Virus record (IMG/VR): IMGVR_UViG_3300024331_000152
Location: 1-64,000 of that record
Origin: a virus
Lineage: Duplodnaviria > Caudoviricetes
Reading direction: 5' to 3' (one strand)
Length of the DNA: 64,000 nt
Shown here: positions 1 to 64,000 of the stretch, piece by piece
Position numbering within the stretch: position 1 is the first letter of the stretch
How the letters are laid out: each line of letters opens with the position of its first letter
Translations under genes and position numbers: made by a program
Notes under the pieces: model-generated
Seen by the model: the letters and a program-made list of their open reading frames with translations, nothing else
Databases searched by the model: none
What the model was told of the DNA's origin: nothing

Positions 1-1360
1 CGGATGGAGTGGGGGAAGCTGCACGGGGACGGGAAGCTGCTCGTTTACGCTGTCGAGCAACTCTGTGGTAACGGCAAATTTCTCTCTGAACACCTACACA
101 TTCGGAGTGTCCACTGCTGGTACTGGATCGGGAACGACATCGGGAACAAACTGCACAAACGGAACCAAAAGCTTCGGCACGGCAATTAGCTGCTCGGCGT
201 CGGCGTCAACCGGCTCTACGTTCTCGGGATGGTCTGGCACTGGTAGCGCATCGTCATGCTCCGGCACTGGGGGTTGTGCGTTCACGCTCGCGGCCAACAC
301 AACAGCAACGGCAACGTTTGCAATTAACACGTTCGCTTTGACGCTCAATACGACCGGCGCTGGCAGCGGATCTATTTCGGGTACGAATTGCAGTGCTGGT
401 TCAAAGAACTTTGGAACTGCTGTTAACTGCACAGCAAGTCCAAGTACAGGATCGGTATTCACTGGGTGGAGTGGAACTGGCAGCGCTTCAACATGCTCGG
501 GTACAGGTGCATGTGCGTTTACGATGACATCGACCACATCAGTATCGGCAAATTTCATTACGGCCCATTCTCTGACGGCGGGTACCAGCGGAACAGGATC
601 TGGATCGCTCTCTGGAACGAACTGCGTGACGGGGACTTATAACGATTCGACTACGATCTCTTGCACCGCGTCGCCTGCCGCAGGATCGGCGTTTACAGGA
701 TGGACTGGAACGGGAAGTGCCTCCACATGCACAGGAACGGGTTCTTGTACGTTCAGCCTCACGGCGGATAGCACAATCATAGCAGGATTTAATGCTGTGA
801 CCTTCACGTTCGCGGTAAGTACGACCGGTACGGGCACAGGTACGGTCTCGGGGAGCAATTGCTCAAATGGGACCTACGCAACAGGAACATCGATATCCTG
901 CTCAGCAACACCGACTGGAGGATCGACGTTCTCTGGATGGACCGGAACCGGTAGCGCTTCTGGCTGCACAGGAGGTACGAGCAGTTGTCCGATAACGCTC
1001 GCCTCTAATTCAACATTGTCGGCGGCATTCATTATCCCCGCCGCAGCTCCAACGTACTCGCCCGTGGGAGGTCTCTATTCTTCAACCCAAACCATAACAA
1101 TATCGACGACGACTGGCGGATCGACTATCTGCTACACCATCGATGGTTCCACTCCAACAGCAACGTCGGGAACGTGCACACATGGTACGACCTATTCAAG
1201 CGCGGTAACAGTAAGCACGACACAAACGATTAAGGCCATTGCATCCCAGAGTGGATACCTTAATTCCACGGTGTCCAGCGCGACGTACACAATAGTCGGG
1301 CCGAATCCGCCGAGCGAGTTGTTTGGCGATATCACTCTGGTAAATTTGTCCATTCAATAA
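1..1360 (+). CDS. Tail/surface protein, 5'-truncated: tandem InlB-B-like (Flg_new-type) repeats plus C-terminal chitobiase/Fn3-associated domain
   Basis: Four ~80-aa repeats (GTGSG..SGTNC..S.F.GW.GTGSAS.C.GTG.C.F.L.A..T..A.F), then PTYSP.GG.Y...QTITIST...ICYTIDGSTPT; frame open to window edge. Confidence 0.7.
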   Translation, partial: GWSGGSCTGTGSCSFTLSSNSVVTANFSLNTYTFGVSTAGTGSGTTSGTNCTNGTKSFGTAISCSASASTGSTFSGWSGTGSASSCSGTGGCAFTLAANTTATATFAINTFALTLNTTGAGSGSISGTNCSAGSKNFGTAVNCTASPSTGSVFTGWSGTGSASTCSGTGACAFTMTSTTSVSANFITAHSLTAGTSGTGSGSLSGTNCVTGTYNDSTTISCTASPAAGSAFTGWTGTGSASTCTGTGSCTFSLTADSTIIAGFNAVTFTFAVSTTGTGTGTVSGSNCSNGTYATGTSISCSATPTGGSTFSGWTGTGSASGCTGGTSSCPITLASNSTLSAAFIIPAAAPTYSPVGGLYSSTQTITISTTTGGSTICYTIDGSTPTATSGTCTHGTTYSSAVTVSTTQTIKAIASQSGYLNSTVSSATYTIVGPNPPSELFGDITLVNLSIQ

Positions 1361-1371
1361 GGAGAAAGATA

Positions 1372-1881
1372 GTGAAAAAGCTTATCGTTGCGTTGCTTGG
1401 AATTGTAGTCGCTGGTGTTGGATGTCACGGTCAGGTTCCACCAACAAATCACGTTGTGAATTTGTCATGGAAAGCCGCGCAGGCGTCGGGATCTTGGACA
1501 GGATGTGTGTCTAGCGCGCCGTGCTCTTATATCGTCAGCCGCGCTACGCTAGCTGTAGGCACCACGTTTTGCCCGACTCCAAGCGTGACGGCTCCGAACT
1601 ATACGCCTCTCAATGACAAGACTCCCACCTCGGCGTTGACGTATTCTGATCCGTCAGTTTCTGGACTTACAGTGTGCTACGTAGTGCAGACCCAACAAGG
1701 CACCGCAATAAGCTCTCCGTCAGATCCAACGTCGGTTCTGGTCGTACCGCCCAATCCTCTTGCGCCTGTTATTCAGACTCCTCAGGTTGCTGAACATAAG
1801 ACGGTCGGATTTCCTGCTCCGACACCACAGTTAGCAAGCGCATCACCAACCGGGCTCAATGCTCGTATCGGAACTAGGTAA
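1372..1881 (+). CDS. Secreted/lipoprotein with Fn3-like Cys-containing domain
   Basis: SD AGGAG, hydrophobic signal ending GVGC, V.LSW and CYVVQT beta-sandwich pattern; paralog at 48337-48690. Confidence 0.65.
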   Translation: MKKLIVALLGIVVAGVGCHGQVPPTNHVVNLSWKAAQASGSWTGCVSSAPCSYIVSRATLAVGTTFCPTPSVTAPNYTPLNDKTPTSALTYSDPSVSGLTVCYVVQTQQGTAISSPSDPTSVLVVPPNPLAPVIQTPQVAEHKTVGFPAPTPQLASASPTGLNARIGTR

Positions 1882-1948
1882 GGCGCGCGTTTTGTACGAA
1901 TCCGGTTCTCCCCAACCGGTAAAAATCCTGCTGAGGAGACGGCCTTAG

Positions 1949-2458
1949 ATGACATCACAGAAGCGTATTGATGAAACGACAGTTAGGAGGTGGATCGTGG
2001 AAGAAGTCAGCAAGCAGCTAACTCCCACGAATAGACTGCTCGAATCCATCGATAAATGGAAACTATCCCTCTGGAGTAACGGATCTGGAGGTCCTCCGGG
2101 ATATTTGGAAACCGCCCGGAAAGAGGATGACGAGCGGTATGCACGGCTCTTTAAAAACGTTGAGGAACTTGGAGGCCACAAAGAAAGCGTGAACGAATTT
2201 CTCACGATCTATAAAGAGCGTGAACTTCAAAAAGCCAACAACCAGAAGATGTTACTGAAGATTGGAGGCGTACTTGGTACCGCTCTGGTGAGTTTCGTGT
2301 TGTGGCTCGCCCACGTCTGCGCTCCAGCGGTCAAAATTCTTTGGGATGACTATGTGCACGCACATCCTTCAGTCGAGCAACAACTGCGTAAGCAATCATC
2401 CGAAGTAAACCGTCCGGCCTACGCCGGAGACACCGCGATCATTCCGAAAGTGAGGTAA
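1949..2458 (+). CDS. Single-TM membrane protein (holin/spanin-like)
   Basis: SD GAGGAG, coiled region followed by one TM helix, lysis-region context. Confidence 0.5.
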   Translation: MTSQKRIDETTVRRWIVEEVSKQLTPTNRLLESIDKWKLSLWSNGSGGPPGYLETARKEDDERYARLFKNVEELGGHKESVNEFLTIYKERELQKANNQKMLLKIGGVLGTALVSFVLWLAHVCAPAVKILWDDYVHAHPSVEQQLRKQSSEVNRPAYAGDTAIIPKVR

Positions 2459-2462
2459 CAGT

Positions 2463-2828
2463 ATGTCGGATACACCAGTTAATCCACCGACCCAACCTGA
2501 TCCAAACAATCCGAGTCCGTTTAAGCCACCACCACCGCCAACTCCTGCGTTTCCCCAGCCCAAAGGAGACGATGGTCCGCTCCTTCCGTCAGTATTGGAT
2601 GGGCTAAAGAGCTTCTGGCTGTCGGTGCGTGGGAACCCGTTCTTAGTGGCCTTCGAAGGCGGAGTTATCGGCGCTGCGTTCAATTTCATCGACGAGGCTA
2701 TAAACTCCGGGGCCTTTGATTTGACGCGCCACGGATTTCATAAGCTACTGGTGGCCGCGTTAATCGGAGGATTCAGCGCAGTAAGGCTTCTGTATAGACC
2801 GGCACCGGGAACCAATCCGAAGCCGTAG
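2463..2828 (+). CDS. Putative holin (2 TM)
   Basis: Pro-rich N-terminus, two hydrophobic segments, SD GAGGT. Confidence 0.5.
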   Translation: MSDTPVNPPTQPDPNNPSPFKPPPPPTPAFPQPKGDDGPLLPSVLDGLKSFWLSVRGNPFLVAFEGGVIGAAFNFIDEAINSGAFDLTRHGFHKLLVAALIGGFSAVRLLYRPAPGTNPKP

Positions 2829-2837
2829 GAGACGATT

Positions 2838-3689
2838 ATGTCTGATGTTCTTCCTGTCAGTCCGGGCGGGCGTCGTTATGGACGCTTCCCGGACAACCCT
2901 TTTCATCCTGCGCGCAAGCTCCTCGCTATGCGCGTCTCGAAAGTCGAGCTGCCGCCGCGCGCCACAACGTCTCAGTGGATGGGTAGAATCCGCGATCAAG
3001 GCATGGAGGGTAGCTGCACTGGACAGATGGGAGCCGCGATTCGCGACCTCTTGTACCGTAAGCTTTTCGAATACGAGAAAGACAAGACAATCAGTCCGGA
3101 AGGCTTCGAGGCATCAGCCTCATTTGTCTACAAATGCAATCTGATTGCCGATGGAGATCTCGGTGAGGATGCCGGATCAAGCATTCATCAAACGATGATC
3201 ACGCTCAACCAGAAAGGCGCGTGTATCGAAGGCGTCGAGCCGTATTCGGATCGTGATTTTAGCGTTTCTCCGAATCAAGGCCAGTACGACAACGGGTTGC
3301 TCTATAAAGCTGGGGCATACCACTACCTTCCCGACCTCCAGACCATGAAGCAGTGCATCGCTTCAGGGTACTCGTTTGGATTCGGGATTAGCGTTTACTC
3401 ATCATTCGAAGGTGATTGGCATGGAACCGGATTTATGCCGATGCCACAAGCTAACGTTGAGCCGCTACTCGGTGGCCACGCGCAGCATGTGCTCGATTAC
3501 GACGACACAATCCAGTTTCCGGACGGCAATGTTGGCGGTTTGTTTGTGCAAAATAGCTGGTCTGAAGAATGGGGAATCTCGGCTTCGGGAAGAAGCGACA
3601 GAGGCTGCTACTGGATGCCACAGGCTTTCGTAACGAAAGGCTACACGAGCGACGCGTGGATCATCCATCTCGGTAAGGCATGGGGATAA
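2838..3689 (+). CDS. Papain-family (C1) cysteine peptidase
   Basis: RDQGMEGSCTG (Gln, catalytic Cys), GGHAQ (His), VQNSW..WG..G..WM (Asn). Confidence 0.9.
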   Translation: MSDVLPVSPGGRRYGRFPDNPFHPARKLLAMRVSKVELPPRATTSQWMGRIRDQGMEGSCTGQMGAAIRDLLYRKLFEYEKDKTISPEGFEASASFVYKCNLIADGDLGEDAGSSIHQTMITLNQKGACIEGVEPYSDRDFSVSPNQGQYDNGLLYKAGAYHYLPDLQTMKQCIASGYSFGFGISVYSSFEGDWHGTGFMPMPQANVEPLLGGHAQHVLDYDDTIQFPDGNVGGLFVQNSWSEEWGISASGRSDRGCYWMPQAFVTKGYTSDAWIIHLGKAWG

Positions 3690-3690
3690 A

Positions 3691-5574
3691 ATGAAAAAGC
3701 TAATCGCAGTTGCTGTGTTCTGTGCAGCGCAATTGGTAATAGCGCAGGGCAATCCTCCTCCATTCGGAGCCTATCTTTTTAGCGGCGGCGTTTGGTCTCC
3801 TGCTGCAACTACAGCTTCTGGAAGTCCAGCACCATCGCAACCGCCACCGGCTGCGCTGTACTGCTTTAATTCAGGAACCGGGCAATGGATTCCAGCAGAT
3901 TCTCTCTGTTTTGGAGGCAGCAGCGGATCAGGTACAGTCAACCCTGGCACGACAGGACAAGTTGCCTACTATCCATCAAGTGGATCAGCAGTTAGTGGCA
4001 GCATCCCGACGATCGATGTGAGTGGAAATATGTCCACAAGCGGCGTCTTCCCCCAGCCATCCTATGGATCGATCAATTGTTGGGGAGACTCTCTGACTTC
4101 CGGCAATCAGGATGGCGGAGGAAATTACTGCTCTCAGCTTGGAGTACTTTCAGGACTGACGGTGGTGAATCAAGGTGTGAGCGGAAACACTAGCGCCCAG
4201 ATTCTGGCCCGAATGCAGGCAGCTCCTCCAGCGGCGAACACTCTCAATGTGATCTGGGCCTGTACGAACGATTTCAACGCTGCTGGATGTCTAGCAAACA
4301 TCGCTACGATGGTGGCTCTCGTTCAATCTCAAGGCGCGCAATACCTCATACTCTCTCCCCTAAATAATGACACCTCCGCGAATTGGCACGGTCCGTACGG
4401 AACTCTCTATCTAACGCAGTTCCCTAGTGTGGCTCAGAAGATGCAGGCGCTCTACCCCGGAAACTTCATCGATATCCACGAGATGCTCGTTAATCAGTGG
4501 GATAGTACCTATCCGGGCGATTTTGGTTCTTGGGGTTGGGATTTGGCCCCAGAGAGCTATCGAACACATTACGCCAACACTCTTTCTGCGGACATCACCA
4601 CAACGTCCACGTGCTCAATTACATTCACCAGCAATATCCTCTCCGCTGGCCTGTCTTTTGTAGTCGATTCCGAAGTGATTCAGGCCACTACGATCAGCGG
4701 AAGCACTGTCCTGACCTGCATTCGCGGGTACATGGGAACGACTGCGGCTACACATACAGCCAAGGCTGTGACGTTTGTTGACCCGACTCATTTAAGCAGT
4801 TCCATTGGTTATCCCTTCGTCGCTAATCAGGCGTATGAGTGGATGTTGGCCAATCCCTCTAACTCGACTTCTGGGGTGCCAAATCTAACGCTTTTATCAA
4901 AGAGACTGAATGCTCTTGAAGCATCACTGGGTGGCTACGTTACTTCCGCTCCTACGAAATGCACAGGGGCTTATGGGGTAGGCGGAGTTTGTCAGCTTAC
5001 AATTTTTCAGAACACCGGGACAACATCTCCCCTTGTCACCCTTCAAAACACCGACGCAACCAACCGTCTTACGACCATGCATTTCAAGAACGCCTCAAAC
5101 GAGTGGGATTTAGGAGAGCAAGGCGCAAGTGCAGTCGCGTTCCAGTTAACGGATTTCTCAAATAGCGGGGCGGTTATCTGGTCAGTCGCTCGCACAACAG
5201 ATGCGTTTAGTTTCCCTGCCGCCGCTGGAGTGACTATTACAGGTCCAGTAAGCTCCAAGACCTACAGCACAGCTACTAATTGCGCAAGTTCAGCCTCCCC
5301 TGCAGTGTGCGGAAGCGCCGCAGCCGGAGCCTTCGTGATCGCTGCGGGAGCGACGACGGTTACGGTCAACACCACCGCAGTGACCGCGAACAGCGAAATC
5401 CAAATAAACAACGATGCATCGTTGGGCACAAGATTATCTGTAACATGCAACACCACGCTTCTCACCGCCCCTTGGCAGGTCACTGCTCGCACGGCAGGGA
5501 CTAGTTTTACGGTAGCCATCGCGGCAGGACCGATCACCAACCCGGAATGCTTCAGTTATTCGATTGTGAATTAG
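3691..5574 (+). CDS. Tail-spike-like protein with SGNH/GDSL esterase domain
   Basis: CWGDSLTSG block I, NQGVSG block II, CTND block III, DPTH block V; beta-rich C-terminus. Confidence 0.75.
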   Translation: MKKLIAVAVFCAAQLVIAQGNPPPFGAYLFSGGVWSPAATTASGSPAPSQPPPAALYCFNSGTGQWIPADSLCFGGSSGSGTVNPGTTGQVAYYPSSGSAVSGSIPTIDVSGNMSTSGVFPQPSYGSINCWGDSLTSGNQDGGGNYCSQLGVLSGLTVVNQGVSGNTSAQILARMQAAPPAANTLNVIWACTNDFNAAGCLANIATMVALVQSQGAQYLILSPLNNDTSANWHGPYGTLYLTQFPSVAQKMQALYPGNFIDIHEMLVNQWDSTYPGDFGSWGWDLAPESYRTHYANTLSADITTTSTCSITFTSNILSAGLSFVVDSEVIQATTISGSTVLTCIRGYMGTTAATHTAKAVTFVDPTHLSSSIGYPFVANQAYEWMLANPSNSTSGVPNLTLLSKRLNALEASLGGYVTSAPTKCTGAYGVGGVCQLTIFQNTGTTSPLVTLQNTDATNRLTTMHFKNASNEWDLGEQGASAVAFQLTDFSNSGAVIWSVARTTDAFSFPAAAGVTITGPVSSKTYSTATNCASSASPAVCGSAAAGAFVIAAGATTVTVNTTAVTANSEIQINNDASLGTRLSVTCNTTLLTAPWQVTARTAGTSFTVAIAAGPITNPECFSYSIVN

Positions 5575-5718
5575 ATGAAAATAGCCCTCATCGTTCTCGG
5601 AGTTCTCTGGCTTTTCCTCTCTGCGCTGGCTGGGATTTATGCGCCAGATGAAGATGTCTGAGAATTTGCTTCGCGTGCAGATTAAAAATCGTACAATTTC
5701 AAACCAGAGGAGAAAGAC

Positions 5719-6258
5719 ATGCAAAGACGGGAATTCTTAAGGAAGTCAGCGACGGTCGGCGCGGTCGTAGTGGTAGCGCCATCCGCCCTGATGCTGGAGG
5801 GGTGCAGTGTGAACGTCAAGGCCCTTCTGAACACAGTGCTGGATTCAGCAAATGCGATTATCAAGGTGGCAGCTCCAGATGCACCATGGCTCCAGTCGCT
5901 GGAAAATGCTGTGGCAGCGCTACAACAAGCCGAGCAACAGTGGTCGGCGGGCGGTGCAGTCCAGATCATCATCAGCGCGCTGAACACGGTGCAGGGAGTC
6001 CTATCTGTGATTCCAATTACGGCAGCGTACTCGCCGCTGATTGCCGTGCTGGTGGCTGGAATCGAGGCAGTGCTGGTGGCTCTGGTTCCGCAGCAAGCTC
6101 CAACCCCGGCGACCGTCAATGCAGCGCGCAATCCGTATTTAACAACACACCGCGTGCACCTGAAGAAGCCCCATATGCTCCAGACACACCAAGGCGCGTA
6201 CCGGAGCCAATGGAATGCAACAGCATCAGAACTTGGCCTCGTAAAGGCGAAGATCTAA
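5719..6258 (+). CDS. Tat-signal lipoprotein
   Basis: MQRREFL twin-arginine motif, lipobox LEGC, SD GAGGAG. Confidence 0.7.
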   Translation: MQRREFLRKSATVGAVVVVAPSALMLEGCSVNVKALLNTVLDSANAIIKVAAPDAPWLQSLENAVAALQQAEQQWSAGGAVQIIISALNTVQGVLSVIPITAAYSPLIAVLVAGIEAVLVALVPQQAPTPATVNAARNPYLTTHRVHLKKPHMLQTHQGAYRSQWNATASELGLVKAKI

Positions 6259-6277
6259 GCGGTAGGGCGGGTGGCAA

Positions 6278-6850
6278 ATGGGTGTATGGAGCACGGCGTT
6301 CGAATGGATGATGGACAACGAGGACCCCAAGCGCAAGTACGCCACGAAGCCTGACCCGCCCGATCAATATGGGAAAGACGATCACGGTAACGTCATTCGC
6401 ATAGGAGCATATGCGATCTCCGGTATCAATTCGGCTAATTTTCCAGCACAGTTCGAACGAATCAGTGATATCCCGCAGGCTCAACGGGCTCAGCCGGTCG
6501 AAGATTTTTATCACCTAATGTTCTGGAATAAATGGTACGCTCAGATCGTCTCTGATGAAGTCGCGAAACGAGCTTTTGATTGTGCAGTTTTGGATGGGCA
6601 GCGTACGGCAGTCTACATCCTGCAACGCGCAGTGAACGATCTCGGCGGAGTACAGCTTGACGACGACGGAGATTGGGGTCCGGTTACGGTTGAGGCTGTA
6701 AACAACCAAAACCCAGCCTCGTTGGTGAATTCGCTAAAGGCACAATGGCTTGAACACGCTAAAGCTGTTGTCATCAAAAACCCGGCTCGTGCCAAGTATC
6801 TCGGTACAGCCCAAAAACCCGGTCCATGGTGGACACGGATCATGAAGTAG
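6278..6850 (+). CDS. Endolysin, glycoside hydrolase family 108 with PG-binding domain
   Basis: N-terminal E..DP.D..G...GI, FY...FW, VA...FDCAV..G, LQRAVN....DG.WGP.T. Confidence 0.8.
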   Translation: MGVWSTAFEWMMDNEDPKRKYATKPDPPDQYGKDDHGNVIRIGAYAISGINSANFPAQFERISDIPQAQRAQPVEDFYHLMFWNKWYAQIVSDEVAKRAFDCAVLDGQRTAVYILQRAVNDLGGVQLDDDGDWGPVTVEAVNNQNPASLVNSLKAQWLEHAKAVVIKNPARAKYLGTAQKPGPWWTRIMK

Positions 6851-6861
6851 GAGAAACCGAG

Positions 6862-7005
6862 ATGGCAAAGAATTCAGCAAAGGCATTTATGACCAAGAAC
6901 GCGCTGACGGTTAGCGCCAGCAAAGAAGCAAAGCCAGCGCGCCGCAAGAAGGCCGCAACCAGAAAGATGACGAACTCCTTCACCAAGGGCGCGGGCGGCA
7001 AGTAA
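6862..7005 (+). CDS. Small Lys/Arg-rich protein (47 aa)
   Basis: SD AGGAG; MAKNSAKAFMTKNALTVSASKEAKPARRKKAATRKMTNSFTKGAGGK; below ORF-track cutoff. Confidence 0.65.
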   Translation: MAKNSAKAFMTKNALTVSASKEAKPARRKKAATRKMTNSFTKGAGGK

Positions 7006-7014
7006 AGGAGGACC

Positions 7015-7122
7015 ATGAAAACAGCAACGCCGAAGAAGATCACCTCGGGAAAGATGGCAAAAATCACCAGTGTCCCGAAGAGCAAGGTGGCGAAGCTCAC
7101 TTCCAGCAAGTGTATTCGCTAG
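7015..7122 (+). CDS. Small Lys-rich protein (35 aa)
   Basis: Strong SD AAGGAGG; MKTATPKKITSGKMAKITSVPKSKVAKLTSSKCIR. Confidence 0.65.
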   Translation: MKTATPKKITSGKMAKITSVPKSKVAKLTSSKCIR

Positions 7123-7133
7123 AGGGGGTTTTT

Positions 7134-7316
7134 ATGCCAACGGAGACGTTTCGAAGTCCTGAGGCGTATCGAAAATGGACGGCATATCGCCACATCCATG
7201 GCATCGCGGCTCCGGGCCTCAAAAAGGCGTGCATCAAGGGCCAAGGATGTCATACTGTAGTACACAGCAAATCGCGCGCTAGGAAGTCTTCCGGGAAAAA
7301 GACGGTCAGCAAATAG
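7134..7316 (+). CDS. Small basic protein
   Basis: ATG after GAGGGGG; basic C-terminal tail. Confidence 0.6.
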   Translation: MPTETFRSPEAYRKWTAYRHIHGIAAPGLKKACIKGQGCHTVVHSKSRARKSSGKKTVSK

Positions 7317-7348
7317 TCCAGATTTTGGATTGAGGCACCGCTCTTTAG

Positions 7349-8008
7349 ATGACTCTGGTTCCACATCTCGACGGCAAGAAGTGGCATTCAAAGCCGCTGG
7401 TTTGCAGAATCGAAGGCTGCTCAAACCCTGCAAATACTGCGGGGGCCGCTCGCGGTCTTTGTCGCGCGCACTATCGGCGCTGGCAGAATCATGGATCGGA
7501 ACTTGCCCCTGTCAAAAAAGCCTATTCATATAAAGGATTGTTGTGCGAGAAGGAAGGCTGCGAAAAGCCAGCGAGAACCCTAAAACTTTGCCATCGTCAC
7601 TACGTGGAACTTCGTCGGAAAACAGATGATGGCAAGATCCAAGAGAAAGCTGAGAAGGCTAAACGGCGTGTTTCTCTCTGGAAGCAACACCAAAAAGAGT
7701 CCTTCGCGGGTCGCGTAATGCCTGAAAAATGCGAAGTATGTAAGGAGTCTTCTGAAAGCGGTCATCGGCTAAATTTTGACCATTGCCACTCTAGTCATCT
7801 TTTTCGTGGATGGATCTGCGGTAGATGTAATCGCGTTCTTGGCGTAGCAAAAGACAGCCCGCAGCTACTCAGAAAACTTGCTGATTATCTCGATGCTTTT
7901 GAGCTTAAGAGAAATGGAAAGATGGGAAATCGGGAAGAAATCTTAGCTCTTTTTGATGGTCGCGGAAAGAGCGGGTGGGAGAGAAAAAGTGGCAAAGCTT
8001 ACAAGTAA
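7349..8008 (+). CDS. Endonuclease VII-like HNH homing endonuclease
   Basis: Two C..EGC..LC..HY zinc modules, CEVC...FDHCH....RGWIC.RCN..LG. Confidence 0.85.
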   Translation: MTLVPHLDGKKWHSKPLVCRIEGCSNPANTAGAARGLCRAHYRRWQNHGSELAPVKKAYSYKGLLCEKEGCEKPARTLKLCHRHYVELRRKTDDGKIQEKAEKAKRRVSLWKQHQKESFAGRVMPEKCEVCKESSESGHRLNFDHCHSSHLFRGWICGRCNRVLGVAKDSPQLLRKLADYLDAFELKRNGKMGNREEILALFDGRGKSGWERKSGKAYK

Positions 8009-8228
8009 AGAACGAAACAAGCTGCCCGCTAAAGATTTCGCTTTAGGCGGAAGACGCTACCCAATTGAGGACGAAAACCACGGCAGAGCTGCCCTTTCTC
8101 GTGTCGCGCAGCATGGCAGCGAGGCTGAAAAGAAGAAGGTCTCAGCCGCCGTCCATCGCAAGTACCCATCCATCGGACAAAAATCCAAAAAGAAGGCTCG
8201 CAGCAAGACTGTTGCGGGAAAGGCGTAG
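7989..8228 (+). CDS. Small basic phage protein
   Basis: GTG start; LT...RNKLP..DFAL..RRYPI.D..H.RAALSRV motif, which I recall from phage structural regions. Confidence 0.7.
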   Translation: MAKLTSKERNKLPAKDFALGGRRYPIEDENHGRAALSRVAQHGSEAEKKKVSAAVHRKYPSIGQKSKKKARSKTVAGKA

Positions 8229-8230
8229 CC

Positions 8231-8575
8231 ATGGCAGATCAGGACTCTCTAGGCGATCAGGTGAAACAGCAGATCAGTGACGGAATGAGGGATGGAATGA
8301 CTTTTCCTAACCAGCGCAAGGCTGTCTCCGACTGGTGGAACGACAAAGTCGGTCAGGCGAAGGGTATGTGGGACAAGTACGCCGGTTCGAGCGACGTGAA
8401 GGCTTCAGAGTCGCCATCCTCGAAAGCTGGTGTCGTAGTCGGCGGAGCAGCCGCAGCCGCGATGCCAAAGACGGTGAGCGCGTCAACCACAACTCCCAGT
8501 ATCAAGAGATCCGCTGCAAAGCGTAAAACTGCTGGCGGCGGAGGTATGGGCAAGACCTTCAGCGGAGGTAAATAG
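8231..8575 (+). CDS. Hypothetical protein with basic tail
   Basis: Tightly packed ORF ending KTFSGGK. Confidence 0.6.
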   Translation: MADQDSLGDQVKQQISDGMRDGMTFPNQRKAVSDWWNDKVGQAKGMWDKYAGSSDVKASESPSSKAGVVVGGAAAAAMPKTVSASTTTPSIKRSAAKRKTAGGGGMGKTFSGGK

Positions 8576-8577
8576 CC

Positions 8578-8775
8578 ATGGCGTACGACGAAATCTCTGC
8601 CAGCGAACAAGAAGAAACTCCGAAGGATGAAGTCAAGGAACACTCGTCGAAGTTTCTCAAAAAGGCCGTTGAACTCAAGAAAAAAGGGAAAACTGCCAGC
8701 GCCAAAAAAGGCGTGAATCCATTCGCAAAAAAGGCAGAAAAGAAGTCCGGTAAGAAGTTCGCCGCGAAGAAGTAA
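8578..8775 (+). CDS. Small Lys-rich protein
   Basis: SD GGAGGT; acidic N-terminus, highly basic C-terminus. Confidence 0.65.
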   Translation: MAYDEISASEQEETPKDEVKEHSSKFLKKAVELKKKGKTASAKKGVNPFAKKAEKKSGKKFAAKK

Positions 8776-8784
8776 AGGGTATGC

Positions 8785-10110
8785 ATGGCAAGCTACGCGT
8801 GGCTCCAGTATGCTGCTGCACGTCAACAGTTGGCTGCGCGTTTAGCCGACCCCGGGAAAGTTTTTTGGTCTGATGCGGAACTCGGCATCTACATGTGCCA
8901 AGCATTGAGGATGTTCAACGCCCTCACCTTCACGTGGAAGACAGAGTACGTCTTCTTTTCGTCCAGTCTCTGGAATTCCTTCGCCACTCTTGCAGGATCG
9001 CCGCGTCTCCGCACATTGACGGATACATACGCCTATACCGAGCTTGAGTACATGTTGTTGGAGCCTCCGACCGGCAACACGTGGACGGGGACAAGTCAGT
9101 TTGGAATAGCAGATCTTTCCCAAGCGCTGCAACGGCGTCGCGACGAGATTTTGCAGGTTACGAACTGCAATCAGTCGCTGATGCCGAATATCCCCCTCAC
9201 GCCCGGAACGCGACGTACGATCCTTCCAGACACCGTTATCGATGTGGCTCGCGTGCGGTACATTCCAACAGTAGCTCCTCCGGGAGTTGCGCCAGAACCG
9301 ACGACTCTGAATCGCGATGATACTGTTGCTCAAGAGTTCTACGAACCGCCGCTCTGGCAGCTCCAGCAGGCGACGCCAAACACGTTCTCGATGACCTCTG
9401 AGCCGCCTTTGTCTTGGGATACAGACTATCCGCCAAATCTTCCGGGGACATTCGAGGCGGTTGTTTTGCAATCTGGCGCGCCGTTTGATCCGATCAGTGG
9501 ATCTACCCTCGTCAACATTCCTGATGATTATCTCTGGGTTGCTGAGTGGGGCGCGCTGGCAGACCTTCTGGGCCGCGAGAGCGAGGCAACAGATATCGAG
9601 CGCGCTCAGTATGCTATGAGCCGCTACCAAGACGGCCTCAAGCTTCTTCTGAATTCTCCATGGATCATGCTGGGCAAGGTGAATGGTCAAGCCGTTTCAG
9701 TAGATTCCATCGAGGATACCGACAACTACATGCCGGGATGGGACACAACTCCATCCTCTTTCGGACCGTCACTCATTATTGGAGGTATAGACTTTTTCGC
9801 CGCGCCACTTGGTGCCGGTATTGGCGCAACTGTTCTTGGAAATGCTCCTATTCCAACAACCGACACGTCATTTGTTCAGGTATCGCGGAGCAATTGGGAT
9901 ACGGTTCTTGATCTCGCGCAGTCGCGTGCGATGTTCAAGCAGGGCGGCATGGAATTTCAACAGAGTCTTGAACTCGAAGCCCGAGCGATACATGCATGCG
10001 CAGCAGAAAACTCGCGGCTCATTAGTCTTGGAAGTTTCGCAGACATCCTTGTACAGAGAGGGCAGGCGCAGGACAGAAGTCAGGAACGGTACATGTCGAA
10101 ACAGGAGTAG
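8785..10110 (+). CDS. Putative head-tail adaptor / tail tubular protein
   Basis: Size, position before the nozzle-like gene, L.D....FWSDAEL..Y..QA N-terminal pattern. Confidence 0.55.
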   Translation: MASYAWLQYAAARQQLAARLADPGKVFWSDAELGIYMCQALRMFNALTFTWKTEYVFFSSSLWNSFATLAGSPRLRTLTDTYAYTELEYMLLEPPTGNTWTGTSQFGIADLSQALQRRRDEILQVTNCNQSLMPNIPLTPGTRRTILPDTVIDVARVRYIPTVAPPGVAPEPTTLNRDDTVAQEFYEPPLWQLQQATPNTFSMTSEPPLSWDTDYPPNLPGTFEAVVLQSGAPFDPISGSTLVNIPDDYLWVAEWGALADLLGRESEATDIERAQYAMSRYQDGLKLLLNSPWIMLGKVNGQAVSVDSIEDTDNYMPGWDTTPSSFGPSLIIGGIDFFAAPLGAGIGATVLGNAPIPTTDTSFVQVSRSNWDTVLDLAQSRAMFKQGGMEFQQSLELEARAIHACAAENSRLISLGSFADILVQRGQAQDRSQERYMSKQE

Positions 10111-10115
10111 TAGCC

Positions 10116-10370
10116 ATGGACTATGTGATCGTTGCGGAGTGCGCAAATGGCCACGAACAACAACTATTCGTGGATGGGATGTTGGGCAAAGACTGGGTAG
10201 AAGAGCAGGCTCATATTCTCGACGGAACGTCGTCGCTTTATCTGCAAAAACCTTCTGAAGATCCAGAAAGTGTTGTTGGGAAGTGTGGAGTTTGCAGAGC
10301 AAGTTTTTCTTGTAAGGTCACATCTTCACATCAAGGCCAACTCGACGTACAGCCAGACAAGACGGACTAG
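10116..10370 (+). CDS. Small Zn-binding hypothetical protein
   Basis: C..GH and C..C motifs, SD AGGAG. Confidence 0.5.
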   Translation: MDYVIVAECANGHEQQLFVDGMLGKDWVEEQAHILDGTSSLYLQKPSEDPESVVGKCGVCRASFSCKVTSSHQGQLDVQPDKTD

Positions 10371-10373
10371 ATA

Positions 10374-13300
10374 ATGGCACAGGCTCAAAATTACGGTCGC
10401 GAAAATAACGGCCAGCGCTTTACTCCGGGCGGGATCGATACGGTGCATCCGTACGATGCGCTGCCTCCGGGAAAATATGCATACCTGCAAAATGTGCGCG
10501 CCTACAAGCAGGATCAGATCATTGGTCGCTCGACAGTAGGAGATCCTGTCATCTCGGGATTGCCGACCCCGATTCATTCGATGGCGATCATCAATGACTC
10601 AACACCAGTTGGACCGGTAGCAGGGTATGTGCGCGTCATCGGCGCTGCCGGGTCAATGTATGTGGACTCAACGCTGGTAGCTTCCGGGTATAGCACAAAC
10701 CCCGTTTCTTTCTGCCCGTTTCGTCCTAATACATCAGTGCAACCGTGGATGTATATCGGCGACAGTTCAGAGGCCGTCATGCTGATCACGCAGTACCTGA
10801 TCGACAACGTAAATGTTTTCTTCCCGTGCTTTGGAGCAACCAAGGTTCGCAGCGATGGTCTGATCTATAAGACTGGTATCAAGGAACCGCAAACAGCTCC
10901 GATCATCTCGACCGAGAACATCACCACGACGGGATCTGATCAGCTTAATGCGAACACGATACCGTGGACGAATGTTAGCGGGACCAATCCCTCCTACAAC
11001 TACGGAATGGTGGACTCCCCGCCATCGATCACGAATCCCGTGATTATTGCTGGCGGAGGTCCTGAGCTTGTCCCGGGATCAACCATCGTTCTTACGGTTG
11101 CCAATACAGGAGGAGCAAGCGTAAACGGCGTTATCGGTGCTCCACCGACGCAATCAGGACCAACTTCGGCGAATTATCCGGGTAGCGCGTCTGGAATTTC
11201 TGGAACAGCAAACATTATCATCGGAGCGTTTACCGATGACTCTGGAAATGTGATCGAGCCGGGTGGATCTCTCCCGCTCGTGTTTTTTATAGGCGCTGGA
11301 ATCACCGTCACTGTTCCTGCTACGGCAAAACAACTTCAGATCGGCATCGATTCATCGTCGAATCATGTCGACGCAAACTGGTTTGGAAACAACACCGGGT
11401 TCTTTACTGTCACGTGGACCGTGACAACCAACGCCGTCTCGTCAAACATGTCCATCCTGAGCGATCTCACCGCCTTCTATTGGGGAGATTCTCCGACTTC
11501 GGGACCGGTATCGGCTTATATTTGGAAAAATCCTAGCGATCCCGGTGGCAGTGGTCCGGCGCGCACAGTAGACAGCGCGGTCGGCAGTACAGCAAATAAT
11601 TCATTCATCTTCGACGCAACCATCATTGCGGGAGTTCCGCAGCTCCCGGGCACAGGCATCCCAGCGAATCCGATGGAATGGTCAGTTCTTAATACGGATA
11701 GCACGATTGCAGGGACGATCCCCGTGTTCACTCCGGCGATCAAAGGTGTCGATGGAAACACCGCGTACCAAAATTTTAATTTCTGCCTGACAGGTCAGCT
11801 TTGGATTCCAGAAGCTGGAGACTATACCTTCGTAATTACAAACCACGATGACATGATCTGGGGAATCGGCGGCGAAGGCGTTAGCGTAGTCAGCGCAAGT
11901 GCCACGCATAACGGCGGTGGCATCAGTACAGCAAAATCGACTCTCGGCCAGACAATCTCGGTAGCTGAAGGTTACCCGCTTCTGCCGCGAGGCAATTATC
12001 CGAGTGGCTCTGGCGGCGACGTCACGGTCTCAACTGTTGTGGTGCGCTTTGCTAATTCTGGCGTCTATCCAATTGAAGTGGACTACGACTACTGGTACCA
12101 CAGCGGGCGTATTCTTTTGATTCAGGCGTCTCCGCAGCCGGGACAGCCGGTGGCAATCATTCCGCCTCTGCCTGCTGACGTACGCAGCAACGTATCGTAC
12201 CGCTATGTGTTTCGCAGCTCGGCAACCGGTGCCGTATCGAATCCTTCTCCTGCGTCAACACCGCAAACAACGCCAGTTCTCGCCGATACTGTAACACCTG
12301 AATATTCACCAGATCCTCAAGTTGATAAGGTGGACTACTTCCGGATCGACGCAGAGTCTGAGAACTATATTTACGTTGCGACAGGACCGAACACAAATCC
12401 GCCAACGCCGATCACAGATGAGTTGACCGATCTCGAAGTGTCGAATAATCCGCTTCTTGAATTCGACAACTACGAGCCGTTTCCGGTCACAGACCTTCCG
12501 CATAAGGGAGTCGTCGATGTGACTGGCGGTGTGATCACGTGGGTGTCTGGAGATCAGTTCAATACACGTTGGCTTCCGGGAACCGAGATCTTGATTGGAT
12601 ACCCAACCGCTCTTGCGTACACGTTCATTGCGCGGCCAACATCGTCAACGACAGTGACGATCCCGGGCGTACCTGACGGAACAAATCTTGAGTACGAAAT
12701 CCCGGAGCCGATCCTCGCCGCTCAGCCTCTTCCTTATCTTTGGGGACCAACCGATAACGCCGCCTACATGTTCGCGTGCGGCGACACGATGAATCCCGGA
12801 ACGCTCTACTTTACAAAAGGCAACAATCCGGACTCAGCTCCAGAGACAAACCAGATCCCTGTAACGAGTCCGTCAGAGCCTCTGCAAAATGGAGTGATCA
12901 CTGCCGGTGTCGGTATGGTATTTTCAACGGAAAGACGCTGGCTCATCTATCCGACATTTACGACTGCACTTGCTGACGTGGAAGGCGTCAGCGGCACGCC
13001 GTTCAATCTTGTTCTCGCGTCATCTGAACGCGGTTTGTATATTCCAACCTGTGTGTGCACCGATGGCGGTAATACCACTTTCTTTCGTGCCAAGGATGGA
13101 ATTTATGCATGCGAATTTGGCGGTCCAGATCAATATATCTGCAATGACATCTTCAACCTCTTTCCTCGTGAAGGATTCTTTCCGCAGCCGGTTACTGTTG
13201 CCGGAAATACAATCCATCCTCCCGACGATACGCGCTGGTTCTTCCAAAAACTTCGCTGGGGCCAGACTGTTCTGTACTACGATTATCAGGATGTTACCGG

Positions 13301-14444
13301 AAACTGGAGAACACTCGTCTACGACATCCTCGCTAAAGGCTGGGGAGTTGATGTGGGACAGCCTAATTTCAGCGCGCACACGTGGGAGACAGGTCCGAAC
13401 ACGGACACTGTTATGGTTGGGTGCGTTGATGGCACTGTGCGTCTCCTCGGCAACGGTAATCCTGAAGCGGTAGAATCCATCGTTATTCCTGTTTCCGTCA
13501 ATGCTGGCGAAGCGCGAGCTTTTAAACAGCTCGGCGATATTTTCATCAAAGCTATCGCTGTAGCCTCGAATCCGATCTTGGTTTCGGTTTATCAAAATCG
13601 CTACGCGACTCCAGTACCGAACATTTCACCAGCTTCTCTAACGGGTACCGGCGATCTAGAGCCTTACATCCTCAATCCAAATGATGGCGAAGTTCGTGAG
13701 TTGATCGACGTCGGAGTTTCGCTGACGTGGCCGACTCCCTCGCTAGATCTTATCGATCTATGGCAACCGTCCTTCCTGCCTCTGCCGGAGGATACGGAAG
13801 ACAGGCCAACCGACTGGGATAATGCCGGGATACAAGGAAACAAATTCATCCAAGGCATGCTGATCGAGGCCAACACATTTGGCCAGCCGAAGGCGATCAC
13901 TGTCCAGAGATCGGACGACGGCGCGATCTTCACACCAAACGAATCTCCGATCACCTTGAATCGCCAGCAGATTATTCCGCTGACCTTCACGCCGCCGTTC
14001 CTTGCTCACTCAGTGAAGTTGATCACGACCGATGGCGTGCCGTGGCGCTTGTGGGGTAATCCGCAGTGGGTCGCGAAGCCTTTCCCAGAAGGAACTGTGG
14101 AGTGGCAGACAGAGTTAAATTCTCTTGGTCAAAAAGGCTGGTTCCATATCCGGGAGATGAACATTCCACTACTCTCAAATAGCGACGTCACCTTGACGCT
14201 CGTGTTCGATCAATGGCCAGTCATCACGGTCACTATCCCGTCAACCGGAGGGTTGCAGATCAAGAATAAGTACACGATGCCACCAAACAAAACAAAGCTC
14301 GTGAGCTTCCGGCTGTCCTCGACGGTCCCCTTCTACGTATTTCAGGATGACGTAGAAGTGAAAATAAAATGGTGGGGAAGTACCGGTCCATACGAGATCA
14401 TCAAGCCGTATGGTGGCCCATCGCAGACAGGAGCTGAGCTGTGA
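10374..14444 (+). CDS. Large tail nozzle/stabilisation-type protein with inserted PA14-like domain
   Basis: 1356 aa, beta-rich; G.LWIPEAGDYTF....DD..GVYPIEVDY PA14-like pattern; precedes ejection genes. Confidence 0.55.
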   Translation: MAQAQNYGRENNGQRFTPGGIDTVHPYDALPPGKYAYLQNVRAYKQDQIIGRSTVGDPVISGLPTPIHSMAIINDSTPVGPVAGYVRVIGAAGSMYVDSTLVASGYSTNPVSFCPFRPNTSVQPWMYIGDSSEAVMLITQYLIDNVNVFFPCFGATKVRSDGLIYKTGIKEPQTAPIISTENITTTGSDQLNANTIPWTNVSGTNPSYNYGMVDSPPSITNPVIIAGGGPELVPGSTIVLTVANTGGASVNGVIGAPPTQSGPTSANYPGSASGISGTANIIIGAFTDDSGNVIEPGGSLPLVFFIGAGITVTVPATAKQLQIGIDSSSNHVDANWFGNNTGFFTVTWTVTTNAVSSNMSILSDLTAFYWGDSPTSGPVSAYIWKNPSDPGGSGPARTVDSAVGSTANNSFIFDATIIAGVPQLPGTGIPANPMEWSVLNTDSTIAGTIPVFTPAIKGVDGNTAYQNFNFCLTGQLWIPEAGDYTFVITNHDDMIWGIGGEGVSVVSASATHNGGGISTAKSTLGQTISVAEGYPLLPRGNYPSGSGGDVTVSTVVVRFANSGVYPIEVDYDYWYHSGRILLIQASPQPGQPVAIIPPLPADVRSNVSYRYVFRSSATGAVSNPSPASTPQTTPVLADTVTPEYSPDPQVDKVDYFRIDAESENYIYVATGPNTNPPTPITDELTDLEVSNNPLLEFDNYEPFPVTDLPHKGVVDVTGGVITWVSGDQFNTRWLPGTEILIGYPTALAYTFIARPTSSTTVTIPGVPDGTNLEYEIPEPILAAQPLPYLWGPTDNAAYMFACGDTMNPGTLYFTKGNNPDSAPETNQIPVTSPSEPLQNGVITAGVGMVFSTERRWLIYPTFTTALADVEGVSGTPFNLVLASSERGLYIPTCVCTDGGNTTFFRAKDGIYACEFGGPDQYICNDIFNLFPREGFFPQPVTVAGNTIHPPDDTRWFFQKLRWGQTVLYYDYQDVTGNWRTLVYDILAKGWGVDVGQPNFSAHTWETGPNTDTVMVGCVDGTVRLLGNGNPEAVESIVIPVSVNAGEARAFKQLGDIFIKAIAVASNPILVSVYQNRYATPVPNISPASLTGTGDLEPYILNPNDGEVRELIDVGVSLTWPTPSLDLIDLWQPSFLPLPEDTEDRPTDWDNAGIQGNKFIQGMLIEANTFGQPKAITVQRSDDGAIFTPNESPITLNRQQIIPLTFTPPFLAHSVKLITTDGVPWRLWGNPQWVAKPFPEGTVEWQTELNSLGQKGWFHIREMNIPLLSNSDVTLTLVFDQWPVITVTIPSTGGLQIKNKYTMPPNKTKLVSFRLSSTVPFYVFQDDVEVKIKWWGSTGPYEIIKPYGGPSQTGAEL

Positions 14445-14569
14445 CAGATAAAATCCGTGTCACAATTCATGAACGCAGATGCATTCGCTGTGGTGAAGTG
14501 CAGCACGTTGTGCCGCCAGACGGGTTATGTCCGGCGTGCACGAAACGAAAGATCAAATTGGATAAATGA
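14441..14569 (+). CDS. Small zinc-finger protein (42 aa)
   Basis: GTG start overlapping the previous stop; CIRC...CPAC; stop overlaps next ATG. Confidence 0.5.
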   Translation: MTDKIRVTIHERRCIRCGEVQHVVPPDGLCPACTKRKIKLDK

Positions 14570-15462
14570 CTACTCCGCAAAATCCGTATTTTCCACAGAT
14601 TGACCATAGCGTTGACCCAAAAATCACCGTTCATTTGCAGCGTATGTATCCTGCGCTCAATGATCATGACAGGGCAATACGGACGCTAAACAGTAAAGTC
14701 AAGGCGATCCAAAGTACCGTCACAACTGTCACGAAAACAGTGAACTCGACGTCCAGTTCCAGCTCGTCTGGTGGTGGAACAAGCACGACGAACTTCCCGG
14801 GGCTCGGATACGTCAACCCGCAGCTCGGTCTTACGACATACCTGCTCGTCCAAAGTGACAGCGGGATCATGCTTCAGATAGGAGACGCAGCACCGGTCGC
14901 TGTCTCGCTCGACACGAACCTAAATTCCCCGTTTATTTGCTTCATCACGAATCTCGGGCCGAGTCTGGCGACATTGACGCCAACTGCTGGGGCCACGATC
15001 AATGGCGCGGCCTCTTTCGATGTGCCTAAAAACAGCATGGCCGTGATTGTTCTCGCAAATTTGCTGTGGTATGCAAGCGCGATCCAGATTGTGCCGCAAA
15101 ACACGCCTGCCGTTTTGCACGAATGGCTCGACAGTTACGACGATACGACCGGGCTGTTCACTTCTAGCCAGCCAGATTTCGCTGATATTTCTGGAGAATT
15201 GCAGAACGGCCAGCTTTTAGAAGGCACGTCAGCGAGCCTTGGCGGCAGCGCCATGACGGCGGGCCAGACGATCACTGTGGCAGTCACGGTAACCGGCGCG
15301 GCGACCGGGATGGTGGCCTGTTGCAGCCCAGAGACGTATCCGGGCGATAGTTTCGTCTGGGATTGTTACGTAAGCGCCGCAAATACCGTCACGGTCCGAC
15401 TGACGGCAGTCCTCGCGGGAACCCCAGTTGCGAGTCTTTATGATGTGCGGTTGCTGCCATAG
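14566..15462 (+). CDS. Tail-associated structural protein
   Basis: Thr/Ser/Gly-rich, beta-rich C-terminus, structural context. Confidence 0.55.
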   Translation: MTTPQNPYFPQIDHSVDPKITVHLQRMYPALNDHDRAIRTLNSKVKAIQSTVTTVTKTVNSTSSSSSSGGGTSTTNFPGLGYVNPQLGLTTYLLVQSDSGIMLQIGDAAPVAVSLDTNLNSPFICFITNLGPSLATLTPTAGATINGAASFDVPKNSMAVIVLANLLWYASAIQIVPQNTPAVLHEWLDSYDDTTGLFTSSQPDFADISGELQNGQLLEGTSASLGGSAMTAGQTITVAVTVTGAATGMVACCSPETYPGDSFVWDCYVSAANTVTVRLTAVLAGTPVASLYDVRLLP

Positions 15463-16220
15463 AGGAGGAGATACGCTTGAGCTTTTGCGGTCCAGACCTT
15501 GTTTTCAAGAATTCCGAGTCGCGTGTTACAGACTGAACATAGCAGCCCTCGTCGGCATTTATCGCATGCCGTGCAAGACTTAGAGCAGCAAGAATGATCA
15601 TGATCTATATGAAAAGTATTTCCATTGCTTTTCGGGTCTGTCGAACTACAAATAGCGCAAGCAAAATTTTGAGTTTTTAGTTTTTGGTCGTACCAATCCT
15701 GCGTTGCGCCGTAGTTCCTAAAACGTTTTTCAATTGTCTTTTGGCGCTCGTATCCGGGATTGTTTGCTTTCCATGTCTTCATATATCCCCTCAGATACTC
15801 TTTATTTTGTTGCTGCCATTTCTGAATGTGAATTTTGCGGTTCGGATTTCGTCTCTTCGTCTCTCTTTCCTGATCCCGATTATTCTCAGACCATTTATGT
15901 CGTTGTTTTTTACGACATACCTTGCATGTCGTGTGACGGCCATCCTTACAGTAAGAGTTAGGCTCAAAAAGAGTGACATTCTTCGTGTCGCCGCAAACGC
16001 GGCACGTTTTGGTTCCTATTTGGCTGGAAACTCGTCCGCTATTATGAGTTTTCCATCGTCGAGTTGTGAGATTTTTGCAGCTTTTACAATGAGACGAACG
16101 CCCGCCGTCCATCTCTAGACGTACGTCGAACTCGGCAACAGGCTTGGGCACGCCGCATCGAGTACAGTATTTTTCTTTGCCGCCTTCAATTTTTGGATAC
16201 AATGGCGCAGGTGGGGCCAT
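15438..16220 (-). CDS. Endonuclease VII-like homing endonuclease (antisense insertion)
   Basis: Two C..C....K....F....C..C modules, QN..CAIC...HIDHDH...RGLLC..CN..LG; AT-richer; own promoter. Confidence 0.9.
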   Translation of the reverse strand: MAPPAPLYPKIEGGKEKYCTRCGVPKPVAEFDVRLEMDGGRSSHCKSCKNLTTRRWKTHNSGRVSSQIGTKTCRVCGDTKNVTLFEPNSYCKDGRHTTCKVCRKKQRHKWSENNRDQERETKRRNPNRKIHIQKWQQQNKEYLRGYMKTWKANNPGYERQKTIEKRFRNYGATQDWYDQKLKTQNFACAICSSTDPKSNGNTFHIDHDHSCCSKSCTACDKCRRGLLCSVCNTRLGILENKVWTAKAQAYLLLYGSNRTS

Positions 16221-16289
16221 CAGAACCGCTCCTTTTTAGCGGGTAGGCTTTGGCCGGGTGTTTACAGCACCCGATGGCCTCATTATACC
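16221..16289 (-). promoter_or_regulatory. -10 box plus structured 5' leader with SD-sequestering hairpin
   Basis: Minus strand: TATAAT..CGGGTG-CTGTAAA-CACCCG..AAGCC..CCGCT-AAAAAGG-AGCGG..ATG. Confidence 0.6.
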
Positions 16290-16358
16290 TGTGACATCTT
16301 AAAGAAATGACAGTATTATTGATGCGACGGGCGTCCGGGAGCGCACTGATGATGAGGT

Positions 16359-16925
16359 GTGCTTATGAGCGGCTTTTGGTCTTCGCTCTTCGGCGGCTCA
16401 AACGACTCGCTAAATAAAGATCTCAGCAGTACCGGACAAACCGGCGACTTCGCGTCTGGACTTGGCCAGTCGAGTACCGGAAAAGGGCTGAAGTGGTTTT
16501 CCGATATCATGTCTGGCGATCAGTCAAAGATCACTAAAGCCCTCGCGCCCGAATTTGCAGCCATTCAAGGTCAGACTCAGCAGCAGAAAAACACCACAGC
16601 TCAATTCGGAAATCGTAGCGGTGGCAACAACGCGGCGATGCAGCGACTTGGCGATAGGGCAAGAGCAGCCCAGACTGATCTAGTTGGCAAGCTTCAGAGC
16701 GGTGCAGCGAACACGCTTACGAGCGCGGGTATGGGACTTATCAACACCGGCCTCAATGCAAACATGGAAAACGCCGAGCTGTCACAGCAGCAGATGTCGA
16801 ACTGGCAGAATTCTTTATTTGGCGGCGCGCTCAGAGGTGGTATGCAGATTGGGCTTGGATTCCTTGGCAAAAGGCTCGGCCTTCCGAGTAATACCACTGG
16901 TCCGAGCGGCCCGGGTAACGGATAA
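16359..16925 (+). CDS. Putative DNA-transfer/pilot (ejection) protein
   Basis: Gly/Gln/Ala-rich helical composition, GFWSSLFGG N-terminus. Confidence 0.55.
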   Translation: MLMSGFWSSLFGGSNDSLNKDLSSTGQTGDFASGLGQSSTGKGLKWFSDIMSGDQSKITKALAPEFAAIQGQTQQQKNTTAQFGNRSGGNNAAMQRLGDRARAAQTDLVGKLQSGAANTLTSAGMGLINTGLNANMENAELSQQQMSNWQNSLFGGALRGGMQIGLGFLGKRLGLPSNTTGPSGPGNG

Positions 16926-16939
16926 GCGGGAGGAATTTT

Positions 16940-18589
16940 ATGGGATCGTATGGCGGCGCAGTTGGCGACGCGTTTTATGGCGGTTTCCTGCATGGCCAAC
17001 AGCTTGGCGAGCAGCGCAATCAGCAGCAATTTCTCTCGACTGCCGATCAGCTCTTTAAAAATCGTGATGCACTCCAAGGCAAACTGTCCACACTGAAGGA
17101 TGCGGACGGGAATCCTCTGCCCGGATACGACGACACGATGAAGGCGTTGACGGATAACGAGACAGCGATCCGCCAGCACTGGCACCCTGATAAGAACCCC
17201 GGCATGCTTCAGAAGTTCGGTCACATGATCACCGACCGCATGGGGATCACTGATCCGAACATGCGTACGATACAGGCCGACAATAAAGCTGTCACTCAAA
17301 TGCAGGGAGATAAAAACAGCGCGCAGGCGCTCGCCAACGCTGCTCCATTATCGCCCGCGCAAGTCGCGATGCAGAATGTGGCTACGCAAGGGAAGGTACA
17401 GGCTGCGCAGATGCAGCAGGTGATGACCAACTTCGATCAAATGAATCCTGACGCGACGCCATCTCAACGAGCCCAGTTCAAAAAAGAGTACATGGAGTCC
17501 GCGTTCCTCGGTCGTCGCTGGAGCCCGTTGATGGATCGCGGCAAGACGCAGCTTATGGTTGGAGAGGATGCAAAAGGTAATCCAGTGCAGTTCATGCACG
17601 ATATCTATTGGAACCGAAACACGGACGTTGCTGGCAACGACATTGATGAGGATGTCATTACCGGCCTGAAAAACGTGCGGCCAGTTCCAACTACTTCATC
17701 TAAACAGCCAAGTCTCGGCTCTGCATTTCAGATTGCATTGCGCGCATACGCGAAATCGCATGGTGTTGCTGACGTTAGCGAACTTCCGTTTTCGGCTGTC
17801 CAGTACGTGAATGGTGTGATGGCACAGTCGCGTTTGTATCCAACTTCCACAACGTCGCACACGATGAAGCTTGGACCAGATAACCTCTGGTATCCAGTCC
17901 AAGAAACAAACGTCAAGACTCCCGGTGGAAAACTTAAAGATCCTCTAGGCGGGGCGTCCAGTAACTGGATGAACGAAGCATCCACTGCTGCTCCTACGCC
18001 ACCACAAGATGGGTCTACAGCATCGCCAACTGTTCCAGCATCAGGTGCTTCGCCAACTTCAAACCCGCAGGATCTTCGCAGGGAAGCCGAAAAGCGTAAA
18101 CCAATAGCGCCCACTTCTTATTCCGCGCCCGCAGCGACGGGTAATCTTGGGGTCGTAGTTGGGCAACCTCTTCTGCAAGGCAAAAGCCCCGCATCTGATG
18201 CCGCGAATAAGAAACTCAATGAAGCGCAAGCGGCGTACGAAGAAGTAGTGCGGGCCGCGCATAATACCAATCCCGTCGATAGCCAAGGCATTATTTTGTC
18301 GTGGCTGCGCGGCAAGGTTAATCGCGTGACGGCGACAGAGATTGCGGCAGTGAGGAATCTTGGTGGAGTGTTCGATAAATTTGACGGCTCATTAAGCTCT
18401 ATCGAGCATGGAACCATGACTCCGAAACAGATATCGTGGTTCGTGAAAAACGCCAAAGATAATCTCGATATTGCGCGTCATGTCGTTTCTCAATATCGCA
18501 ACCCGGTTCAGGGAGCGCAGGGCGCGCCCGCGCCGGGAGCATCTGACAGCGGCGGCGGCGACTGGAGAAGCAGGGCGATCCCGCACTAA
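16940..18589 (+). CDS. Putative ejection/internal virion protein
   Basis: SD GGAGG; Gln-rich helical N-terminus; position. Confidence 0.55.
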   Translation: MGSYGGAVGDAFYGGFLHGQQLGEQRNQQQFLSTADQLFKNRDALQGKLSTLKDADGNPLPGYDDTMKALTDNETAIRQHWHPDKNPGMLQKFGHMITDRMGITDPNMRTIQADNKAVTQMQGDKNSAQALANAAPLSPAQVAMQNVATQGKVQAAQMQQVMTNFDQMNPDATPSQRAQFKKEYMESAFLGRRWSPLMDRGKTQLMVGEDAKGNPVQFMHDIYWNRNTDVAGNDIDEDVITGLKNVRPVPTTSSKQPSLGSAFQIALRAYAKSHGVADVSELPFSAVQYVNGVMAQSRLYPTSTTSHTMKLGPDNLWYPVQETNVKTPGGKLKDPLGGASSNWMNEASTAAPTPPQDGSTASPTVPASGASPTSNPQDLRREAEKRKPIAPTSYSAPAATGNLGVVVGQPLLQGKSPASDAANKKLNEAQAAYEEVVRAAHNTNPVDSQGIILSWLRGKVNRVTATEIAAVRNLGGVFDKFDGSLSSIEHGTMTPKQISWFVKNAKDNLDIARHVVSQYRNPVQGAQGAPAPGASDSGGGDWRSRAIPH

Positions 18590-18598
18590 GGACATCCG

Positions 18599-21526
18599 AT
18601 GCCTACACCAAAAAGAGCCACCGTCTTCGACACCAACGGCAAGCTTCTCGACGTAGATCCGAATGATCTTGAGAGCGTGCTTAACGACGGTGCCGAGCGC
18701 GCGGTTGACATGTACGATCCTACGCATCCGACCACGAAGCATTGGACGGTTCGGCAGAGCGATGTTCCGGATGCGCTTAAAGATGGCGCGTACATCCTGA
18801 ACCCAGAAGATTTTACGCGTAACGACCTGATGCCGACGCCTCAAGGCACGTACAAGATGCTCGGCCCGGGCGGCAAGAATCCTGTACCAGTTCCTTACAG
18901 CATGATTGGCAGCGCGGCCAAAAATGGCTACGTCATGGACGCAGTTGATCGCGAGCGTTATTTGAGAGATGCCGCCGCTGATCCTGCACTGAAAGATATA
19001 AAGCTGCGCCCGGGTGTTAAGGCCGCAGGCCGCAATACGGCTGGGCAAGTCATGGTTGCTCCAGATATGCCGGAGAAGCCCGGAGCTTGGGCAAGTCTCG
19101 GTAATACGCTCGCACAAGGTGCGATGGGAGTCGCTCACCTTATTGATCCAGCTCCAAATCAGGAAGAGCTACAACAAGCGGAGAAGTCTGGACCTATCGG
19201 AAAGTTATACGATGCTGCAACATGGCTTCCTCAGCGTTTAGTCCGACCGAATTTCACCGAATCTCAGCGTGCAGACGAAGAGAAGCAGGCGGGCAATAAC
19301 TACGAAGCCACGATGCATGCAGCCGCATCCGGAGTTCCTTTCCTTGGGCCGATGGCTGAAGGCATGCGCGAGGGGTTTGCGCAGGATGAATCAACCGGTA
19401 CCCCTTGGGAAGTAACGAAATCTCTTGCAGGATCAGGCGTCGGCAATGCTCTCCTTATCGAGGCACCGCACCTCGCAGCACCTCTCGGAGATGTCCTAAC
19501 AAGCGCCGCCAAGTCGGCAGGCTTCCGTGACGCCGTACATAATCTTCCCGGTATTGATCTTGCAAAGAAAACGCAGGGCTATATTGAGAATTTCGGCAAA
19601 GAGTCGGAGGATGTCAGAAAAAACAATCAAGCCGCAGAAGAGCAGACCTTGAATGCGCGTGGAGAGGTAGAGGACGCAAACCAAAAAGCGCAGCAACAAT
19701 ACAGCGACGACCTGAATGCACACAACCAAAAGGTCGCAAACCTCAAAAAGAAGCACGAAAACACCATCGCGCAAAATCAGCAGAAGCACGCTGATGCACT
19801 TCAGGCTCATCAAGACCTGACTAAACAGACGCAGGCTGAAAATATCAAAGCTCAACAGAATCACATCTCTACTGTTGAGCAGATTGCGCGCGATAAAGAA
19901 GCGGCGCAAGGCATCGATAGTCAGCGTCAGATGCTGCAAAATCGAGCCGCGATCAATGCTAATGAGCTTCAAAAGAGAATCGACACGGCGGAGAGTGATG
20001 CGAAGACTGCTAACGATCAGGCGTGGAACGCGTGGCGTGACAAGCTAAATAAGAGTGCCGCTGAATCCGGCCAACAACAGGCCGTCGCAGACATGTCTCC
20101 AGTAGTAAAGGAGATTAACGATCAATCAGTAAACATGACTCCGTCGCAGGTAACACAGTTCCGCGACATTTTAAAACAAGCTGCTCCAGAAGCTGGAGGA
20201 GTCACTGAGCTTCAGAAGCTCCGGAATGACATTGCCAAAAACAATTTTGGCGGGACAAGCTACGACGAACTCAGTCCTAAGAAAAAAGAAGCGGCAGACA
20301 AGATGGTTGAGCAAGTCAACCTAGACCTTGCTGCGCAGGCTAAACAAGGTGGAGGCGGACAGGTAGCGGGATTAGAGGTTCCGGCGAGCCGCCTGCATGG
20401 ATGGAAGTCAGAGCTTGAGCGTGCAGTACGGAATACGGAAGGCAACGTTCAGCACGCCGTTGGTCAGGTGCTCGACAGGGTTCGTGAACTCGAAGTAGAC
20501 GTTTCGAAGAAATACGGTGCCGATGCAGAACTTGCGGCAGCGCGTAAGCTTCATGGACCGTACGTGGAGAACTTCGTTAATTCTCCTAATCAGCCGTCAA
20601 CGAACGCCAACACCCTTGTTAAAGATGTGCATCCGGACTATGCAAGCACAAACAAACTCCTAGAAAAAGGAAAGAACCTTGGCGGATACGATCCAAAAAT
20701 TCCGGAGCTTGTTCAGTCAATCCAGAACGACCTAAGTACCATAAAGCAACTTCCGAGCGAGAGTAAAGTTCGCGAAATGATGTCGCAACAACCTCCGGAG
20801 CCGCCGAAGCCGAAATCTCTGCCGAAGCCTCCTATGCCGCCGTTGCCGCCGAACGAGCCGGTATATCCGCAACCTCCTAAGCCTCCTGATCTAAAAGAGT
20901 ACAAGCAGCCGAAACCGACAGAGCCACTTCCAGACGCTGCTGATATCGGCAAGAAGATGTACAACGAGATCCACTGGGGTCTCCGTAAATACGGCGGAAT
21001 CGGTCCGTGGGTACTTCGCAGCATCATTGGCGGCGAAGCAATCAACATGCTGTTCCATGGGCACTTGAGCACGTTCGGAACAACGATGCTCATTGGCCAG
21101 ACGGCAGTATCCCTCATTACTCACGCTCTTCGCAGAGAGAGCGTTTTGAAGTTCTTGGCGCAGCCAACCGCCGAAGAACTCAAGATGCTTGATTCTCTGT
21201 CTGGGCCAGATCAGGCACGCGTTCGCCAAGTGTTCGGCGCGCTCGCAGCAAAGGATGCGGAGCGGCTGGGCGGCAAGCCTATGCCCTCATTTAATCCGCG
21301 TATGGCGCAATTCTTGCTGGGCTCTGCGGTCGGACAGAAGCAGCCGACACTTGCAGATCTCAAGAAAGAGGCAGAGGAACGCAAGCCAGATCTTCCGGAG
21401 CCAGAACAGCAAGCTGCACCGAACGAACCGGAACCAGAAGAAGAGCCCGGACCCCAAAGTAACGGTGCCAAGCCAGTTTGGACGCATGTTTTTGATGAAA
21501 ACACAGGTAGAATCGTTCCCGTATAG
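18599..21526 (+). CDS. Putative ejection/internal virion protein (coiled-coil, Pro-rich)
   Basis: 975 aa; long coiled coil, poly-Pro tract. Confidence 0.55.
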   Translation: MPTPKRATVFDTNGKLLDVDPNDLESVLNDGAERAVDMYDPTHPTTKHWTVRQSDVPDALKDGAYILNPEDFTRNDLMPTPQGTYKMLGPGGKNPVPVPYSMIGSAAKNGYVMDAVDRERYLRDAAADPALKDIKLRPGVKAAGRNTAGQVMVAPDMPEKPGAWASLGNTLAQGAMGVAHLIDPAPNQEELQQAEKSGPIGKLYDAATWLPQRLVRPNFTESQRADEEKQAGNNYEATMHAAASGVPFLGPMAEGMREGFAQDESTGTPWEVTKSLAGSGVGNALLIEAPHLAAPLGDVLTSAAKSAGFRDAVHNLPGIDLAKKTQGYIENFGKESEDVRKNNQAAEEQTLNARGEVEDANQKAQQQYSDDLNAHNQKVANLKKKHENTIAQNQQKHADALQAHQDLTKQTQAENIKAQQNHISTVEQIARDKEAAQGIDSQRQMLQNRAAINANELQKRIDTAESDAKTANDQAWNAWRDKLNKSAAESGQQQAVADMSPVVKEINDQSVNMTPSQVTQFRDILKQAAPEAGGVTELQKLRNDIAKNNFGGTSYDELSPKKKEAADKMVEQVNLDLAAQAKQGGGGQVAGLEVPASRLHGWKSELERAVRNTEGNVQHAVGQVLDRVRELEVDVSKKYGADAELAAARKLHGPYVENFVNSPNQPSTNANTLVKDVHPDYASTNKLLEKGKNLGGYDPKIPELVQSIQNDLSTIKQLPSESKVREMMSQQPPEPPKPKSLPKPPMPPLPPNEPVYPQPPKPPDLKEYKQPKPTEPLPDAADIGKKMYNEIHWGLRKYGGIGPWVLRSIIGGEAINMLFHGHLSTFGTTMLIGQTAVSLITHALRRESVLKFLAQPTAEELKMLDSLSGPDQARVRQVFGALAAKDAERLGGKPMPSFNPRMAQFLLGSAVGQKQPTLADLKKEAEERKPDLPEPEQQAAPNEPEPEEEPGPQSNGAKPVWTHVFDENTGRIVPV

Positions 21527-21536
21527 GTGAGGATCA

Positions 21537-24500
21537 ATGGCAGCAGACGACCAGAAGGGTTGGCAGTGGCAGTACGCCAAGCCGGGTCCGTACGCGACAT
21601 CCCTAAATCCTCAAGATGAGCAGGGATTCCAGCAGTGGGTGTCGCAGAATAAGATACCGTGGCAAGATTCACCGAGCGCCGACTACGATATGCGTGGCTA
21701 CTACAAAGCCATGAAGTCAGGCGATCCGCTTGCTGCGCGCGCCGCTTCTAATCAGCATTTTCCGGACAAATGGAAGACTCCATATCACCAGTCATTCTCC
21801 AATGAATCGATGTACTCGCAACCGGGAGCACCGGCATGGAAAGAGAATCAGCTCATCGATCCTTCCGGCAAGGTTCTATTCGACGAAAATGCGCCGCAGC
21901 CGCAGAAAAAAGTAGTCAAGGTCGGCGATCATGTGGTCGCTTTCCCGGGACACTTTGACGATTCGCGAATCAACAATGCGATCAAGGCATTTCGAGCCCA
22001 ACAGCAACCCATTCAACCGACCGCAGCTCAAATTCACACGCGCGATACTAATCCGCACTTCGCGCCGATGCAAACTGATTCTAGCGAGGCTGTAAGGCAG
22101 AGCGGCGGCGCGACACCGCAACTACCACCACCATCGCGGGACAACTTGCGGCAGTATGTTCAGGAGAAGACAGAGCCTGTCGATACCACAAAAGTTTCGC
22201 GTGGCGCTCTGGGTATTGGCCTTACTAACGATTACGCGCTAAACACGATCAAGCGTGCAGGCCGCATGCTATTCGGAATGGCAGATTTCCCTGTGCAAAT
22301 GGCACAGACAATTCCGAACCTATTCTCAGATGACCCAAATGTATCCTCGGAAGCTGAAGGTCAGTTGCTCTCTGCTCACCCGGGAGCGATGGTATCGGAT
22401 CGCATTAAGGAACTACAGTCAGACTGGCAAAAATCGAAAGCTCTCGCTGGAACCAACCTCGCCGGTGACGCGCTAGGCTTTTATCTTGGCGGAAAAATAA
22501 ATCACGGCATTGAGTCGGTGCCTTTTGAGGAAACTCCGCCGCGCGCCAACACACGACCGGTCATCTCCAACTCAATTGGCGATCTTCGCATCGGTACAGA
22601 TGGCGTACCGACTGTGTGGCTTAGCCCTAAGGGATGGGATGCATGGATGAAAGTTTCCCATCCTGAAGAGAATCCTGCTCAAATCCACGGCATGAGCGTG
22701 AGAGCGGATGACGCTCTTCGCAATATGTTTTCCTCGCAAGCAAATCCCACACCAGAATGGCTTCAGGTTCAACATCTGGTGAATACTGCGCACGACATGG
22801 CGCAGAATTCGAATGCTTATGCGTTCTTAAAGAGAACGCCAGATGCTCACGTAAACGTATTGCCAGAAGAAAAATACCATACATACCAGCGCAATCTGGC
22901 AACCAACGGTCTTATTCGGACACATCTTCCAGAGCAGTCTTTCAATACAGTCGCCGCCGCGATACCGGAGCCTACGCGCGTAGCTTTGGCTCAGCAGGGA
23001 TACAACGTCAACGACCCGGCGTCGATGGTAGTGGAGACGGCAGCAAAATATCTCTCCAATGATCTAAACGGAGCTACGCCGGAGCAGGCAAATCAATTTC
23101 TGAGCACATATTTCGATGAAGTCAAGAAGGCTCACGGGCCGAACGCTCTCGATAGGCTCGAAAAGACACGCGTGGCACTCGCGCAGATGCAGGAGCAAAT
23201 CAATGGCGAACACAAGCTTTGGAGTCAGCGTGCCAACAGCCCCAATGCTCAGCCAAGCGTACCAAGCGTGGGAGCAGGGCCGACTCCTCAAGTATCTCCA
23301 GCAACAGCAACAACAGCAAACCCAATCCCCGAGCCAGTCTTTCAACGCTCAGCAGGCGTAGAGACGCCAACCGCCACGCCAACGCCTGAGAGCGTTCAGC
23401 GTGAGGCCAACTTCCGCGATCCGAACAACTGGATTGCTGCCGGTGCGCGTGAGTTCCTTGCACGTGAAGGCCGCACAATGAGCCCACACACGTACTCGCC
23501 TCTCGATTTCCGGAGCAAGGAGATTGCAGACGCGTACAACAACATGCAGCACAATCCCAACGATCCGAAGGTTAAGGCCGCGTACGATTCAATGAAGGCG
23601 GATATCGACAAGCAGTGGGATTATGCAACCCAGAACATGGGAATTAAGTTTGATCCATCGAAGGAGAATCCATACGCGAACTCACAGGAGATGGTGAACG
23701 ACGTCAAAAACAACCATCACCTTTCGTTCTACCAAGGCGGCGACATGCCATCCGATCACCCGCTCGCTCAGGTCGATCCTAAAACTGGACTCACATACAA
23801 CGACAAGCTACGCGCAATTCACGATCTCTTTGGGCACGCAATGGAGGGTTATCAGTTTGGACCTCGCGGTGAAGAGAATGCATGGATCTCGCACGCGCAG
23901 ATGTTCTCTCCTGAATCATTGCCTGCGGTCACAACCGAGACGAAAGGGCAGAACTCGTGGGTTAATGCTGGACCGCATCTTCGCGACGCGAACGGCAACA
24001 TTATCCAGCCCGGACAGCCCGGATACATTCCCCCACCGCAGCGCCCGTTCGCCGAACAGAAAGCCGGTCTCCTGCCAGATCGTTTCCACTACAGAAACGA
24101 CGCGCCGGTCTCGTTTATCAGCCCTAATACGATGGATCTGTCGCTTCCTGAGGCACAGCAGAGGATGAATTCAGTCATCCAGAAACGCTTTGCCGGAGCA
24201 TCCCGCGATCTCGCAAACCAGCTTGGTCTGCAACCATCTGTTCGTCCAGCTTTGGGATCTTGGGAAGGTGGCGCTGAGAACTCCGTAATTCACCAATTCC
24301 CGGTCGGAACCGATCCGGATATGGTTCGTTACTATAATTCAATTCTCGGCAAACTTGGTTACCAATACTCAACAGGATCGTTCTTCCCGGGTGAAGGAGC
24401 TGACCATGTCTATCTATTCTGGACAGATAAAGGCGACACTGCCGGAGTAGCTAAGACGTTACTTGATCATGGCATCCAAAATAGTACAATAGAGCCAGCC

Positions 24501-27164
24501 GATGGTGGTCATGTTATCTACCTCGTCGGCAGTGGTGATGACTTCCGTGGCAACGTGGATCAAGCAGCCAAAGTGCTTGGACACACAGGAGAGATCGAAG
24601 ACCATGCCGGAACCGCAGAATTCCCCGGGAACTCAAGCAGCCGGGACGCAGCAGCAAGAGACTTTAGTGCAGCGGCTGAAGCGCTTGAGTCAAAACACCC
24701 AGAGTGGAAACAGATTCGTGAAGGGTTCGAGTCTCGGCCCGATATCAATTCACTCCGCCAGCTCATCCAATCCACCCACGAAGTAACCGATCCAACGACC
24801 GGTGTTGTCCACTACTCGAACACGCCGGGGATCGACCAACTCGATCCGTCCTACTACGGCCAGAATAAGACGCACGACGTCAGCGGCTCGGTAATTGATC
24901 GTCCAGATCTAAGACGGAAACAGAGTTTCCCGACCTACTGGAACCCAGAGACCTACGTCGGCGAAGAAGCAAGCCCTGCATTCCACGACAAAGCGAACGA
25001 GCGCTTCAGTGCTCGGAACTACACCTACAAGGGCAAGGTCCCGACACAGGGGATCTACGATCTCGCTTCCGATCCGGACGGTATTCTCGATCTCTCGCGT
25101 AAAGAGTTAGAGAACAAGAACATTCGGAAGCTCGGTGTACGCCTCCAACCTAGTGACAATGAAGTCAAAGCGTATGCGATCAAGAAACTGAAGGATCTCG
25201 GCTATTCTGGCCGTCGCGACGTAAATGGGCTCATTGCGTCTTGGGACAAGATACCGGTACAAGATGCAAACGTGCCGCCAGCGGCGGACATCAGTCAGCA
25301 TCTTGCAAACCTTCGCGAGCAGGCAGAGCAGCGCGATCCAGACACCTTCAAGCGCACGTGGAAGCAGATCTCGAATTACCTCACTGACGATGAGCTTGGC
25401 CGATACGACACAAACGAGAAGCAGAAGAAAATCGTCGATGCAGTGAACGCCATGCCATCGCCTGAGGAGTGGGACGCGGCAGTCAAGGCTGGAATCTCCG
25501 GCAAGCTCTGGTACGAGCGCTCGTCACGTGCTTTCGATGCGTTGGTTGAGTCGCAGCCGGACATGTTCCGCAAAACCGACAAGGAGAAGTTCCTGAACTT
25601 CGTTGCTGCGCTCTCGCCGGTACAGCCGGTGCGCGCGAATCTTCTCATGGCAGTAAATCTGTGGGATAAGTGGAACAAGGCCGGTCGTCCGGTGGATGTT
25701 GTCTGGAAAGATCCGAAGAACTTCAGCGGCATTGCCAGCAAGAACTCATCGCTCTATCGCATTCTGAAGGGCGGACGCAACACCTACGGCGTCGATTTGC
25801 CTGCGCGCATGAGCAACGGTATCCGCGCGCTACAGGATCAGCCTCTGAGCGGTCCTAAGGTGTCGGCATTCGCCCCGAATCTTGGTACGGATGTGGCGAG
25901 GTCCACATTCAAGCGTGACCGCCGCACTAATGACGCCCTCCGCAAGCGCATCGACGAGATGTCGCCAGATGAGATGCGCCATCTACTGCTCCACAGCCAC
26001 GTCGTCGATCTACCGAACACTCGGTCGTTTGATGAAGCTGAAATGAAGAGCCCCGCGCCCGCAGTGGCGATGTCTGACGCAGACGGGCTCAAGGCGTTCA
26101 ATGACAAATTTGGATATGAGGCAGGTAATGCACTATTGAAGGCAAAAGCTGACGCGTTGAAGCAGGCTGGTCTCGACGCGTACCACGATAAGGGTGATGA
26201 ATTCCTCTATCGCGGCAACTCGCCCGATGAGCTGAAAGGCAAACTGGAGAAGGCCCGGGAGATTCTTCGCAACAAGGTGTTCGATGTAACGATGGATGAC
26301 GGATCTACCGTCCAGTTGAAGGGAGTTGATTTCAGCTATGGAGTCGGCAAAGACCTCGACGAAGCAGAGTCAGGGCAACATTCTCACAAAGCAGTACGCG
26401 AAGCTCGGGGTGAACGTGGACCACGTGGTGAGCTTGGACCAATTACTCAAATCCCCAAAGAAGATCAAGTCGATCAAGGTGCGCAAAATTCCACCTCTGT
26501 ATCAAAAGGACCCGCCGACCTCGCAGCCCTAAGGCAGGAAGCGGAAGCACGCAACCCAGACACCGCGTTCAAGCGCGAACCTCAGAAGTATCATCAGCTT
26601 GCTTATGTAAATCCTCGGTCTAGTTTAGGTTTACCTAATTCTGCTGCACTGGTAAGTTCTGATGGAACAGTAGTTCATGGAAAATGGCACGAAACCTTGG
26701 CAGACGATCTCGGGTACGATACGCGCCATCCATGGGAAAAGAAGTTTTTCTCGGATGGAGGAATTCGTATCCGTGCCAATAAAGGAGAAGTAAACATTGA
26801 GTTCGGTAAAGACGACCCGGAAACCCTAGATAGGGTCCGCAATACTATCAACTCGCTTCGTGGTAGTAAGTTTTTGCTTAATTTTAGTGGCAAAGATCTT
26901 GCTTATTGGAACGGTAATAAGGAATTGGTGCTGCAAAAACTAGATGATTTCGAAAACGGTCGAAATAAATTGACTCCGCAATACGGCAGTGCAGCATACT
27001 TCCGCTCGATCCCGGATACGGCGTTTAAAAAAGGAAAAAGTGGTAACAATATCCAGAAACTAGACGATGTGAAAGCCGAAGCCGTAAAACGCTCTCCAAC
27101 CGGCGCGGTCGCGGCGGCAGCGCTGTCAGGCCGTAACCAGCAGAACAACCAACCGTCAAAGTAA
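21537..27164 (+). CDS. Large polyvalent (internal virion) protein with GGDEF-like domain
   Basis: 1875 aa mosaic; RAIHDLFGH..F.PRGEENAW domain; WYE..AALSP..V.AN..GPKVSAF..NL domain; LPN.R.F..D.DGLKAFNDKFGYEAGNALL..KGDEF..FSYG. Confidence 0.75.
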   Translation: MAADDQKGWQWQYAKPGPYATSLNPQDEQGFQQWVSQNKIPWQDSPSADYDMRGYYKAMKSGDPLAARAASNQHFPDKWKTPYHQSFSNESMYSQPGAPAWKENQLIDPSGKVLFDENAPQPQKKVVKVGDHVVAFPGHFDDSRINNAIKAFRAQQQPIQPTAAQIHTRDTNPHFAPMQTDSSEAVRQSGGATPQLPPPSRDNLRQYVQEKTEPVDTTKVSRGALGIGLTNDYALNTIKRAGRMLFGMADFPVQMAQTIPNLFSDDPNVSSEAEGQLLSAHPGAMVSDRIKELQSDWQKSKALAGTNLAGDALGFYLGGKINHGIESVPFEETPPRANTRPVISNSIGDLRIGTDGVPTVWLSPKGWDAWMKVSHPEENPAQIHGMSVRADDALRNMFSSQANPTPEWLQVQHLVNTAHDMAQNSNAYAFLKRTPDAHVNVLPEEKYHTYQRNLATNGLIRTHLPEQSFNTVAAAIPEPTRVALAQQGYNVNDPASMVVETAAKYLSNDLNGATPEQANQFLSTYFDEVKKAHGPNALDRLEKTRVALAQMQEQINGEHKLWSQRANSPNAQPSVPSVGAGPTPQVSPATATTANPIPEPVFQRSAGVETPTATPTPESVQREANFRDPNNWIAAGAREFLAREGRTMSPHTYSPLDFRSKEIADAYNNMQHNPNDPKVKAAYDSMKADIDKQWDYATQNMGIKFDPSKENPYANSQEMVNDVKNNHHLSFYQGGDMPSDHPLAQVDPKTGLTYNDKLRAIHDLFGHAMEGYQFGPRGEENAWISHAQMFSPESLPAVTTETKGQNSWVNAGPHLRDANGNIIQPGQPGYIPPPQRPFAEQKAGLLPDRFHYRNDAPVSFISPNTMDLSLPEAQQRMNSVIQKRFAGASRDLANQLGLQPSVRPALGSWEGGAENSVIHQFPVGTDPDMVRYYNSILGKLGYQYSTGSFFPGEGADHVYLFWTDKGDTAGVAKTLLDHGIQNSTIEPADGGHVIYLVGSGDDFRGNVDQAAKVLGHTGEIEDHAGTAEFPGNSSSRDAAARDFSAAAEALESKHPEWKQIREGFESRPDINSLRQLIQSTHEVTDPTTGVVHYSNTPGIDQLDPSYYGQNKTHDVSGSVIDRPDLRRKQSFPTYWNPETYVGEEASPAFHDKANERFSARNYTYKGKVPTQGIYDLASDPDGILDLSRKELENKNIRKLGVRLQPSDNEVKAYAIKKLKDLGYSGRRDVNGLIASWDKIPVQDANVPPAADISQHLANLREQAEQRDPDTFKRTWKQISNYLTDDELGRYDTNEKQKKIVDAVNAMPSPEEWDAAVKAGISGKLWYERSSRAFDALVESQPDMFRKTDKEKFLNFVAALSPVQPVRANLLMAVNLWDKWNKAGRPVDVVWKDPKNFSGIASKNSSLYRILKGGRNTYGVDLPARMSNGIRALQDQPLSGPKVSAFAPNLGTDVARSTFKRDRRTNDALRKRIDEMSPDEMRHLLLHSHVVDLPNTRSFDEAEMKSPAPAVAMSDADGLKAFNDKFGYEAGNALLKAKADALKQAGLDAYHDKGDEFLYRGNSPDELKGKLEKAREILRNKVFDVTMDDGSTVQLKGVDFSYGVGKDLDEAESGQHSHKAVREARGERGPRGELGPITQIPKEDQVDQGAQNSTSVSKGPADLAALRQEAEARNPDTAFKREPQKYHQLAYVNPRSSLGLPNSAALVSSDGTVVHGKWHETLADDLGYDTRHPWEKKFFSDGGIRIRANKGEVNIEFGKDDPETLDRVRNTINSLRGSKFLLNFSGKDLAYWNGNKELVLQKLDDFENGRNKLTPQYGSAAYFRSIPDTAFKKGKSGNNIQKLDDVKAEAVKRSPTGAVAAAALSGRNQQNNQPSK

Positions 27165-27201
27165 TCTTGCCAAACTCTGCGCTTCGGATGACACTATATG
27201 C

Positions 27202-27462
27202 ATGATCCGGAGACGCTGTATCCTCGACCACTCGAAGAAATATTGCGAGCATGTCGGTTGTGATCTGCTCGCCGAATGGAAGCTCGATCTCCCCGAAGGC
27301 CGTACAGCCTACGCCTCCTATGAGCACATGATGACCGCTCTTGCGCGGAACCGCGAACTCAAAGAAGATCTCGCCCGCCGATCCCATAAACTGTCTCCTG
27401 AACGCTGGCAATACCTCGAACGACTATCCAAATGCCGATGGACCCCACTGCCAAGGTACTAG
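27202..27462 (+). CDS. Hypothetical protein
   Basis: ORF directly after a candidate promoter. Confidence 0.4.
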   Translation: MIRRRCILDHSKKYCEHVGCDLLAEWKLDLPEGRTAYASYEHMMTALARNRELKEDLARRSHKLSPERWQYLERLSKCRWTPLPRY

Positions 27463-28373
27463 AGATCTTCGAACGCTGCGCCCGGGCCGAGTTCTGGAAC
27501 CGGGATTACGAGAAGGCGTCTTGGGAAGACACCAAGCTCCTTCAGGAGGCCGTCCGCCGCGCGTTGCTTTCCACGCGTGCCGATTTTGGCGAGCAGGCTG
27601 GTGAAGAGCTGATGGGCCTCGTCCGCGACATCGAGATCGATACCAAATACCCCCAAACGATGTACGACCAAGCCATGAGTCTGGCCTGTTTGGCGGATAT
27701 CCTTTCCTGCGCACTCAGGAAGCCCACAGAAAACCCGTGGCGCGTCCCGGAGCCAGTGGAGGTAGGCAAGTACCTCTGGCGGTCCGGCGCGCTCCTCGCG
27801 CCCTCTAGGCAGGAATTACGCCGAATTGTTTTGGTCTCGAACTGGTCGGACGACCGGCACTACTCCGAATGCCGCTCTTGGCTGTCTTTTGGGGAGGTTT
27901 GTGCCTATAACCTGCCCATGAAGATCGCAGTCTGCGTGATCGGCCAGAAGCGTGACGGGTACCGGCACTCACACTGGACAAAAGCTCATGCCCATCCGTT
28001 CAACAAGAACGTCCGCTTTCGGAAGAAACACAAGGTCGCCGAAGGGTTCAAGGAGACATGGAGTGAGGTTTGGCGTGTAGACGACGACAAGTTTTCCACA
28101 ATGGAATGGCTGCAAGCTATGCATACGGATGGAGTTCTGGAGGATGTGTGTTTCTCTGTGGATCTCCCGGTGCCTGAGCCCGCGATCCGGGAGCGCATTC
28201 TCGATCTGGCCGTCCGGAAACTGGACTTGATCGAACGAACCAAAGAGCTTCCAGAAGAACAGCTAACGGGATGCTTTTGGCCGGTGAGGTGCCCGTTTAT
28301 TGGAGCTTGTATGAAGGGCGAAAAGCCAAACCGTAGACACGGAATTGTCACGCGGATACGCGACGCCGTCTAG
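27432..28373 (+). CDS. Cas4/PD-(D/E)XK-like hypothetical protein
   Basis: N-terminal FERCAR and C-terminal C....CPF...C resemble split Fe-S ligands of Cas4/AddB-like nucleases; catalytic motif unclear. Confidence 0.4.
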   Translation: MPMDPTAKVLEIFERCARAEFWNRDYEKASWEDTKLLQEAVRRALLSTRADFGEQAGEELMGLVRDIEIDTKYPQTMYDQAMSLACLADILSCALRKPTENPWRVPEPVEVGKYLWRSGALLAPSRQELRRIVLVSNWSDDRHYSECRSWLSFGEVCAYNLPMKIAVCVIGQKRDGYRHSHWTKAHAHPFNKNVRFRKKHKVAEGFKETWSEVWRVDDDKFSTMEWLQAMHTDGVLEDVCFSVDLPVPEPAIRERILDLAVRKLDLIERTKELPEEQLTGCFWPVRCPFIGACMKGEKPNRRHGIVTRIRDAV

Positions 28374-28857
28374 GGCGGCGGTTATTAGCTTGTTCTTTCG
28401 CCGTAGCCCATTTACAGTTTCCCGGTTCGTAATTGCCGTCGTTGTTCATCCGTTCGAGCGATAATCCAACCGGACGAGGACCCATGTCGGCAAGAAAATT
28501 CTCAAAATCCATCCACCGCTGGCACACCTTAATGCCGCGTCCGCCGTAATTTTGCCATTCCCTTCTGTTTGGATTCGTACACCGCGTAAACATAGCAAGC
28601 CAGCTATAGTATTCCGGAGTTTGCTGGTAGCCGCGAGTGTGCCCGTGTCGGAGGTTTATCGTATAGCGATTTTCGATTTCGCCGCATCCACAACTCGCGA
28701 CCTCTCCAGAAGTAAGGTTGCAGGATGTTGCGATTGTGGTCTTTCCACAGATGCAGCTACATTGCCAGCGCGAGTGTCTATGATTGTCGCTACCAGCGTA
28801 CGCAACCACAGTTAACCTGCCAAATTTCAAGCCGACTTTATTTCTGAAGATCCCCAT
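28348..28857 (-). CDS. HNH-type homing endonuclease-like protein
   Basis: G.KFGRLTV..W.C.C.CG..SCGC, W.AM..RC.NP....YGGRGIKVC.RW..FENFLADMG.RP...SLER.NNDGNYEPGNC.WAT..EQANN. Confidence 0.9.
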   Translation of the reverse strand: MGIFRNKVGLKFGRLTVVAYAGSDNHRHSRWQCSCICGKTTIATSCNLTSGEVASCGCGEIENRYTINLRHGHTRGYQQTPEYYSWLAMFTRCTNPNRREWQNYGGRGIKVCQRWMDFENFLADMGPRPVGLSLERMNNDGNYEPGNCKWATAKEQANNRRPRRRRVSA

Positions 28858-29110
28858 TATGTTCCTTTATGAAGACTTCGGGAAGAGTGGCGCGTAGCTT
28901 CCGCTCCAGCTTGGGACACCGCACGATGTAGATCGCAAGCTTTATCCGAGTTTCAACTCCCAGAACTTCACGTGCTATGAAGATTTGCTTGCTGACAGTT
29001 GTTGGATGAGATTTAGTGATCTTGGCGATCTCGTCGTTCTCCATGCCGACTGCAACCAGTGCACACACTTGTCGCTCACGCGGCGTGAGCCGCGTATAGA
29101 ACTCTTCAGG
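28838..29110 (-). CDS. LuxR-type HTH protein (start uncertain)
   Basis: In-frame LTPRERQV..LVAVGMEN.EIA......TV.......LGVETR; no ATG upstream of LTPRE in this frame. Confidence 0.7.
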   Translation of the reverse strand, partial: PEEFYTRLTPRERQVCALVAVGMENDEIAKITKSHPTTVSKQIFIAREVLGVETRIKLAIYIVRCPKLERKLRATLPEVFIKEHNGDLQK

Positions 29111-29117
29111 ACATAAT

Positions 29118-29804
29118 CTATTTCCATCCGCCGCCAGCAGCGTTCTTTAGATCTCGTTCGGCTTCGTCCAGAAACTGGTTTTCGTTCTCATCTTCAAGAG
29201 GTTTTCCGATTGCGCCACCTCCGCCTCGCGGCGGCAGCGGGGGACGTGGCATCTCGACCATAGACGGTGTCGGCGCGTGTGCTGGAATCGCTGGGGGAGG
29301 AGGCGGCATCACAAAGGTCATCGATGGCGGATTTGGGTATCCCGCATTTGTCGGCTGATCGGTCGGCAAAGGCTGATCCGACAGGATCGTATCGAGACTG
29401 TAGTCAGGAGGCAGCGGAGCCGGTCCTTGCGACGGTGCGTATCCTTGTGGATAGTAGTTGATCTGCGGGCCGCGATACTGTTCCTGTGTTTGTCCCTGAT
29501 GAGCTTGCAATGCATTCACCATGCGTTGCAGATTCGGAATCTCAGTTCTGAGCCGGTTGTATTCTTGCTGGTGGTATGCAAGCTGATTCACGGCTTCCGC
29601 GAGCTGATGTTGCGCTTCATAAAGTGCTTCGCCAAATGTGTTGCGTTGTGCACGTGGTGCTGATTTCCGAGCAGTTTTTGATTTCTGACGCACGTCTGTA
29701 TTCTCCCAGCGCGCTTTCGCGGCCTTTCGCGCGATAGCAGACCTCTTCTTTGGAGTAAGCGCATCGGCACGCGCCAACCCACCTTTGGATTGTATGGAAG
29801 TCAT
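29118..29804 (-). CDS. Protein with KGG-like basic motif, coiled coil and Pro-rich tail
   Basis: SKGGLARADALTPKKRSAIARKAAKARW; probable leaderless start. Confidence 0.6.
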   Translation of the reverse strand: MTSIQSKGGLARADALTPKKRSAIARKAAKARWENTDVRQKSKTARKSAPRAQRNTFGEALYEAQHQLAEAVNQLAYHQQEYNRLRTEIPNLQRMVNALQAHQGQTQEQYRGPQINYYPQGYAPSQGPAPLPPDYSLDTILSDQPLPTDQPTNAGYPNPPSMTFVMPPPPPAIPAHAPTPSMVEMPRPPLPPRGGGGAIGKPLEDENENQFLDEAERDLKNAAGGGWK

Positions 29805-29836
29805 GCAAGCAATATTCGTCTGATTGCTTGCTGAAG

Positions 29837-30046
29837 TCAAGCGCGGTCCCAGAACAAGCCCGCACGTCGTTCGCATGCCTGCCTGATATCTGGTGCAATG
29901 ATGTGGTACCAGTCATCGTGAATTGCATTAAGCAGTAGCATCACGCGCTCATGCGGAGCATACACAGCATACCGGGCATAGTTGCAGGCCAAAACCTTAC
30001 TCTCAGCCCATTCGGCGAGCTGTTCTGGTGTGTGGAAAGCAGGCAT
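29837..30046 (-). CDS. Hypothetical protein
   Basis: Abuts the GT2 gene. Confidence 0.45.
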   Translation of the reverse strand: MPAFHTPEQLAEWAESKVLACNYARYAVYAPHERVMLLLNAIHDDWYHIIAPDIRQACERRAGLFWDRA

Positions 30047-30739
30047 CTACGTGAATAATTCTCGGTATTTATCTTCCCATGGAAGACAGCCATATTTCGA
30101 GCGAAAAACTTCACGGTCGGCATCGGCCTGTAGACAGAGTTCACGCTGCAACCGTTTGTCGGCATTACGGATTGTCGAGCTGCGAAAGTGAAGGAAGGGA
30201 AGCTGAGCATTCATCAGCTTAATTCTCTTTCGATGAGCCTCGACGTGAAACGCGTTATCACTGGCATAATTTTTCATCTCGGCGTCAAACGGTCCTACAG
30301 CTCTCCAGCACTCTCTGGAAATACAGAACAGAGAAAAGTCCGGACCTTCAACAAGTGGATTATCGGGAGGCTCAGGCGGCACCTCTTCGGGGGTGCCTAC
30401 GCTCACGCCCGTGACGAACGGGAGATTAAAACTCGCGAGTTTGCGATACATCCACGGCGGCAGGATCACATCGGAATTAGCCACGAGAACACGATCAACG
30501 TCTTCGTTTTCAAACAGGTCATCGAGTCCGCAATTCCAGCCATAACTGACGCCCTTATTTTCCGGGTGCATCATTCCCATATCCACTACGCCTTTTTCAG
30601 ATAGCCAGTCAGCGGTTCCATCAGTAGAGCCGTTATCCCACACATACAAGTACGTTGGGATATTCTGCGCACGTACGCTTTCGATGCACCGCTTATTCAG
30701 CTCCAGATTATTGTAGGTAAGAACTAAAACTGGATTCAC
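30047..30739 (-). CDS. Glycosyltransferase family 2
   Basis: VLTYN...WDNGSTDGT...N.GVSYGWN.G...ANSDV. Confidence 0.9.
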   Translation of the reverse strand: MNPVLVLTYNNLELNKRCIESVRAQNIPTYLYVWDNGSTDGTADWLSEKGVVDMGMMHPENKGVSYGWNCGLDDLFENEDVDRVLVANSDVILPPWMYRKLASFNLPFVTGVSVGTPEEVPPEPPDNPLVEGPDFSLFCISRECWRAVGPFDAEMKNYASDNAFHVEAHRKRIKLMNAQLPFLHFRSSTIRNADKRLQRELCLQADADREVFRSKYGCLPWEDKYRELFT

Positions 30740-31425
30740 TAAAACCTCGCAAACTCGCCGTGCAGCTCGACTGCTTTTGCATTATAAGCAGCGCTAGCTT
30801 CCAATCGATTCGTAAACTCCCCGAGACGATATTTAACATTACGCCAGAAGATTACAGCGATCCACATCTTTCTGCGTTCACTCCAATAGACTCCACGACA
30901 ACCGCTCTTGCCGCGACGCTTCTCCCAGCTCTGATTAGCAGCATTTTGAAATCGATCTGCGACGCGAAGATTCTTACGACGGTTATCGAGCGTATTCCAG
31001 CAGTCTTTATGATCTCCTAATATTCCGTCGCCATAAGTCAGACCTAAAATCTGACGATGCATCGCAATGATTCTCGTATTCATCGTGTGAGTCTTCCTGC
31101 TTTCACCGCGTCGCGCATACCAGTTTCCATCTTTCGCTTTCCATGCATGCCATTTCCATTGCATAAGCCAAGCATAATCGTTTGCGTCAACAATCGTGAA
31201 TTGGCCTTGGCTGAGCGGAATCAAACGACAATAGACGCCTTCGATCTTAAATGGCATCGCCTCTTCTGGTGTCGGATGTTGCTGTCGCTGGTGTCCAGCT
31301 ATAAATCTGCGTGGTTTACCGCGAACTAATCCTCGGTTCGCGTCGCTTGCAATTGCAAGTGTAGTGGGCCTCCCACAGCCGCACTGACAAAGGCCATCTG
31401 GTATTGTTTGTTTTGGGGATGTCAT
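30739..31425 (-). CDS. HNH-AP2 homing endonuclease
   Basis: CQCGCG..RFIAGH, IPLSQG..IVD..D..WL..WKW, MHRQI...DH...NTLDNRR.NLR, AP2 GVYW..W.A.I...LG.F...EA..AYN..A.ELHGEFA. Confidence 0.9.
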   Translation of the reverse strand: MTSPKQTIPDGLCQCGCGRPTTLAIASDANRGLVRGKPRRFIAGHQRQQHPTPEEAMPFKIEGVYCRLIPLSQGQFTIVDANDYAWLMQWKWHAWKAKDGNWYARRGESRKTHTMNTRIIAMHRQILGLTYGDGILGDHKDCWNTLDNRRKNLRVADRFQNAANQSWEKRRGKSGCRGVYWSERRKMWIAVIFWRNVKYRLGEFTNRLEASAAYNAKAVELHGEFARF

Positions 31426-31486
31426 AGTCGCTCCAAACAGCGATGAGGCTTGCCCGGTGCTGATAACACCTGATATCCCCATTTTA
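31426..31486 (-). promoter_or_regulatory. -10 box plus structured leader with SD-sequestering hairpin
   Basis: Minus strand: TAAAAT..GGTG-TTATCAG-CACC..AAGCC..TCGCT-GTTTGG-AGCGA..ATG; same layout as 16221-16289. Confidence 0.6.
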
Positions 31487-32158
31487 CAGCGGTTTGCCGG
31501 TCTCCAAAAGCTCTCTAAATCCAGAATCTGGACACTTTCCCGAGAAATGAAAAAACTGCGGGAGAGTGTCGTACCGGCTATTGTAGGCGCGCGTCCCGAG
31601 GCGCTTCAATGAGCCATCTTCGAGCCACGCTGAGACCACATAGAAGATCGACGTCGTCTCGTCCAGCCAGACCAGATTTGAATCAATGGCGCGCCGGTTA
31701 AACCATGCTTGATCGAGGATCTCTTGATCAGGAGTAGCTTCGGCGAGCCCACACCAGCGGAGGAGCTGTTTCGGGTTACCGGCCAGCATGCCGTTATTGG
31801 CATAGCGCCACGGGCTCTCGCTGGTGAACTCTCTTGCCAGATAGGCTTCTGGGTAACAGTTGCGCTCTGCCGACACGATCATGTTCTCCGGCAGCTTCGA
31901 GAGAAGCTCATCCTTTGTGCCGTAGAACAACACGTCCCAAGCGTCTGTCATGACAATCTTGTCGTAGTCTTCGAAGCGCTCGCACATCTCGCGGATGTAG
32001 GCGATCCTGCGCGCCGCCGTGATGCTGTTTGCGCCGCAAGGTAACGATGGGATCTGGTGCCAGTAGAACGGAATTCCGGCCTCGGTTAGCTGCTTCTCGT
32101 ACTCATCGATCATTCCCTCGCGATGAGTGATCTGGGCGACGACGATAATGTCTTTCAC
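31484..32158 (-). CDS. PLOD-type glycosyltransferase domain protein
   Basis: MTDAWDV, SAERNCYP, RYANNG..AG, DQ.WF, HFSG. Confidence 0.8.
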   Translation of the reverse strand: MKDIIVVAQITHREGMIDEYEKQLTEAGIPFYWHQIPSLPCGANSITAARRIAYIREMCERFEDYDKIVMTDAWDVLFYGTKDELLSKLPENMIVSAERNCYPEAYLAREFTSESPWRYANNGMLAGNPKQLLRWCGLAEATPDQEILDQAWFNRRAIDSNLVWLDETTSIFYVVSAWLEDGSLKRLGTRAYNSRYDTLPQFFHFSGKCPDSGFRELLETGKPL

Positions 32159-32736
32159 TGGCAGAACCCCGAGCTTGGCATATTGATGATAGGGGGAACA
32201 GTCGGGAAGGACATCCACTGGTACTCCTCAACGAGTCTCTCAATGAAGATCCCGTCAGAGGTGTAGTCGAGAATGTCTGGCCACTGTCCGATTTCTCTTT
32301 TTACAACAAGATTCGCGGTGTCCACATGACACATTCGTGGTGTGCCCACAGGAAAAAAGAGACCGCCATGACGGAGAATTGGGAAGAAGGCAACTTGAGG
32401 TAAATCATTGTCAACCAGCGCAGAATGAATTGTGGAGAGCGATTCATTATGAGCGAGAAAATTGTCGTCGTCAACTCCGATTAAGTAATCGGCATCAGTT
32501 TCATACCATGCGTTGTGGCGACAGGTATTTCCGCCGTTGTGATGCTCAATAGGGCATTCAATAATCTTTCGCAGAGGGTGTTGGATTTTGTCGAGCAGTT
32601 CTGCGCGCAGCGGCTTACTGTCTACCATAACGACGTGTTGCCAATTGCTGTGAGTTTGAAGATCGACAGACTCGCAACATCTCAAAAGAGAGTCGCGCTG
32701 TATTGTAGGGGTCACAATTCCGAACTTAATTGACAC
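32155..32736 (-). CDS. Glycosyltransferase family 2
   Basis: IVTPT..R..L.RC.ESV..QT..NWQH...D, GVDDDN. Confidence 0.85.
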   Translation of the reverse strand: MSIKFGIVTPTIQRDSLLRCCESVDLQTHSNWQHVVMVDSKPLRAELLDKIQHPLRKIIECPIEHHNGGNTCRHNAWYETDADYLIGVDDDNFLAHNESLSTIHSALVDNDLPQVAFFPILRHGGLFFPVGTPRMCHVDTANLVVKREIGQWPDILDYTSDGIFIERLVEEYQWMSFPTVPPIINMPSSGFCQ

Positions 32737-33338
32737 GACTCCCTCCGTTTCGCCCAGTATGCAACTCTCTTTTCTCTCATTTTGCGCTTAGTTTCATCAG
32801 AGACCGAGTGGCCCATCTTTCCCGCGCTCAGACGTGCCCGCCATTGTTCGTCAAACACACGCTTTTTGCCAAACATAGGATTGCCCGAGCCGGTCATCTT
32901 TTTTGAGTGTTCCGTAGGGTCGTACCCTTGTATCGGATTAGCCTTGCGATATTGGCTCAAAATATCTTTGAAGGACTGACCTCTATTTTTTCCAAGCCAG
33001 TATCCCTGCTTTCCTTTGTTGGCTATACTGATTTTCCTTTTATGATCTTCACTCCTGATAGATCCGCATGCTCCCTCACCGCCGTCTGTAAAATTACGGA
33101 GACAACCAGTGCCAAGATCTTCACGCCCATAAAATGAGATCAGAAAACATTCAGCAAATAGCGCTTGATCTTCAGATTCGTGATCTTGAACAATCACATA
33201 TTCTTCTGGTGGAGATCCCTTACGGTACGCGCGGCCCCTTCTTCTGCTCGTGCGGAAGCCCTTGCCAGCGTAAAAGGGAGTACCGTCAGGCCGAAGCCAA
33301 AGGTATGTGTAGTATGTTCGTATTGTTGCTTCTTTCAT
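32712..33338 (-). CDS. GIY-YIG-like homing endonuclease with NUMOD3 repeats
   Basis: YYTY...DGTPFYAGKG, E..LI..YGR.D..G.L.NFTDGGEG, SEDHKRKIS / GNPMFGK / SDETKRKM. Confidence 0.85.
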   Translation of the reverse strand: MKEATIRTYYTYLWLRPDGTPFYAGKGFRTSRRRGRAYRKGSPPEEYVIVQDHESEDQALFAECFLISFYGREDLGTGCLRNFTDGGEGACGSIRSEDHKRKISIANKGKQGYWLGKNRGQSFKDILSQYRKANPIQGYDPTEHSKKMTGSGNPMFGKKRVFDEQWRARLSAGKMGHSVSDETKRKMREKRVAYWAKRRESCQLSSEL

Positions 33339-34762
33339 GACGCTCGCAGAATAGACGGCGGAAGATTCATGCCCATGCTGTGTTCAAAGTGTACTGCGGC
33401 GGCGGCGGCAGGAAACGGGATTTCAAGTTTCGACCGGACCTCGTTCTCTACTTCGTCTCTCAGCCTGACAATTTCTTGTGGGGACAGGTAGTCTGTCCAG
33501 ACATAGGACGTATACTCTCCGGGTTTGCCTTTATAGAACTGCATCTCGCGAGAAAAGTCTACATTTTTTGAATAAAGAACATCGCCATTAGTTTCGAACT
33601 TGTACGTGTCTCCTGCGACGTGGATCGCGGCGTCGTAATACTGCGTGCCCGGGTAGACTGTGATCACGGTACAGTCGAAGTCATCAGGCTTTTCCTGCAA
33701 CAACCAGTCGCGTGTTGCGAGGACTGTCTCTTCACTCTCTCCCGGGTGGCCAAAGCTCATTAGCGCCTTCACTTTTAGACCGTACTTGTGCGCTATCCGT
33801 AGCATGCGCGTGTTGTCGTCCACGGTCGCATTTTTGGCGATGTTTTTGAGGATCTTAGGATGAGCTGACTCGAATCCGCAGAGCAGCCAGCGGAATCCGG
33901 CTGCGTACATTACCTCAGCCTGTTCTTCCGTGAACAATTCGGCCTTAACAAATCCGCGTAGCCTCCAGTCGATCCCCATGCTGGCGATCTCGCGCATGAG
34001 CGGGACGATGTTACGGTTAACGTTAAGCTCATCATCGTACGCCATTATCGAGCTTAGTCCATATGTGTCATGGATGAAGCGCATCTCGGCAATGACATTT
34101 TCCGTATCTCGCGAGCGAATTCTACGGAGCATTGCAGAGTTTCTTCCGCCGCAAAAATTACAATGGAAAGGGCAACCGAGTTGAAAGATTGCTGATGTAG
34201 CGCGTTTTCCATCGACGTAATAATGATATGAATCCATGTCTATCAGGTGACGAGCGGGCCACGGCGCTTCCGTAAAATCCTTCGACGTATTCCAGAGTAC
34301 AGATTTTGGATCATCCGCATCCACGAGGCCCTTGGTAAATGGCGAGATCGCAGAGAAAATCGCTTTTTCTCCATCACCGGCAACTACCACATCGAAGTCT
34401 TTCAGGATCTCCACCAGAGCCGATTTAGCTCGTTCACTTGCTCGCTTCGCGGCGGCATGTACGAGTGTCGGATGCGGACCGCCAAGGACAGTTTTCGCAC
34501 TCGGATTGCTTGTCTGTAGTGCCTTGAGCACACGAAGGCAGGCGGGGTATTGAGGCGAGGTCGATGTGAAAGCGAATATGTTCGGGTTGCCGACATAATC
34601 AGTTGCTGCATCCTCATAGTTCTCAACTCCTGTGAGATCCAGATGCTCTACCTTATGTCCGGCCTGTTCAAGCACAGCCCCAACCTTCAGGATTCCGAGA
34701 CTGGCAAATACCCTCTCGTCAAGAAGAAATGGACTTGGCGGCGTCACGAGGCAAATATGCAT
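33335..34762 (-). CDS. Cobalamin-binding radical SAM enzyme (class B methylase-like)
   Basis: SLGI..V.AVL, GGPHPT, GDGE, GCPFHCNFC (CX3CX2C), DDELN, GFESA, PGT.YY. Confidence 0.9.
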   Translation of the reverse strand: MHICLVTPPSPFLLDERVFASLGILKVGAVLEQAGHKVEHLDLTGVENYEDAATDYVGNPNIFAFTSTSPQYPACLRVLKALQTSNPSAKTVLGGPHPTLVHAAAKRASERAKSALVEILKDFDVVVAGDGEKAIFSAISPFTKGLVDADDPKSVLWNTSKDFTEAPWPARHLIDMDSYHYYVDGKRATSAIFQLGCPFHCNFCGGRNSAMLRRIRSRDTENVIAEMRFIHDTYGLSSIMAYDDELNVNRNIVPLMREIASMGIDWRLRGFVKAELFTEEQAEVMYAAGFRWLLCGFESAHPKILKNIAKNATVDDNTRMLRIAHKYGLKVKALMSFGHPGESEETVLATRDWLLQEKPDDFDCTVITVYPGTQYYDAAIHVAGDTYKFETNGDVLYSKNVDFSREMQFYKGKPGEYTSYVWTDYLSPQEIVRLRDEVENEVRSKLEIPFPAAAAAVHFEHSMGMNLPPSILRAS

Positions 34763-34791
34763 GCCTCATACGGTAGCAGAAAATCGAGGAA

Positions 34792-35262
34792 TTATAATTC
34801 CTTCAGGCTGATCCTGCCACCATTTTTGTTGATAATTCCAGCCTTATTTAAGCGAGATATGACGTTGTAGACATGGGTTCTTGCACAGCGCAGGTGGATG
34901 CGGAGCTGTTCGGCATTCATCTCGCCGTGCAGCATGAGGACGTCGATAGCCTCTGCTGTTTGCCCACCGAGCTTCTGTTTCCACGAATCCCAGACGACCT
35001 TATTGCGTGGCTGTTCGCCGGTCTTTGCGCCCGCTCCGGTAACCGAATCCATCTGCTCGAAGAGATGAGTGAGACCACTATACAGTGGCTGCAAAAAAGT
35101 GCGGATCTGCGAGAGGGCCTGTTCTTCCTTGTCAATAAGGAGCTGGTTTTGTCGCAATTTTTCGCGAAGCTCGGCAACTTCAGCCCGAAGCTGGTCGTTT
35201 TCTTTTTTTATCTCGTAATCCCAGTTTCTAGGAGGAGGGATTGGACTATGCACTATGCTCAT
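34792..35262 (-). CDS. Coiled-coil plus winged-HTH protein
   Basis: N-terminal coiled coil, C-terminal VYNVISRLNKAGII HTH. Confidence 0.6.
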   Translation of the reverse strand: MSIVHSPIPPPRNWDYEIKKENDQLRAEVAELREKLRQNQLLIDKEEQALSQIRTFLQPLYSGLTHLFEQMDSVTGAGAKTGEQPRNKVVWDSWKQKLGGQTAEAIDVLMLHGEMNAEQLRIHLRCARTHVYNVISRLNKAGIINKNGGRISLKEL

Positions 35263-35863
35263 CAGAAGAGCCTCCTGTCAGCTTGGCGCGGAATGCGCCA
35301 AGAGTTTGTGTGAGGATGGCTGGCGCGCCGACGCGTTCAAGGCCGCGAATATACGAAAACGCTAGACGAAGCGCACACATATTCAGCCGGGGCTCGTTGT
35401 ATTGGTCGATGGCCATGACATATTCGTGGCGGTTGCTGTGCGTGCCGGTGATCCATGCCTTAGCCTGAATCCGGGCCTCGTTGAGCTTCTTGAAAAGCGC
35501 CGGATCGCCACCGCCAGCGGAGTCTGGATGGCATTTCCTTGCGCGGTCGCGAAAGACTTCATCGATCTCGGCCATCGTGGGTGCCGGATTGTCGAGGCCC
35601 AGCGTCTGTTGCCACGAGAAATCTTCTTTCTTGAGCGAGAACCACACGGCGACGCCGGGATCGAGACGTTCGTCAGGGCTTCGCGAAATCAGGATAGAGG
35701 TGGCATCCATTCGGGTCAGTTCATCGACGAGCGCTTTGAAATATTCAACCCGCGACTTCTTCCACGATGACTGAAGTTTACGTTCCTTGATGCGTGTTCG
35801 CTCTATACCGTCAGGCCATTTAAGCTTGTTCGCATCCTCCACTACGTCGAGTTTCTTCTTCAT
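35246..35863 (-). CDS. Phage J-domain protein
   Basis: WPDG.ERT, DPGVAVWF, RKCHPD..GG....F..LNEA, YVMAIDQY. Confidence 0.85.
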   Translation of the reverse strand: MKKKLDVVEDANKLKWPDGIERTRIKERKLQSSWKKSRVEYFKALVDELTRMDATSILISRSPDERLDPGVAVWFSLKKEDFSWQQTLGLDNPAPTMAEIDEVFRDRARKCHPDSAGGGDPALFKKLNEARIQAKAWITGTHSNRHEYVMAIDQYNEPRLNMCALRLAFSYIRGLERVGAPAILTQTLGAFRAKLTGGSSDEHSA

Positions 35864-35876
35864 TGTCTTCTCCCGG

Positions 35877-36602
35877 CTAGATCTTCTTGAAAGTCAGAGC
35901 CCATACCCACGGGTTTTCTTTGTGTGCGTGCACACCGTTGATGTCATCCCAAAGGTAAAAGTATGCCTGACGTCGCGGCGGCGCGAGATGGTTTTTTACG
36001 AGGTACGCATCGTCTATACCTTCGGCAAGAGCATCCTCTTCGCTGATGTCCTGCAAGCGCTCGACACGTACGTCTGTGATCTCCAGCAGTGTTCGCGAGC
36101 ACCAGCGGAACATGAAGCGCGCGTGCCGCCACTTGTCACCGTGCCGTCCATTGTCATGTGCGACGATCCACTTGTCGGCAGCTTCACGCGTGGGCTCGAT
36201 AGGCCGGAAAGAGTTGTCCGCTTTATATCGGACGCCGTCGATACCAGTCTTCGGATCTTCCCATGTGCGCCACGCCTCGCGGACCCAAAAACGGTCTCCG
36301 ACGATGCCGTGTGCTTTGGGACCATGTTTTTCGATGAATTGTTGGACACCCATACTATGGTAAGTCCCAACACTTTCACACTCTGTGATGACGTGCTTTA
36401 GAGGTCCCGGAGGAAGTTCGGTTGGAAACATGTCTGGGCAAATAAACAGGTCACCAATTTCTATTTTTGTAAATGACTGTGCGGGGCTAATAGTCCTGCA
36501 TGACCGAGGCTGAGGAGTAAGCACGCGCCGCGTTTGCCACTTCAGGCCGTCGCGAGACTTCTGAGCGTTCGCAGGTGTGAATAAGATACCGCGTTCTTTC
36601 AT
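35877..36602 (-). CDS. ASCH/PUA-like phage protein
   Basis: ILF.......GLKWQTRR, GDRFWVRE.W, MFRW.SR.LLEITDVRVERLQDISEEDA.AEG, NPWVW...F. Confidence 0.85.
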   Translation of the reverse strand: MKERGILFTPANAQKSRDGLKWQTRRVLTPQPRSCRTISPAQSFTKIEIGDLFICPDMFPTELPPGPLKHVITECESVGTYHSMGVQQFIEKHGPKAHGIVGDRFWVREAWRTWEDPKTGIDGVRYKADNSFRPIEPTREAADKWIVAHDNGRHGDKWRHARFMFRWCSRTLLEITDVRVERLQDISEEDALAEGIDDAYLVKNHLAPPRRQAYFYLWDDINGVHAHKENPWVWALTFKKI

Positions 36603-36940
36603 GGATTCACCTTCAGAAACTCCCGAAAGCTCCCGCCTGTTGCATCCGACCAGTCAAGGAATCGTTGATACCGCTGTTGGCTCTTCGTCAGCACAGGAGC
36701 CTTCGGCGACGCGCTGCGCATAGCCACAATACCGTTGCCTGTCACGCGATAACAGACGTCACCACCGGTCGCTGTATTTCCCGGAAACTTTTCCATAAAG
36801 CCCAACGTCACCAACTCATCAGCAACCGCACATTCACCGATGTAGTAGTCGCGGTAGTACCAGTCATGACCTTTCGGCCAGCGACCGTATTGATCCGACC
36901 CGAGAGCGTGTTGTAGGACTTCAAGCTGGCGCGGCGTCAT
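36599..36940 (-). CDS. Hypothetical phage protein
   Basis: Overlapping stop/start; LQHALG...YRDYY. Confidence 0.6.
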   Translation of the reverse strand: MTPRQLEVLQHALGSDQYGRWPKGHDWYYRDYYIGECAVADELVTLGFMEKFPGNTATGGDVCYRVTGNGIVAMRSASPKAPVLTKSQQRYQRFLDWSDATGGSFREFLKVNP

Positions 36941-37692
36941 TTGACCACCGGAAACTGATTTGCGATCAGATGTGCAGGGATCAGGTGTTTGCCTTCATCT
37001 GGGATGCGCGCCGACATCTGCTTCATAAAGAAGGCGACGCCATACTTTTCACACTCTTGTTTTATATCTTCTGCCCACTTCTGCTCCATTGGGCGAAAGC
37101 CAGCGCCGCTCTCACCACCGCAAATGATCCAGTCAGGAAGTCCTAACCCGCTATGACTGGCATCCATAGTTAATGGGCCGATAGCAGGCTCATAGCTTAT
37201 CCACGCAGGGAAGCCACGATCCTGACGGAGGACCGCGATTAAAGGCCAGCGGACGTCGTAGAATTCCTGATTCTCGCAAGTCGTTCCGATCCACACGTTG
37301 TCATGCACGAAATCATGCGGAAGGTAACGTTCGTACCGATGCGGTCTCTTCGTCAGGAGCTGCCAGATCAAGTACGGCGTGTGATCGATCAAAGACCAGA
37401 GCCGCTCGCGCGCACCTTCCGGCGCTTCGTCATCCATCACATCGCAGAGCGAGCCACAGAAGACTTTATGCTTCACGCCTGCCTTCTCAGCCTCACGGTT
37501 CCACTGAAGCGGCTTCTTCCAGTTTGAATCAGACGTCAGGCGGCGCGGCTTTCCTTTACCCCAGCTATCGTGTCCCCAGCGGTGGTCTTGTGATTCCGCA
37601 TAACAATGGTCACACCCGGGCGAGACCTTCGTGCAGCCAATCCAAGGATTCCAGCTACTGTCCGCCCATGCGATCTTAGTAACCTTTCCCAC
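36937..37692 (-). CDS. DUF5131 (phage Gp37/Gp68) radical-SAM-like protein
   Basis: IAWAD.SWNPW.GCTKVSPGCDHCYA, LLTKRP, WIS.EP, WII.GGESG, FFMKQ. Confidence 0.9.
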   Translation of the reverse strand: MGKVTKIAWADSSWNPWIGCTKVSPGCDHCYAESQDHRWGHDSWGKGKPRRLTSDSNWKKPLQWNREAEKAGVKHKVFCGSLCDVMDDEAPEGARERLWSLIDHTPYLIWQLLTKRPHRYERYLPHDFVHDNVWIGTTCENQEFYDVRWPLIAVLRQDRGFPAWISYEPAIGPLTMDASHSGLGLPDWIICGGESGAGFRPMEQKWAEDIKQECEKYGVAFFMKQMSARIPDEGKHLIPAHLIANQFPVVK

Positions 37693-38311
37693 GATGTACC
37701 TCCTTATGACACACATCGCAAAGCGTGATTCCATTAGCGAGCAAAAAGCGAACTAAAACGAAGGTCGCGAATGGAAGAATATGATGGGCGTGCAAGTTCC
37801 CTCCCGTTGCATCGCCACAGCGTTGGCAGGTAAATCGGTCCCGTGAGTAGACTTCGTACCGCCAGCGCTTATACTCGGCGCTGTAGCGTATACCCAGACG
37901 CTCAACGCCACGTCCATCAACATATCCATGGCATTGATTTCCACGCTTCGCTACAGCTCGAACAGACGCGCTTATTTTAGCTCGCTCTTGAAGGGTACGC
38001 GGCACACCGCGTTTTTCACTTACAAACCCCGGTTTCCGACCGCCATTAAAATTGGGTCCAAAATGTTTACCCTTCATCGGTGACGGTCGTCCTTTTGTAC
38101 ACTTGCGAACCTCGACACGTCGAACAGCTAGGCAGCGAGATGCCAGCCCGTCCGCGCGCCACGCATCGCGGCCAAAGTTTTCTACAGGTTCCATCTTTTT
38201 ACAATCAGAACACCAACGCAATCCAGACGCACAAAGACGCCGGTATTCGTCAATCGGAATACCGATTCGCTTCATGAACGTCTTCAACGCGCCGTCTCTC
38301 GTCTGTGCCAT
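37676..38311 (-). CDS. HNH endonuclease
   Basis: YKRWR..V..RDRFTCQRCG....LHAHHI.......NGITLC.VCH. Confidence 0.85.
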   Translation of the reverse strand: MAQTRDGALKTFMKRIGIPIDEYRRLCASGLRWCSDCKKMEPVENFGRDAWRADGLASRCLAVRRVEVRKCTKGRPSPMKGKHFGPNFNGGRKPGFVSEKRGVPRTLQERAKISASVRAVAKRGNQCHGYVDGRGVERLGIRYSAEYKRWRYEVYSRDRFTCQRCGDATGGNLHAHHILPFATFVLVRFLLANGITLCDVCHKEVHRGKGY

Positions 38312-38318
38312 TATTGCG

Positions 38319-38627
38319 TTATTTCTTCCTCGCTTCCAGCATCGCGTCGGCCATTTGATAATATCGTTCAGCCGCCTTATCGAAATATTTGATTTGGAGA
38401 GCACTGTCCCCGTAATCTTGAGCAGCCCAATCACCTGTCAGCGCCGCCATCGCGAACTGATCGCGGATAGATAGTTTGTCAGGAAACAGAGCTTCGATGA
38501 GCTGCCCGTCTGCAAGCTTTTCGGTCTGCTTGAGCTTCGCCTCAAGCTCTTGCCACTGTTCCTTGTCGTACCCGGGTGTGCCGACAGCCTTTGTCCAGAG
38601 CGTGTGGAGTAGTTGATGATTATTCAT
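38319..38627 (-). CDS. Hypothetical phage protein
   Basis: SIRDQFAMAAL...YQMADAMLEAR motif common in phage ORFs. Confidence 0.7.
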   Translation of the reverse strand: MNNHQLLHTLWTKAVGTPGYDKEQWQELEAKLKQTEKLADGQLIEALFPDKLSIRDQFAMAALTGDWAAQDYGDSALQIKYFDKAAERYYQMADAMLEARKK

Positions 38628-38643
38628 AGTCCCCCCCAGTGTT

Positions 38644-38850
38644 TCAGTATTTGTCATTCAGATCTCGAAGATAAAAAAGTTGCTTTGGACTCACGGAGCG
38701 CGCGTCGTCCATCTTGCCGATAAACTCCGCTTCTCTTTCGGTCATTTGGCTCACTGTGATGCGTTCCAGAAGTTGGCGCAGGATGCGATCCTTCTCTGCA
38801 ACGCGTTCATCTTCGGTCAGTGTTGATTGGCTTAGATCGTGGTATCCCAT
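38644..38850 (-). CDS. Hypothetical protein
   Basis: SD AGGAGG upstream. Confidence 0.6.
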   Translation of the reverse strand: MGYHDLSQSTLTEDERVAEKDRILRQLLERITVSQMTEREAEFIGKMDDARSVSPKQLFYLRDLNDKY

Positions 38851-38871
38851 ATGCCTCCTATTTCACCTGTT

Positions 38872-39060
38872 TCAGACTGGCTTTTCTGGCCAAGCATTTG
38901 CTTCATTCTTCGTGAGCGCAGTGGTTGCAACGACGACGACGTTCTTTAGTCCAAACTTGCCTATCCTGTCATCGAGAAGCTTATGAATAGCCTCGACTGG
39001 ACAGCCGGTCAGGTGCGCGTACTTGCGCTCGCATACAGGGCATTGTCTATCGAGCGGCAT
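38872..39060 (-). CDS. Small hypothetical protein (CxxC..H..C)
   Basis: ATG overlapping the end of the GT4 gene. Confidence 0.4.
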   Translation of the reverse strand: MPLDRQCPVCERKYAHLTGCPVEAIHKLLDDRIGKFGLKNVVVVATTALTKNEANAWPEKPV

Positions 39061-40276
39061 GGATACCGTCCTTAATCCACTTCTGCCAGCGCGGCCAGAG
39101 CTGTTTCCAATCGAGGTGATCAGGCAGCACAGTACGCGTCTTTGTCTTGATGATGTCATCTGCTGCTGCTGCCCAAATATGAGGATCGTAAACGGGCCGC
39201 TTGCACCCATACAGCCCTTCGTAACGATAGGTCTGCGTGCCGACAAAATGCCCACCACCGTTCTCTGGCGCGCCGCCATAGTTCGCGGCAACACAAGGCG
39301 TGCCGCAAGCGACCGATTCGAAGATCGGGAATCCGAAACCTTCACCTAACCCGATTCCAAACGTGAGGTCGCATGCGCTGTAGGCGATTGCCAAATTTAC
39401 TTCACTTAGCTCGCCGGAAAGCAGCGTGTCTTTGTCGAGACCGTAATCGATCAGTAGTGAAGGGATCGACCAATAGCGTTCCAACGCGTCGGTGTGTATC
39501 CAGAGTCTGATTTTGTGGCCGTTGCGCTTTAAGATCGATGCTGTCTCCAACGCTAATGCGTAGTCTTTCCGATGCTGGTTCGTTGCGACGATGCCGATCA
39601 GCACCTCATCCTGCGCGATACTCTTCTGCACGCCGTAGATCGAGGTTGAGCCCGTCTTAGCAAGGAACTGCTTGCGACAGAGAGATTGATTCGTCGGGAA
39701 GAAGACGCTCGTATCGATGCCATGCGGCAGGTAATCGAGATCCCTGACGTTGTTCTCCAGTGAATTAGCACAGATATTTTGTGCCCACGACGAGTAGGCG
39801 AGTAGGCGATCAAAACCTGCAAGAGACTTCCGCAGAGGGAACGTCAGTTTGTCGTTCGGACCTGTTGCATCGATTGGAAGGTAGGCCCAGCGTTTGAAGG
39901 GCTTTTGAAGAAGAAATTTCTGGAGCTGTGGAAACACAGCGAGCTGCGGGGCTCTGTCTGGGATCGCGAGCCACATCAGGCGCGACAGATCCCAGACAGA
40001 CATCAAGATTCCGTGTTCACCTTGCGCGAAATCGTCCCATACTACCGGCAATGATGGCAGTATAAATTCGGTTGAAACAGGCTCCTTCTCCATCGTGTAT
40101 TGCTCGAAGCCGAGATGACGAGAGTGTGGTGCGCCCCATCCATACGTGCCGACGCGGATAATGTCGGACATGTGCTCGTGAATCCCTTTGGCGATTTGTA
40201 GTGTGATTCGTGCAAGCCCGGTCGGCGCAGTGATTGCATCGGACACGAGCAACATGGGTACTGTTTTGACGGCCAT
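39047..40276 (-). CDS. Glycosyltransferase family 4 (GT-B)
   Basis: SDA...TGLAR, PHGIDT..F, NQHRK, GEGFGFPIFES.ACG.P. Confidence 0.9.
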   Translation of the reverse strand: MAVKTVPMLLVSDAITAPTGLARITLQIAKGIHEHMSDIIRVGTYGWGAPHSRHLGFEQYTMEKEPVSTEFILPSLPVVWDDFAQGEHGILMSVWDLSRLMWLAIPDRAPQLAVFPQLQKFLLQKPFKRWAYLPIDATGPNDKLTFPLRKSLAGFDRLLAYSSWAQNICANSLENNVRDLDYLPHGIDTSVFFPTNQSLCRKQFLAKTGSTSIYGVQKSIAQDEVLIGIVATNQHRKDYALALETASILKRNGHKIRLWIHTDALERYWSIPSLLIDYGLDKDTLLSGELSEVNLAIAYSACDLTFGIGLGEGFGFPIFESVACGTPCVAANYGGAPENGGGHFVGTQTYRYEGLYGCKRPVYDPHIWAAAADDIIKTKTRTVLPDHLDWKQLWPRWQKWIKDGIHAAR

Positions 40277-40315
40277 GTCGCCGAGAATATCAGGAAGCGC
40301 AGAGTTTGGCGAGTG

Positions 40316-40747
40316 TTATTCTTGGCACTCTTCCACAGTGATCAGAGCATGTGGCGTCTCGTGATAATCCTTCGAAACCTGTGCGCGTACCACCTGACAA
40401 TCATCTGTCCAGAGAATACCTTTCAATGCATCGAGACATGATCGCATCAGCTTGTCTTCATCGGGCTTGACAACGGGGTATAGCCGGTCCTTCGGAGCGA
40501 ACTTCGGTCGTGCAAAATAGAAGCGCAGAGTTATCGATACCGGAGCTTCTTTAGGAAAAGGAATCGTATTAAATCCAGCATCAACGCGCGCACGAAGCGC
40601 AGCCCATCCGACCTCTTGGCGGAATGGCATTGTGTTAGTGTTGTCGGATTTGACGAAGGCTTTGCCCGTACGATTCGAGATAATTGCGCGCATGCTCCCT
40701 TGCGGAGCTGGTGTGCCGAGCACGGTAAATGATATCCGTGGTCCCAT
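40316..40747 (-). CDS. rusA: Holliday junction resolvase RusA family
   Basis: F.V.G.PAPQGS, KPDEDKL.R..LDAL.GI.W.DDCQVV. Confidence 0.9.
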   Translation of the reverse strand: MGPRISFTVLGTPAPQGSMRAIISNRTGKAFVKSDNTNTMPFRQEVGWAALRARVDAGFNTIPFPKEAPVSITLRFYFARPKFAPKDRLYPVVKPDEDKLMRSCLDALKGILWTDDCQVVRAQVSKDYHETPHALITVEECQE

Positions 40748-40883
40748 TGTCCAGAATCTGGATTATTTCACAAGAGAGGCTCCGACATCCCTGCGCTCCG
40801 GCTTCCCCAACCCAAGCGGGAGCCCCTCTTGCATGAGCGACAATATCAAATTGCATTCGTGAAATCTATATCAAAAAACATGC

Positions 40884-40912
40884 TTGACACTCTGCCGGAA
40901 TCATGGAATGAT
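40884..40912 (+). promoter_or_regulatory. Sigma70-type promoter of tRNA array A
   Basis: TTGACA-17 nt-(TG)nAATGAT; predicted start site at the GTG/ATG (40920/40923) of the leader ORF. Confidence 0.7.
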
Positions 40913-40922
40913 TCATTCCGTG

Positions 40923-40994
40923 ATGAAGTTCTTAGCTCTCAGTTCGCTCTCTCTGTATTGCCTGTCATCGGCAGGCATGGGGGCGTCTATGTAA
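40923..40994 (+). CDS. Attenuator leader peptide A (MKFLALSSLSLYCLSSAGMGASM)
   Basis: 12 of codons 4-16 are Leu/Ser/Tyr/Cys, the amino acids of the downstream tRNAs. Confidence 0.85.
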   Translation: MKFLALSSLSLYCLSSAGMGASM

Positions 40995-41022
40995 GCGCGA
41001 GCTTCAGTAGACTTGGCAACTG

Positions 41023-41048
41023 CCCCCGGCTAACCGCTGGGGGTTTTT
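41023..41048 (+). terminator. Intrinsic terminator (attenuator A)
   Basis: CCCCCGGC-TAACC-GCTGGGGG-TTTTT; 5' arm can instead pair with GGGGGC at 40979-40984. Confidence 0.85.
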
Positions 41049-41052
41049 ATTT

Positions 41053-41129
41053 GCGCGCGTACGCCAACGGAAGAGCGAATCGCCTTAAAAGCGATTGGTT
41101 GATGGGTTCGAATCCCTCGGCGCGCACCA
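41053..41129 (+). tRNA. tRNA-Leu(TAA), short variable arm
   Basis: AATCGC-CTTAAAA-GCGATT, TTCGAAT, ACCA. Confidence 0.8.
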
Positions 41130-41131
41130 AT

Positions 41132-41207
41132 GTACCGGAAGGTAAAGGCTGGAACCAGCGGTCCGCAAAACCGCTTTTAGCGAGTTGAACTCTCGCCCGG
41201 TACTCCA
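41132..41207 (+). tRNA. tRNA-Cys(GCA)
   Basis: GCGGT-CCGCAAA-ACCGC, acceptor GTACCGG/CCGGTAC, U73-CCA. Confidence 0.75.
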
Positions 41208-41217
41208 ATTTTGAAGT

Positions 41218-41294
41218 GCTCCGGTAGCCCAAAGGCAGGAGGCGCACGGTTCAGGTTCGTGACAGTGTGGGTTCGAATCCCACCCGGAGTACCA
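41218..41294 (+). tRNA. tRNA-Leu(CAG)
   Basis: Cloverleaf, loop TTCAGGT, CCA. Confidence 0.85.
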
Positions 41295-41297
41295 AGT

Positions 41298-41376
41298 GCA
41301 CGAGTAGCCCAACTAGGTAGGAGGCACACGCTTGAGGGGCGTGGCAGTATGGGTTCGAATCCCATCTCGTGTACCA
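41298..41376 (+). tRNA. tRNA-Leu(GAG)
   Basis: CACGC-TTGAGGG-GCGTG, CCA. Confidence 0.9.
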
Positions 41377-41387
41377 AATTTAAATGT

Positions 41388-41466
41388 GCCTGCGTAGCCC
41401 AATTAGGTAGGAGGCGTCTGGCTTAGAACCAGAACAGTATGGGTTCGAATCCCTTCGCAGGTACCA
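41388..41466 (+). tRNA. tRNA-Leu(TAG)
   Basis: TCTGG-CTTAGAA-CCAGA, CCA. Confidence 0.9.
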
Positions 41467-41467
41467 T

Positions 41468-41546
41468 GCCCTCGTAGCCCAACTAGGCAGGAGGCACTTC
41501 ATTCAAAACGAAGTCAGTGTCGGTTCGAATCCGACCGAGGGCACCA
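41468..41546 (+). tRNA. tRNA-Leu(CAA)
   Basis: Loop TTCAAAA, acceptor GCCCTCG/CGAGGGC, CCA. Confidence 0.9.
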
Positions 41547-41555
41547 AGTTTTAAC

Positions 41556-41648
41556 GGAGCGTTGGCTGAGTCTGGTTTAAGGCACCTCACTGCTAACGAG
41601 GCGTGACTGTAAAAGGCACCGTGCGTTCGAATCGCACACGCTCCGCCA
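41556..41648 (+). tRNA. tRNA-Ser(GCT)
   Basis: Loop CTGCTAA, long variable arm, G73-CCA. Confidence 0.9.
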
Positions 41649-41655
41649 TTTGAAC

Positions 41656-41743
41656 GGATGAGTGAGCGGAATGGTATCGCCCTGCGTTGGAAGCGCAGCT
41701 CACGTGAAAGCGTGTGCAGGTTCGAGTCCTGTCTCATCCGCCA
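41656..41743 (+). tRNA. tRNA-Ser(GGA)
   Basis: CTGCG-TTGGAAG-CGCAG, long variable arm, GCCA. Confidence 0.9.
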
Positions 41744-41744
41744 T

Positions 41745-41832
41745 GGAAGCACTGGGCATGTGGAGAGCCCACCCGCCTCGAAAGCGGACGTACCGCAAGG
41801 TACTGAGTGTTCGACTCACTCTGCTTCCGCCA
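41745..41832 (+). tRNA. tRNA-Ser(CGA)
   Basis: Loop CTCGAAA, long variable arm, GCCA. Confidence 0.85.
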
Positions 41833-41836
41833 GTTT

Positions 41837-41924
41837 GGGTGTGTGGGCGAGCGCTTTAAGCCTCTGGCCTTGAAAGCCAGCGTACCGAAAGGTACCGTGG
41901 GTTGGAATCCCACCGCACCCGCCA
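41837..41924 (+). tRNA. tRNA-Ser(TGA)
   Basis: CTGGC-CTTGAAA-GCCAG, long variable arm, GCCA. Confidence 0.9.
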
Positions 41925-41930
41925 TGTTGT

Positions 41931-42019
41931 GCAGGCGTCGTGTCTACTGGAAGACCAAGCGGGCTGTAAACTCGCTGCTCCTTCGAGCTATGGGGGTTCG
42001 ATTCCCTCCGCCTGCACCA
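41931..42019 (+). tRNA. tRNA-Tyr(GTA)
   Basis: Loop CTGTAAA, variable arm, ACCA. Confidence 0.85.
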
Positions 42020-42020
42020 T

Positions 42021-42440
42021 TTACTTCACGTCTGAGTTGTACCAGCGGATCAGTTTCTTGAACAGGCTAAGCCTGAGAACGAGCAGGCAGTCGGCGCGTT
42101 GTTTCCATGGTCTCAGAACCACGGTGTAAGGCATCTTTCTGTAGACTGTTTTTCCGCCTTTTATTGAGCCGCAATGCCCAACAACTTCGACTGTCCACGT
42201 GCCTAGCCTAGCGCCCGAAGACTGTTTTGGATCTAGCGTGGATACGTCAAACGAATCGACGAACGTCACCGCTTTCCGAAAATCTTTGATCGGTATTGTG
42301 ATGTCGGCACGAGAGAGACCGGTAGACACCATAAATCCGATATTAGTTCCGCTGAACCATATTCTCGCCTCAAGCTCTGGCACTTCGAAGACGGCCACGT
42401 TTACATCCCAATTACCTTCATTTAAATCGCGAGGTTTCAT
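42021..42440 (-). CDS. Hypothetical protein (leaderless start)
   Basis: TATACT-6 nt-ATG on the minus strand. Confidence 0.55.
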   Translation of the reverse strand: MKPRDLNEGNWDVNVAVFEVPELEARIWFSGTNIGFMVSTGLSRADITIPIKDFRKAVTFVDSFDVSTLDPKQSSGARLGTWTVEVVGHCGSIKGGKTVYRKMPYTVVLRPWKQRADCLLVLRLSLFKKLIRWYNSDVK

Positions 42441-42467
42441 GACGAGAGTATATGCTAAACTGCGCGC

Positions 42468-42731
42468 ATGCCGATCCAGCGCAAGCATGCTGTGTTCTAC
42501 ATCCCTCACACCGGGCTCTACTATACCGGAGCTGGGGAGTTCCTCGACGGCAAAGGCGAAAAAATCAAGTGGGATCGTTCGATCACGGTCTACAATACTC
42601 ATGCCAGAGCCGAGCGAGCCAGAAATAGAATCCTGCAACATAATCCGTTACAGTACGCTCGCGGCGAACTGGTGGTGATCAACGTCGAGATCATCGAAAA
42701 AGAGGATGAGGTAGGAGATGGCTTTCGATAA
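42468..42731 (+). CDS. Hypothetical protein (leaderless start)
   Basis: TGcTAAACT-GCGCGC-ATG. Confidence 0.6.
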   Translation: MPIQRKHAVFYIPHTGLYYTGAGEFLDGKGEKIKWDRSITVYNTHARAERARNRILQHNPLQYARGELVVINVEIIEKEDEVGDGFR

Positions 42732-42933
42732 CGGCTGGCCGAAGCATGTAGTGAATGGCGTCAGATATTCTGTCCATAACGAAGGTGAGTTCAACGGCAC
42801 GACGACGTGGATGGTAAAGCGCTACAACAACCCGAACGATGACGGCAATTACGTTGAGTGTCTGTTCTCTAGCGTCACGAAGGATGAGCTGATAGCGATC
42901 CAGCAGGCGATCAATACCGGATCGTGGGGATGA
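42718..42933 (+). CDS. Hypothetical protein
   Basis: SD GAGGTAGGAG. Confidence 0.55.
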   Translation: MAFDNGWPKHVVNGVRYSVHNEGEFNGTTTWMVKRYNNPNDDGNYVECLFSSVTKDELIAIQQAINTGSWG

Positions 42934-43139
42934 CCGCAGAAGAACTGCGGGACTTTAGAACCCGCGCACTTGTGATGCAGGAGCAGCAATATCTCGCGCT
43001 GGCATTTGAGGCGGCAAAGGCGGGGCATTTGCGGCTTTGCGATGAACTCTATCGCTGGGCTGCTGACCGTCATCAGAATCTACAACTTTATCTCGGATTG
43101 GTTCCCGACCAAACAGAAGCGCCTGCGCATCGGCAATAG
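42930..43139 (+). CDS. Hypothetical protein
   Basis: ATGA overlap with previous gene; also overlaps the AAA 3' end on the opposite strand. Confidence 0.4.
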   Translation: MTAEELRDFRTRALVMQEQQYLALAFEAAKAGHLRLCDELYRWAADRHQNLQLYLGLVPDQTEAPAHRQ

Positions 43140-44310
43140 TCGCCTTTTCGGGAAGCTGGCTGCGAAAATCGTCGTAATTCGAAATAGAGAAAACTTCTTT
43201 TGCTCGCTGGTGAAACCGGCGCAACTCTTCCTCGCGCGCCCAAGTAATATGAAACTCGCGGTCGATTCTTCCCTTGCGCACAAGAGCTGAATCGAGTCTC
43301 TCGCGATGATTCGTAGTGATAATCAGCAATCGTCCCTCGGTTGCAACTACGCCGTCGATCACATTCAGCAGATCCGAAGCGACGATTCCTTTGGTTACCT
43401 CGTCGCCGTCTTTGTCGAATTTGCGCTCCCGGGCGGCAGGCACGCAGTCCACATCCTCGATGAGCAGGATCGACCGATTACAAACGGTATTGATGAGCCT
43501 CTGTAGATCTTCAGAACGTTCAACGCCAGCGACGTTGAGGTAATAAAGTGGAAGCTCTAAATGCGTGGCAAGCGCTTGCACTAAGGATGATTTTCCTGTT
43601 CCCGGAGGACCATAGAAGCAGAAGCCGCGCCGCCATGGGATACCGAGCATTCGGTACTTGTCTTTGATCGACAAAAATTGCTCAATGTCGGTGACAATGG
43701 ATTCTATTTCACCGGCAGGCAGATAGATCGTATCGAGAGAGCGCGGCGACAACTCGCGGCTATCCCACCAGCTCCCTTCGTTGCGGTAGATGAAGAGTTT
43801 CTTTTCGAGTTGGGCATAGAACTCGGCCCGGGCCTCGTCAAGTAAATCAGTGATGATTTGGCGATCCAGCGTTCCCCAGATCGACACTTGGATCGTGCGG
43901 CGCGGACGGAATAGAGACGTCGCACCTTCAGCTATCGCCCCCGGCGTTCCCGGGGCAGAGGCTTCCTTATCGGATGTAAAAATTAGGAGATACCGCTGCT
44001 TGAAGCGCAGATAATAGGTTCCGTAGCGCGGGATCGTTTGATAGTCCATGCCGTCGATGGTGCGCTTGCGCCGGAGCATGAGATCTGTGATGCGCTTCTC
44101 GCGAATACGCTTTTCGGCCCATAGAGCAATCCACATGTAGGCTTCTTCGGTCTCATGCTCTTCGACCGCAACGGCGACATGCAGCTTTCGGAGGAAGTAG
44201 CCAATCGAATAGTTGTAGACGAGAGACCAGAAGTTTCGGAGCCAGCCCAGAGCTACTCCGCCCACCACGAGCAGCCATGGCGAGTCTTTCATCAGTTTTT
44301 GCCAATCCAT
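42955..44310 (-). CDS. BCS1-like membrane AAA+ ATPase
   Basis: N-terminal TM, R.LDTIYL, Y..LGIPWRRG..FYGPPGTGKSS, LLIEDVD, LLNVIDG, TTNH.E.LD.ALVR.GRID. Confidence 0.9.
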   Translation of the reverse strand: MDWQKLMKDSPWLLVVGGVALGWLRNFWSLVYNYSIGYFLRKLHVAVAVEEHETEEAYMWIALWAEKRIREKRITDLMLRRKRTIDGMDYQTIPRYGTYYLRFKQRYLLIFTSDKEASAPGTPGAIAEGATSLFRPRRTIQVSIWGTLDRQIITDLLDEARAEFYAQLEKKLFIYRNEGSWWDSRELSPRSLDTIYLPAGEIESIVTDIEQFLSIKDKYRMLGIPWRRGFCFYGPPGTGKSSLVQALATHLELPLYYLNVAGVERSEDLQRLINTVCNRSILLIEDVDCVPAARERKFDKDGDEVTKGIVASDLLNVIDGVVATEGRLLIITTNHRERLDSALVRKGRIDREFHITWAREEELRRFHQRAKEVFSISNYDDFRSQLPEKATIADAQALLFGREPIRDKVVDSDDGQQPSDRVHRKAANAPPLPPQMPARDIAAPASQVRGF

Positions 44311-44420
44311 TCCGAAATAATAGCGCAGATTTTCCAGAATCTGGAAACGATGCTAAAGTGGTGAGCATTCCGTGGTTCCGGCAACACGTTAAGCAACCGG
44401 AAAATCTGAAAGGTAATCTG

Positions 44421-44858
44421 ATGAATACAAAAGCTACGGCTGGTGTAGATATTTCCGCGTCATCTCCCTCTACAACATTCAGCACGAATGGCCCGGTATC
44501 GAGTTCGGCATCGTCTTTCGATGTTGCTGAAGACTTTCCAATGATCCCACTGCTTGCAAGACCAGAATATGTGCCAGTAGTAACGCACATCGTGAATGCA
44601 AATGTGATACCTAATCTGCGCGTCCTTCTCGCATCAGCGCTGGGTGCTATCGATGCAGCAATCCCAAACAAGGACCAAAATCGTGCGGTGCGGCATATTG
44701 TTCGTACTCAATTCGACGCCGCCTATGCTGATATCTTGCAACGCGCATACCCGACGTGCCAGTTCGGATGGGAAAGCTGTTATGCGGTCGAGCCGGAATT
44801 ATCTCGGTCGAAAGCTTTCAGCGGTCTGACAGTGAGTGCCGGGTCTCCTTCAAAATAA
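44421..44858 (+). CDS. Hypothetical protein
   Basis: ATG after AAGGT; upstream TGcTAAAGT -10 box. Confidence 0.55.
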   Translation: MNTKATAGVDISASSPSTTFSTNGPVSSSASSFDVAEDFPMIPLLARPEYVPVVTHIVNANVIPNLRVLLASALGAIDAAIPNKDQNRAVRHIVRTQFDAAYADILQRAYPTCQFGWESCYAVEPELSRSKAFSGLTVSAGSPSK

Positions 44859-44895
44859 TTTGCGAGCTTAGTGAAACCTGTGGTATTTTAGAGTT

Positions 44896-44970
44896 CGCGG
44901 TCGAGTGGATGGGTCCCACGATGCCCTCATAAGGCATAGATTGCAGGTTCGAACCCTGTGACCGCAACCA
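44896..44970 (+). tRNA. tRNA-fMet-like (CAT)
   Basis: C1:A72 mismatch, ATGCC-CTCATAA-GGCAT, ACCA. Confidence 0.75.
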
Positions 44971-44980
44971 ATTGACTGGA

Positions 44981-45208
44981 ATCCTCGGGGCAGCGTTGAA
45001 GCGTTACTAGTACGTGGAGCTTGGTAGAGATTCGCCTTGCAGTATCGTCCCCGATAGGGCAAGGATGTGAGGCCGTCACAACTGGAGAGAGAACCGCCGA
45101 TCTCTGACAACGGCTCAGCGGTGACGCTCAGGAGAGACTGAGGATCTTCAAGGAGGACCCGGCATGACGCTTGATTACCGAGATTGCGAATCGCGAGAGT
45201 CGGTCCTC
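44981..45208 (+). ncRNA. Candidate structured ncRNA between tRNAs
   Basis: ATCCTCGG/CTGAGGAT closing helix, CCTTGC/GCAAGG, TGTGA/TCACA, AGCG-GTGA-CGCT, GAGGACC/GGTCCTC; no ORF. Confidence 0.5.
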
Positions 45209-45216
45209 GAATCTTT

Positions 45217-45291
45217 GGCTGTGTAGCTCAACCAGAGCACCCGTCTTCAAAACGGTAGGTTGCAGGTATACAACCCCTGTCACAGCCACCA
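45217..45291 (+). tRNA. tRNA-like with UCA (opal) anticodon, atypical D/T loops
   Basis: CCGT-CTTCAAA-ACGG, acceptor GGCTGTG/CACAGCC, ACCA; T-loop TATACAACC non-canonical. Confidence 0.6.
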
Positions 45292-45314
45292 ATTCTCTCG
45301 ACAAAATTTCAAAC

Positions 45315-45390
45315 GGGGTAGTAGCATAGCGGCTAATGCACTTGATTGTCGATCAAGCCATCGCGGGTTCGAGTCCCGTCTGCCCCGCCA
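45315..45390 (+). tRNA. tRNA-Asp(GTC)
   Basis: CTTGA-TTGTCGA-TCAAG, GCCA. Confidence 0.9.
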
Positions 45391-45408
45391 TAATTTTCAG
45401 GAGATTCT

Positions 45409-45621
45409 GTGAGCAAGTGGAGCCCAGTAGGTGAAAACGAAACCGGCTTCACTGAAGGTGGAGACCACGGAGAATTCAACTGTGGAAACTGTGTTCACAT
45501 GAAGGATGGCTGCACGCATCCGATCATGAAGGCGATCTCGCAGCGGCCTCGCAAAAAGAACGGAAACGTTGAGGTAGACGAAGATGACTGCTGCACGTTC
45601 GTACGCAGACCGGGAGACTAG
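45409..45621 (+). CDS. Small Cys-rich (Fe-S/HiPIP-like) protein
   Basis: SD AGGAG, C..C.H....C...CC. Confidence 0.5.
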   Translation: MSKWSPVGENETGFTEGGDHGEFNCGNCVHMKDGCTHPIMKAISQRPRKKNGNVEVDEDDCCTFVRRPGD

Positions 45622-46140
45622 ATGATCTGTCCTGATTGCGACAAAGCGGAGATGGTCGAGACTGAAGTGACGCGCGACTTTAAAGTCGGTCGCAAGGAAC
45701 CTGTCACGTTGTCGGCTACGGCGGTAGTTGAGATCTGCCCAGCGTGTAAGTGTGAACTGCACGGCTGGCAGATGGAGAGAGCGAAGTCGCTCGCGATGTC
45801 TAAATGGATGAAGGAAAACCACAGGGTTGACATTAACCCGCCAGAAGATTTGCGGATCGCTCACGCGGCGTCATCGTTTCACCTCAAACAGCTTGAGCAT
45901 GAAGGTAAGGCAGCATGTTTCTATTGCCTACGTTTCTTCAACATCGAGGAGATTGAGGACTGGATCGACAATGAGCAGACGGCGCTCTGTCCGAAGTGTG
46001 GTATTGACTCCGTGATTCCAGAGACGGACAATGTAACACCAGAGTTCCTAAAGCGCATGCAGCAATATTGGTTTGATGCAGGCGCAGACCTTGCAAAGAA
46101 AGATTGTCAGGAGCCTGCTCCTGCAATGCCGGGAACGTAA
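45622..46140 (+). CDS. Double zinc-ribbon protein
   Basis: MqsA-like CPDC..CPAC N-terminus fused to CFYCL..F...EI..WID...TALCPKCGIDSVI domain. Confidence 0.7.
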   Translation: MICPDCDKAEMVETEVTRDFKVGRKEPVTLSATAVVEICPACKCELHGWQMERAKSLAMSKWMKENHRVDINPPEDLRIAHAASSFHLKQLEHEGKAACFYCLRFFNIEEIEDWIDNEQTALCPKCGIDSVIPETDNVTPEFLKRMQQYWFDAGADLAKKDCQEPAPAMPGT

Positions 46141-46199
46141 TGATGGATAGCGTTCAGGACTGACCTTGCCATCCAACTAACCTTTGGAGATAAAACCCA

Positions 46200-46365
46200 A
46201 TGGAAGTCAAACGGAAAGAAATTGAAACGCTGATCGAAAAGTCAGCTAAAAGCACACGATTCTGGAGACGCTATGCGTTTTTCTCAGGCGGCATGTAATT
46301 GTGCAAATGCCATACGCTGCTTGCTCGACGCAGAACTCGAACAAGCTTGTTCCGGCCCGAAGTAG
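46200..46365 (+). pseudogene. Small phage gene with apparent frameshift at GCTAAAAGC
   Basis: MEVKRKEIETLIEKSAK continues as AHDSGDAMRFSQAACNCANA.. only if one A is skipped. Confidence 0.5.
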
Positions 46366-46368
46366 ACC

Positions 46369-46708
46369 GGTGGTTGCACCCCGCCTCGCCGCGAGGCTAA
46401 GTCGCGGCAGAGATTTAAGCATGTAGAAGGCAACTAATCAGATTTCGGACGTGGGTTCGAATCCCACCGAGTCCACCAATCAGCTAACGCGCCGGGGCGA
46501 AACGCCTTGGTTCAACGAAAGTTCAGCTAAGAGTTAAAGCTGGTCCGTTGGCTGATTTGTGGGCTCGCCAAGGTTTCGACGGGATCAGAAGACGTTGTGC
46601 AGTTCATGCCGAGTGCTGTGGCCTGCGTTAAGGGACACGGAAAAAACAAATGCAGATGCTTCGGCACTGCCGATGGCAGCCTAAAAACTGACGTCTGAGG
46701 GTGGCCGC
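46369..46708 (+). ncRNA. ssrA: Circularly permuted (two-piece) tmRNA
   Basis: T-arm plus CGAGTCC-ACCA ends 46478; hairpin-closed spacer; GGGCTCG..TTCGAC starts 46561 (G3:U70); tag ORF 46652-46684 ADASALPMAA-stop. Confidence 0.9.
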
Positions 46709-46745
46709 AATACTCATCAAAGAACCATGCGGCACAAATACGCTA

Positions 46746-47150
46746 ATGCCTTACAAAGACAAAATTAAGCGTGCAGAGTATTGGAGGAATTATGTAATTG
46801 CCAACCCTCACGTCAAAACCAGAACTAAGACCGACAGGAAGCGCGAGAACGGCGAGGGCTGGGAGATTAAGAACCGCATCCCCTTCAAGATCTCGTGCTG
46901 CGATTGTGGTCTCGTCCATAATCTGGTTATCGTAGCTCCGAATACGAGAAAGGGCGCAGTCCTTGGCATCGCTGCGGAACGAAACGAGCGCGCAACCGGA
47001 CAGAAGCGCAGACATTTAGTGACGAACAAGCCAGAGACGCCTGAGGAGGCGGCGCGCAGACTAGGCGTGTCGAAGAAACGTCTCGAATCAATTCGCGAAA
47101 TTATGTCGCGCCCTGTGTTACGCTCAAAGCGAAAACACTTGAATCCCTAA
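46746..47150 (+). CDS. Hypothetical protein (CCDCGLVH motif)
   Basis: MPYKD start, ISCCDCGLVH. Confidence 0.6.
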   Translation: MPYKDKIKRAEYWRNYVIANPHVKTRTKTDRKRENGEGWEIKNRIPFKISCCDCGLVHNLVIVAPNTRKGAVLGIAAERNERATGQKRRHLVTNKPETPEEAARRLGVSKKRLESIREIMSRPVLRSKRKHLNP

Positions 47151-47187
47151 GGCGTTCAGACCGCGAATCTGAGCGTCTCTTTTTTTC

Positions 47188-47216
47188 TTGACAACAGGCG
47201 CAGAGTTTCGTACCTT
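47188..47216 (+). promoter_or_regulatory. Sigma70 promoter, leaderless transcript
   Basis: TTGACA-17 nt-TACCTT, 6 nt before ATG at 47223. Confidence 0.75.
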
Positions 47217-47222
47217 CTGTTC

Positions 47223-47711
47223 ATGCATTGAATCGCCAACACGCATTCATACGTTTTCGTCCGGTACGATCTCTCCCTCGCACAATCTGTAATCCAGTCG
47301 AGCCATGCTACCCATTCGATGGCTAATGGGCTCTCCCAGAGCCCTGAAGTTCCGCATATCGTTCTGATCGGCGTTCCAGACGTCAAGGCCCTTGAACGGG
47401 TCATTCAAAAACTCCGCGACAATCACATTGAATTTGCTGCCTTCGATGAGCCTGACGATAATCTCGGCTTGACGGCGGTCGCTACTGTTCCTCTCAACGA
47501 AGAGCAGAGACTTGTGTTCCAGAACTACAAGATCTGGACTGAAGAAGAATACTTTTACACGCGCGTAGCTCAGTGGTCAGAGCACTCCGGGAGGTTGACG
47601 GAGAGGTCGGCTGTTCGAATCGGTCCGCGCGTACCATGGGCGGTTCATTCGGTGATGTATCCGGTTCGAATCCGGTATCGCCCACCATGCGCGGTTAGCT
47701 CGACTATGTAG
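47223..47711 (+). CDS. Pth2-like peptidyl-tRNA hydrolase with in-frame UGA at codon 3
   Basis: ATG CAT TGA, then in frame YVFVRYDLSLAQSVIQSSHA...IVLIGV....L.......F.EPD...GLTAVA. Confidence 0.75.
47559..47636 (+). tRNA. tRNA-like element with 9-nt anticodon loop (GGAGGTTGA)
   Basis: Canonical D and T arms, ACGCGCG/CGCGCGT-ACCA; no readable anticodon. Confidence 0.7.
47638..47687 (+). ncRNA. Mini tRNA-like element (acceptor plus T arm only)
   Basis: GGGCGGT/ATCGCCC-ACCA, CCGG-TTCGAAT-CCGG. Confidence 0.65.
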
Positions 47712-47737
47712 AGGGGAAGATCCTCGCCCGCGCTCCA
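47689..47737 (+). ncRNA. Mini tRNA-like element
   Basis: GCGCGG/CCGCGC-TCCA, GAGG-GGAAGAT-CCTC. Confidence 0.5.
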
Positions 47738-47743
47738 ATTCGA

Positions 47744-47819
47744 GCGCTCGTGGCTCAGCGGCAGAGCGCCGGTCTTCAAAACCGGGTCAGCGTGGGTTCG
47801 AACCTCACCGAGCGCTCCA
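47744..47819 (+). tRNA. Opal suppressor tRNA (UCA), Gly-like acceptor identity
   Basis: CCGGT-CTTCAAA-ACCGG, canonical cloverleaf, G1:C72 C2:G71 G3:C70 U73. Confidence 0.85.
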
Positions 47820-47926
47820 CTGAAATTTGAGGTAATATATTTCTGCGCGCCGAGCGCGAGACCTGATCAGATCCGTCTCAACGGGCTGGCACGATGTCCA
47901 GCGCATCTAGCAAAAGGAGAATCAAG

Positions 47927-48277
47927 ATGCGTACTCGTTGCAAGTTCCGTGTTGTTGGAATTGAAGATGTTGATCACCAGATCCAGAAAAGGATCTACAA
48001 AGATCAGGTAAGCGCTGAGGAATATGCGGCAATCGAGAGTTCGGAATGGCCAGACCGTAATGGATTTGGGGATATCAGAATGTACAAACTCGTTGGCCTC
48101 GGCCATGCCCAGAACATCCGGCTCGCCGCTCAGTATGATCCATCAATCCCCGAAGATCAGCGCTTTATGGAAGCAACGCCGACTGGAGAGTTGAAGTTTT
48201 ACGTCAGCAACCCAGCAGTGATCGGCGGCTTTCAGATCGGCAAAAATTACTACATTGATCTGATACCATGTGGCTAG
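47927..48277 (+). CDS. Hypothetical phage protein
   Basis: SD AAGGAG; RCKF.V ... E...F..ATP.G.L...V.NP.....F..GK.YYID. Confidence 0.75.
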   Translation: MRTRCKFRVVGIEDVDHQIQKRIYKDQVSAEEYAAIESSEWPDRNGFGDIRMYKLVGLGHAQNIRLAAQYDPSIPEDQRFMEATPTGELKFYVSNPAVIGGFQIGKNYYIDLIPCG

Positions 48278-48305
48278 CAGACCAGTGCCCGACCCTACAC
48301 AGGTC

Positions 48306-48338
48306 AAAAGGCCCATCCAGTTTCTGGACGGGCCTTTT
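48306..48338. terminator. Bidirectional terminator
   Basis: AAAAGGCCC-ATCCAG-TTT-CTGGAC-GGGCCTTTT between convergent genes. Confidence 0.7.
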
Positions 48339-48690
48339 ACTTTACTCGTATCTTCGCTAGCGGTCCGGACGCAATACTCGTGTTCATTTGTCCAGCGATC
48401 ATCTGCTTGGTCTGCACGATGTAGCAGGCCGAGGAATTCTTCGGAATCGCATCAACGTATGCCAGTAGCGTGGTAGGAGATTGCGCGTTGAGCGGGGCGT
48501 AGTTTTTTGCGCTCGTAGCCGGACAGGTTGTTCCTGAGATCATCACACGGCTTACGATGTAGCTGCAAGCTGGCCACCCCGTACCGCAAGTGACAGGCAG
48601 TTGCCATGAGATCGTAACCTTGACGTTGGGCGGCGCGGCTGACGCGTACGTAAAGACGAAAACACCGATGAGAATGATCTTTCGCAGCAT
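48337..48690 (-). CDS. Secreted Fn3-like protein, paralog of 1372-1881
   Basis: Signal peptide; CSYIVSR, GTT.CP, NY.PLN...PT..L.Y.D, CY.VQT.Q shared. Confidence 0.75.
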   Translation of the reverse strand: MLRKIILIGVFVFTYASAAPPNVKVTISWQLPVTCGTGWPACSYIVSRVMISGTTCPATSAKNYAPLNAQSPTTLLAYVDAIPKNSSACYIVQTKQMIAGQMNTSIASGPLAKIRVK

Positions 48691-48843
48691 CGGGAACCCT
48701 CAGAAAATCGTCCAGATTCTGGACCGTGAGCGCAGTATAATACGAAAAGCCAACGGGGCGTCTCTCTAAAGTGGAGACGAATAGTATCAGGTCTTGCCGT
48801 CCGTGACCTGTTTCAAGGCAAATCAAATTGAGACAGGTGAAAA

Positions 48844-49320
48844 ATGGCAGGATACGTGTACCTTATCGGTACGCCAACGTTTCGTTGGTATAAAATCGGC
48901 AAATCCCGCGTTCCTGAGATCAGGATTCAAGATCTCGGAATTCTTCTCCCTTTTAAAATTGAAATTGTTGGTATCTGGAAAGCGCACGACCATACCGCTC
49001 TTGAGTCTCTACTACACGAGCGATACGCCGAAAGAAGAATAAACGGTGAGTGGTTTCACTTCTATCGCGCTGAGGTTATGGGGATATTCGCGTCCCTTCC
49101 TGAAGAAGCGAGGATATTTCCGTCTGGAAATTCCGATTCGTTTTTCGCTAAATTTTCGAACATCGAGCGAGATTGCCCGGAAGGCAAGAGACTTCATTTG
49201 TCTACTAGGAGGGTGCGTGGAAACTTTACAGATGAGCAGAGAGCCTACTTGCGACAAAAAGCGATAGAGGAGCATAAAAAGAAAAAAGCGCTACGGGATG
49301 CAAATAAGAGTATGCTTTAA
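48844..49320 (+). CDS. T5orf172/GIY-YIG domain protein
   Basis: GYVYLI.....YKIG.S..PE.R...L, LE..LH..Y...R.NGEWF. Confidence 0.85.
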   Translation: MAGYVYLIGTPTFRWYKIGKSRVPEIRIQDLGILLPFKIEIVGIWKAHDHTALESLLHERYAERRINGEWFHFYRAEVMGIFASLPEEARIFPSGNSDSFFAKFSNIERDCPEGKRLHLSTRRVRGNFTDEQRAYLRQKAIEEHKKKKALRDANKSML

Positions 49321-49402
49321 GCGTCGGGAAACCGACTATCCAGCAGGCTTGCAACGCGATTGTATGGGGCTTTAGTCTGCGGCCCGTTTCAAGGAGAACC
49401 AA

Positions 49403-50266
49403 ATGATGTATATCAAGCATTTCGTCCTCGCCGTGCGCGTCAACGGTAAAATCCTCAAAGAACATGACCAAGTTGTCCACCTCCCTTTCGGAGCTGAGTA
49501 TGAGCTGTTGCTCAAGAACCTCAACTCGCGCCGCGCGATGGTCGGTGTCTCCATTGACGGCAAGCGTACCAGTGATTGTCGTTTCGTAATTCCAGCTAAC
49601 TCGGAGAGCGTTCTTGAGCGCTACGTCAAAAACGGCAACATGGACTCCGGGAACCGCTTCAAGTTCATCGAACGCACCTCGGCAGTTGAAGAACATCGCG
49701 GAGTGGGATCGGACGACGGTATCGTGCGCGCCGAGTTTTGGGCAGAGCGAGAAGTTGTCACGCTTCCTCGCACAATCATCAATGATTCATGGCTTCCTTC
49801 ATCTCCGTATGATCGCAGGCGTCGCACGCTTGGAAATTCTGGAGGCTTTAGAAGTTTCAGCGGCATCACAGGACAAAGTGTTCCATCTGATGATGTGTCG
49901 TGCATGTACGGTAGTGTTCAAGGTGGAGCTGAGGCCCCGGGATCGAGCTTTAACGTAGGCTCGCTCAATGCGCAGGTGACATACACGTCATCGTTGGGCG
50001 CGGACATGTCGAAGATCGCAGATAACGACGCGGGCATCACCGTCCCGGGCAGCGAGTCGTCGCAGCGCTTCCACTGGACAAACGGCTTCGAGCTGGAGAG
50101 CACAAGCACCGTAATCATACTTCAGCTTCGTGGCGAGATCGGCGGACAGGCTGTTGCTGCGCCGGTCACGGTGGAGTATAAGCCTGTCTGCATCACCTGT
50201 GGCAAGACCAACAAGGGTACCAGCCGTTTCTGTGACCAGTGCGGAACGGCATTGCAAATTCTTTAA
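49403..50266 (+). CDS. Conserved phage protein with C-terminal double zinc ribbon
   Basis: SD AAGGAG; LPFG.EY.LLLKNL..RRA...SIDG; C..CG.......FC.QCG. Confidence 0.75.
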   Translation: MMYIKHFVLAVRVNGKILKEHDQVVHLPFGAEYELLLKNLNSRRAMVGVSIDGKRTSDCRFVIPANSESVLERYVKNGNMDSGNRFKFIERTSAVEEHRGVGSDDGIVRAEFWAEREVVTLPRTIINDSWLPSSPYDRRRRTLGNSGGFRSFSGITGQSVPSDDVSCMYGSVQGGAEAPGSSFNVGSLNAQVTYTSSLGADMSKIADNDAGITVPGSESSQRFHWTNGFELESTSTVIILQLRGEIGGQAVAAPVTVEYKPVCITCGKTNKGTSRFCDQCGTALQIL

Positions 50267-50274
50267 ATAACCTC

Positions 50275-50304
50275 TTGCAATTTGCGCGCATCATAGGTTA
50301 AGGT
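50275..50304 (+). promoter_or_regulatory. Promoter of tRNA array B
   Basis: TTGCAA-18 nt-TAAGGT; shares CTTGCAATTTGCGCGCATC with the array C promoter. Confidence 0.7.
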
Positions 50305-50314
50305 AGGAAGCGTT

Positions 50315-50401
50315 ATGAAACTCAACCGAGCCAATTCGAACCATTCGTTTAATCCAGCGGCACAACCGCAGGGTACAACGCGTGTGCGTGGCTCGGCCTG
50401 A
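50315..50401 (+). CDS. Attenuator leader peptide B (MKLNRANSNHSFNPAAQPQGTTRVRGSA)
   Basis: Codons 13-23 (AAT CCA GCG GCA CAA CCG CAG GGT ACA ACG CGT) are all read by downstream tRNAs. Confidence 0.85.
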   Translation: MKLNRANSNHSFNPAAQPQGTTRVRGSA

Positions 50402-50433
50402 ACAGCATCCTTTAGCAATGCGATGCAGTACAG

Positions 50434-50467
50434 ACCCCCGAGCCTAGATAATAGACTCGGGGGTTTT
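50434..50467 (+). terminator. Intrinsic terminator (attenuator B)
   Basis: ACCCCCGAG...CTCGGGGGT-TTT; CCGAGCC can instead pair with GGCTCGG at 50390-50396. Confidence 0.85.
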
Positions 50468-50999
50468 GATTGGCATGGGAAAGTGGCTGCATCGTGTTTC
50501 GAATATCGATTTTGATTCTCTCACTGGTGATTGCTCTACTTGTGGGCGCGTGAGATTGAAAGTAAAGAAAGGCGGCAGGAGATTTGCATGCGCTGTATCT
50601 GAGCAACGCTGGTGCGATGGACAAAGCGTATCAAAGAGAAGGGCTGCTCGCCGTAGACAAACTAGAAAGTTGCTCGCAAAGCTTCTATCTAGTGGATGTC
50701 GGATATGTCGAGTAGCCAAGAAAGGAATTCATTGTCATCATCTCGATAGTTCCACAAAGAGTTTCAATATTTCGCAAGGGTATACAGACTGTTCCAGAGA
50801 GCTGTTAATTGCCGAGCTGAAAAAATGTATTGCCGTGTGTCAGCAATGCCATACAAAGATTCACTTCAGGCAGTTTGTAGTATCTGAGGATTTGATTTCT
50901 GAGTGGAATAGAGATGTAGATGTTTTATTCACGCGTAGCTCAATGGTAGAGCCCTGCACTGTTAATGCAGTCATTGGGGGTTCGATTCCCTCCGCGTGA
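50466..50999 (+). CDS. HNH endonuclease (reads into tRNA-Asn)
   Basis: C..C...HCHH.D...K.F.IS...ELKKC...CQQCH. Confidence 0.75.
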   Translation: MIGMGKWLHRVSNIDFDSLTGDCSTCGRVRLKVKKGGRRFACAVSEQRWCDGQSVSKRRAARRRQTRKLLAKLLSSGCRICRVAKKGIHCHHLDSSTKSFNISQGYTDCSRELLIAELKKCIAVCQQCHTKIHFRQFVVSEDLISEWNRDVDVLFTRSSMVEPCTVNAVIGGSIPSA

Positions 51000-51003
51000 G
51001 CCA
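50929..51003 (+). tRNA. tRNA-Asn(GTT)
   Basis: CTGCA-CTGTTAA-TGCAG, GCCA. Confidence 0.9.
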
Positions 51004-51010
51004 AATTAGT

Positions 51011-51084
51011 TGCGTCTTCGTTCAGTGGCAGGACGGTTGACTCTGAATCAACACACGGGAGTTCGATTCTCTCAGACGCAGCCA
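51011..51084 (+). tRNA. tRNA-Gln(CTG)
   Basis: GTTGA-CTCTGAA-TCAAC, GCCA. Confidence 0.9.
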
Positions 51085-51092
51085 AATTTTGT

Positions 51093-51168
51093 TGGGAGAT
51101 GGCCGAGCGGCGTAGGCACGAGCCTTTGGATCTCGTACAGGCTGGTTCAACTCCAGCTCTCCCAGCCA
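51093..51168 (+). tRNA. tRNA-Gln(TTG)
   Basis: Loop CTTTGGA, TGGGAGA/TCTCCCA-GCCA. Confidence 0.85.
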
Positions 51169-51169
51169 T

Positions 51170-51245
51170 GCGGATGTAGTTCAATTGGCAGAACGTTGGA
51201 GTGCCACTCCAAAGGTTGCCGGATCGTTGCCGGTCATCCGCTCCA
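51170..51245 (+). tRNA. tRNA-Gly(GCC)
   Basis: TTGGA-GTGCCAC-TCCAA, TCCA. Confidence 0.85.
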
Positions 51246-51282
51246 GTTTGAGGTGAGAGGAATGCATTGAATTGATGATGAC

Positions 51283-51358
51283 GCTGCCGTAGCTCAAGTG
51301 GTAGAGCACCTGTCTCGTAAACAGGAGGTTGGGACTTCGAGTGTCCCCGGTAGCTCCA
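51283..51358 (+). tRNA. tRNA-Thr(CGT)
   Basis: CCTGT-CTCGTAA-ACAGG. Confidence 0.9.
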
Positions 51359-51378
51359 GTTTTCCCTGAGGTGATCTT

Positions 51379-51915
51379 ATGATCCGTAGAACAGTTTTGA
51401 TGCTGAACGCGAGCTACGAACCGCTGCGGATCATCAGCGCAAAGAAGTCCCTGACACTCTTAACCAAGGGTGTTGCCGTGGTGGAGGTACCAACCAAGAT
51501 CCAAGTCCACGCGGGGATCTACTTGCCGAGTGTTATTCGGTTGCGTCATTTCCGCAACGTGCCGCACAAGAGGCCAGTGCCGTCGAGAAAGAACATCTTC
51601 ACCAGAGACGGTTTTCGCTGCTTGTATTGCGGTGCCAAGGCTCCGAAAGTAGTGCTCGAACTTGAGCACATCGTTCCGAGATCGAGAGGCGGAGCAAACG
51701 CTTGGGACAACCTTTGTGCATCTTGTCACGATTGCAACCAGAAGAAGCGTGACAGGACTCCGGAGGAAGCAGGCATGAAGTTGATTCACAGACCTCTGCC
51801 CGCGACCGTACACACCGGCAGGTTCGTCTTGAAGACGATGGGTAACGAAATTGCAGAGTGGGGTCCGTTTCTATGGAAGGACTCTAAGGGCGAACAGAAG
51901 TTGCAGTTCGCATAA
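51379..51915 (+). CDS. HNH endonuclease (McrA-like)
   Basis: [24 protein letters not shown]...[11 protein letters not shown]...[19 protein letters not shown]. Confidence 0.9.
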
Positions 51916-51975
51916 CAAGAAATAGCGCCGGGTTATGGATTGACAATTAAGCTCCGTGTGAAATAAAACGGTCTA

Positions 51976-52368
51976 ATGCCATACAGTGACCCGGCGAAAC
52001 AAAAAGAAGCTCTTCGGCGATGGTATCGCAGAGTTGTTCGTAAAAGACGCACAGATTGGTTTAAAGGAAAGCAATGTGCGACTTGTGGAAGTACGCGAAG
52101 ACTTGAATTGGATCATGTTGATCCAGCGCTGAAGGTGGATCATAAAATTTGGTCATGGAGCGAGAAAAGACGCACTGAAGAGCTTAATAAATGTGTTCCA
52201 CGGTGTAGAACTTGTCACATCGAGAGATCGGCAGAGCAACAACGAAAGCCATTGGTTCACGGAACGCGCGATGGATATATGTGGCATCGTTGTCGCTGTA
52301 GGGAATGCGTTAAAGCTGCGTCGCTCTACCGTAATGAGCAGCGACGTTTGAAGGGACGAAAGAATTAA
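51976..52368 (+). CDS. HNH endonuclease
   Basis: C..CGS...LELDHVDP..K...ELNKC..RC..CH, HGT..GY...CRC..C. Confidence 0.85.
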   Translation: MPYSDPAKQKEALRRWYRRVVRKRRTDWFKGKQCATCGSTRRLELDHVDPALKVDHKIWSWSEKRRTEELNKCVPRCRTCHIERSAEQQRKPLVHGTRDGYMWHRCRCRECVKAASLYRNEQRRLKGRKN

Positions 52369-52369
52369 A

Positions 52370-52444
52370 GCACTCGAAGCATAGTCGGAGATGCCCTCGG
52401 CTTGTATCCGAGAGAACAGAGTTCGAATCTCTGCGAGTGCTCCA
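52370..52444 (+). tRNA. tRNA-Thr(TGT)
   Basis: CTCGG-CTTGTAT-CCGAG. Confidence 0.85.
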
Positions 52445-52510
52445 AAGATGTCGGATGTGGCCCCGAGTTCGAGGAGGAATAGGCGAGAGCTTATCGGGGC
52501 TCAGGTTTAT

Positions 52511-52586
52511 GGAGCTATTGGCCGAGCGGTTTAGGCGCGGGACTGTGACCCCCGACACGAGTGTTCAACTCACTCATAGCTCCCCA
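52511..52586 (+). tRNA. tRNA-His(GTG)
   Basis: Loop CTGTGAC, G-1:C73. Confidence 0.85.
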
Positions 52587-52590
52587 ATTT

Positions 52591-52665
52591 GGGGCTGTAG
52601 TGCTAATGGGAACACACTGGTTTTGCACTCCAGAGTTGAGAGTTCGATTCTCTCCAGCTCCACCA
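52591..52665 (+). tRNA. tRNA-Ala(TGC)
   Basis: G3:U70, loop TTTGCAC. Confidence 0.9.
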
Positions 52666-52714
52666 AATTTACGCAGGCGCTGAGCCCTCTCTGTTCTATA
52701 CGTGACACGCTCAG

Positions 52715-52863
52715 GGAAGAAGATCAAAGGTGTCGCGTATATGCTCGCTTTTGGTTACAACCTTGAAAGAATTAAGGCAGAAATCGCAAAATGCGTCGTA
52801 CGCTGCGCGAACTGTCACCGCCGCCGAACGGCGAAGGTTTTAGGAAATTGGAAGTTGCACCAT
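52715..52863 (+). pseudogene. C-terminal remnant of an HNH endonuclease
   Basis: GKKIKGVAYM...IKAEIAKCVVRCANCHRRRT with no N-terminus or start. Confidence 0.65.
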
Positions 52864-52940
52864 CAGGGCGTAGCCTAGCGGCTTCAGGCACTCGCTTCGG
52901 GAGCGAGATGACGTGAGTTCGAATCTCACCGCCCCGACCA
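52864..52940 (+). tRNA. tRNA-Pro(CGG)
   Basis: CTCGC-TTCGGGA-GCGAG. Confidence 0.9.
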
Positions 52941-52986
52941 TTTTAACGAGCCGGTTTTCATTAAAGAAATCGGCTGAAAATTTTAA

Positions 52987-53064
52987 CCGGGTTTAGCCTA
53001 GTCTGGCTCAGGCACCTGCTTTGGGAGCAGGACGACGGGGGTTCAAATCCCTCAGCCCGGACCA
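52987..53064 (+). tRNA. tRNA-Pro(TGG)
   Basis: CCTGC-TTTGGGA-GCAGG. Confidence 0.9.
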
Positions 53065-53065
53065 T

Positions 53066-53154
53066 GCACCCGTAGCCTAGCGGATTCAGGTAACGGTCTA
53101 CGAAACCGTCGAGGGAAACCTCTTACGCAGGTTCGATTCCTGCCGGGTGCTCCA
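53066..53154 (+). tRNA. tRNA-Arg(ACG) with long variable arm
   Basis: ACGGT-CTACGAA-ACCGT, extra GAGG-GAAA-CCTC arm. Confidence 0.85.
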
Positions 53155-53168
53155 TAATTGTAAGTGTT

Positions 53169-53223
53169 CGGCGCGGTGAGGCTGGGCGTGGCACGGTGAG
53201 GTTTGGTTCGGTATGGTTTGGCA
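53169..53223 (+). repeat. 5-nt periodic (NGGNN)x11 tract
   Basis: cggcg cggtg aggct gggcg tggca cggtg aggtt tggtt cggta tggtt tggca. Confidence 0.8.
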
Positions 53224-53250
53224 TTCTTGCCATGAGGAGGGTTATGCGAA

Positions 53251-53655
53251 TTGAAAAGGACATTTGGTCAGCGAGCTGCTGACTGGGTTACTGAAGCAAG
53301 TGGTAGCTGGCCGTTCATTCTGTGGTCAGTTGTTCTTGGCGTACTCTGGGTCTTGTCGAATGTGAGCAAGGTCCTTGTCTTCGATCCGTATCCTTTCCTG
53401 TTTTTGAACTGGGTGCTGACTGTGATCAGCACGTTGCAATCCCCGCTCATCATGCTGTCGCAGAATCGGCAGAATGAAACTGATCGCGAGCGCGTAGATA
53501 TGATCGTCCAGAAGCTGGACGATCATATCCGGGAAATTAAATTGCGCGCATGGCGAAGTTGTGGTAGGGTAGTCAAGTTGGGCTCAGGCCCGAGATTGAT
53601 CTTTGAAATCAAGTTTCCGTGGGTTGTAAACATGGATGGCCTTAAAAGATCCTGA
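53251..53655 (+). CDS. DUF1003 membrane protein
   Basis: FGQRAAD.....GSWPFI, FDPYPFLFLN..L......Q.P.IMLSQNRQ...DR. Confidence 0.9.
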   Translation: MKRTFGQRAADWVTEASGSWPFILWSVVLGVLWVLSNVSKVLVFDPYPFLFLNWVLTVISTLQSPLIMLSQNRQNETDRERVDMIVQKLDDHIREIKLRAWRSCGRVVKLGSGPRLIFEIKFPWVVNMDGLKRS

Positions 53656-53696
53656 CGTTAGGTTAGGCTCCGAAGCGTCCGGTCCACGGGATCAAG

Positions 53697-53808
53697 TTTC
53701 CGCTGACAGTGTTGCTTACATGGCAGGGTAACCTGCATTTCACTACGAATGAAAAACCGGGGCAACCCGGGTGTACCCGAAAGGGTTGCAGCACGACACC
53801 AGCGGAGA
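53697..53808 (+). ncRNA. Candidate structured RNA (multi-way junction, three GNRA loops)
   Basis: TTTCCGCTG/CAGCGGAGA, GTGTTGC/GCAGCAC, GCAGG-GTAA-CCTGC, CCGGG-GCAA-CCCGG, ACCC-GAAA-GGGT. Confidence 0.65.
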
Positions 53809-53831
53809 AAGTTTGGGTTGACTTGTTTGCA

Positions 53832-53903
53832 TACATGGTAGCTCATTTGGTAGAGCATTCGCCTCTTAAGCGAAGGGTAGTCGGTTCAATTCCGAGTCGC
53901 AGA
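53832..53903 (+). pseudogene. tRNA-Lys(CTT)-like element without paired acceptor stem
   Basis: Intact D arm, TTCGC-CTCTTAA-GCGAA, TCGG-TTCAATT-CCGA; flanks do not pair, no CCA. Confidence 0.6.
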
Positions 53904-54118
53904 ACGTCTCTGTACCTGAGTACGTTGATGACAATCTTCGCGCCATCAAGCGTGAGATCGAGAGCCGTCAGGCTGACCGTCGTGCGGCTCGTGTACGCGA
54001 GTTGAAGTCGCAGCGCGCCGGTCTTGCAACCGCTCAGGAGAAGCGGGAGGCCATCGAGAAGGAGCTTGCCTCACTCGGCGAGCCTGTCTAGCCATCGTCC
54101 AGAAACTGGAAAGGCCCG

Positions 54119-54340
54119 CTATGTGCGGGCCTTCTTTTTGTTTGCCTGCTCCAGCTTCTTGCGGGCACGTTCCTTGCTGATAGCGAGGTTCAGTGCGCTG
54201 GTGTACGAGAGGCAGTAGATAGCACGCGTGCCCTTGGCGCGCAGTTCCATCCAGTCAGCCTTGAACTCGACTACGATGGAGCGGGTCTTACCCCGCTCCC
54301 ATACGCAGTTCTCAGTCTCGACGACATCTTGAGGGGGCAC
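54119..54340 (-). CDS. Hypothetical protein
   Basis: R.IVVE......LR.KGTR..Y.L pattern. Confidence 0.55.
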   Translation of the reverse strand: MPPQDVVETENCVWERGKTRSIVVEFKADWMELRAKGTRAIYCLSYTSALNLAISKERARKKLEQANKKKART

Positions 54341-54468
54341 ACGCGGTACTCAACCGAACCCATCACAAACGTACAGCAAGCGCTTGAGAGATACGGCATC
54401 AAGAACGTGCACGCGGGTCATCTGGAGAAGCTTGCCGAGGTATTTGGGATTGCGGCGAAAAAAGAAGC

Positions 54469-54498
54469 TTGCAATTTGCGCGCATCCTGAGTTAAGCT
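54469..54498 (+). promoter_or_regulatory. Promoter of tRNA array C
   Basis: TTGCAA-18 nt-TAAGCT; 19-bp identity with the array B promoter. Confidence 0.7.
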
Positions 54499-54508
54499 CT
54501 ATTTCGTT

Positions 54509-54577
54509 ATGCAGAGAACTATAGCCATGTCGATCACCAAAGGGACCAAGAGGGTCATTTGGGGAGGCGTGTCTTAG
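54509..54577 (+). CDS. Attenuator leader peptide C (MQRTIAMSITKGTKRVIWGGVS)
   Basis: Contains AGA, AGG, ATA, ATC/ATT, ATG, AAA, AAG, ACC/ACT, GGA/GGG, TGG, GTG, matching downstream anticodons. Confidence 0.85.
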   Translation: MQRTIAMSITKGTKRVIWGGVS

Positions 54578-54603
54578 GGGTCTGCACGAGTAGGTTTCAT
54601 CAG

Positions 54604-54628
54604 ACCCCGACTCAGGTCGGGGTTTTTT
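54604..54628 (+). terminator. Intrinsic terminator (attenuator C)
   Basis: ACCCCGAC-TCAG-GTCGGGGT-TTTTT; CAGACCCC can instead pair with GGGGTCTG at 54577-54584. Confidence 0.9.
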
Positions 54629-54646
54629 GTTGTTTGACAAGTTTAT

Positions 54647-54716
54647 AGGGGATGATCTGGGATCGACGAGGTCTCCAAAACCTCACAGCGGAGTTCAATT
54701 CTCCGATCCCCTGCCA
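54647..54716 (+). tRNA. tRNA-Trp(CCA), minimal D arm
   Basis: GAGGT-CTCCAAA-ACCTC, GCCA. Confidence 0.8.
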
Positions 54717-54719
54717 TTT

Positions 54720-54796
54720 GCCAGCGAAGCAGAAGTGGATATTGCGCGCGTCTCATAAGCGCGTTGTAGTGGGTTCGAGTCCCACCGTTGGCACCA
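54720..54796 (+). tRNA. tRNA-Met/Ile2(CAT)
   Basis: CGCGT-CTCATAA-GCGCG, ACCA. Confidence 0.85.
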
Positions 54797-54798
54797 AG

Positions 54799-54854
54799 TT
54801 CACAGCGGTGTTCGCCTTACTCTGACGGCGCAATACCGTCCCGCTGTGAATCCA
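54799..54854 (+). ncRNA. Mini tRNA-like element
   Basis: TTCACAGCGG/CCGCTGTGAA-TCCA with 5-bp/7-nt arm GACGG-CGCAATA-CCGTC. Confidence 0.5.
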
Positions 54855-54864
54855 GTTTCTGGAC

Positions 54865-54944
54865 GCACGTGTAGCTGCTAGTCGGTATGTAGCAGTCCCC
54901 TTATAAGGGACCGGTTGTGGGTTCGACACCCGCCACGTGCACCA
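54865..54944 (+). tRNA. tRNA-Ile(TAT)
   Basis: GTCCC-CTTATAA-GGGAC, ACCA. Confidence 0.85.
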
Positions 54945-54995
54945 AAATTAGCATCAAACCTGTTACGTCACCGGGAGACTGACAGGAGGAGAGCT

Positions 54996-55202
54996 ATGCT
55001 CATTACCCTGTTTTGGATCATTGCAGTTCTCGTTGTGGCTGGTCTTCTGTTGTACCTGATCAACACGATCCCGGGAATCGATCCAACGATCCACGCACTG
55101 ATCAGGGCTGTTGTGATCATCGTCTGCGTGGTCTTTGTGCTGTACTTTGTGTTCTCGTTGTTTAGCGGAGTGGCAATTCCAAGTCCGCACTTTACGAGGT
55201 AG
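54996..55202 (+). CDS. Small 2-TM membrane protein
   Basis: SD AGGAGG; L.YLIN.IP.ID......IR.VVII. Confidence 0.75.
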   Translation: MLITLFWIIAVLVVAGLLLYLINTIPGIDPTIHALIRAVVIIVCVVFVLYFVFSLFSGVAIPSPHFTR

Positions 55203-55207
55203 TTTTT

Positions 55208-55282
55208 GGGCTGTAAGCTTTGTCGGCGAAGCAATCGACTCTTAATCGATAGAGCAGGGTTCGATTCCCTGACGGCCCACCA
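55208..55282 (+). tRNA. tRNA-Lys(CTT)
   Basis: ATCGA-CTCTTAA-TCGAT. Confidence 0.9.
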
Positions 55283-55340
55283 AATTTTGCGAAGGAGAAG
55301 TGAGATGCGAAAACAGAAAGATGACCCAGATAAACGAATT

Positions 55341-55416
55341 GGGGTCGTCGCATAGAGGCAACTGCAACGGACTTTTAATCCGAATGACGTGAGTTCGAAT
55401 CTCACCGGCCCCACCA
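55341..55416 (+). tRNA. tRNA-Lys(TTT)
   Basis: CGGA-CTTTTAA-TCCG. Confidence 0.9.
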
Positions 55417-55425
55417 TAGTTTTTT

Positions 55426-55502
55426 GCTGGCGTAACTCAGACGGACAGAGTGCCTGTCTTCTAAACAGGAAGCCGCTGGTTCGACTCCAGCCGTCAGCAC
55501 CA
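55426..55502 (+). tRNA. tRNA-Arg(TCT)
   Basis: CCTGT-CTTCTAA-ACAGG. Confidence 0.9.
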
Positions 55503-55503
55503 T

Positions 55504-55579
55504 GGCCCCTTAGCTCAGTCGGAAGAGCGGATCGGTCCTAACGATAAGGTCGGGAGTTCGAATCTCTCAGGGGTCACCA
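55504..55579 (+). tRNA. tRNA-Arg(CCT)
   Basis: ATCG-GTCCTAA-CGAT. Confidence 0.85.
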
Positions 55580-55585
55580 AGTTTT

Positions 55586-55662
55586 GCTGCCGTATCGGCC
55601 TCGCCTCCGAAGCGAGATCCCGTAGGTGGATAAGGCTGGTTCGAATCCAGTCGGCAGCTCCA
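55586..55662 (+). tRNA. D-armless tRNA-Arg(CCG)-like element
   Basis: GCTGCCG/CGGCAGC-TCCA, CTCGC-CTCCGAA-GCGAG, canonical T arm, no D stem. Confidence 0.7.
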
Positions 55663-55667
55663 GTTTT

Positions 55668-55742
55668 GCGGATGTAGATCAACGGTAGATCGGGTGTCTT
55701 ACAAGCACTTCGTCGTGGGTTCAACTCCTACCATCCGCACCA
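55668..55742 (+). tRNA. tRNA-Val(TAC)
   Basis: GGTGT-CTTACAA-GCACT, ACCA. Confidence 0.85.
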
Positions 55743-56220
55743 ACTTGTCGTGATCGAGTTCCCAATGGTGATTACGGCACAAGCCGACAAGATTATTAGG
55801 GCGATTAACGATTCCTAATGTCGTAGATTCGGCGAACTCACAAACGGGAGTGAGATGACAACAATCAACGTAGAGGTTGTAGCCGCAGATGGCGCATTTC
55901 TTCAAGAGTCCCGCTCTTAAAGCAACGCTCCTTGCATGAGATCGCACTACAGTATCGTAGGCGTTTCGAGATCCGGACTTTTTAAGATCTGCTAGGGTGA
56001 CAGATTCAAAATCTCGGCGACGGCAATCGCGACAACTTTTAACCCGATAGCGGTCTAGTATTTTGCCGCATTTTGGGCATGAATATATCTTTCGCGCATA
56101 CCCTTTCCAAGGGGTTCTAATTCTTTCTTTATTGTTGTAGATGGCCGCACATGACGAATTACAAAAACGTGGATTATTTGTTGGAACGTCGCAGTTGGCG
56201 CAGGTACGACGAAAGTTCAT
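55699..56220 (-). CDS. HNH endonuclease (antisense insertion in array C)
   Basis: FCNSSCAA..NN, CAICGY...VDCCH......N...NLV.LC.NHHWE.D; leaderless TACCAT-6 nt-ATG. Confidence 0.85.
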   Translation of the reverse strand: MNFRRTCANCDVPTNNPRFCNSSCAAIYNNKERIRTPWKGYARKIYSCPKCGKILDRYRVKSCRDCRRRDFESVTLADLKKSGSRNAYDTVVRSHARSVALRAGLLKKCAICGYNLYVDCCHLTPVCEFAESTTLGIVNRPNNLVGLCRNHHWELDHDKLVRMVGVEPTTKCL

Positions 56221-56347
56221 AGAAAGATGGTACCGGAGCTGTAGACAACGGCACCACCTTTTTAAAGAAGTAGCACAGGTTATCGTGCGAAAGAGTCATT
56301 CCTTATTCTGGACAAGACAAGGACTGGCTGTATGTTCAAAATTGAAC

Positions 56348-56424
56348 GCTGCCGTAGCTCAGTTGGCCAGAGCACACCCTTGGTAAGGGTGAGGTCGTCA
56401 GTTCGAAACTGACCGGTAGCTCCA
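56348..56424 (+). tRNA. tRNA-Thr(GGT)
   Basis: CACCC-TTGGTAA-GGGTG. Confidence 0.95.
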
Positions 56425-56430
56425 TATTGT

Positions 56431-56506
56431 TGGCGGATAGCTCAGGTGGTCAGAGCACGCGACCGATAATCGCGAGGCCGGAGTTCAACTCTCCGTCCGC
56501 CAACCA
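56431..56506 (+). tRNA. tRNA-Ile(GAT)
   Basis: CGCGA-CCGATAA-TCGCG. Confidence 0.85.
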
Positions 56507-56512
56507 AAGTTA

Positions 56513-56596
56513 GCGGGGGTCGCTCAGTGGTAGAGCCGCTGCCTTCCAAGCAGCCGACCTTGTGTCATGCGGGTTCGAATCCCGTCCCCCGCTCCA
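56513..56596 (+). tRNA. tRNA-Gly(TCC) with extended variable arm
   Basis: GCTGC-CTTCCAA-GCAGC, TCCA. Confidence 0.9.
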
Positions 56597-57335
56597 AAGC
56601 TTTCAAGATCGCTTGGGCGTCACTATTATAGAAGCCACTCGAATTGAGACAGTTGAATTCGAGGACGTAAATATCCTCTCCAACTAAACAGAGATCCATC
56701 ACTACGGTCGGGTGCGGAAGCCAATCTTTCGCGCAGTCTGCGGCGGCTTCGAATACCCACTCGTACACAGTCTCCCGGATGCGACGGACTCCGTTGTGCC
56801 GGTATTGCGATCCAGCTACTACAACACCATCGACAACAAAGAAACGCCACTCCTGAGTAATCTCCCTTACTGGGCTAATCAGCATCTCGTCTTCGCCGTT
56901 CGGCTCTGTCTGTTCAATAAGCCACCAGTTGCGGTCTGCGGGTTCAAGAACCATTCCCGTATGGAGCTTATCTTTTACCGACTTCACGAAGACTGGTTCG
57001 GCTATCCACTCACTGCGCAGCTCAGCAGCCGTAATGGTCTTGATTTCCTTGTTTAGCATGCGCGGGTGCTTCCATGTGCGGGGATCGAACATACCGGGCC
57101 TGTAGAAGGCTCCCGGGCTCATCAGAGACGGCGCAAGGGAAGCCAACAGCGTAGAACCATAGACAAGCGTCGGCTGCAAGAGATCGAAGCCAGCAGGGAT
57201 TATCAGCTCATGCGAAAAGGGTACTACCTTCACTGTCTCGTAAGACATGCCGAGCGCTTGTAGCGCATCGGTCATCTGTTGAGTATTCGTATCGAGGATG
57301 CCGAATCCTTCTGAGTGCTCGACTAGCCATTGCAT
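56565..57335 (-). CDS. ATP-grasp domain protein (DUF4343/R2K-like)
   Basis: VVPFS, YGS, VFVK....K..TG.V, EWRFFVVDG.VV.GS.Y, VMD......LEFN.LNSSGFY. Confidence 0.85.
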   Translation of the reverse strand: MQWLVEHSEGFGILDTNTQQMTDALQALGMSYETVKVVPFSHELIIPAGFDLLQPTLVYGSTLLASLAPSLMSPGAFYRPGMFDPRTWKHPRMLNKEIKTITAAELRSEWIAEPVFVKSVKDKLHTGMVLEPADRNWWLIEQTEPNGEDEMLISPVREITQEWRFFVVDGVVVAGSQYRHNGVRRIRETVYEWVFEAAADCAKDWLPHPTVVMDLCLVGEDIYVLEFNCLNSSGFYNSDAQAILKALERGTGFEPA

Positions 57336-57358
57336 ACAACTAATGGTAAACTGCGCGC

Positions 57359-57613
57359 ATGGCCCTCCGTATAAACAATGAAAGCAAAGAAGAGCGCGAC
57401 GCCGAGCGTGCGCTATGGCGCAAACAGCAAATCGAAGATCGTGAGTTCGAGAAGACGCAGACGATGGAATATCAGCGTCGGGAAGACCTCATATCCGAAC
57501 GAGATCTCTGGGCCGGGACAGTACAAGGGTTGATGGATAACGGACGGACTCTCGATCAGGCAATCGGACTTGCAGATAAGCTACTCGTAGAGTACAAGGT
57601 TCGATTTTCATGA
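57359..57613 (+). CDS. Hypothetical protein (leaderless)
   Basis: TGgTAAACT-GCGCGC-ATG. Confidence 0.65.
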   Translation: MALRINNESKEERDAERALWRKQQIEDREFEKTQTMEYQRREDLISERDLWAGTVQGLMDNGRTLDQAIGLADKLLVEYKVRFS

Positions 57614-57804
57614 TCTTCATCGCTTATTTGACTATTGGAATTCTCTACGCTATCGCCCGGTATGGCAAAATACGCCGTGTTGCGAAAGTGGTGGTTGCTG
57701 AGCGCTGCTGGCGTTTCCTGAGCCCCGCTATGATCGAGATGGTTGGAGCCTCAAGCGTGTGTCTTCTCTGGCCAATTTTTGTCTACATCGACATCACCTC
57801 GTGA
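57610..57804 (+). CDS. Small membrane protein
   Basis: Two hydrophobic segments, LLWP motif. Confidence 0.55.
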   Translation: MIFIAYLTIGILYAIARYGKIRRVAKVVVAERCWRFLSPAMIEMVGASSVCLLWPIFVYIDITS

Positions 57805-57816
57805 TAAACTGCGCGC

Positions 57817-58149
57817 ATGCCGCTATATGCGAAACCCGGCGAACGTCAGTACGATGGAACACTTCCCTTTCCCGGAATCGTCTATTGCTCTGACTGCGGT
57901 GCGCCGATCATTGACACGCCAACACATCACTATACTCACCGCATTCGAGTTCATTCTGTAAAGATCCAACTTGAGCGTTTGCCGACAACAAAACCAGCGA
58001 TTCTTCCACATGAATATAAGCCTCGGATCAGTGAAGAGGATAGCTGTCTGTGTGGCGCGTGCTTAGAGGGCAATTGTCTAGCCTGTGACGGCGGAGAGTG
58101 TAGATGTGTGTGTGCGCTCGAAATGGACGAAATCAGAGTTCGCCGGTAG
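57817..58149 (+). CDS. Cys-rich hypothetical protein (leaderless)
   Basis: TGaTAAACT-GCGCGC-ATG; many Cys. Confidence 0.6.
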   Translation: MPLYAKPGERQYDGTLPFPGIVYCSDCGAPIIDTPTHHYTHRIRVHSVKIQLERLPTTKPAILPHEYKPRISEEDSCLCGACLEGNCLACDGGECRCVCALEMDEIRVRR

Positions 58150-58165
58150 ATGAGCAGGTGTGGTG

Positions 58166-58519
58166 ATGCCGATCCTCTGCTTCGATAAACCGAAGAAGCT
58201 CCGCTCAACTGAGGAACATAATGAGACCTACCAGTCCGATACGAATATCGCCGGTACCTACGTGCCGAACATGTCAGAAGAAGACAAGCTGAAGTGGAAG
58301 GCGAAGCTGATCAAGGGAGACGATCCGCGCGTCGAGATTCGCAAGACAGTAAGTGGCCACGAGCCTTACATCCGCTGGCCACACTCCGCGCAGATCCTGA
58401 TCATCGTTAGGCCTTCTTTGGTCGTGATGTCGGCAAACAGCCGGATGATCTTTGACAGCCAAACATGGATAGAGCTGGCGCAGGCGGTGGCCGAGGCACA
58501 GGAAAAATTGCGCGCTTGA
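58166..58519 (+). CDS. Hypothetical phage protein
   Basis: AGTYVPNMS.ED..KWKAK.......RVEIRK. Confidence 0.7.
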   Translation: MPILCFDKPKKLRSTEEHNETYQSDTNIAGTYVPNMSEEDKLKWKAKLIKGDDPRVEIRKTVSGHEPYIRWPHSAQILIIVRPSLVVMSANSRMIFDSQTWIELAQAVAEAQEKLRA

Positions 58520-58686
58520 CAAGATAAGCAGGTAAGGTCCAGAATTAGGACAATTTGCCAGCCCACCTTTGGATATGTTCGCAGTAAAAACCTCGCCGTA
58601 AGACCACTTCCTGATCTACTCAAAAAATCTTCCAATTTCTGGCAAAACAAAGTCGGAGGAATCCGACTTTTTGCTATAGTCTCCCC

Positions 58687-59301
58687 ATGGCCGCAAATTT
58701 AATTCCAATCCAGACGGTTATTACGCCTTCTCGGCGCGAGAAACTGTGGATAAAGGAAGGTAAGAAATGTCACTGGTGCGGCCAGCCGACTCGCCTTGGC
58801 AGTTACAAGCCGGACGGCACACTCGCGTGGAACAGCGCAACGACAGATCATGTTCTTCCGCGCTGGAGGGGCGGCAGCGACGACGAATCAAATCTTGTGT
58901 CCGCCTGTCATCTCTGCAACAACCGTCGTTCTCATGAAGATGCGTGCGGCATTCCTGATGGATCAATGCTTGGCAAATACGACCCAGATAAGGGGATGGT
59001 TTACAAAGGAAAGAAGGGTCCTATGGTTCGCGTAGCACTGACTGGCGACGAAAAGAAAGCCATCATGAACGGCAAGTCTGTAGCACCGATGGTATCGGTC
59101 GTGACGTTACAAGATCTTGAGGAAGTAAAGAAACAGCGCGACCATGCGTTTAAGGAGGTGGCGCAGGCTAAATTCACCTGCGAGAGCCACCGGCTCGCTC
59201 TTGAGGAAGTAAAGGCTGAGCTACAGGTATGGAAGTCGATGACGGTATGGATGCTGATCCGGCTCCGGATCGCGGAATGGATTGTGCCGAAAATTAAGTG
59301 A
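58687..59301 (+). CDS. HNH domain plus coiled-coil protein
   Basis: CHWCG...ATTDHVLPR.RGG.....NLV.AC..CN..R; leaderless TGcTATAGT-6 nt-ATG. Confidence 0.85.
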   Translation: MAANLIPIQTVITPSRREKLWIKEGKKCHWCGQPTRLGSYKPDGTLAWNSATTDHVLPRWRGGSDDESNLVSACHLCNNRRSHEDACGIPDGSMLGKYDPDKGMVYKGKKGPMVRVALTGDEKKAIMNGKSVAPMVSVVTLQDLEEVKKQRDHAFKEVAQAKFTCESHRLALEEVKAELQVWKSMTVWMLIRLRIAEWIVPKIK

Positions 59302-59334
59302 TCATGATCTGCGCTGTGTGCAATAATTGCGAGC

Positions 59335-59607
59335 ATGAGTCCGGGAGGACATATGCCAGAAGTTGTTGTGAAAGAAAGCAACGGACACGAGTCCACGTTT
59401 AAGGGGATCGACAAAATCCTTGTTGAGTCCGACCACAGCCTGATCTTGAAGCGCTGCGGAGCAGAACAAAAGCGCGTTGTTCCTGTGAAGATCTTCTGGG
59501 GATTGCTGGAATTCGAACGCGTCGTAGACGAGACCGTTGATGTTCCAGTCGCGCGCTTTATGTCATGGCACGCCTACTGGGTCGATGGCGTCAAACACAC
59601 TGCATGA
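59335..59607 (+). CDS. Hypothetical protein
   Basis: Promoter-proximal ORF, SD GGAGG before internal ATG. Confidence 0.55.
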   Translation: MSPGGHMPEVVVKESNGHESTFKGIDKILVESDHSLILKRCGAEQKRVVPVKIFWGLLEFERVVDETVDVPVARFMSWHAYWVDGVKHTA

Positions 59608-59915
59608 TCTGGTCGTTTCATACGTCGATGGATCTCGTACCGAAGCGCGGAGATATTGTTCAGACTTTTGTAGGCGACCGGCGTGAGCGCACGTGGATGG
59701 TCATCAAGGCGCGTCGGATAAACCGGTCGCAATCTCCATTTCCTCGCTATGAGCTTTGGACGGTGCGCTGGTGGGAAATAGAGCCAGAGCTAAGAGTCAG
59801 ACTATGGCGTAGCGCTGAGCGTAACGGCGGTCAGAACGTTCTCCGCTACAAAGTGGAACCTCTCAAACAGAAACCACAAAAGAAGCGATCCTTTGAGGAG
59901 TACATGCAACGATGA
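59604..59915 (+). CDS. Hypothetical protein
   Basis: ATGA overlaps on both sides. Confidence 0.55.
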   Translation: MIWSFHTSMDLVPKRGDIVQTFVGDRRERTWMVIKARRINRSQSPFPRYELWTVRWWEIEPELRVRLWRSAERNGGQNVLRYKVEPLKQKPQKKRSFEEYMQR

Positions 59916-60664
59916 TCGAACACGAGATTGCCACGAAGACAGTAAGTCCGAACGCATTCTTTTGGATGGTGATAGATGCGTTGTCTAACAGCAGGAGGTT
60001 GTCCTGTGTTCGTATGGCCGATGGCGAGAAGGCAATTTGGAATCAGGCGATCAGGCAGAAGCGATCCGATCCACTACAGACGCCGTTCAAAGATATTCCA
60101 GACTGGGCCAAGACCTACGGCGTAGACAGCATCACGGCTGAAGAGATCATGCACCGGCTGAGCTATGCGGCCACCTTCTGCACGCACTTTGCACCATCTG
60201 TCAGCGGCCTGCGACATGAAGCGTACAACCTGTACGACATTTGGAAGTCTCGGACCTTCTATATCGACAACTTCTTTGTGGATCAATGGAGCGACGATCA
60301 GAAAACCGAGCTATTCAAGACTGCCGGTCATGTTCTCTTCATCCATCGCAACGCGAACACCGCCGACTCGATGCAGATCCGCGTGCAGGCCAACCTTGGC
60401 GTCAAAGTTCATTTTATTAAGCTCGACAACTGGCGGGAGTGCTCTGAGGTAGCAGAGAAAGCGCTCGTCAACACAGCACCGCTGGTTCTTTTTAGTGGCG
60501 GTCCGGCAGGCAAGTACCTTGCACCGGACATTATGCGACGATCAGCGCTGCCTAAAGTTGTGATCGATCTCGGGCATGGTGCCGACAAATTCACTTTCTC
60601 GCACCTGCCGATGGACCGGAAGGCTGCGGAAGCATTTCATGCGGAATGGAGCAAGAGACAATGA
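59912..60664 (+). CDS. GT-D fold-like glycosyltransferase domain protein
   Basis: LSCVRMADGE, LVLFSGG..GK.....I.......VIDLGH..D. Confidence 0.7.
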   Translation: MIEHEIATKTVSPNAFFWMVIDALSNSRRLSCVRMADGEKAIWNQAIRQKRSDPLQTPFKDIPDWAKTYGVDSITAEEIMHRLSYAATFCTHFAPSVSGLRHEAYNLYDIWKSRTFYIDNFFVDQWSDDQKTELFKTAGHVLFIHRNANTADSMQIRVQANLGVKVHFIKLDNWRECSEVAEKALVNTAPLVLFSGGPAGKYLAPDIMRRSALPKVVIDLGHGADKFTFSHLPMDRKAAEAFHAEWSKRQ

Positions 60665-60987
60665 CTGGTATTCAGATGATCGAAGCCGAGCGCGTTCGGC
60701 AGATACAGGTTGAAGGCTGGTCGCCAGAACACGATGACCTTCATGACAGCGGCGAGCTGGCGGCAGCGGCTGAGTGCTACGTGGGGCTGGCAGCAGATCA
60801 GGAAGCTGGCCTACCTCAGGTGACAGTGGTGCCGTTGCAATGGCCCTTTGAAGAGAAGTGGTGGAAGCCACGGGACCAGCTCAGGAATCTTGCCCGGGCG
60901 GGGGCCTTGATCGCGGCAGAGATTGACCGCATCATACGAGTGGAGGAGAAAACCCATGGAGATCGCTCGCAGCCAAGTGAACGATGA
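60661..60987 (+). CDS. Conserved phage protein
   Basis: AER.RQI..EGWSPEHDD.H..GELA.AA.CY...WP....WWKP....RNL.RAGALIAAEIDR. Confidence 0.85.
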   Translation: MTGIQMIEAERVRQIQVEGWSPEHDDLHDSGELAAAAECYVGLAADQEAGLPQVTVVPLQWPFEEKWWKPRDQLRNLARAGALIAAEIDRIIRVEEKTHGDRSQPSER

Positions 60988-61138
60988 GATCTGTCGGTTA
61001 ACCTGTGCGGCCTATGACAACCTTCATAGCTCTGACTGTCCCTACACACAAGAGAGGTGGAAGCAGCAGGGATGGGCTCGTAATGACCAATTTAGGGTAG
61101 CAACGCCAAAGGAAATTCGGGAGTCGAAGGCGGCATAA
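60956..61138 (+). CDS. Hypothetical protein
   Basis: SD GGAGG. Confidence 0.45.
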   Translation: MEIARSQVNDEICRLTCAAYDNLHSSDCPYTQERWKQQGWARNDQFRVATPKEIRESKAA

Positions 61139-61401
61139 TGGTTGGCGGCAAAGTCATCAACATCGTGAAAGTCGAAGACGGCGTCTGGGTCCAGTGTCTG
61201 GACAGAACCTACTCAGAGCAGACGTGCGCGATCCGCGTGAAGGATGCTAAAGAGATGAAGGTCGGCGACTCGCTCTGGTGGCAAGGTCGGCATGCCTACT
61301 GGACGCCGAAGCCGGATGATGGTCGTGAGGATGTCAGGTTGGAGAGGATCGGCTACAGCCATTCATCGATCCCGGAAGATGCGATTAAGGCTTCTTTTTA
61401 G
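61138..61401 (+). CDS. Hypothetical phage protein
   Basis: MVGG.V..., GDSLWWQG..AYWTP, L.RIGYS. Confidence 0.7.
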   Translation: MVGGKVINIVKVEDGVWVQCLDRTYSEQTCAIRVKDAKEMKVGDSLWWQGRHAYWTPKPDDGREDVRLERIGYSHSSIPEDAIKASF

Positions 61402-61606
61402 AGGCGTCTTTCTTCGGCCTGCCACCGTTGTAATGTTCACGAGGGTGTGATTTTTTGGCCAGCTCGGAGAAGTATTTCTTCCCTCTCTTCTTCTTGAGCT
61501 TTTGCGCTGCTTTCCGGGCAATGATCGAATAGAAATCTGGATTATCCTTTGTTAGTTTTTCTTCTGGTTCTTTCTTCTTTTTAGATGTGGAATTTGCGCG
61601 CGTCAT
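61385..61606 (-). CDS. Small basic protein with KGG/stress-repeat-like motif
   Basis: PDFYSIIARK......RGKKYFSELAKKS; leaderless TATACT-6 nt-ATG. Confidence 0.6.
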   Translation of the reverse strand: MTRANSTSKKKKEPEEKLTKDNPDFYSIIARKAAQKLKKKRGKKYFSELAKKSHPREHYNGGRPKKDASKKKP

Positions 61607-61661
61607 GGGCGTAGTATAGGCGAAGATCGATTGCGAGTCTATCGGTTTCCGGGAGAGAGAA

Positions 61662-62690
61662 GTGAATAACCCCATCGTCCCATCTCTGGACAAGATCCTG
61701 CCGAAACGTCGTAAGCAACTTCACCAATCTGGCATCGAGATGTTGTCGAAATGCGGCATCCAGTTTGAGTTTCGCTACCTCCAAGGGTTGAAGCGTAAAC
61801 CAAACGCCTTCCTGATCTGCGGCACCGCGACCGACAAAGCTGTTGGTACGGATCTCGATCACAAGATCGACACTGGGGAGCTGGAAAACGAGAATGTCCT
61901 CCTCGATGTGGCTCGCGACACCGTCGAAAACTACCCCGACAAAGATATCGAGCTTGACGAAGACGAAAAAGGCAAGTCGGTAAACGACGTTCTCGGAGAG
62001 ACAAAAGATAAAGCTGTCCGTCTTGTAAGAGCCCATCATGCCGAACTTGCCCCGACGATACGGCCTGTGGCCACCGCAAAACGATTCGCAATTGATCTCG
62101 ATCCTTTTCTTAGGATGAGGGCCAAAAAGCTGCGAGAAAGAGCTGAACAAGTTTCAAAGCCACTTGCGCGCGTGCTGAACCAGCAGGCGCGGTACCTCAA
62201 TATCGCCGCGCGCAACGGGCTCGATTTTGTTGGCGAGTTCGATATTGTCGAGAAGTGGAATGAGGGGCCTGATGGGACCGAAACCGTAGTCAGTGTTATT
62301 AGAGATACTAAGACTTCAAGGAAATCCCCTAATCAGGATACGGCGGATTCCAGTCATCAGTTGTCGGCCTATGCCGCTGCTCACAATGTTCTATATGGAA
62401 ATAATCCTGATGCGGTGAAGCTGGACTACCTTGTCGATCTTAAAACAGGAACAAAAACAATGACGTTGGTTAGTCAGCGCGACGATACTGATGTACAGAG
62501 ATATTTAAACCGCATCGTTGCCGGAGTGATCCAGATGGAAAGCGGAAATTTTGTTCCTGCTCCAGACGTTGCTTGGTACTGCGATTCCAAGTGGTGTTCG
62601 TATTATCACATGTGTGAGTTTGTAAAACATAAGGACATTTCAACTCCTCAGCTCGTGACAATCAAGGGGACGACCGGCGATGCAGCCTAA
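61662..62690 (+). CDS. PD-(D/E)XK exonuclease (RecB/Cas4-like)
   Basis: S.I.M..KCG.QF..RY, G.FD......IRDTKT, HQL..Y, C..KWC.YY..C. Confidence 0.85.
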   Translation: MNNPIVPSLDKILPKRRKQLHQSGIEMLSKCGIQFEFRYLQGLKRKPNAFLICGTATDKAVGTDLDHKIDTGELENENVLLDVARDTVENYPDKDIELDEDEKGKSVNDVLGETKDKAVRLVRAHHAELAPTIRPVATAKRFAIDLDPFLRMRAKKLRERAEQVSKPLARVLNQQARYLNIAARNGLDFVGEFDIVEKWNEGPDGTETVVSVIRDTKTSRKSPNQDTADSSHQLSAYAAAHNVLYGNNPDAVKLDYLVDLKTGTKTMTLVSQRDDTDVQRYLNRIVAGVIQMESGNFVPAPDVAWYCDSKWCSYYHMCEFVKHKDISTPQLVTIKGTTGDAA

Positions 62691-63417
62691 GTGCGATAAT
62701 CCGTCAGACTACGAGATGGAAGAATATAAAGCATGGCGTCGGCGCGTGTTTTGGACGCGTGTCAGTAAGGAACCCGGACTTGGTCCGCAAGGTGATTGCT
62801 GGGAATGGATTGCTGGAGGCACGCGGGCTGGCTACGGAACGATGTATTTTGCAGGCAGGAACCACTACGTTCATAGAATTTCGTGGTTTATATTTCATGG
62901 TTTATGGCCGACTTTGCACGTGTGTCACCGTTGTGATAATCCACCTTGCGTGAATCCAGATCATCTCTTTGAAGGCGACGATTCCGTCAATATAGCCGAT
63001 GCTATAGCGAAAGGACGAGCACGCCAAATGATAGATGGTCCCGGGCTTCGTGGTGAGACTCACGGAATGGTCAAGCTGACCAGCCAAGAAGTAATGGAGA
63101 TTCGTCGCCGGTACGCGATGCGTGAAAAAGTGCAGGTCCTCATGCAGAAGTATCATGTTACAGAGAGCTGTATTCGTATGATAGTGTGTGGCGAATCTTG
63201 GGCTCATCTTCCACTGATAAAGCGACCAAATAGCATAATGAAACTTCTGCCAGAACAAGTGCTCGCAATTCGTGCAAGTTCTCTATCTGCTCCTGAGCTT
63301 GCAAAACAATACGGCGTCCACCGCCAGACGATCTATAAAGTTAAATCCGGTCGGCCTTACGGAGACGAAGCCACTCAAATCTTGGAGGGAAAATGCCTGA
63401 ATCAAATCTCGCAGTAA
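62680..63417 (+). CDS. HNH homing endonuclease
   Basis: CWEW......GYG......VHR.SW, VCHRCDNPPCVNPDHLF.G....N..D...KGR, GE.H...KLT. Confidence 0.9.
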   Translation: MQPKCDNPSDYEMEEYKAWRRRVFWTRVSKEPGLGPQGDCWEWIAGGTRAGYGTMYFAGRNHYVHRISWFIFHGLWPTLHVCHRCDNPPCVNPDHLFEGDDSVNIADAIAKGRARQMIDGPGLRGETHGMVKLTSQEVMEIRRRYAMREKVQVLMQKYHVTESCIRMIVCGESWAHLPLIKRPNSIMKLLPEQVLAIRASSLSAPELAKQYGVHRQTIYKVKSGRPYGDEATQILEGKCLNQISQ

Positions 63418-64000
63418 TGTCGGCTGGCTCATCTGCAATGCAGGTAAGCCGTGAGTGGGAAAACCAAAAAGAGCTGATTATGCGGACGGTCGCCATAGGA
63501 CTCGACGAGGATCAGTTCCGCCTCTTCCTGTACGTTGCCCATGTACGTGGTCTCGATCCGCTCCAACGTCAGATCCACGCTGTCGTACGTAATACAAAGG
63601 AAGGCGACAAGTGGGTTCCAAAGATGACGATCCAGACCGGCATCGATGGCTATCGCGCCATCGCGAACCGGACCGGAACGTACATGCCGTCCGACAAGGA
63701 GCCGCGCGTCGAAGGTGCTGGAGGGGCAGACCTTCGTATCACGGTCTATGTGAAGAAGTTTCACGAAAAGTCTGGACAGTGGATGGAGTTCAACGCGACC
63801 GCTTACTACCGCGAGTACGTGCAGACCTATAAAGATCAGAGCGGCAAACAGGTACCCAACTCGATGTGGGCCAAAATGCCCATAAACCAACTCACGAAAT
63901 GCGCCGAGGCTCTAGCGCTCCGCAAGGGCTGGCCTGAAGAGCTTGGTCAGATCTACACCGACGAGGAAATGGGACAGGCAGACAGCTTTGCGCCGCCAGC
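63393..64000 (+). CDS. bet: Phage recombinase Bet/RecT family, 3'-truncated
   Basis: SD GGAGG; F..FL......GLDPLQRQIH.V...MTIQTGIDGYRAIANRTG.Y...W.KMP..QL.KCAEALALRK.WP. Confidence 0.9.
   Translation, partial: MPESNLAVMSAGSSAMQVSREWENQKELIMRTVAIGLDEDQFRLFLYVAHVRGLDPLQRQIHAVVRNTKEGDKWVPKMTIQTGIDGYRAIANRTGTYMPSDKEPRVEGAGGADLRITVYVKKFHEKSGQWMEFNATAYYREYVQTYKDQSGKQVPNSMWAKMPINQLTKCAEALALRKGWPEELGQIYTDEEMGQADSFAPP

Follow-up and report, generated by a model that had tools for sequence, protein, structure and literature searches.

The segment from 54469 to 56596 of the window (the whole stretch of phage DNA analysed, 64,000 nt, positions 1 to 64,000 of IMG/VR record IMGVR_UViG_3300024331_000152) carries a promoter-like site, a short leader ORF associated with three hairpins, and an array of tRNA genes that is split by a gene on the opposite strand. 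The features are laid out as follows:

54469..54498, + strand: promoter-like site, with a -35 hexamer at 54469-54474, a -10-like hexamer at 54493-54498 and an 18-nt spacer
54509..54577, + strand: leader ORF, 22 sense codons followed by a TAG stop at 54575-54577
54537..54562, + strand: ORF-internal hairpin P1, two stacked helices, -11.1 kcal/mol taken in isolation
54577..54608, + strand: antiterminator P2, 5' arm 54577-54584 and 3' arm 54601-54608, -15.8 kcal/mol taken in isolation
54602..54631, + strand: intrinsic terminator P3, stem 54602-54625, loop 54612-54615, T-run 54623-54628, -17.4 kcal/mol taken in isolation
54647..54716, + strand: tRNA-Trp(CCA)-like gene, first in the array, recognised by its fold, with a 3-nt D-loop
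54720..55742, + strand: proximal tRNAs, namely Met(CAT), Ile(TAT), Lys(CTT), Lys(TTT), Arg(TCT), Arg(CCT), D-armless tRNA(CCG) and Val(TAC)
54996-55202, + strand: ORF for a 68-aa hydrophobic protein with a strong Shine-Dalgarno sequence, among the proximal tRNAs
55586-55662, + strand: D-armless tRNA(CCG), tRNA-like by folding
55702..56220, - strand: HNH endonuclease gene (Pfam HNH_2), which splits the array
56348..56596, + strand: distal tRNAs Thr(GGT), Ile(GAT) and Gly(TCC)

Judged from its sequence, the site at 54469-54498 is promoter-like; it is absent from the output of a strict promoter scan. Its first 18 nt (54469-54486) are identical to 50275-50292, upstream of the leader of unit B, and these are the only two copies in the 142.8-kb genome. 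Unit B is one of two further leader/terminator/array units (A and B) in the same genome, and the unit described here is hereafter called C. The -10-like hexamer ends 10 nt before the start of the leader ORF, and the predicted transcription start lies a few nucleotides 5' of the ATG, leaving a very short 5' untranslated region without a Shine-Dalgarno sequence, so that translation of the window leader would have to rely on leaderless-type initiation. Relatives have longer untranslated regions with weak GAG-rich motifs. Leaderless mRNA was considered as a general feature and rejected, since it is true of the window's three leaders and of some relatives, while in most of the family the -10 element and the ATG are about 20 nt apart. 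On the far side of the leader, 16 nt separate the T-rich tail of the terminator from the first tRNA gene (Trp), which leaves no room for a separate promoter for that gene.

The array comprises 10 tRNAs called by ARAGORN at 54720-56596 and two tRNA-like genes recognised by folding, Trp(CCA) and the D-armless tRNA(CCG), giving a total of 12. The Trp(CCA)-like gene has a weak Rfam match only and no ARAGORN call, and relatives have a canonical tRNA-Trp at its position. The Val, Thr, Ile and Gly tRNAs are contiguous in relatives, whereas in the window the HNH gene interrupts them; a promoter-like site is found at 56309, ahead of the distal Thr, Ile and Gly tRNAs. The opposite-strand HNH gene and this site may uncouple the last three tRNAs from the leader in the window. 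All three are sampled by the leader.

Fifteen of the 21 codons that follow the leader's start codon are read by the downstream array and six are not. The initial annotation held that the leader samples 11 of the 12 array tRNAs, CGG being the one codon missed, and ARAGORN calls combined with folding gave exactly that count. Its description of a rare-codon leader is accurate for AGA, AGG and ATA, which occur at 4.2-5.3 per 1000 codons in the long ORFs of the phage, but not for GGA (21.5 per 1000). When 21,968 segments of 21 codons were drawn from the phage's own long ORFs, none reached 15 array-read codons, and a fraction of 2.7e-4 sampled at least 11 tRNAs. With the array restricted to ARAGORN calls, the matched fraction is 0.67 in frame 0 but 0.30 and 0.15 in the two alternative frames, and 0 of 5000 composition-preserving shuffles attains 0.67; this frame specificity, together with the shuffles, rules out base composition as the source of the match. 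The match is also specific to the array: 0.67 of the codons of window leader C are read by its own array, compared with 0.10 for each of arrays A and B. In a test set of 12 leaders (the A, B and C leaders of the window, of phage Tunturi_5 and of two IMG/VR phages), the own array is the unique best match and frame 0 the best frame in 12 of 12 cases. The sole codon of leader C matched to Val(TAC) is the 21st, and it lies too near the switch to act in the sense proposed below.

Because CGG is unsampled, the D-armless tRNA(CCG) had been suggested to be a non-decoding tRNA. Comparison with relatives does not support this suggestion. The leader position that holds AGG in the window holds CGG in 87 of 87 relatives, so that AGG is peculiar to the window; the leaders of relatives L033 and L028 do carry CGG, and both relatives keep the D-armless tRNA, with compensatory changes in its anticodon and T stems. 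Homology of this tRNA to the canonical tRNA-Arg(CCG) of relative G003 and of Tunturi_5 was rejected on account of poor alignment.

A natural variant of the pairing between leader and array is provided by the Tunturiibacter phage Tunturi_5, which has a diverged C unit. Its syntenic array adds tRNAs for Asp, Glu (two), Val(GAC) and Arg(ACG); its leader, 49 codons long, has extra codons for Asp (six) and Glu (two) as well as four GTY and six CGC codons, and every one of the 16 tRNAs (16 of 16) is sampled. Tunturi_5 has been cultured, its host being Tunturiibacter psychrotolerans, and the paper on the Tunturi phages contains no description of attenuators on tRNA genes (PMC11924767). The availability of phage and host makes the idea developed below directly testable.

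Downstream of the leader codons, two helices compete for the same nucleotides. The antiterminator 5' arm, GGGGTCTG (8 nt, 54577-54584), has as its first base the last base of the TAG stop and is perfectly complementary to CAGACCCC at 54601-54608; antiterminator and terminator have 54602-54608 (7 nt) in common. The perfect 8-bp helix that starts at the last stop-codon base and overlaps the terminator stem is therefore present as initially described. The same annotation had ranked this as the cleanest switch. That ranking needs qualifying, because in the window a weak G-U-rich local hairpin can pair the antiterminator 5' arm while the terminator forms (-23.1 kcal/mol). With both structures able to exist together, the switch would have to be under kinetic control. 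The energies of P1, antiterminator and terminator, taken in isolation, each have a z between -2.5 and -4.0 relative to shuffles. Single-sequence statistics for the antiterminator are weak to modest, with P from 0.02 to 0.63 over six leaders (window and Tunturi_5) and a shuffle P of about 0.02 for C, and the case for the C antiterminator rests on its conservation in the family.

Relatives were recovered by means of short DNA patterns from leaders. The C leader recurs in at least 119 metagenome contigs from soil and peat and in four IMG/VR contigs. The syntenic array is found in all 44 contigs that have at least 1.5 kb of downstream sequence, and in 36 of these 44 ARAGORN places a tRNA-Trp 66-105 nt past the stop. 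In phage L028/L029, which is rearranged so that array C lies directly behind array A, the C leader has moved along with its array. Searching IMG/VR with the flanking ATP-grasp and AAA proteins returned no related loci, and tblastn of a tail-fibre-like protein against phage records returned no match. Over 89 distinct sequences, the antiterminator is 98.1% paired, as against 24-48% for slid controls, and its loop varies in both sequence and length. The terminator is 89% paired in the family, with three pairs changed on both sides; one terminator pair is GC in 41 sequences and CG in 32. Four distant members (G001, G003, L028 and L033) have different terminator sequences and keep the overlap. P1 is also recovered by RNAalifold in the 89-sequence alignment with nearly all its pairs kept, and is a candidate RNA polymerase pause hairpin, or region 1:2-type hairpin. 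Apparent anticodon variants in four metagenomic arrays (CGT for CCT, TCG for TCT, TGT for TAT) are not mirrored in the leaders, and may be recent, miscalled or assembly noise.

The locus thus presents a short ORF after a promoter-like site, enriched in codons read by the genes that follow, an intervening intrinsic terminator, and an exclusive antiterminator at the stop codon. I consider it most likely, with a probability of about 0.75, that this unit is a transcription attenuator of the leader-peptide, ribosome-mediated kind, through which slow decoding increases transcription of the tRNAs. The initial proposal of a leader attenuator in which a ribosome at the stop favours termination gains strong support from comparison, through the conserved unit in front of the same array, the maintenance of both exclusive helices, the frame-specific codons and the covariation seen in Tunturi_5. 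The anatomy, the match of codons to array, the conservation of both helices and the joint change of leader and array are observed; I infer that the leader ORF is translated, in which direction the switch works and what physiological signal it answers. Transcription would begin a few bases ahead of the 22-codon ORF, which would test both Lys codons, the rare AGA, AGG and ATA codons and the Trp and Met codons, on behalf of 11 of the 12 tRNAs. When decoding is fast, a ribosome that reaches the stop would cover the 8-nt arm and prevent antiterminator formation; the overlapping terminator would then fold and transcription would end 16 nt short of the first tRNA. Were any cognate aminoacyl-tRNA scarce, whether early in infection, by a mismatch in codon usage or by loss of host tRNAs, the ribosome would stall within about the first 18 codons, the free arm would pair with 54601-54608, the terminator would be pre-empted and the tRNA genes would be transcribed. 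The outcome would be negative feedback on tRNA supply: the tRNAs are probably produced only while decoding of the codons that the array reads is slow.

An alternative is that a constitutive, leaky terminator follows a small gene, the ORF encoding a micro-protein or nothing and the hairpin setting a fixed, low level of read-through. The terminator is indeed the thermodynamic ground state under every mask tested, the leader peptide is well conserved in the family, and in Tunturi_5 the homologue carries a hypothetical-protein annotation. However, a leaky terminator leaves unexplained why three unrelated leaders match three different arrays in a frame-specific manner, in all 12 cases, and why a second helix that is incompatible with the terminator and adjoins the stop codon has been conserved. 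It also fails to account for the pattern of codon change. The codons that hardly vary outside the search motif are AAA, ATA, AGA, ATG, AAG and ACC, all read by the array; synonymous swaps are nearly absent at them, while non-synonymous change is free elsewhere and the variable columns are codons that the array does not read. Several of the conserved codons lie within the conserved P1, and RNA structure could explain part of their conservation. I consider the leaky-terminator explanation improbable.

It is still less probable that the leader is an untranslated structured RNA, acting in processing, pausing or stability, in which the ORF is incidental. Such an element would agree with the missing Shine-Dalgarno sequence of the window leader and with three conserved hairpins that cover much of the region, but comparison with the relatives goes against it. 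Homologous leader ORFs, present in 91 distinct relatives, are always open, the ATG is kept in 84 of 87, and a frequent indel is exactly 3 nt long and keeps the frame, whereas just 1 of 91 has an open +1 frame. The stop codon always adjoins the antiterminator arm, and the codon match is confined to frame 0. No Rfam family supports a known RNA element: cmscan of 40000-58000 at E up to 1 returned only tRNA, tmRNA and chance matches, and neither the Trp, His, Leu and Thr leader families nor the T-box matched at 54469-54640.

An equally slight chance goes to a sensor based on nascent-peptide arrest, as in TnaC or SecM and, in the wider class, ErmCL, whose C-terminal peptide would stall the ribosome at or near the stop on some ligand, the codons being secondary. 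The last eight residues, Trp included, are nearly invariant in the C family, but this segment served as the search motif and also makes up half of P1, so that its conservation is partly imposed. The motif does not occur in leader A, leader B or the C leader of Tunturi_5, all of which follow the same codon-to-array logic, and a ribosome stalled at the stop codon would mask the antiterminator arm and hold the switch in the off state.

If the attenuator reading is extended to all three units, the leaders could together act as a multiplexed sensor that detects tRNA failure isoacceptor by isoacceptor, each leader testing one block of tRNAs like a test strip, with the phage resupplying exactly those tRNAs that the host lacks or has lost to anticodon nucleases or infection-induced decay. 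I regard this as a tentative possibility, clearly below the attenuator reading in likelihood; if true, the tRNA arrays would be an inducible counter-defence, not a constitutive codon-usage aid.

The purpose and expression of large phage tRNA arrays are an open and active question, and candidate answers are that phage tRNAs compensate for differences in codon usage, replace host tRNAs that have been degraded, or help to evade defences that cleave tRNAs. If attenuation operates at this locus, the phage would adjust its supply of tRNAs by feedback that resolves single isoacceptors, and a mechanism classically tied to metabolic genes would also serve the decoding machinery. The tRNAs that a phage monitors could then be recognised from sequence, by way of mini-ORFs with codons that match the tRNA genes behind them; soil and peat viromes are rich in members of this leader family. 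A literature search covering few subscription journals returned no published attenuation of tRNA genes by a leader peptide, and leader-peptide attenuators are not known to regulate genes other than those for amino-acid biosynthesis or for synthetases.

Among known systems, T-box riboswitches are likewise terminator/antiterminator switches that respond to the state of tRNA. A T-box, however, senses a single uncharged tRNA by direct contact with its specifier codon and T-box motif, and no ribosome takes part, while here there is an ORF through which many tRNAs would be read, and no T-box match. In E. coli pheST, attenuation of an aminoacyl-tRNA synthetase operates via the run of Phe codons in the pheM leader; pheST and the reading proposed here are both cases of leader-peptide attenuation of a translation-apparatus gene with feedback on decoding capacity, although pheST involves neither control of tRNA genes nor sampling of several isoacceptors. 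Further parallels are the attenuators of enterobacterial amino-acid operons, which include trpL, hisL, leuL and pheL and the multivalent leaders of ilvGMEDA (Ile/Leu/Val) and thr (Thr/Ile). The C unit shares with them a promoter-proximal short ORF with regulatory codons, a terminator before the regulated genes with an overlapping antiterminator, a stop codon placed so that a finishing ribosome would block the antiterminator, and a possible pause hairpin in the leader. It has no sequence relation to them and matches no Rfam leader family, and the genes under control would be tRNAs instead of biosynthetic enzymes. Finally, in place of repeats of one or two codons, the phage leader has about one codon for each of 11 isoacceptors, representing eight amino acids, and tells synonymous codons apart (AAA/AAG, AGA/AGG and ATA/ATY).

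The initial annotation had described unit C as a tRNA array preceded by a short leader ORF, an antiterminator arm with its complement and a terminator. All of these elements were found in the sequence, and the perfect 8-bp helix proposed to start at the last stop base and to overlap the terminator stem was confirmed.

Elements of the proposed switch of unit C
54469, + strand: -35-like hexamer
54493, + strand: -10-like hexamer
54509-54577, + strand: leader ORF C, 22 codons, TAG stop
54577-54584, + strand: antiterminator 5' arm, 8 nt, whose first base is the last base of TAG
54601-54608, + strand: antiterminator 3' arm, perfect complement of the 5' arm
54602-54625, + strand: stem of the intrinsic terminator, T-run from 54623

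When each is folded by itself, the energies are -11.1 kcal/mol for the ORF-internal hairpin, -15.8 for the antiterminator and -17.4 for the terminator. Leader C of the window is devoid of a Shine-Dalgarno sequence, and its 5' UTR is predicted to be just a few bases long; 5' UTRs are longer in most relatives carrying leader C (the C family). The promoter regions of leaders B (50275-50292) and C (54469-54486) share an identical 18-nt stretch that occurs nowhere else in the 142.8-kb genome, while the leader A promoter (40884-40912) is different from both and consensus-like.

Judged from sequence, the parts are arranged as in a classical attenuator. On reaching the stop codon, a ribosome would cover the antiterminator 5' arm, so that the terminator would form. 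One that stalls in roughly the first 18 codons would leave the arm free, and the antiterminator would form first and permit read-through. Masked folds truncated before the terminator 3' arm follow this behaviour in five leaders of the window and of Tunturi_5, a cultured Tunturiibacter phage. Since the terminator is the thermodynamic minimum in all folds and the 5' arm can, in the window, be taken up by a weak alternative hairpin, control would have to be kinetic and coupled to transcription. I infer that the ORF is translated, and likewise which way the switch acts and what it naturally responds to.

Array C comprises ten tRNAs called by ARAGORN and two detected by folding alone:

54647-54716, + strand: tRNA-Trp(CCA)-like gene with a 4-bp D-stem and a 3-nt D-loop, missed by ARAGORN and scored weakly by Rfam
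55586-55662, + strand: D-armless tRNA(CCG)

Relatives have a canonical tRNA-Trp at the position of the former. The first tRNA lies only 16 nt past the terminator tail, which leaves no space for a promoter of the array's own. Between Ile(TAT) and Lys(CTT) there is a strongly hydrophobic 68-aa ORF (54996-55202) with a strong Shine-Dalgarno sequence and no Pfam match. Minihelix-like elements ending in CCA, made of an acceptor stem and a T-arm only, are found at 47637-47737 and 54799-54854, spaced like real tRNAs among the tRNA genes.

Array C reads 15 of the 21 post-start codons of its leader, and a codon count bore out the earlier claim that 11 of the 12 tRNAs are sampled. Among 21-codon windows of the phage's long ORFs, none reaches 15 matched codons and a fraction of 2.7e-4 samples at least 11 tRNAs. 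Base composition was tested as the cause of the match because the codons served differ in composition from one array to the next, and was ruled out by frame comparison and composition-preserving shuffles: with ARAGORN-only arrays, the match is 0.67 in frame 0 and 0.30 and 0.15 in the other frames, and 0 of 5000 shuffles reach 0.67. The match of leader C to arrays A and B is 0.10 each. As for the leader being one of rare codons, AGA, AGG and ATA are indeed the rarest Arg and Ile codons in the genes of this phage, but GGA is not rare.

The window covers the first 64 kb of a single virus record of 142,794 bp. All 36 tRNAs called by ARAGORN map to the + strand from 41 to 57 kb, and endonuclease genes of the HNH and T5orf172 types are scattered among them. 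A phage-encoded permuted (two-piece type) tmRNA stands in the same region, on the same strand (46386-46775; Rfam RF04321, 78 bits). Units A and B include the following:

40923-40994: leader A, upstream of a Leu/Cys/Ser/Tyr array
50315-50401: leader B, upstream of an Asn/Gln/Gly/Thr/His/Ala/Pro/Arg block
about 41132-41213: tRNA-Cys(GCA), detected by folding and missed by ARAGORN; position 33 is C, and the gene separates the first and second tRNA-Leu genes of array A

This tRNA-Cys has its counterparts in the one Cys codon of leader A and in a Cys gene at the corresponding position of Tunturi_5, the closest cultured relative (308 kb, Acidobacteriota host; AAA protein about 39% identical). Tunturi_5 has three syntenic units, and all three also occur in two IMG/VR phages (G001 and G003). 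For the three leaders of each of these four phages, the own array is the unique best match and frame 0 the best frame in 12/12. The clearest covariation of leader and array, by this comparison, is that of Tunturi_5, whose C-type array has additional Asp, two Glu, Val(GAC) and Arg(ACG) tRNAs and whose C leader has six Asp, two Glu, four GTY and six CGC codons in addition, 16/16 tRNAs being sampled; this leader seems alignable to the window's family over its first few residues only. Array C of the window has none of those tRNAs, and leader C none of the matching codons except one GTC.

Two tRNAs carry the anticodon TCA, which would read UGA (45217-45288 and 47744-47819; one called SeC by ARAGORN, the other found by Rfam only). 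The long ORFs are intact under code 11, and general recoding is thus absent. The stop is TGA in leader B and in 86 of 91 C-family leaders among the matches listed. A 20-codon ORF (45164-45226) with a strong Shine-Dalgarno sequence overlaps, at its 3' end, the beginning of the tRNA(TCA) gene preceding tRNA-Asp; it contains Asp and Glu codons, has no terminator, and may be another kind of leader or a product of chance.

A search of IMG/VR and metagenomes with a 20-nt pattern from leader C matched 4 IMG/VR and at least 119 metagenome contigs, the homologues coming from soil, peat and permafrost metagenomes. Among the matches listed, there are 91 distinct leaders of 21-27 codons, and each of the 44 contigs whose downstream sequence reaches 1.5 kb or more has the same array (Trp, Met, Ile(TAT), two Lys, three Arg, Val, sometimes Thr, Ile(GAT), Gly); ARAGORN places tRNA-Trp 66-105 nt past the stop in 36 of these 44. 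The L028/L029 genome is rearranged, with array C after array A and array B on the other strand, and the C leader is still with its array.

In an alignment of 89 C-family sequences among the matches listed, the antiterminator is 98.1% paired, as against 24-48% with the partner slid; most of its substitutions are wobble-preserving, and the loop differs among members in both sequence and length. For the terminator, pairing is 89%, with three pairs changed on both sides, and in distant members its sequence differs while the overlap with the antiterminator is kept. The stop codon adjoins the antiterminator arm in the members inspected, and the indel common within the aligned ORF measures exactly 3 nt. 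When the search motif is set aside, the near-invariant leader codons are the ones that the array reads, synonymous swaps are almost absent, and the variable columns are codons that array C does not read; this argument is confounded, since several near-invariant codons also fall in the conserved ORF-internal hairpin, which may be a pause hairpin. A T-rich box ending TTTGA(A/C)AA, conserved across the family between terminator and tRNA-Trp (window 54632-54641, alignment columns 137-150), may signal processing or form a distal segment of the terminator.

The D-armless tRNA(CCG) had been suggested to be non-decoding because leader C does not sample CGG. That claim is unsupported, as relatives' leaders carry CGG and the tRNA is conserved. 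The same architecture is present in contigs L033 (986-1082) and L028 (5770-5932): in all three phages the variable region is long and conserved and the anticodon loop is invariant, while both the anticodon stem and the T stem show compensatory changes. CGG is present in the L033 and L028 leaders and stands in 87/87 relatives at the position where the window has AGG, which is a lineage-specific substitution. Each of the three leaders samples two of three Arg isoacceptors, and the absence of CGG is therefore uninformative on decoding. The gene is not decayed, and has the look of a non-canonical tRNA that is under selection and may be functional.

Taken as a whole, element C is probably a working ribosome-mediated attenuator, at odds of roughly three to one. 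It matches no Rfam leader or T-box model, and no description of attenuator control of tRNA genes was found in the literature searched, mostly outside subscription journals, nor in the Tunturi_5 paper (PMC11924767). All structural features of leader-peptide attenuators that were tested for are present, and the working principle would be that of the multivalent leader-peptide attenuators of amino-acid operons and of the pheST attenuator. Unlike those attenuators, however, element C precedes tRNA genes as the regulated genes, and where their leaders repeat one codon, leader C samples many isoacceptors once.
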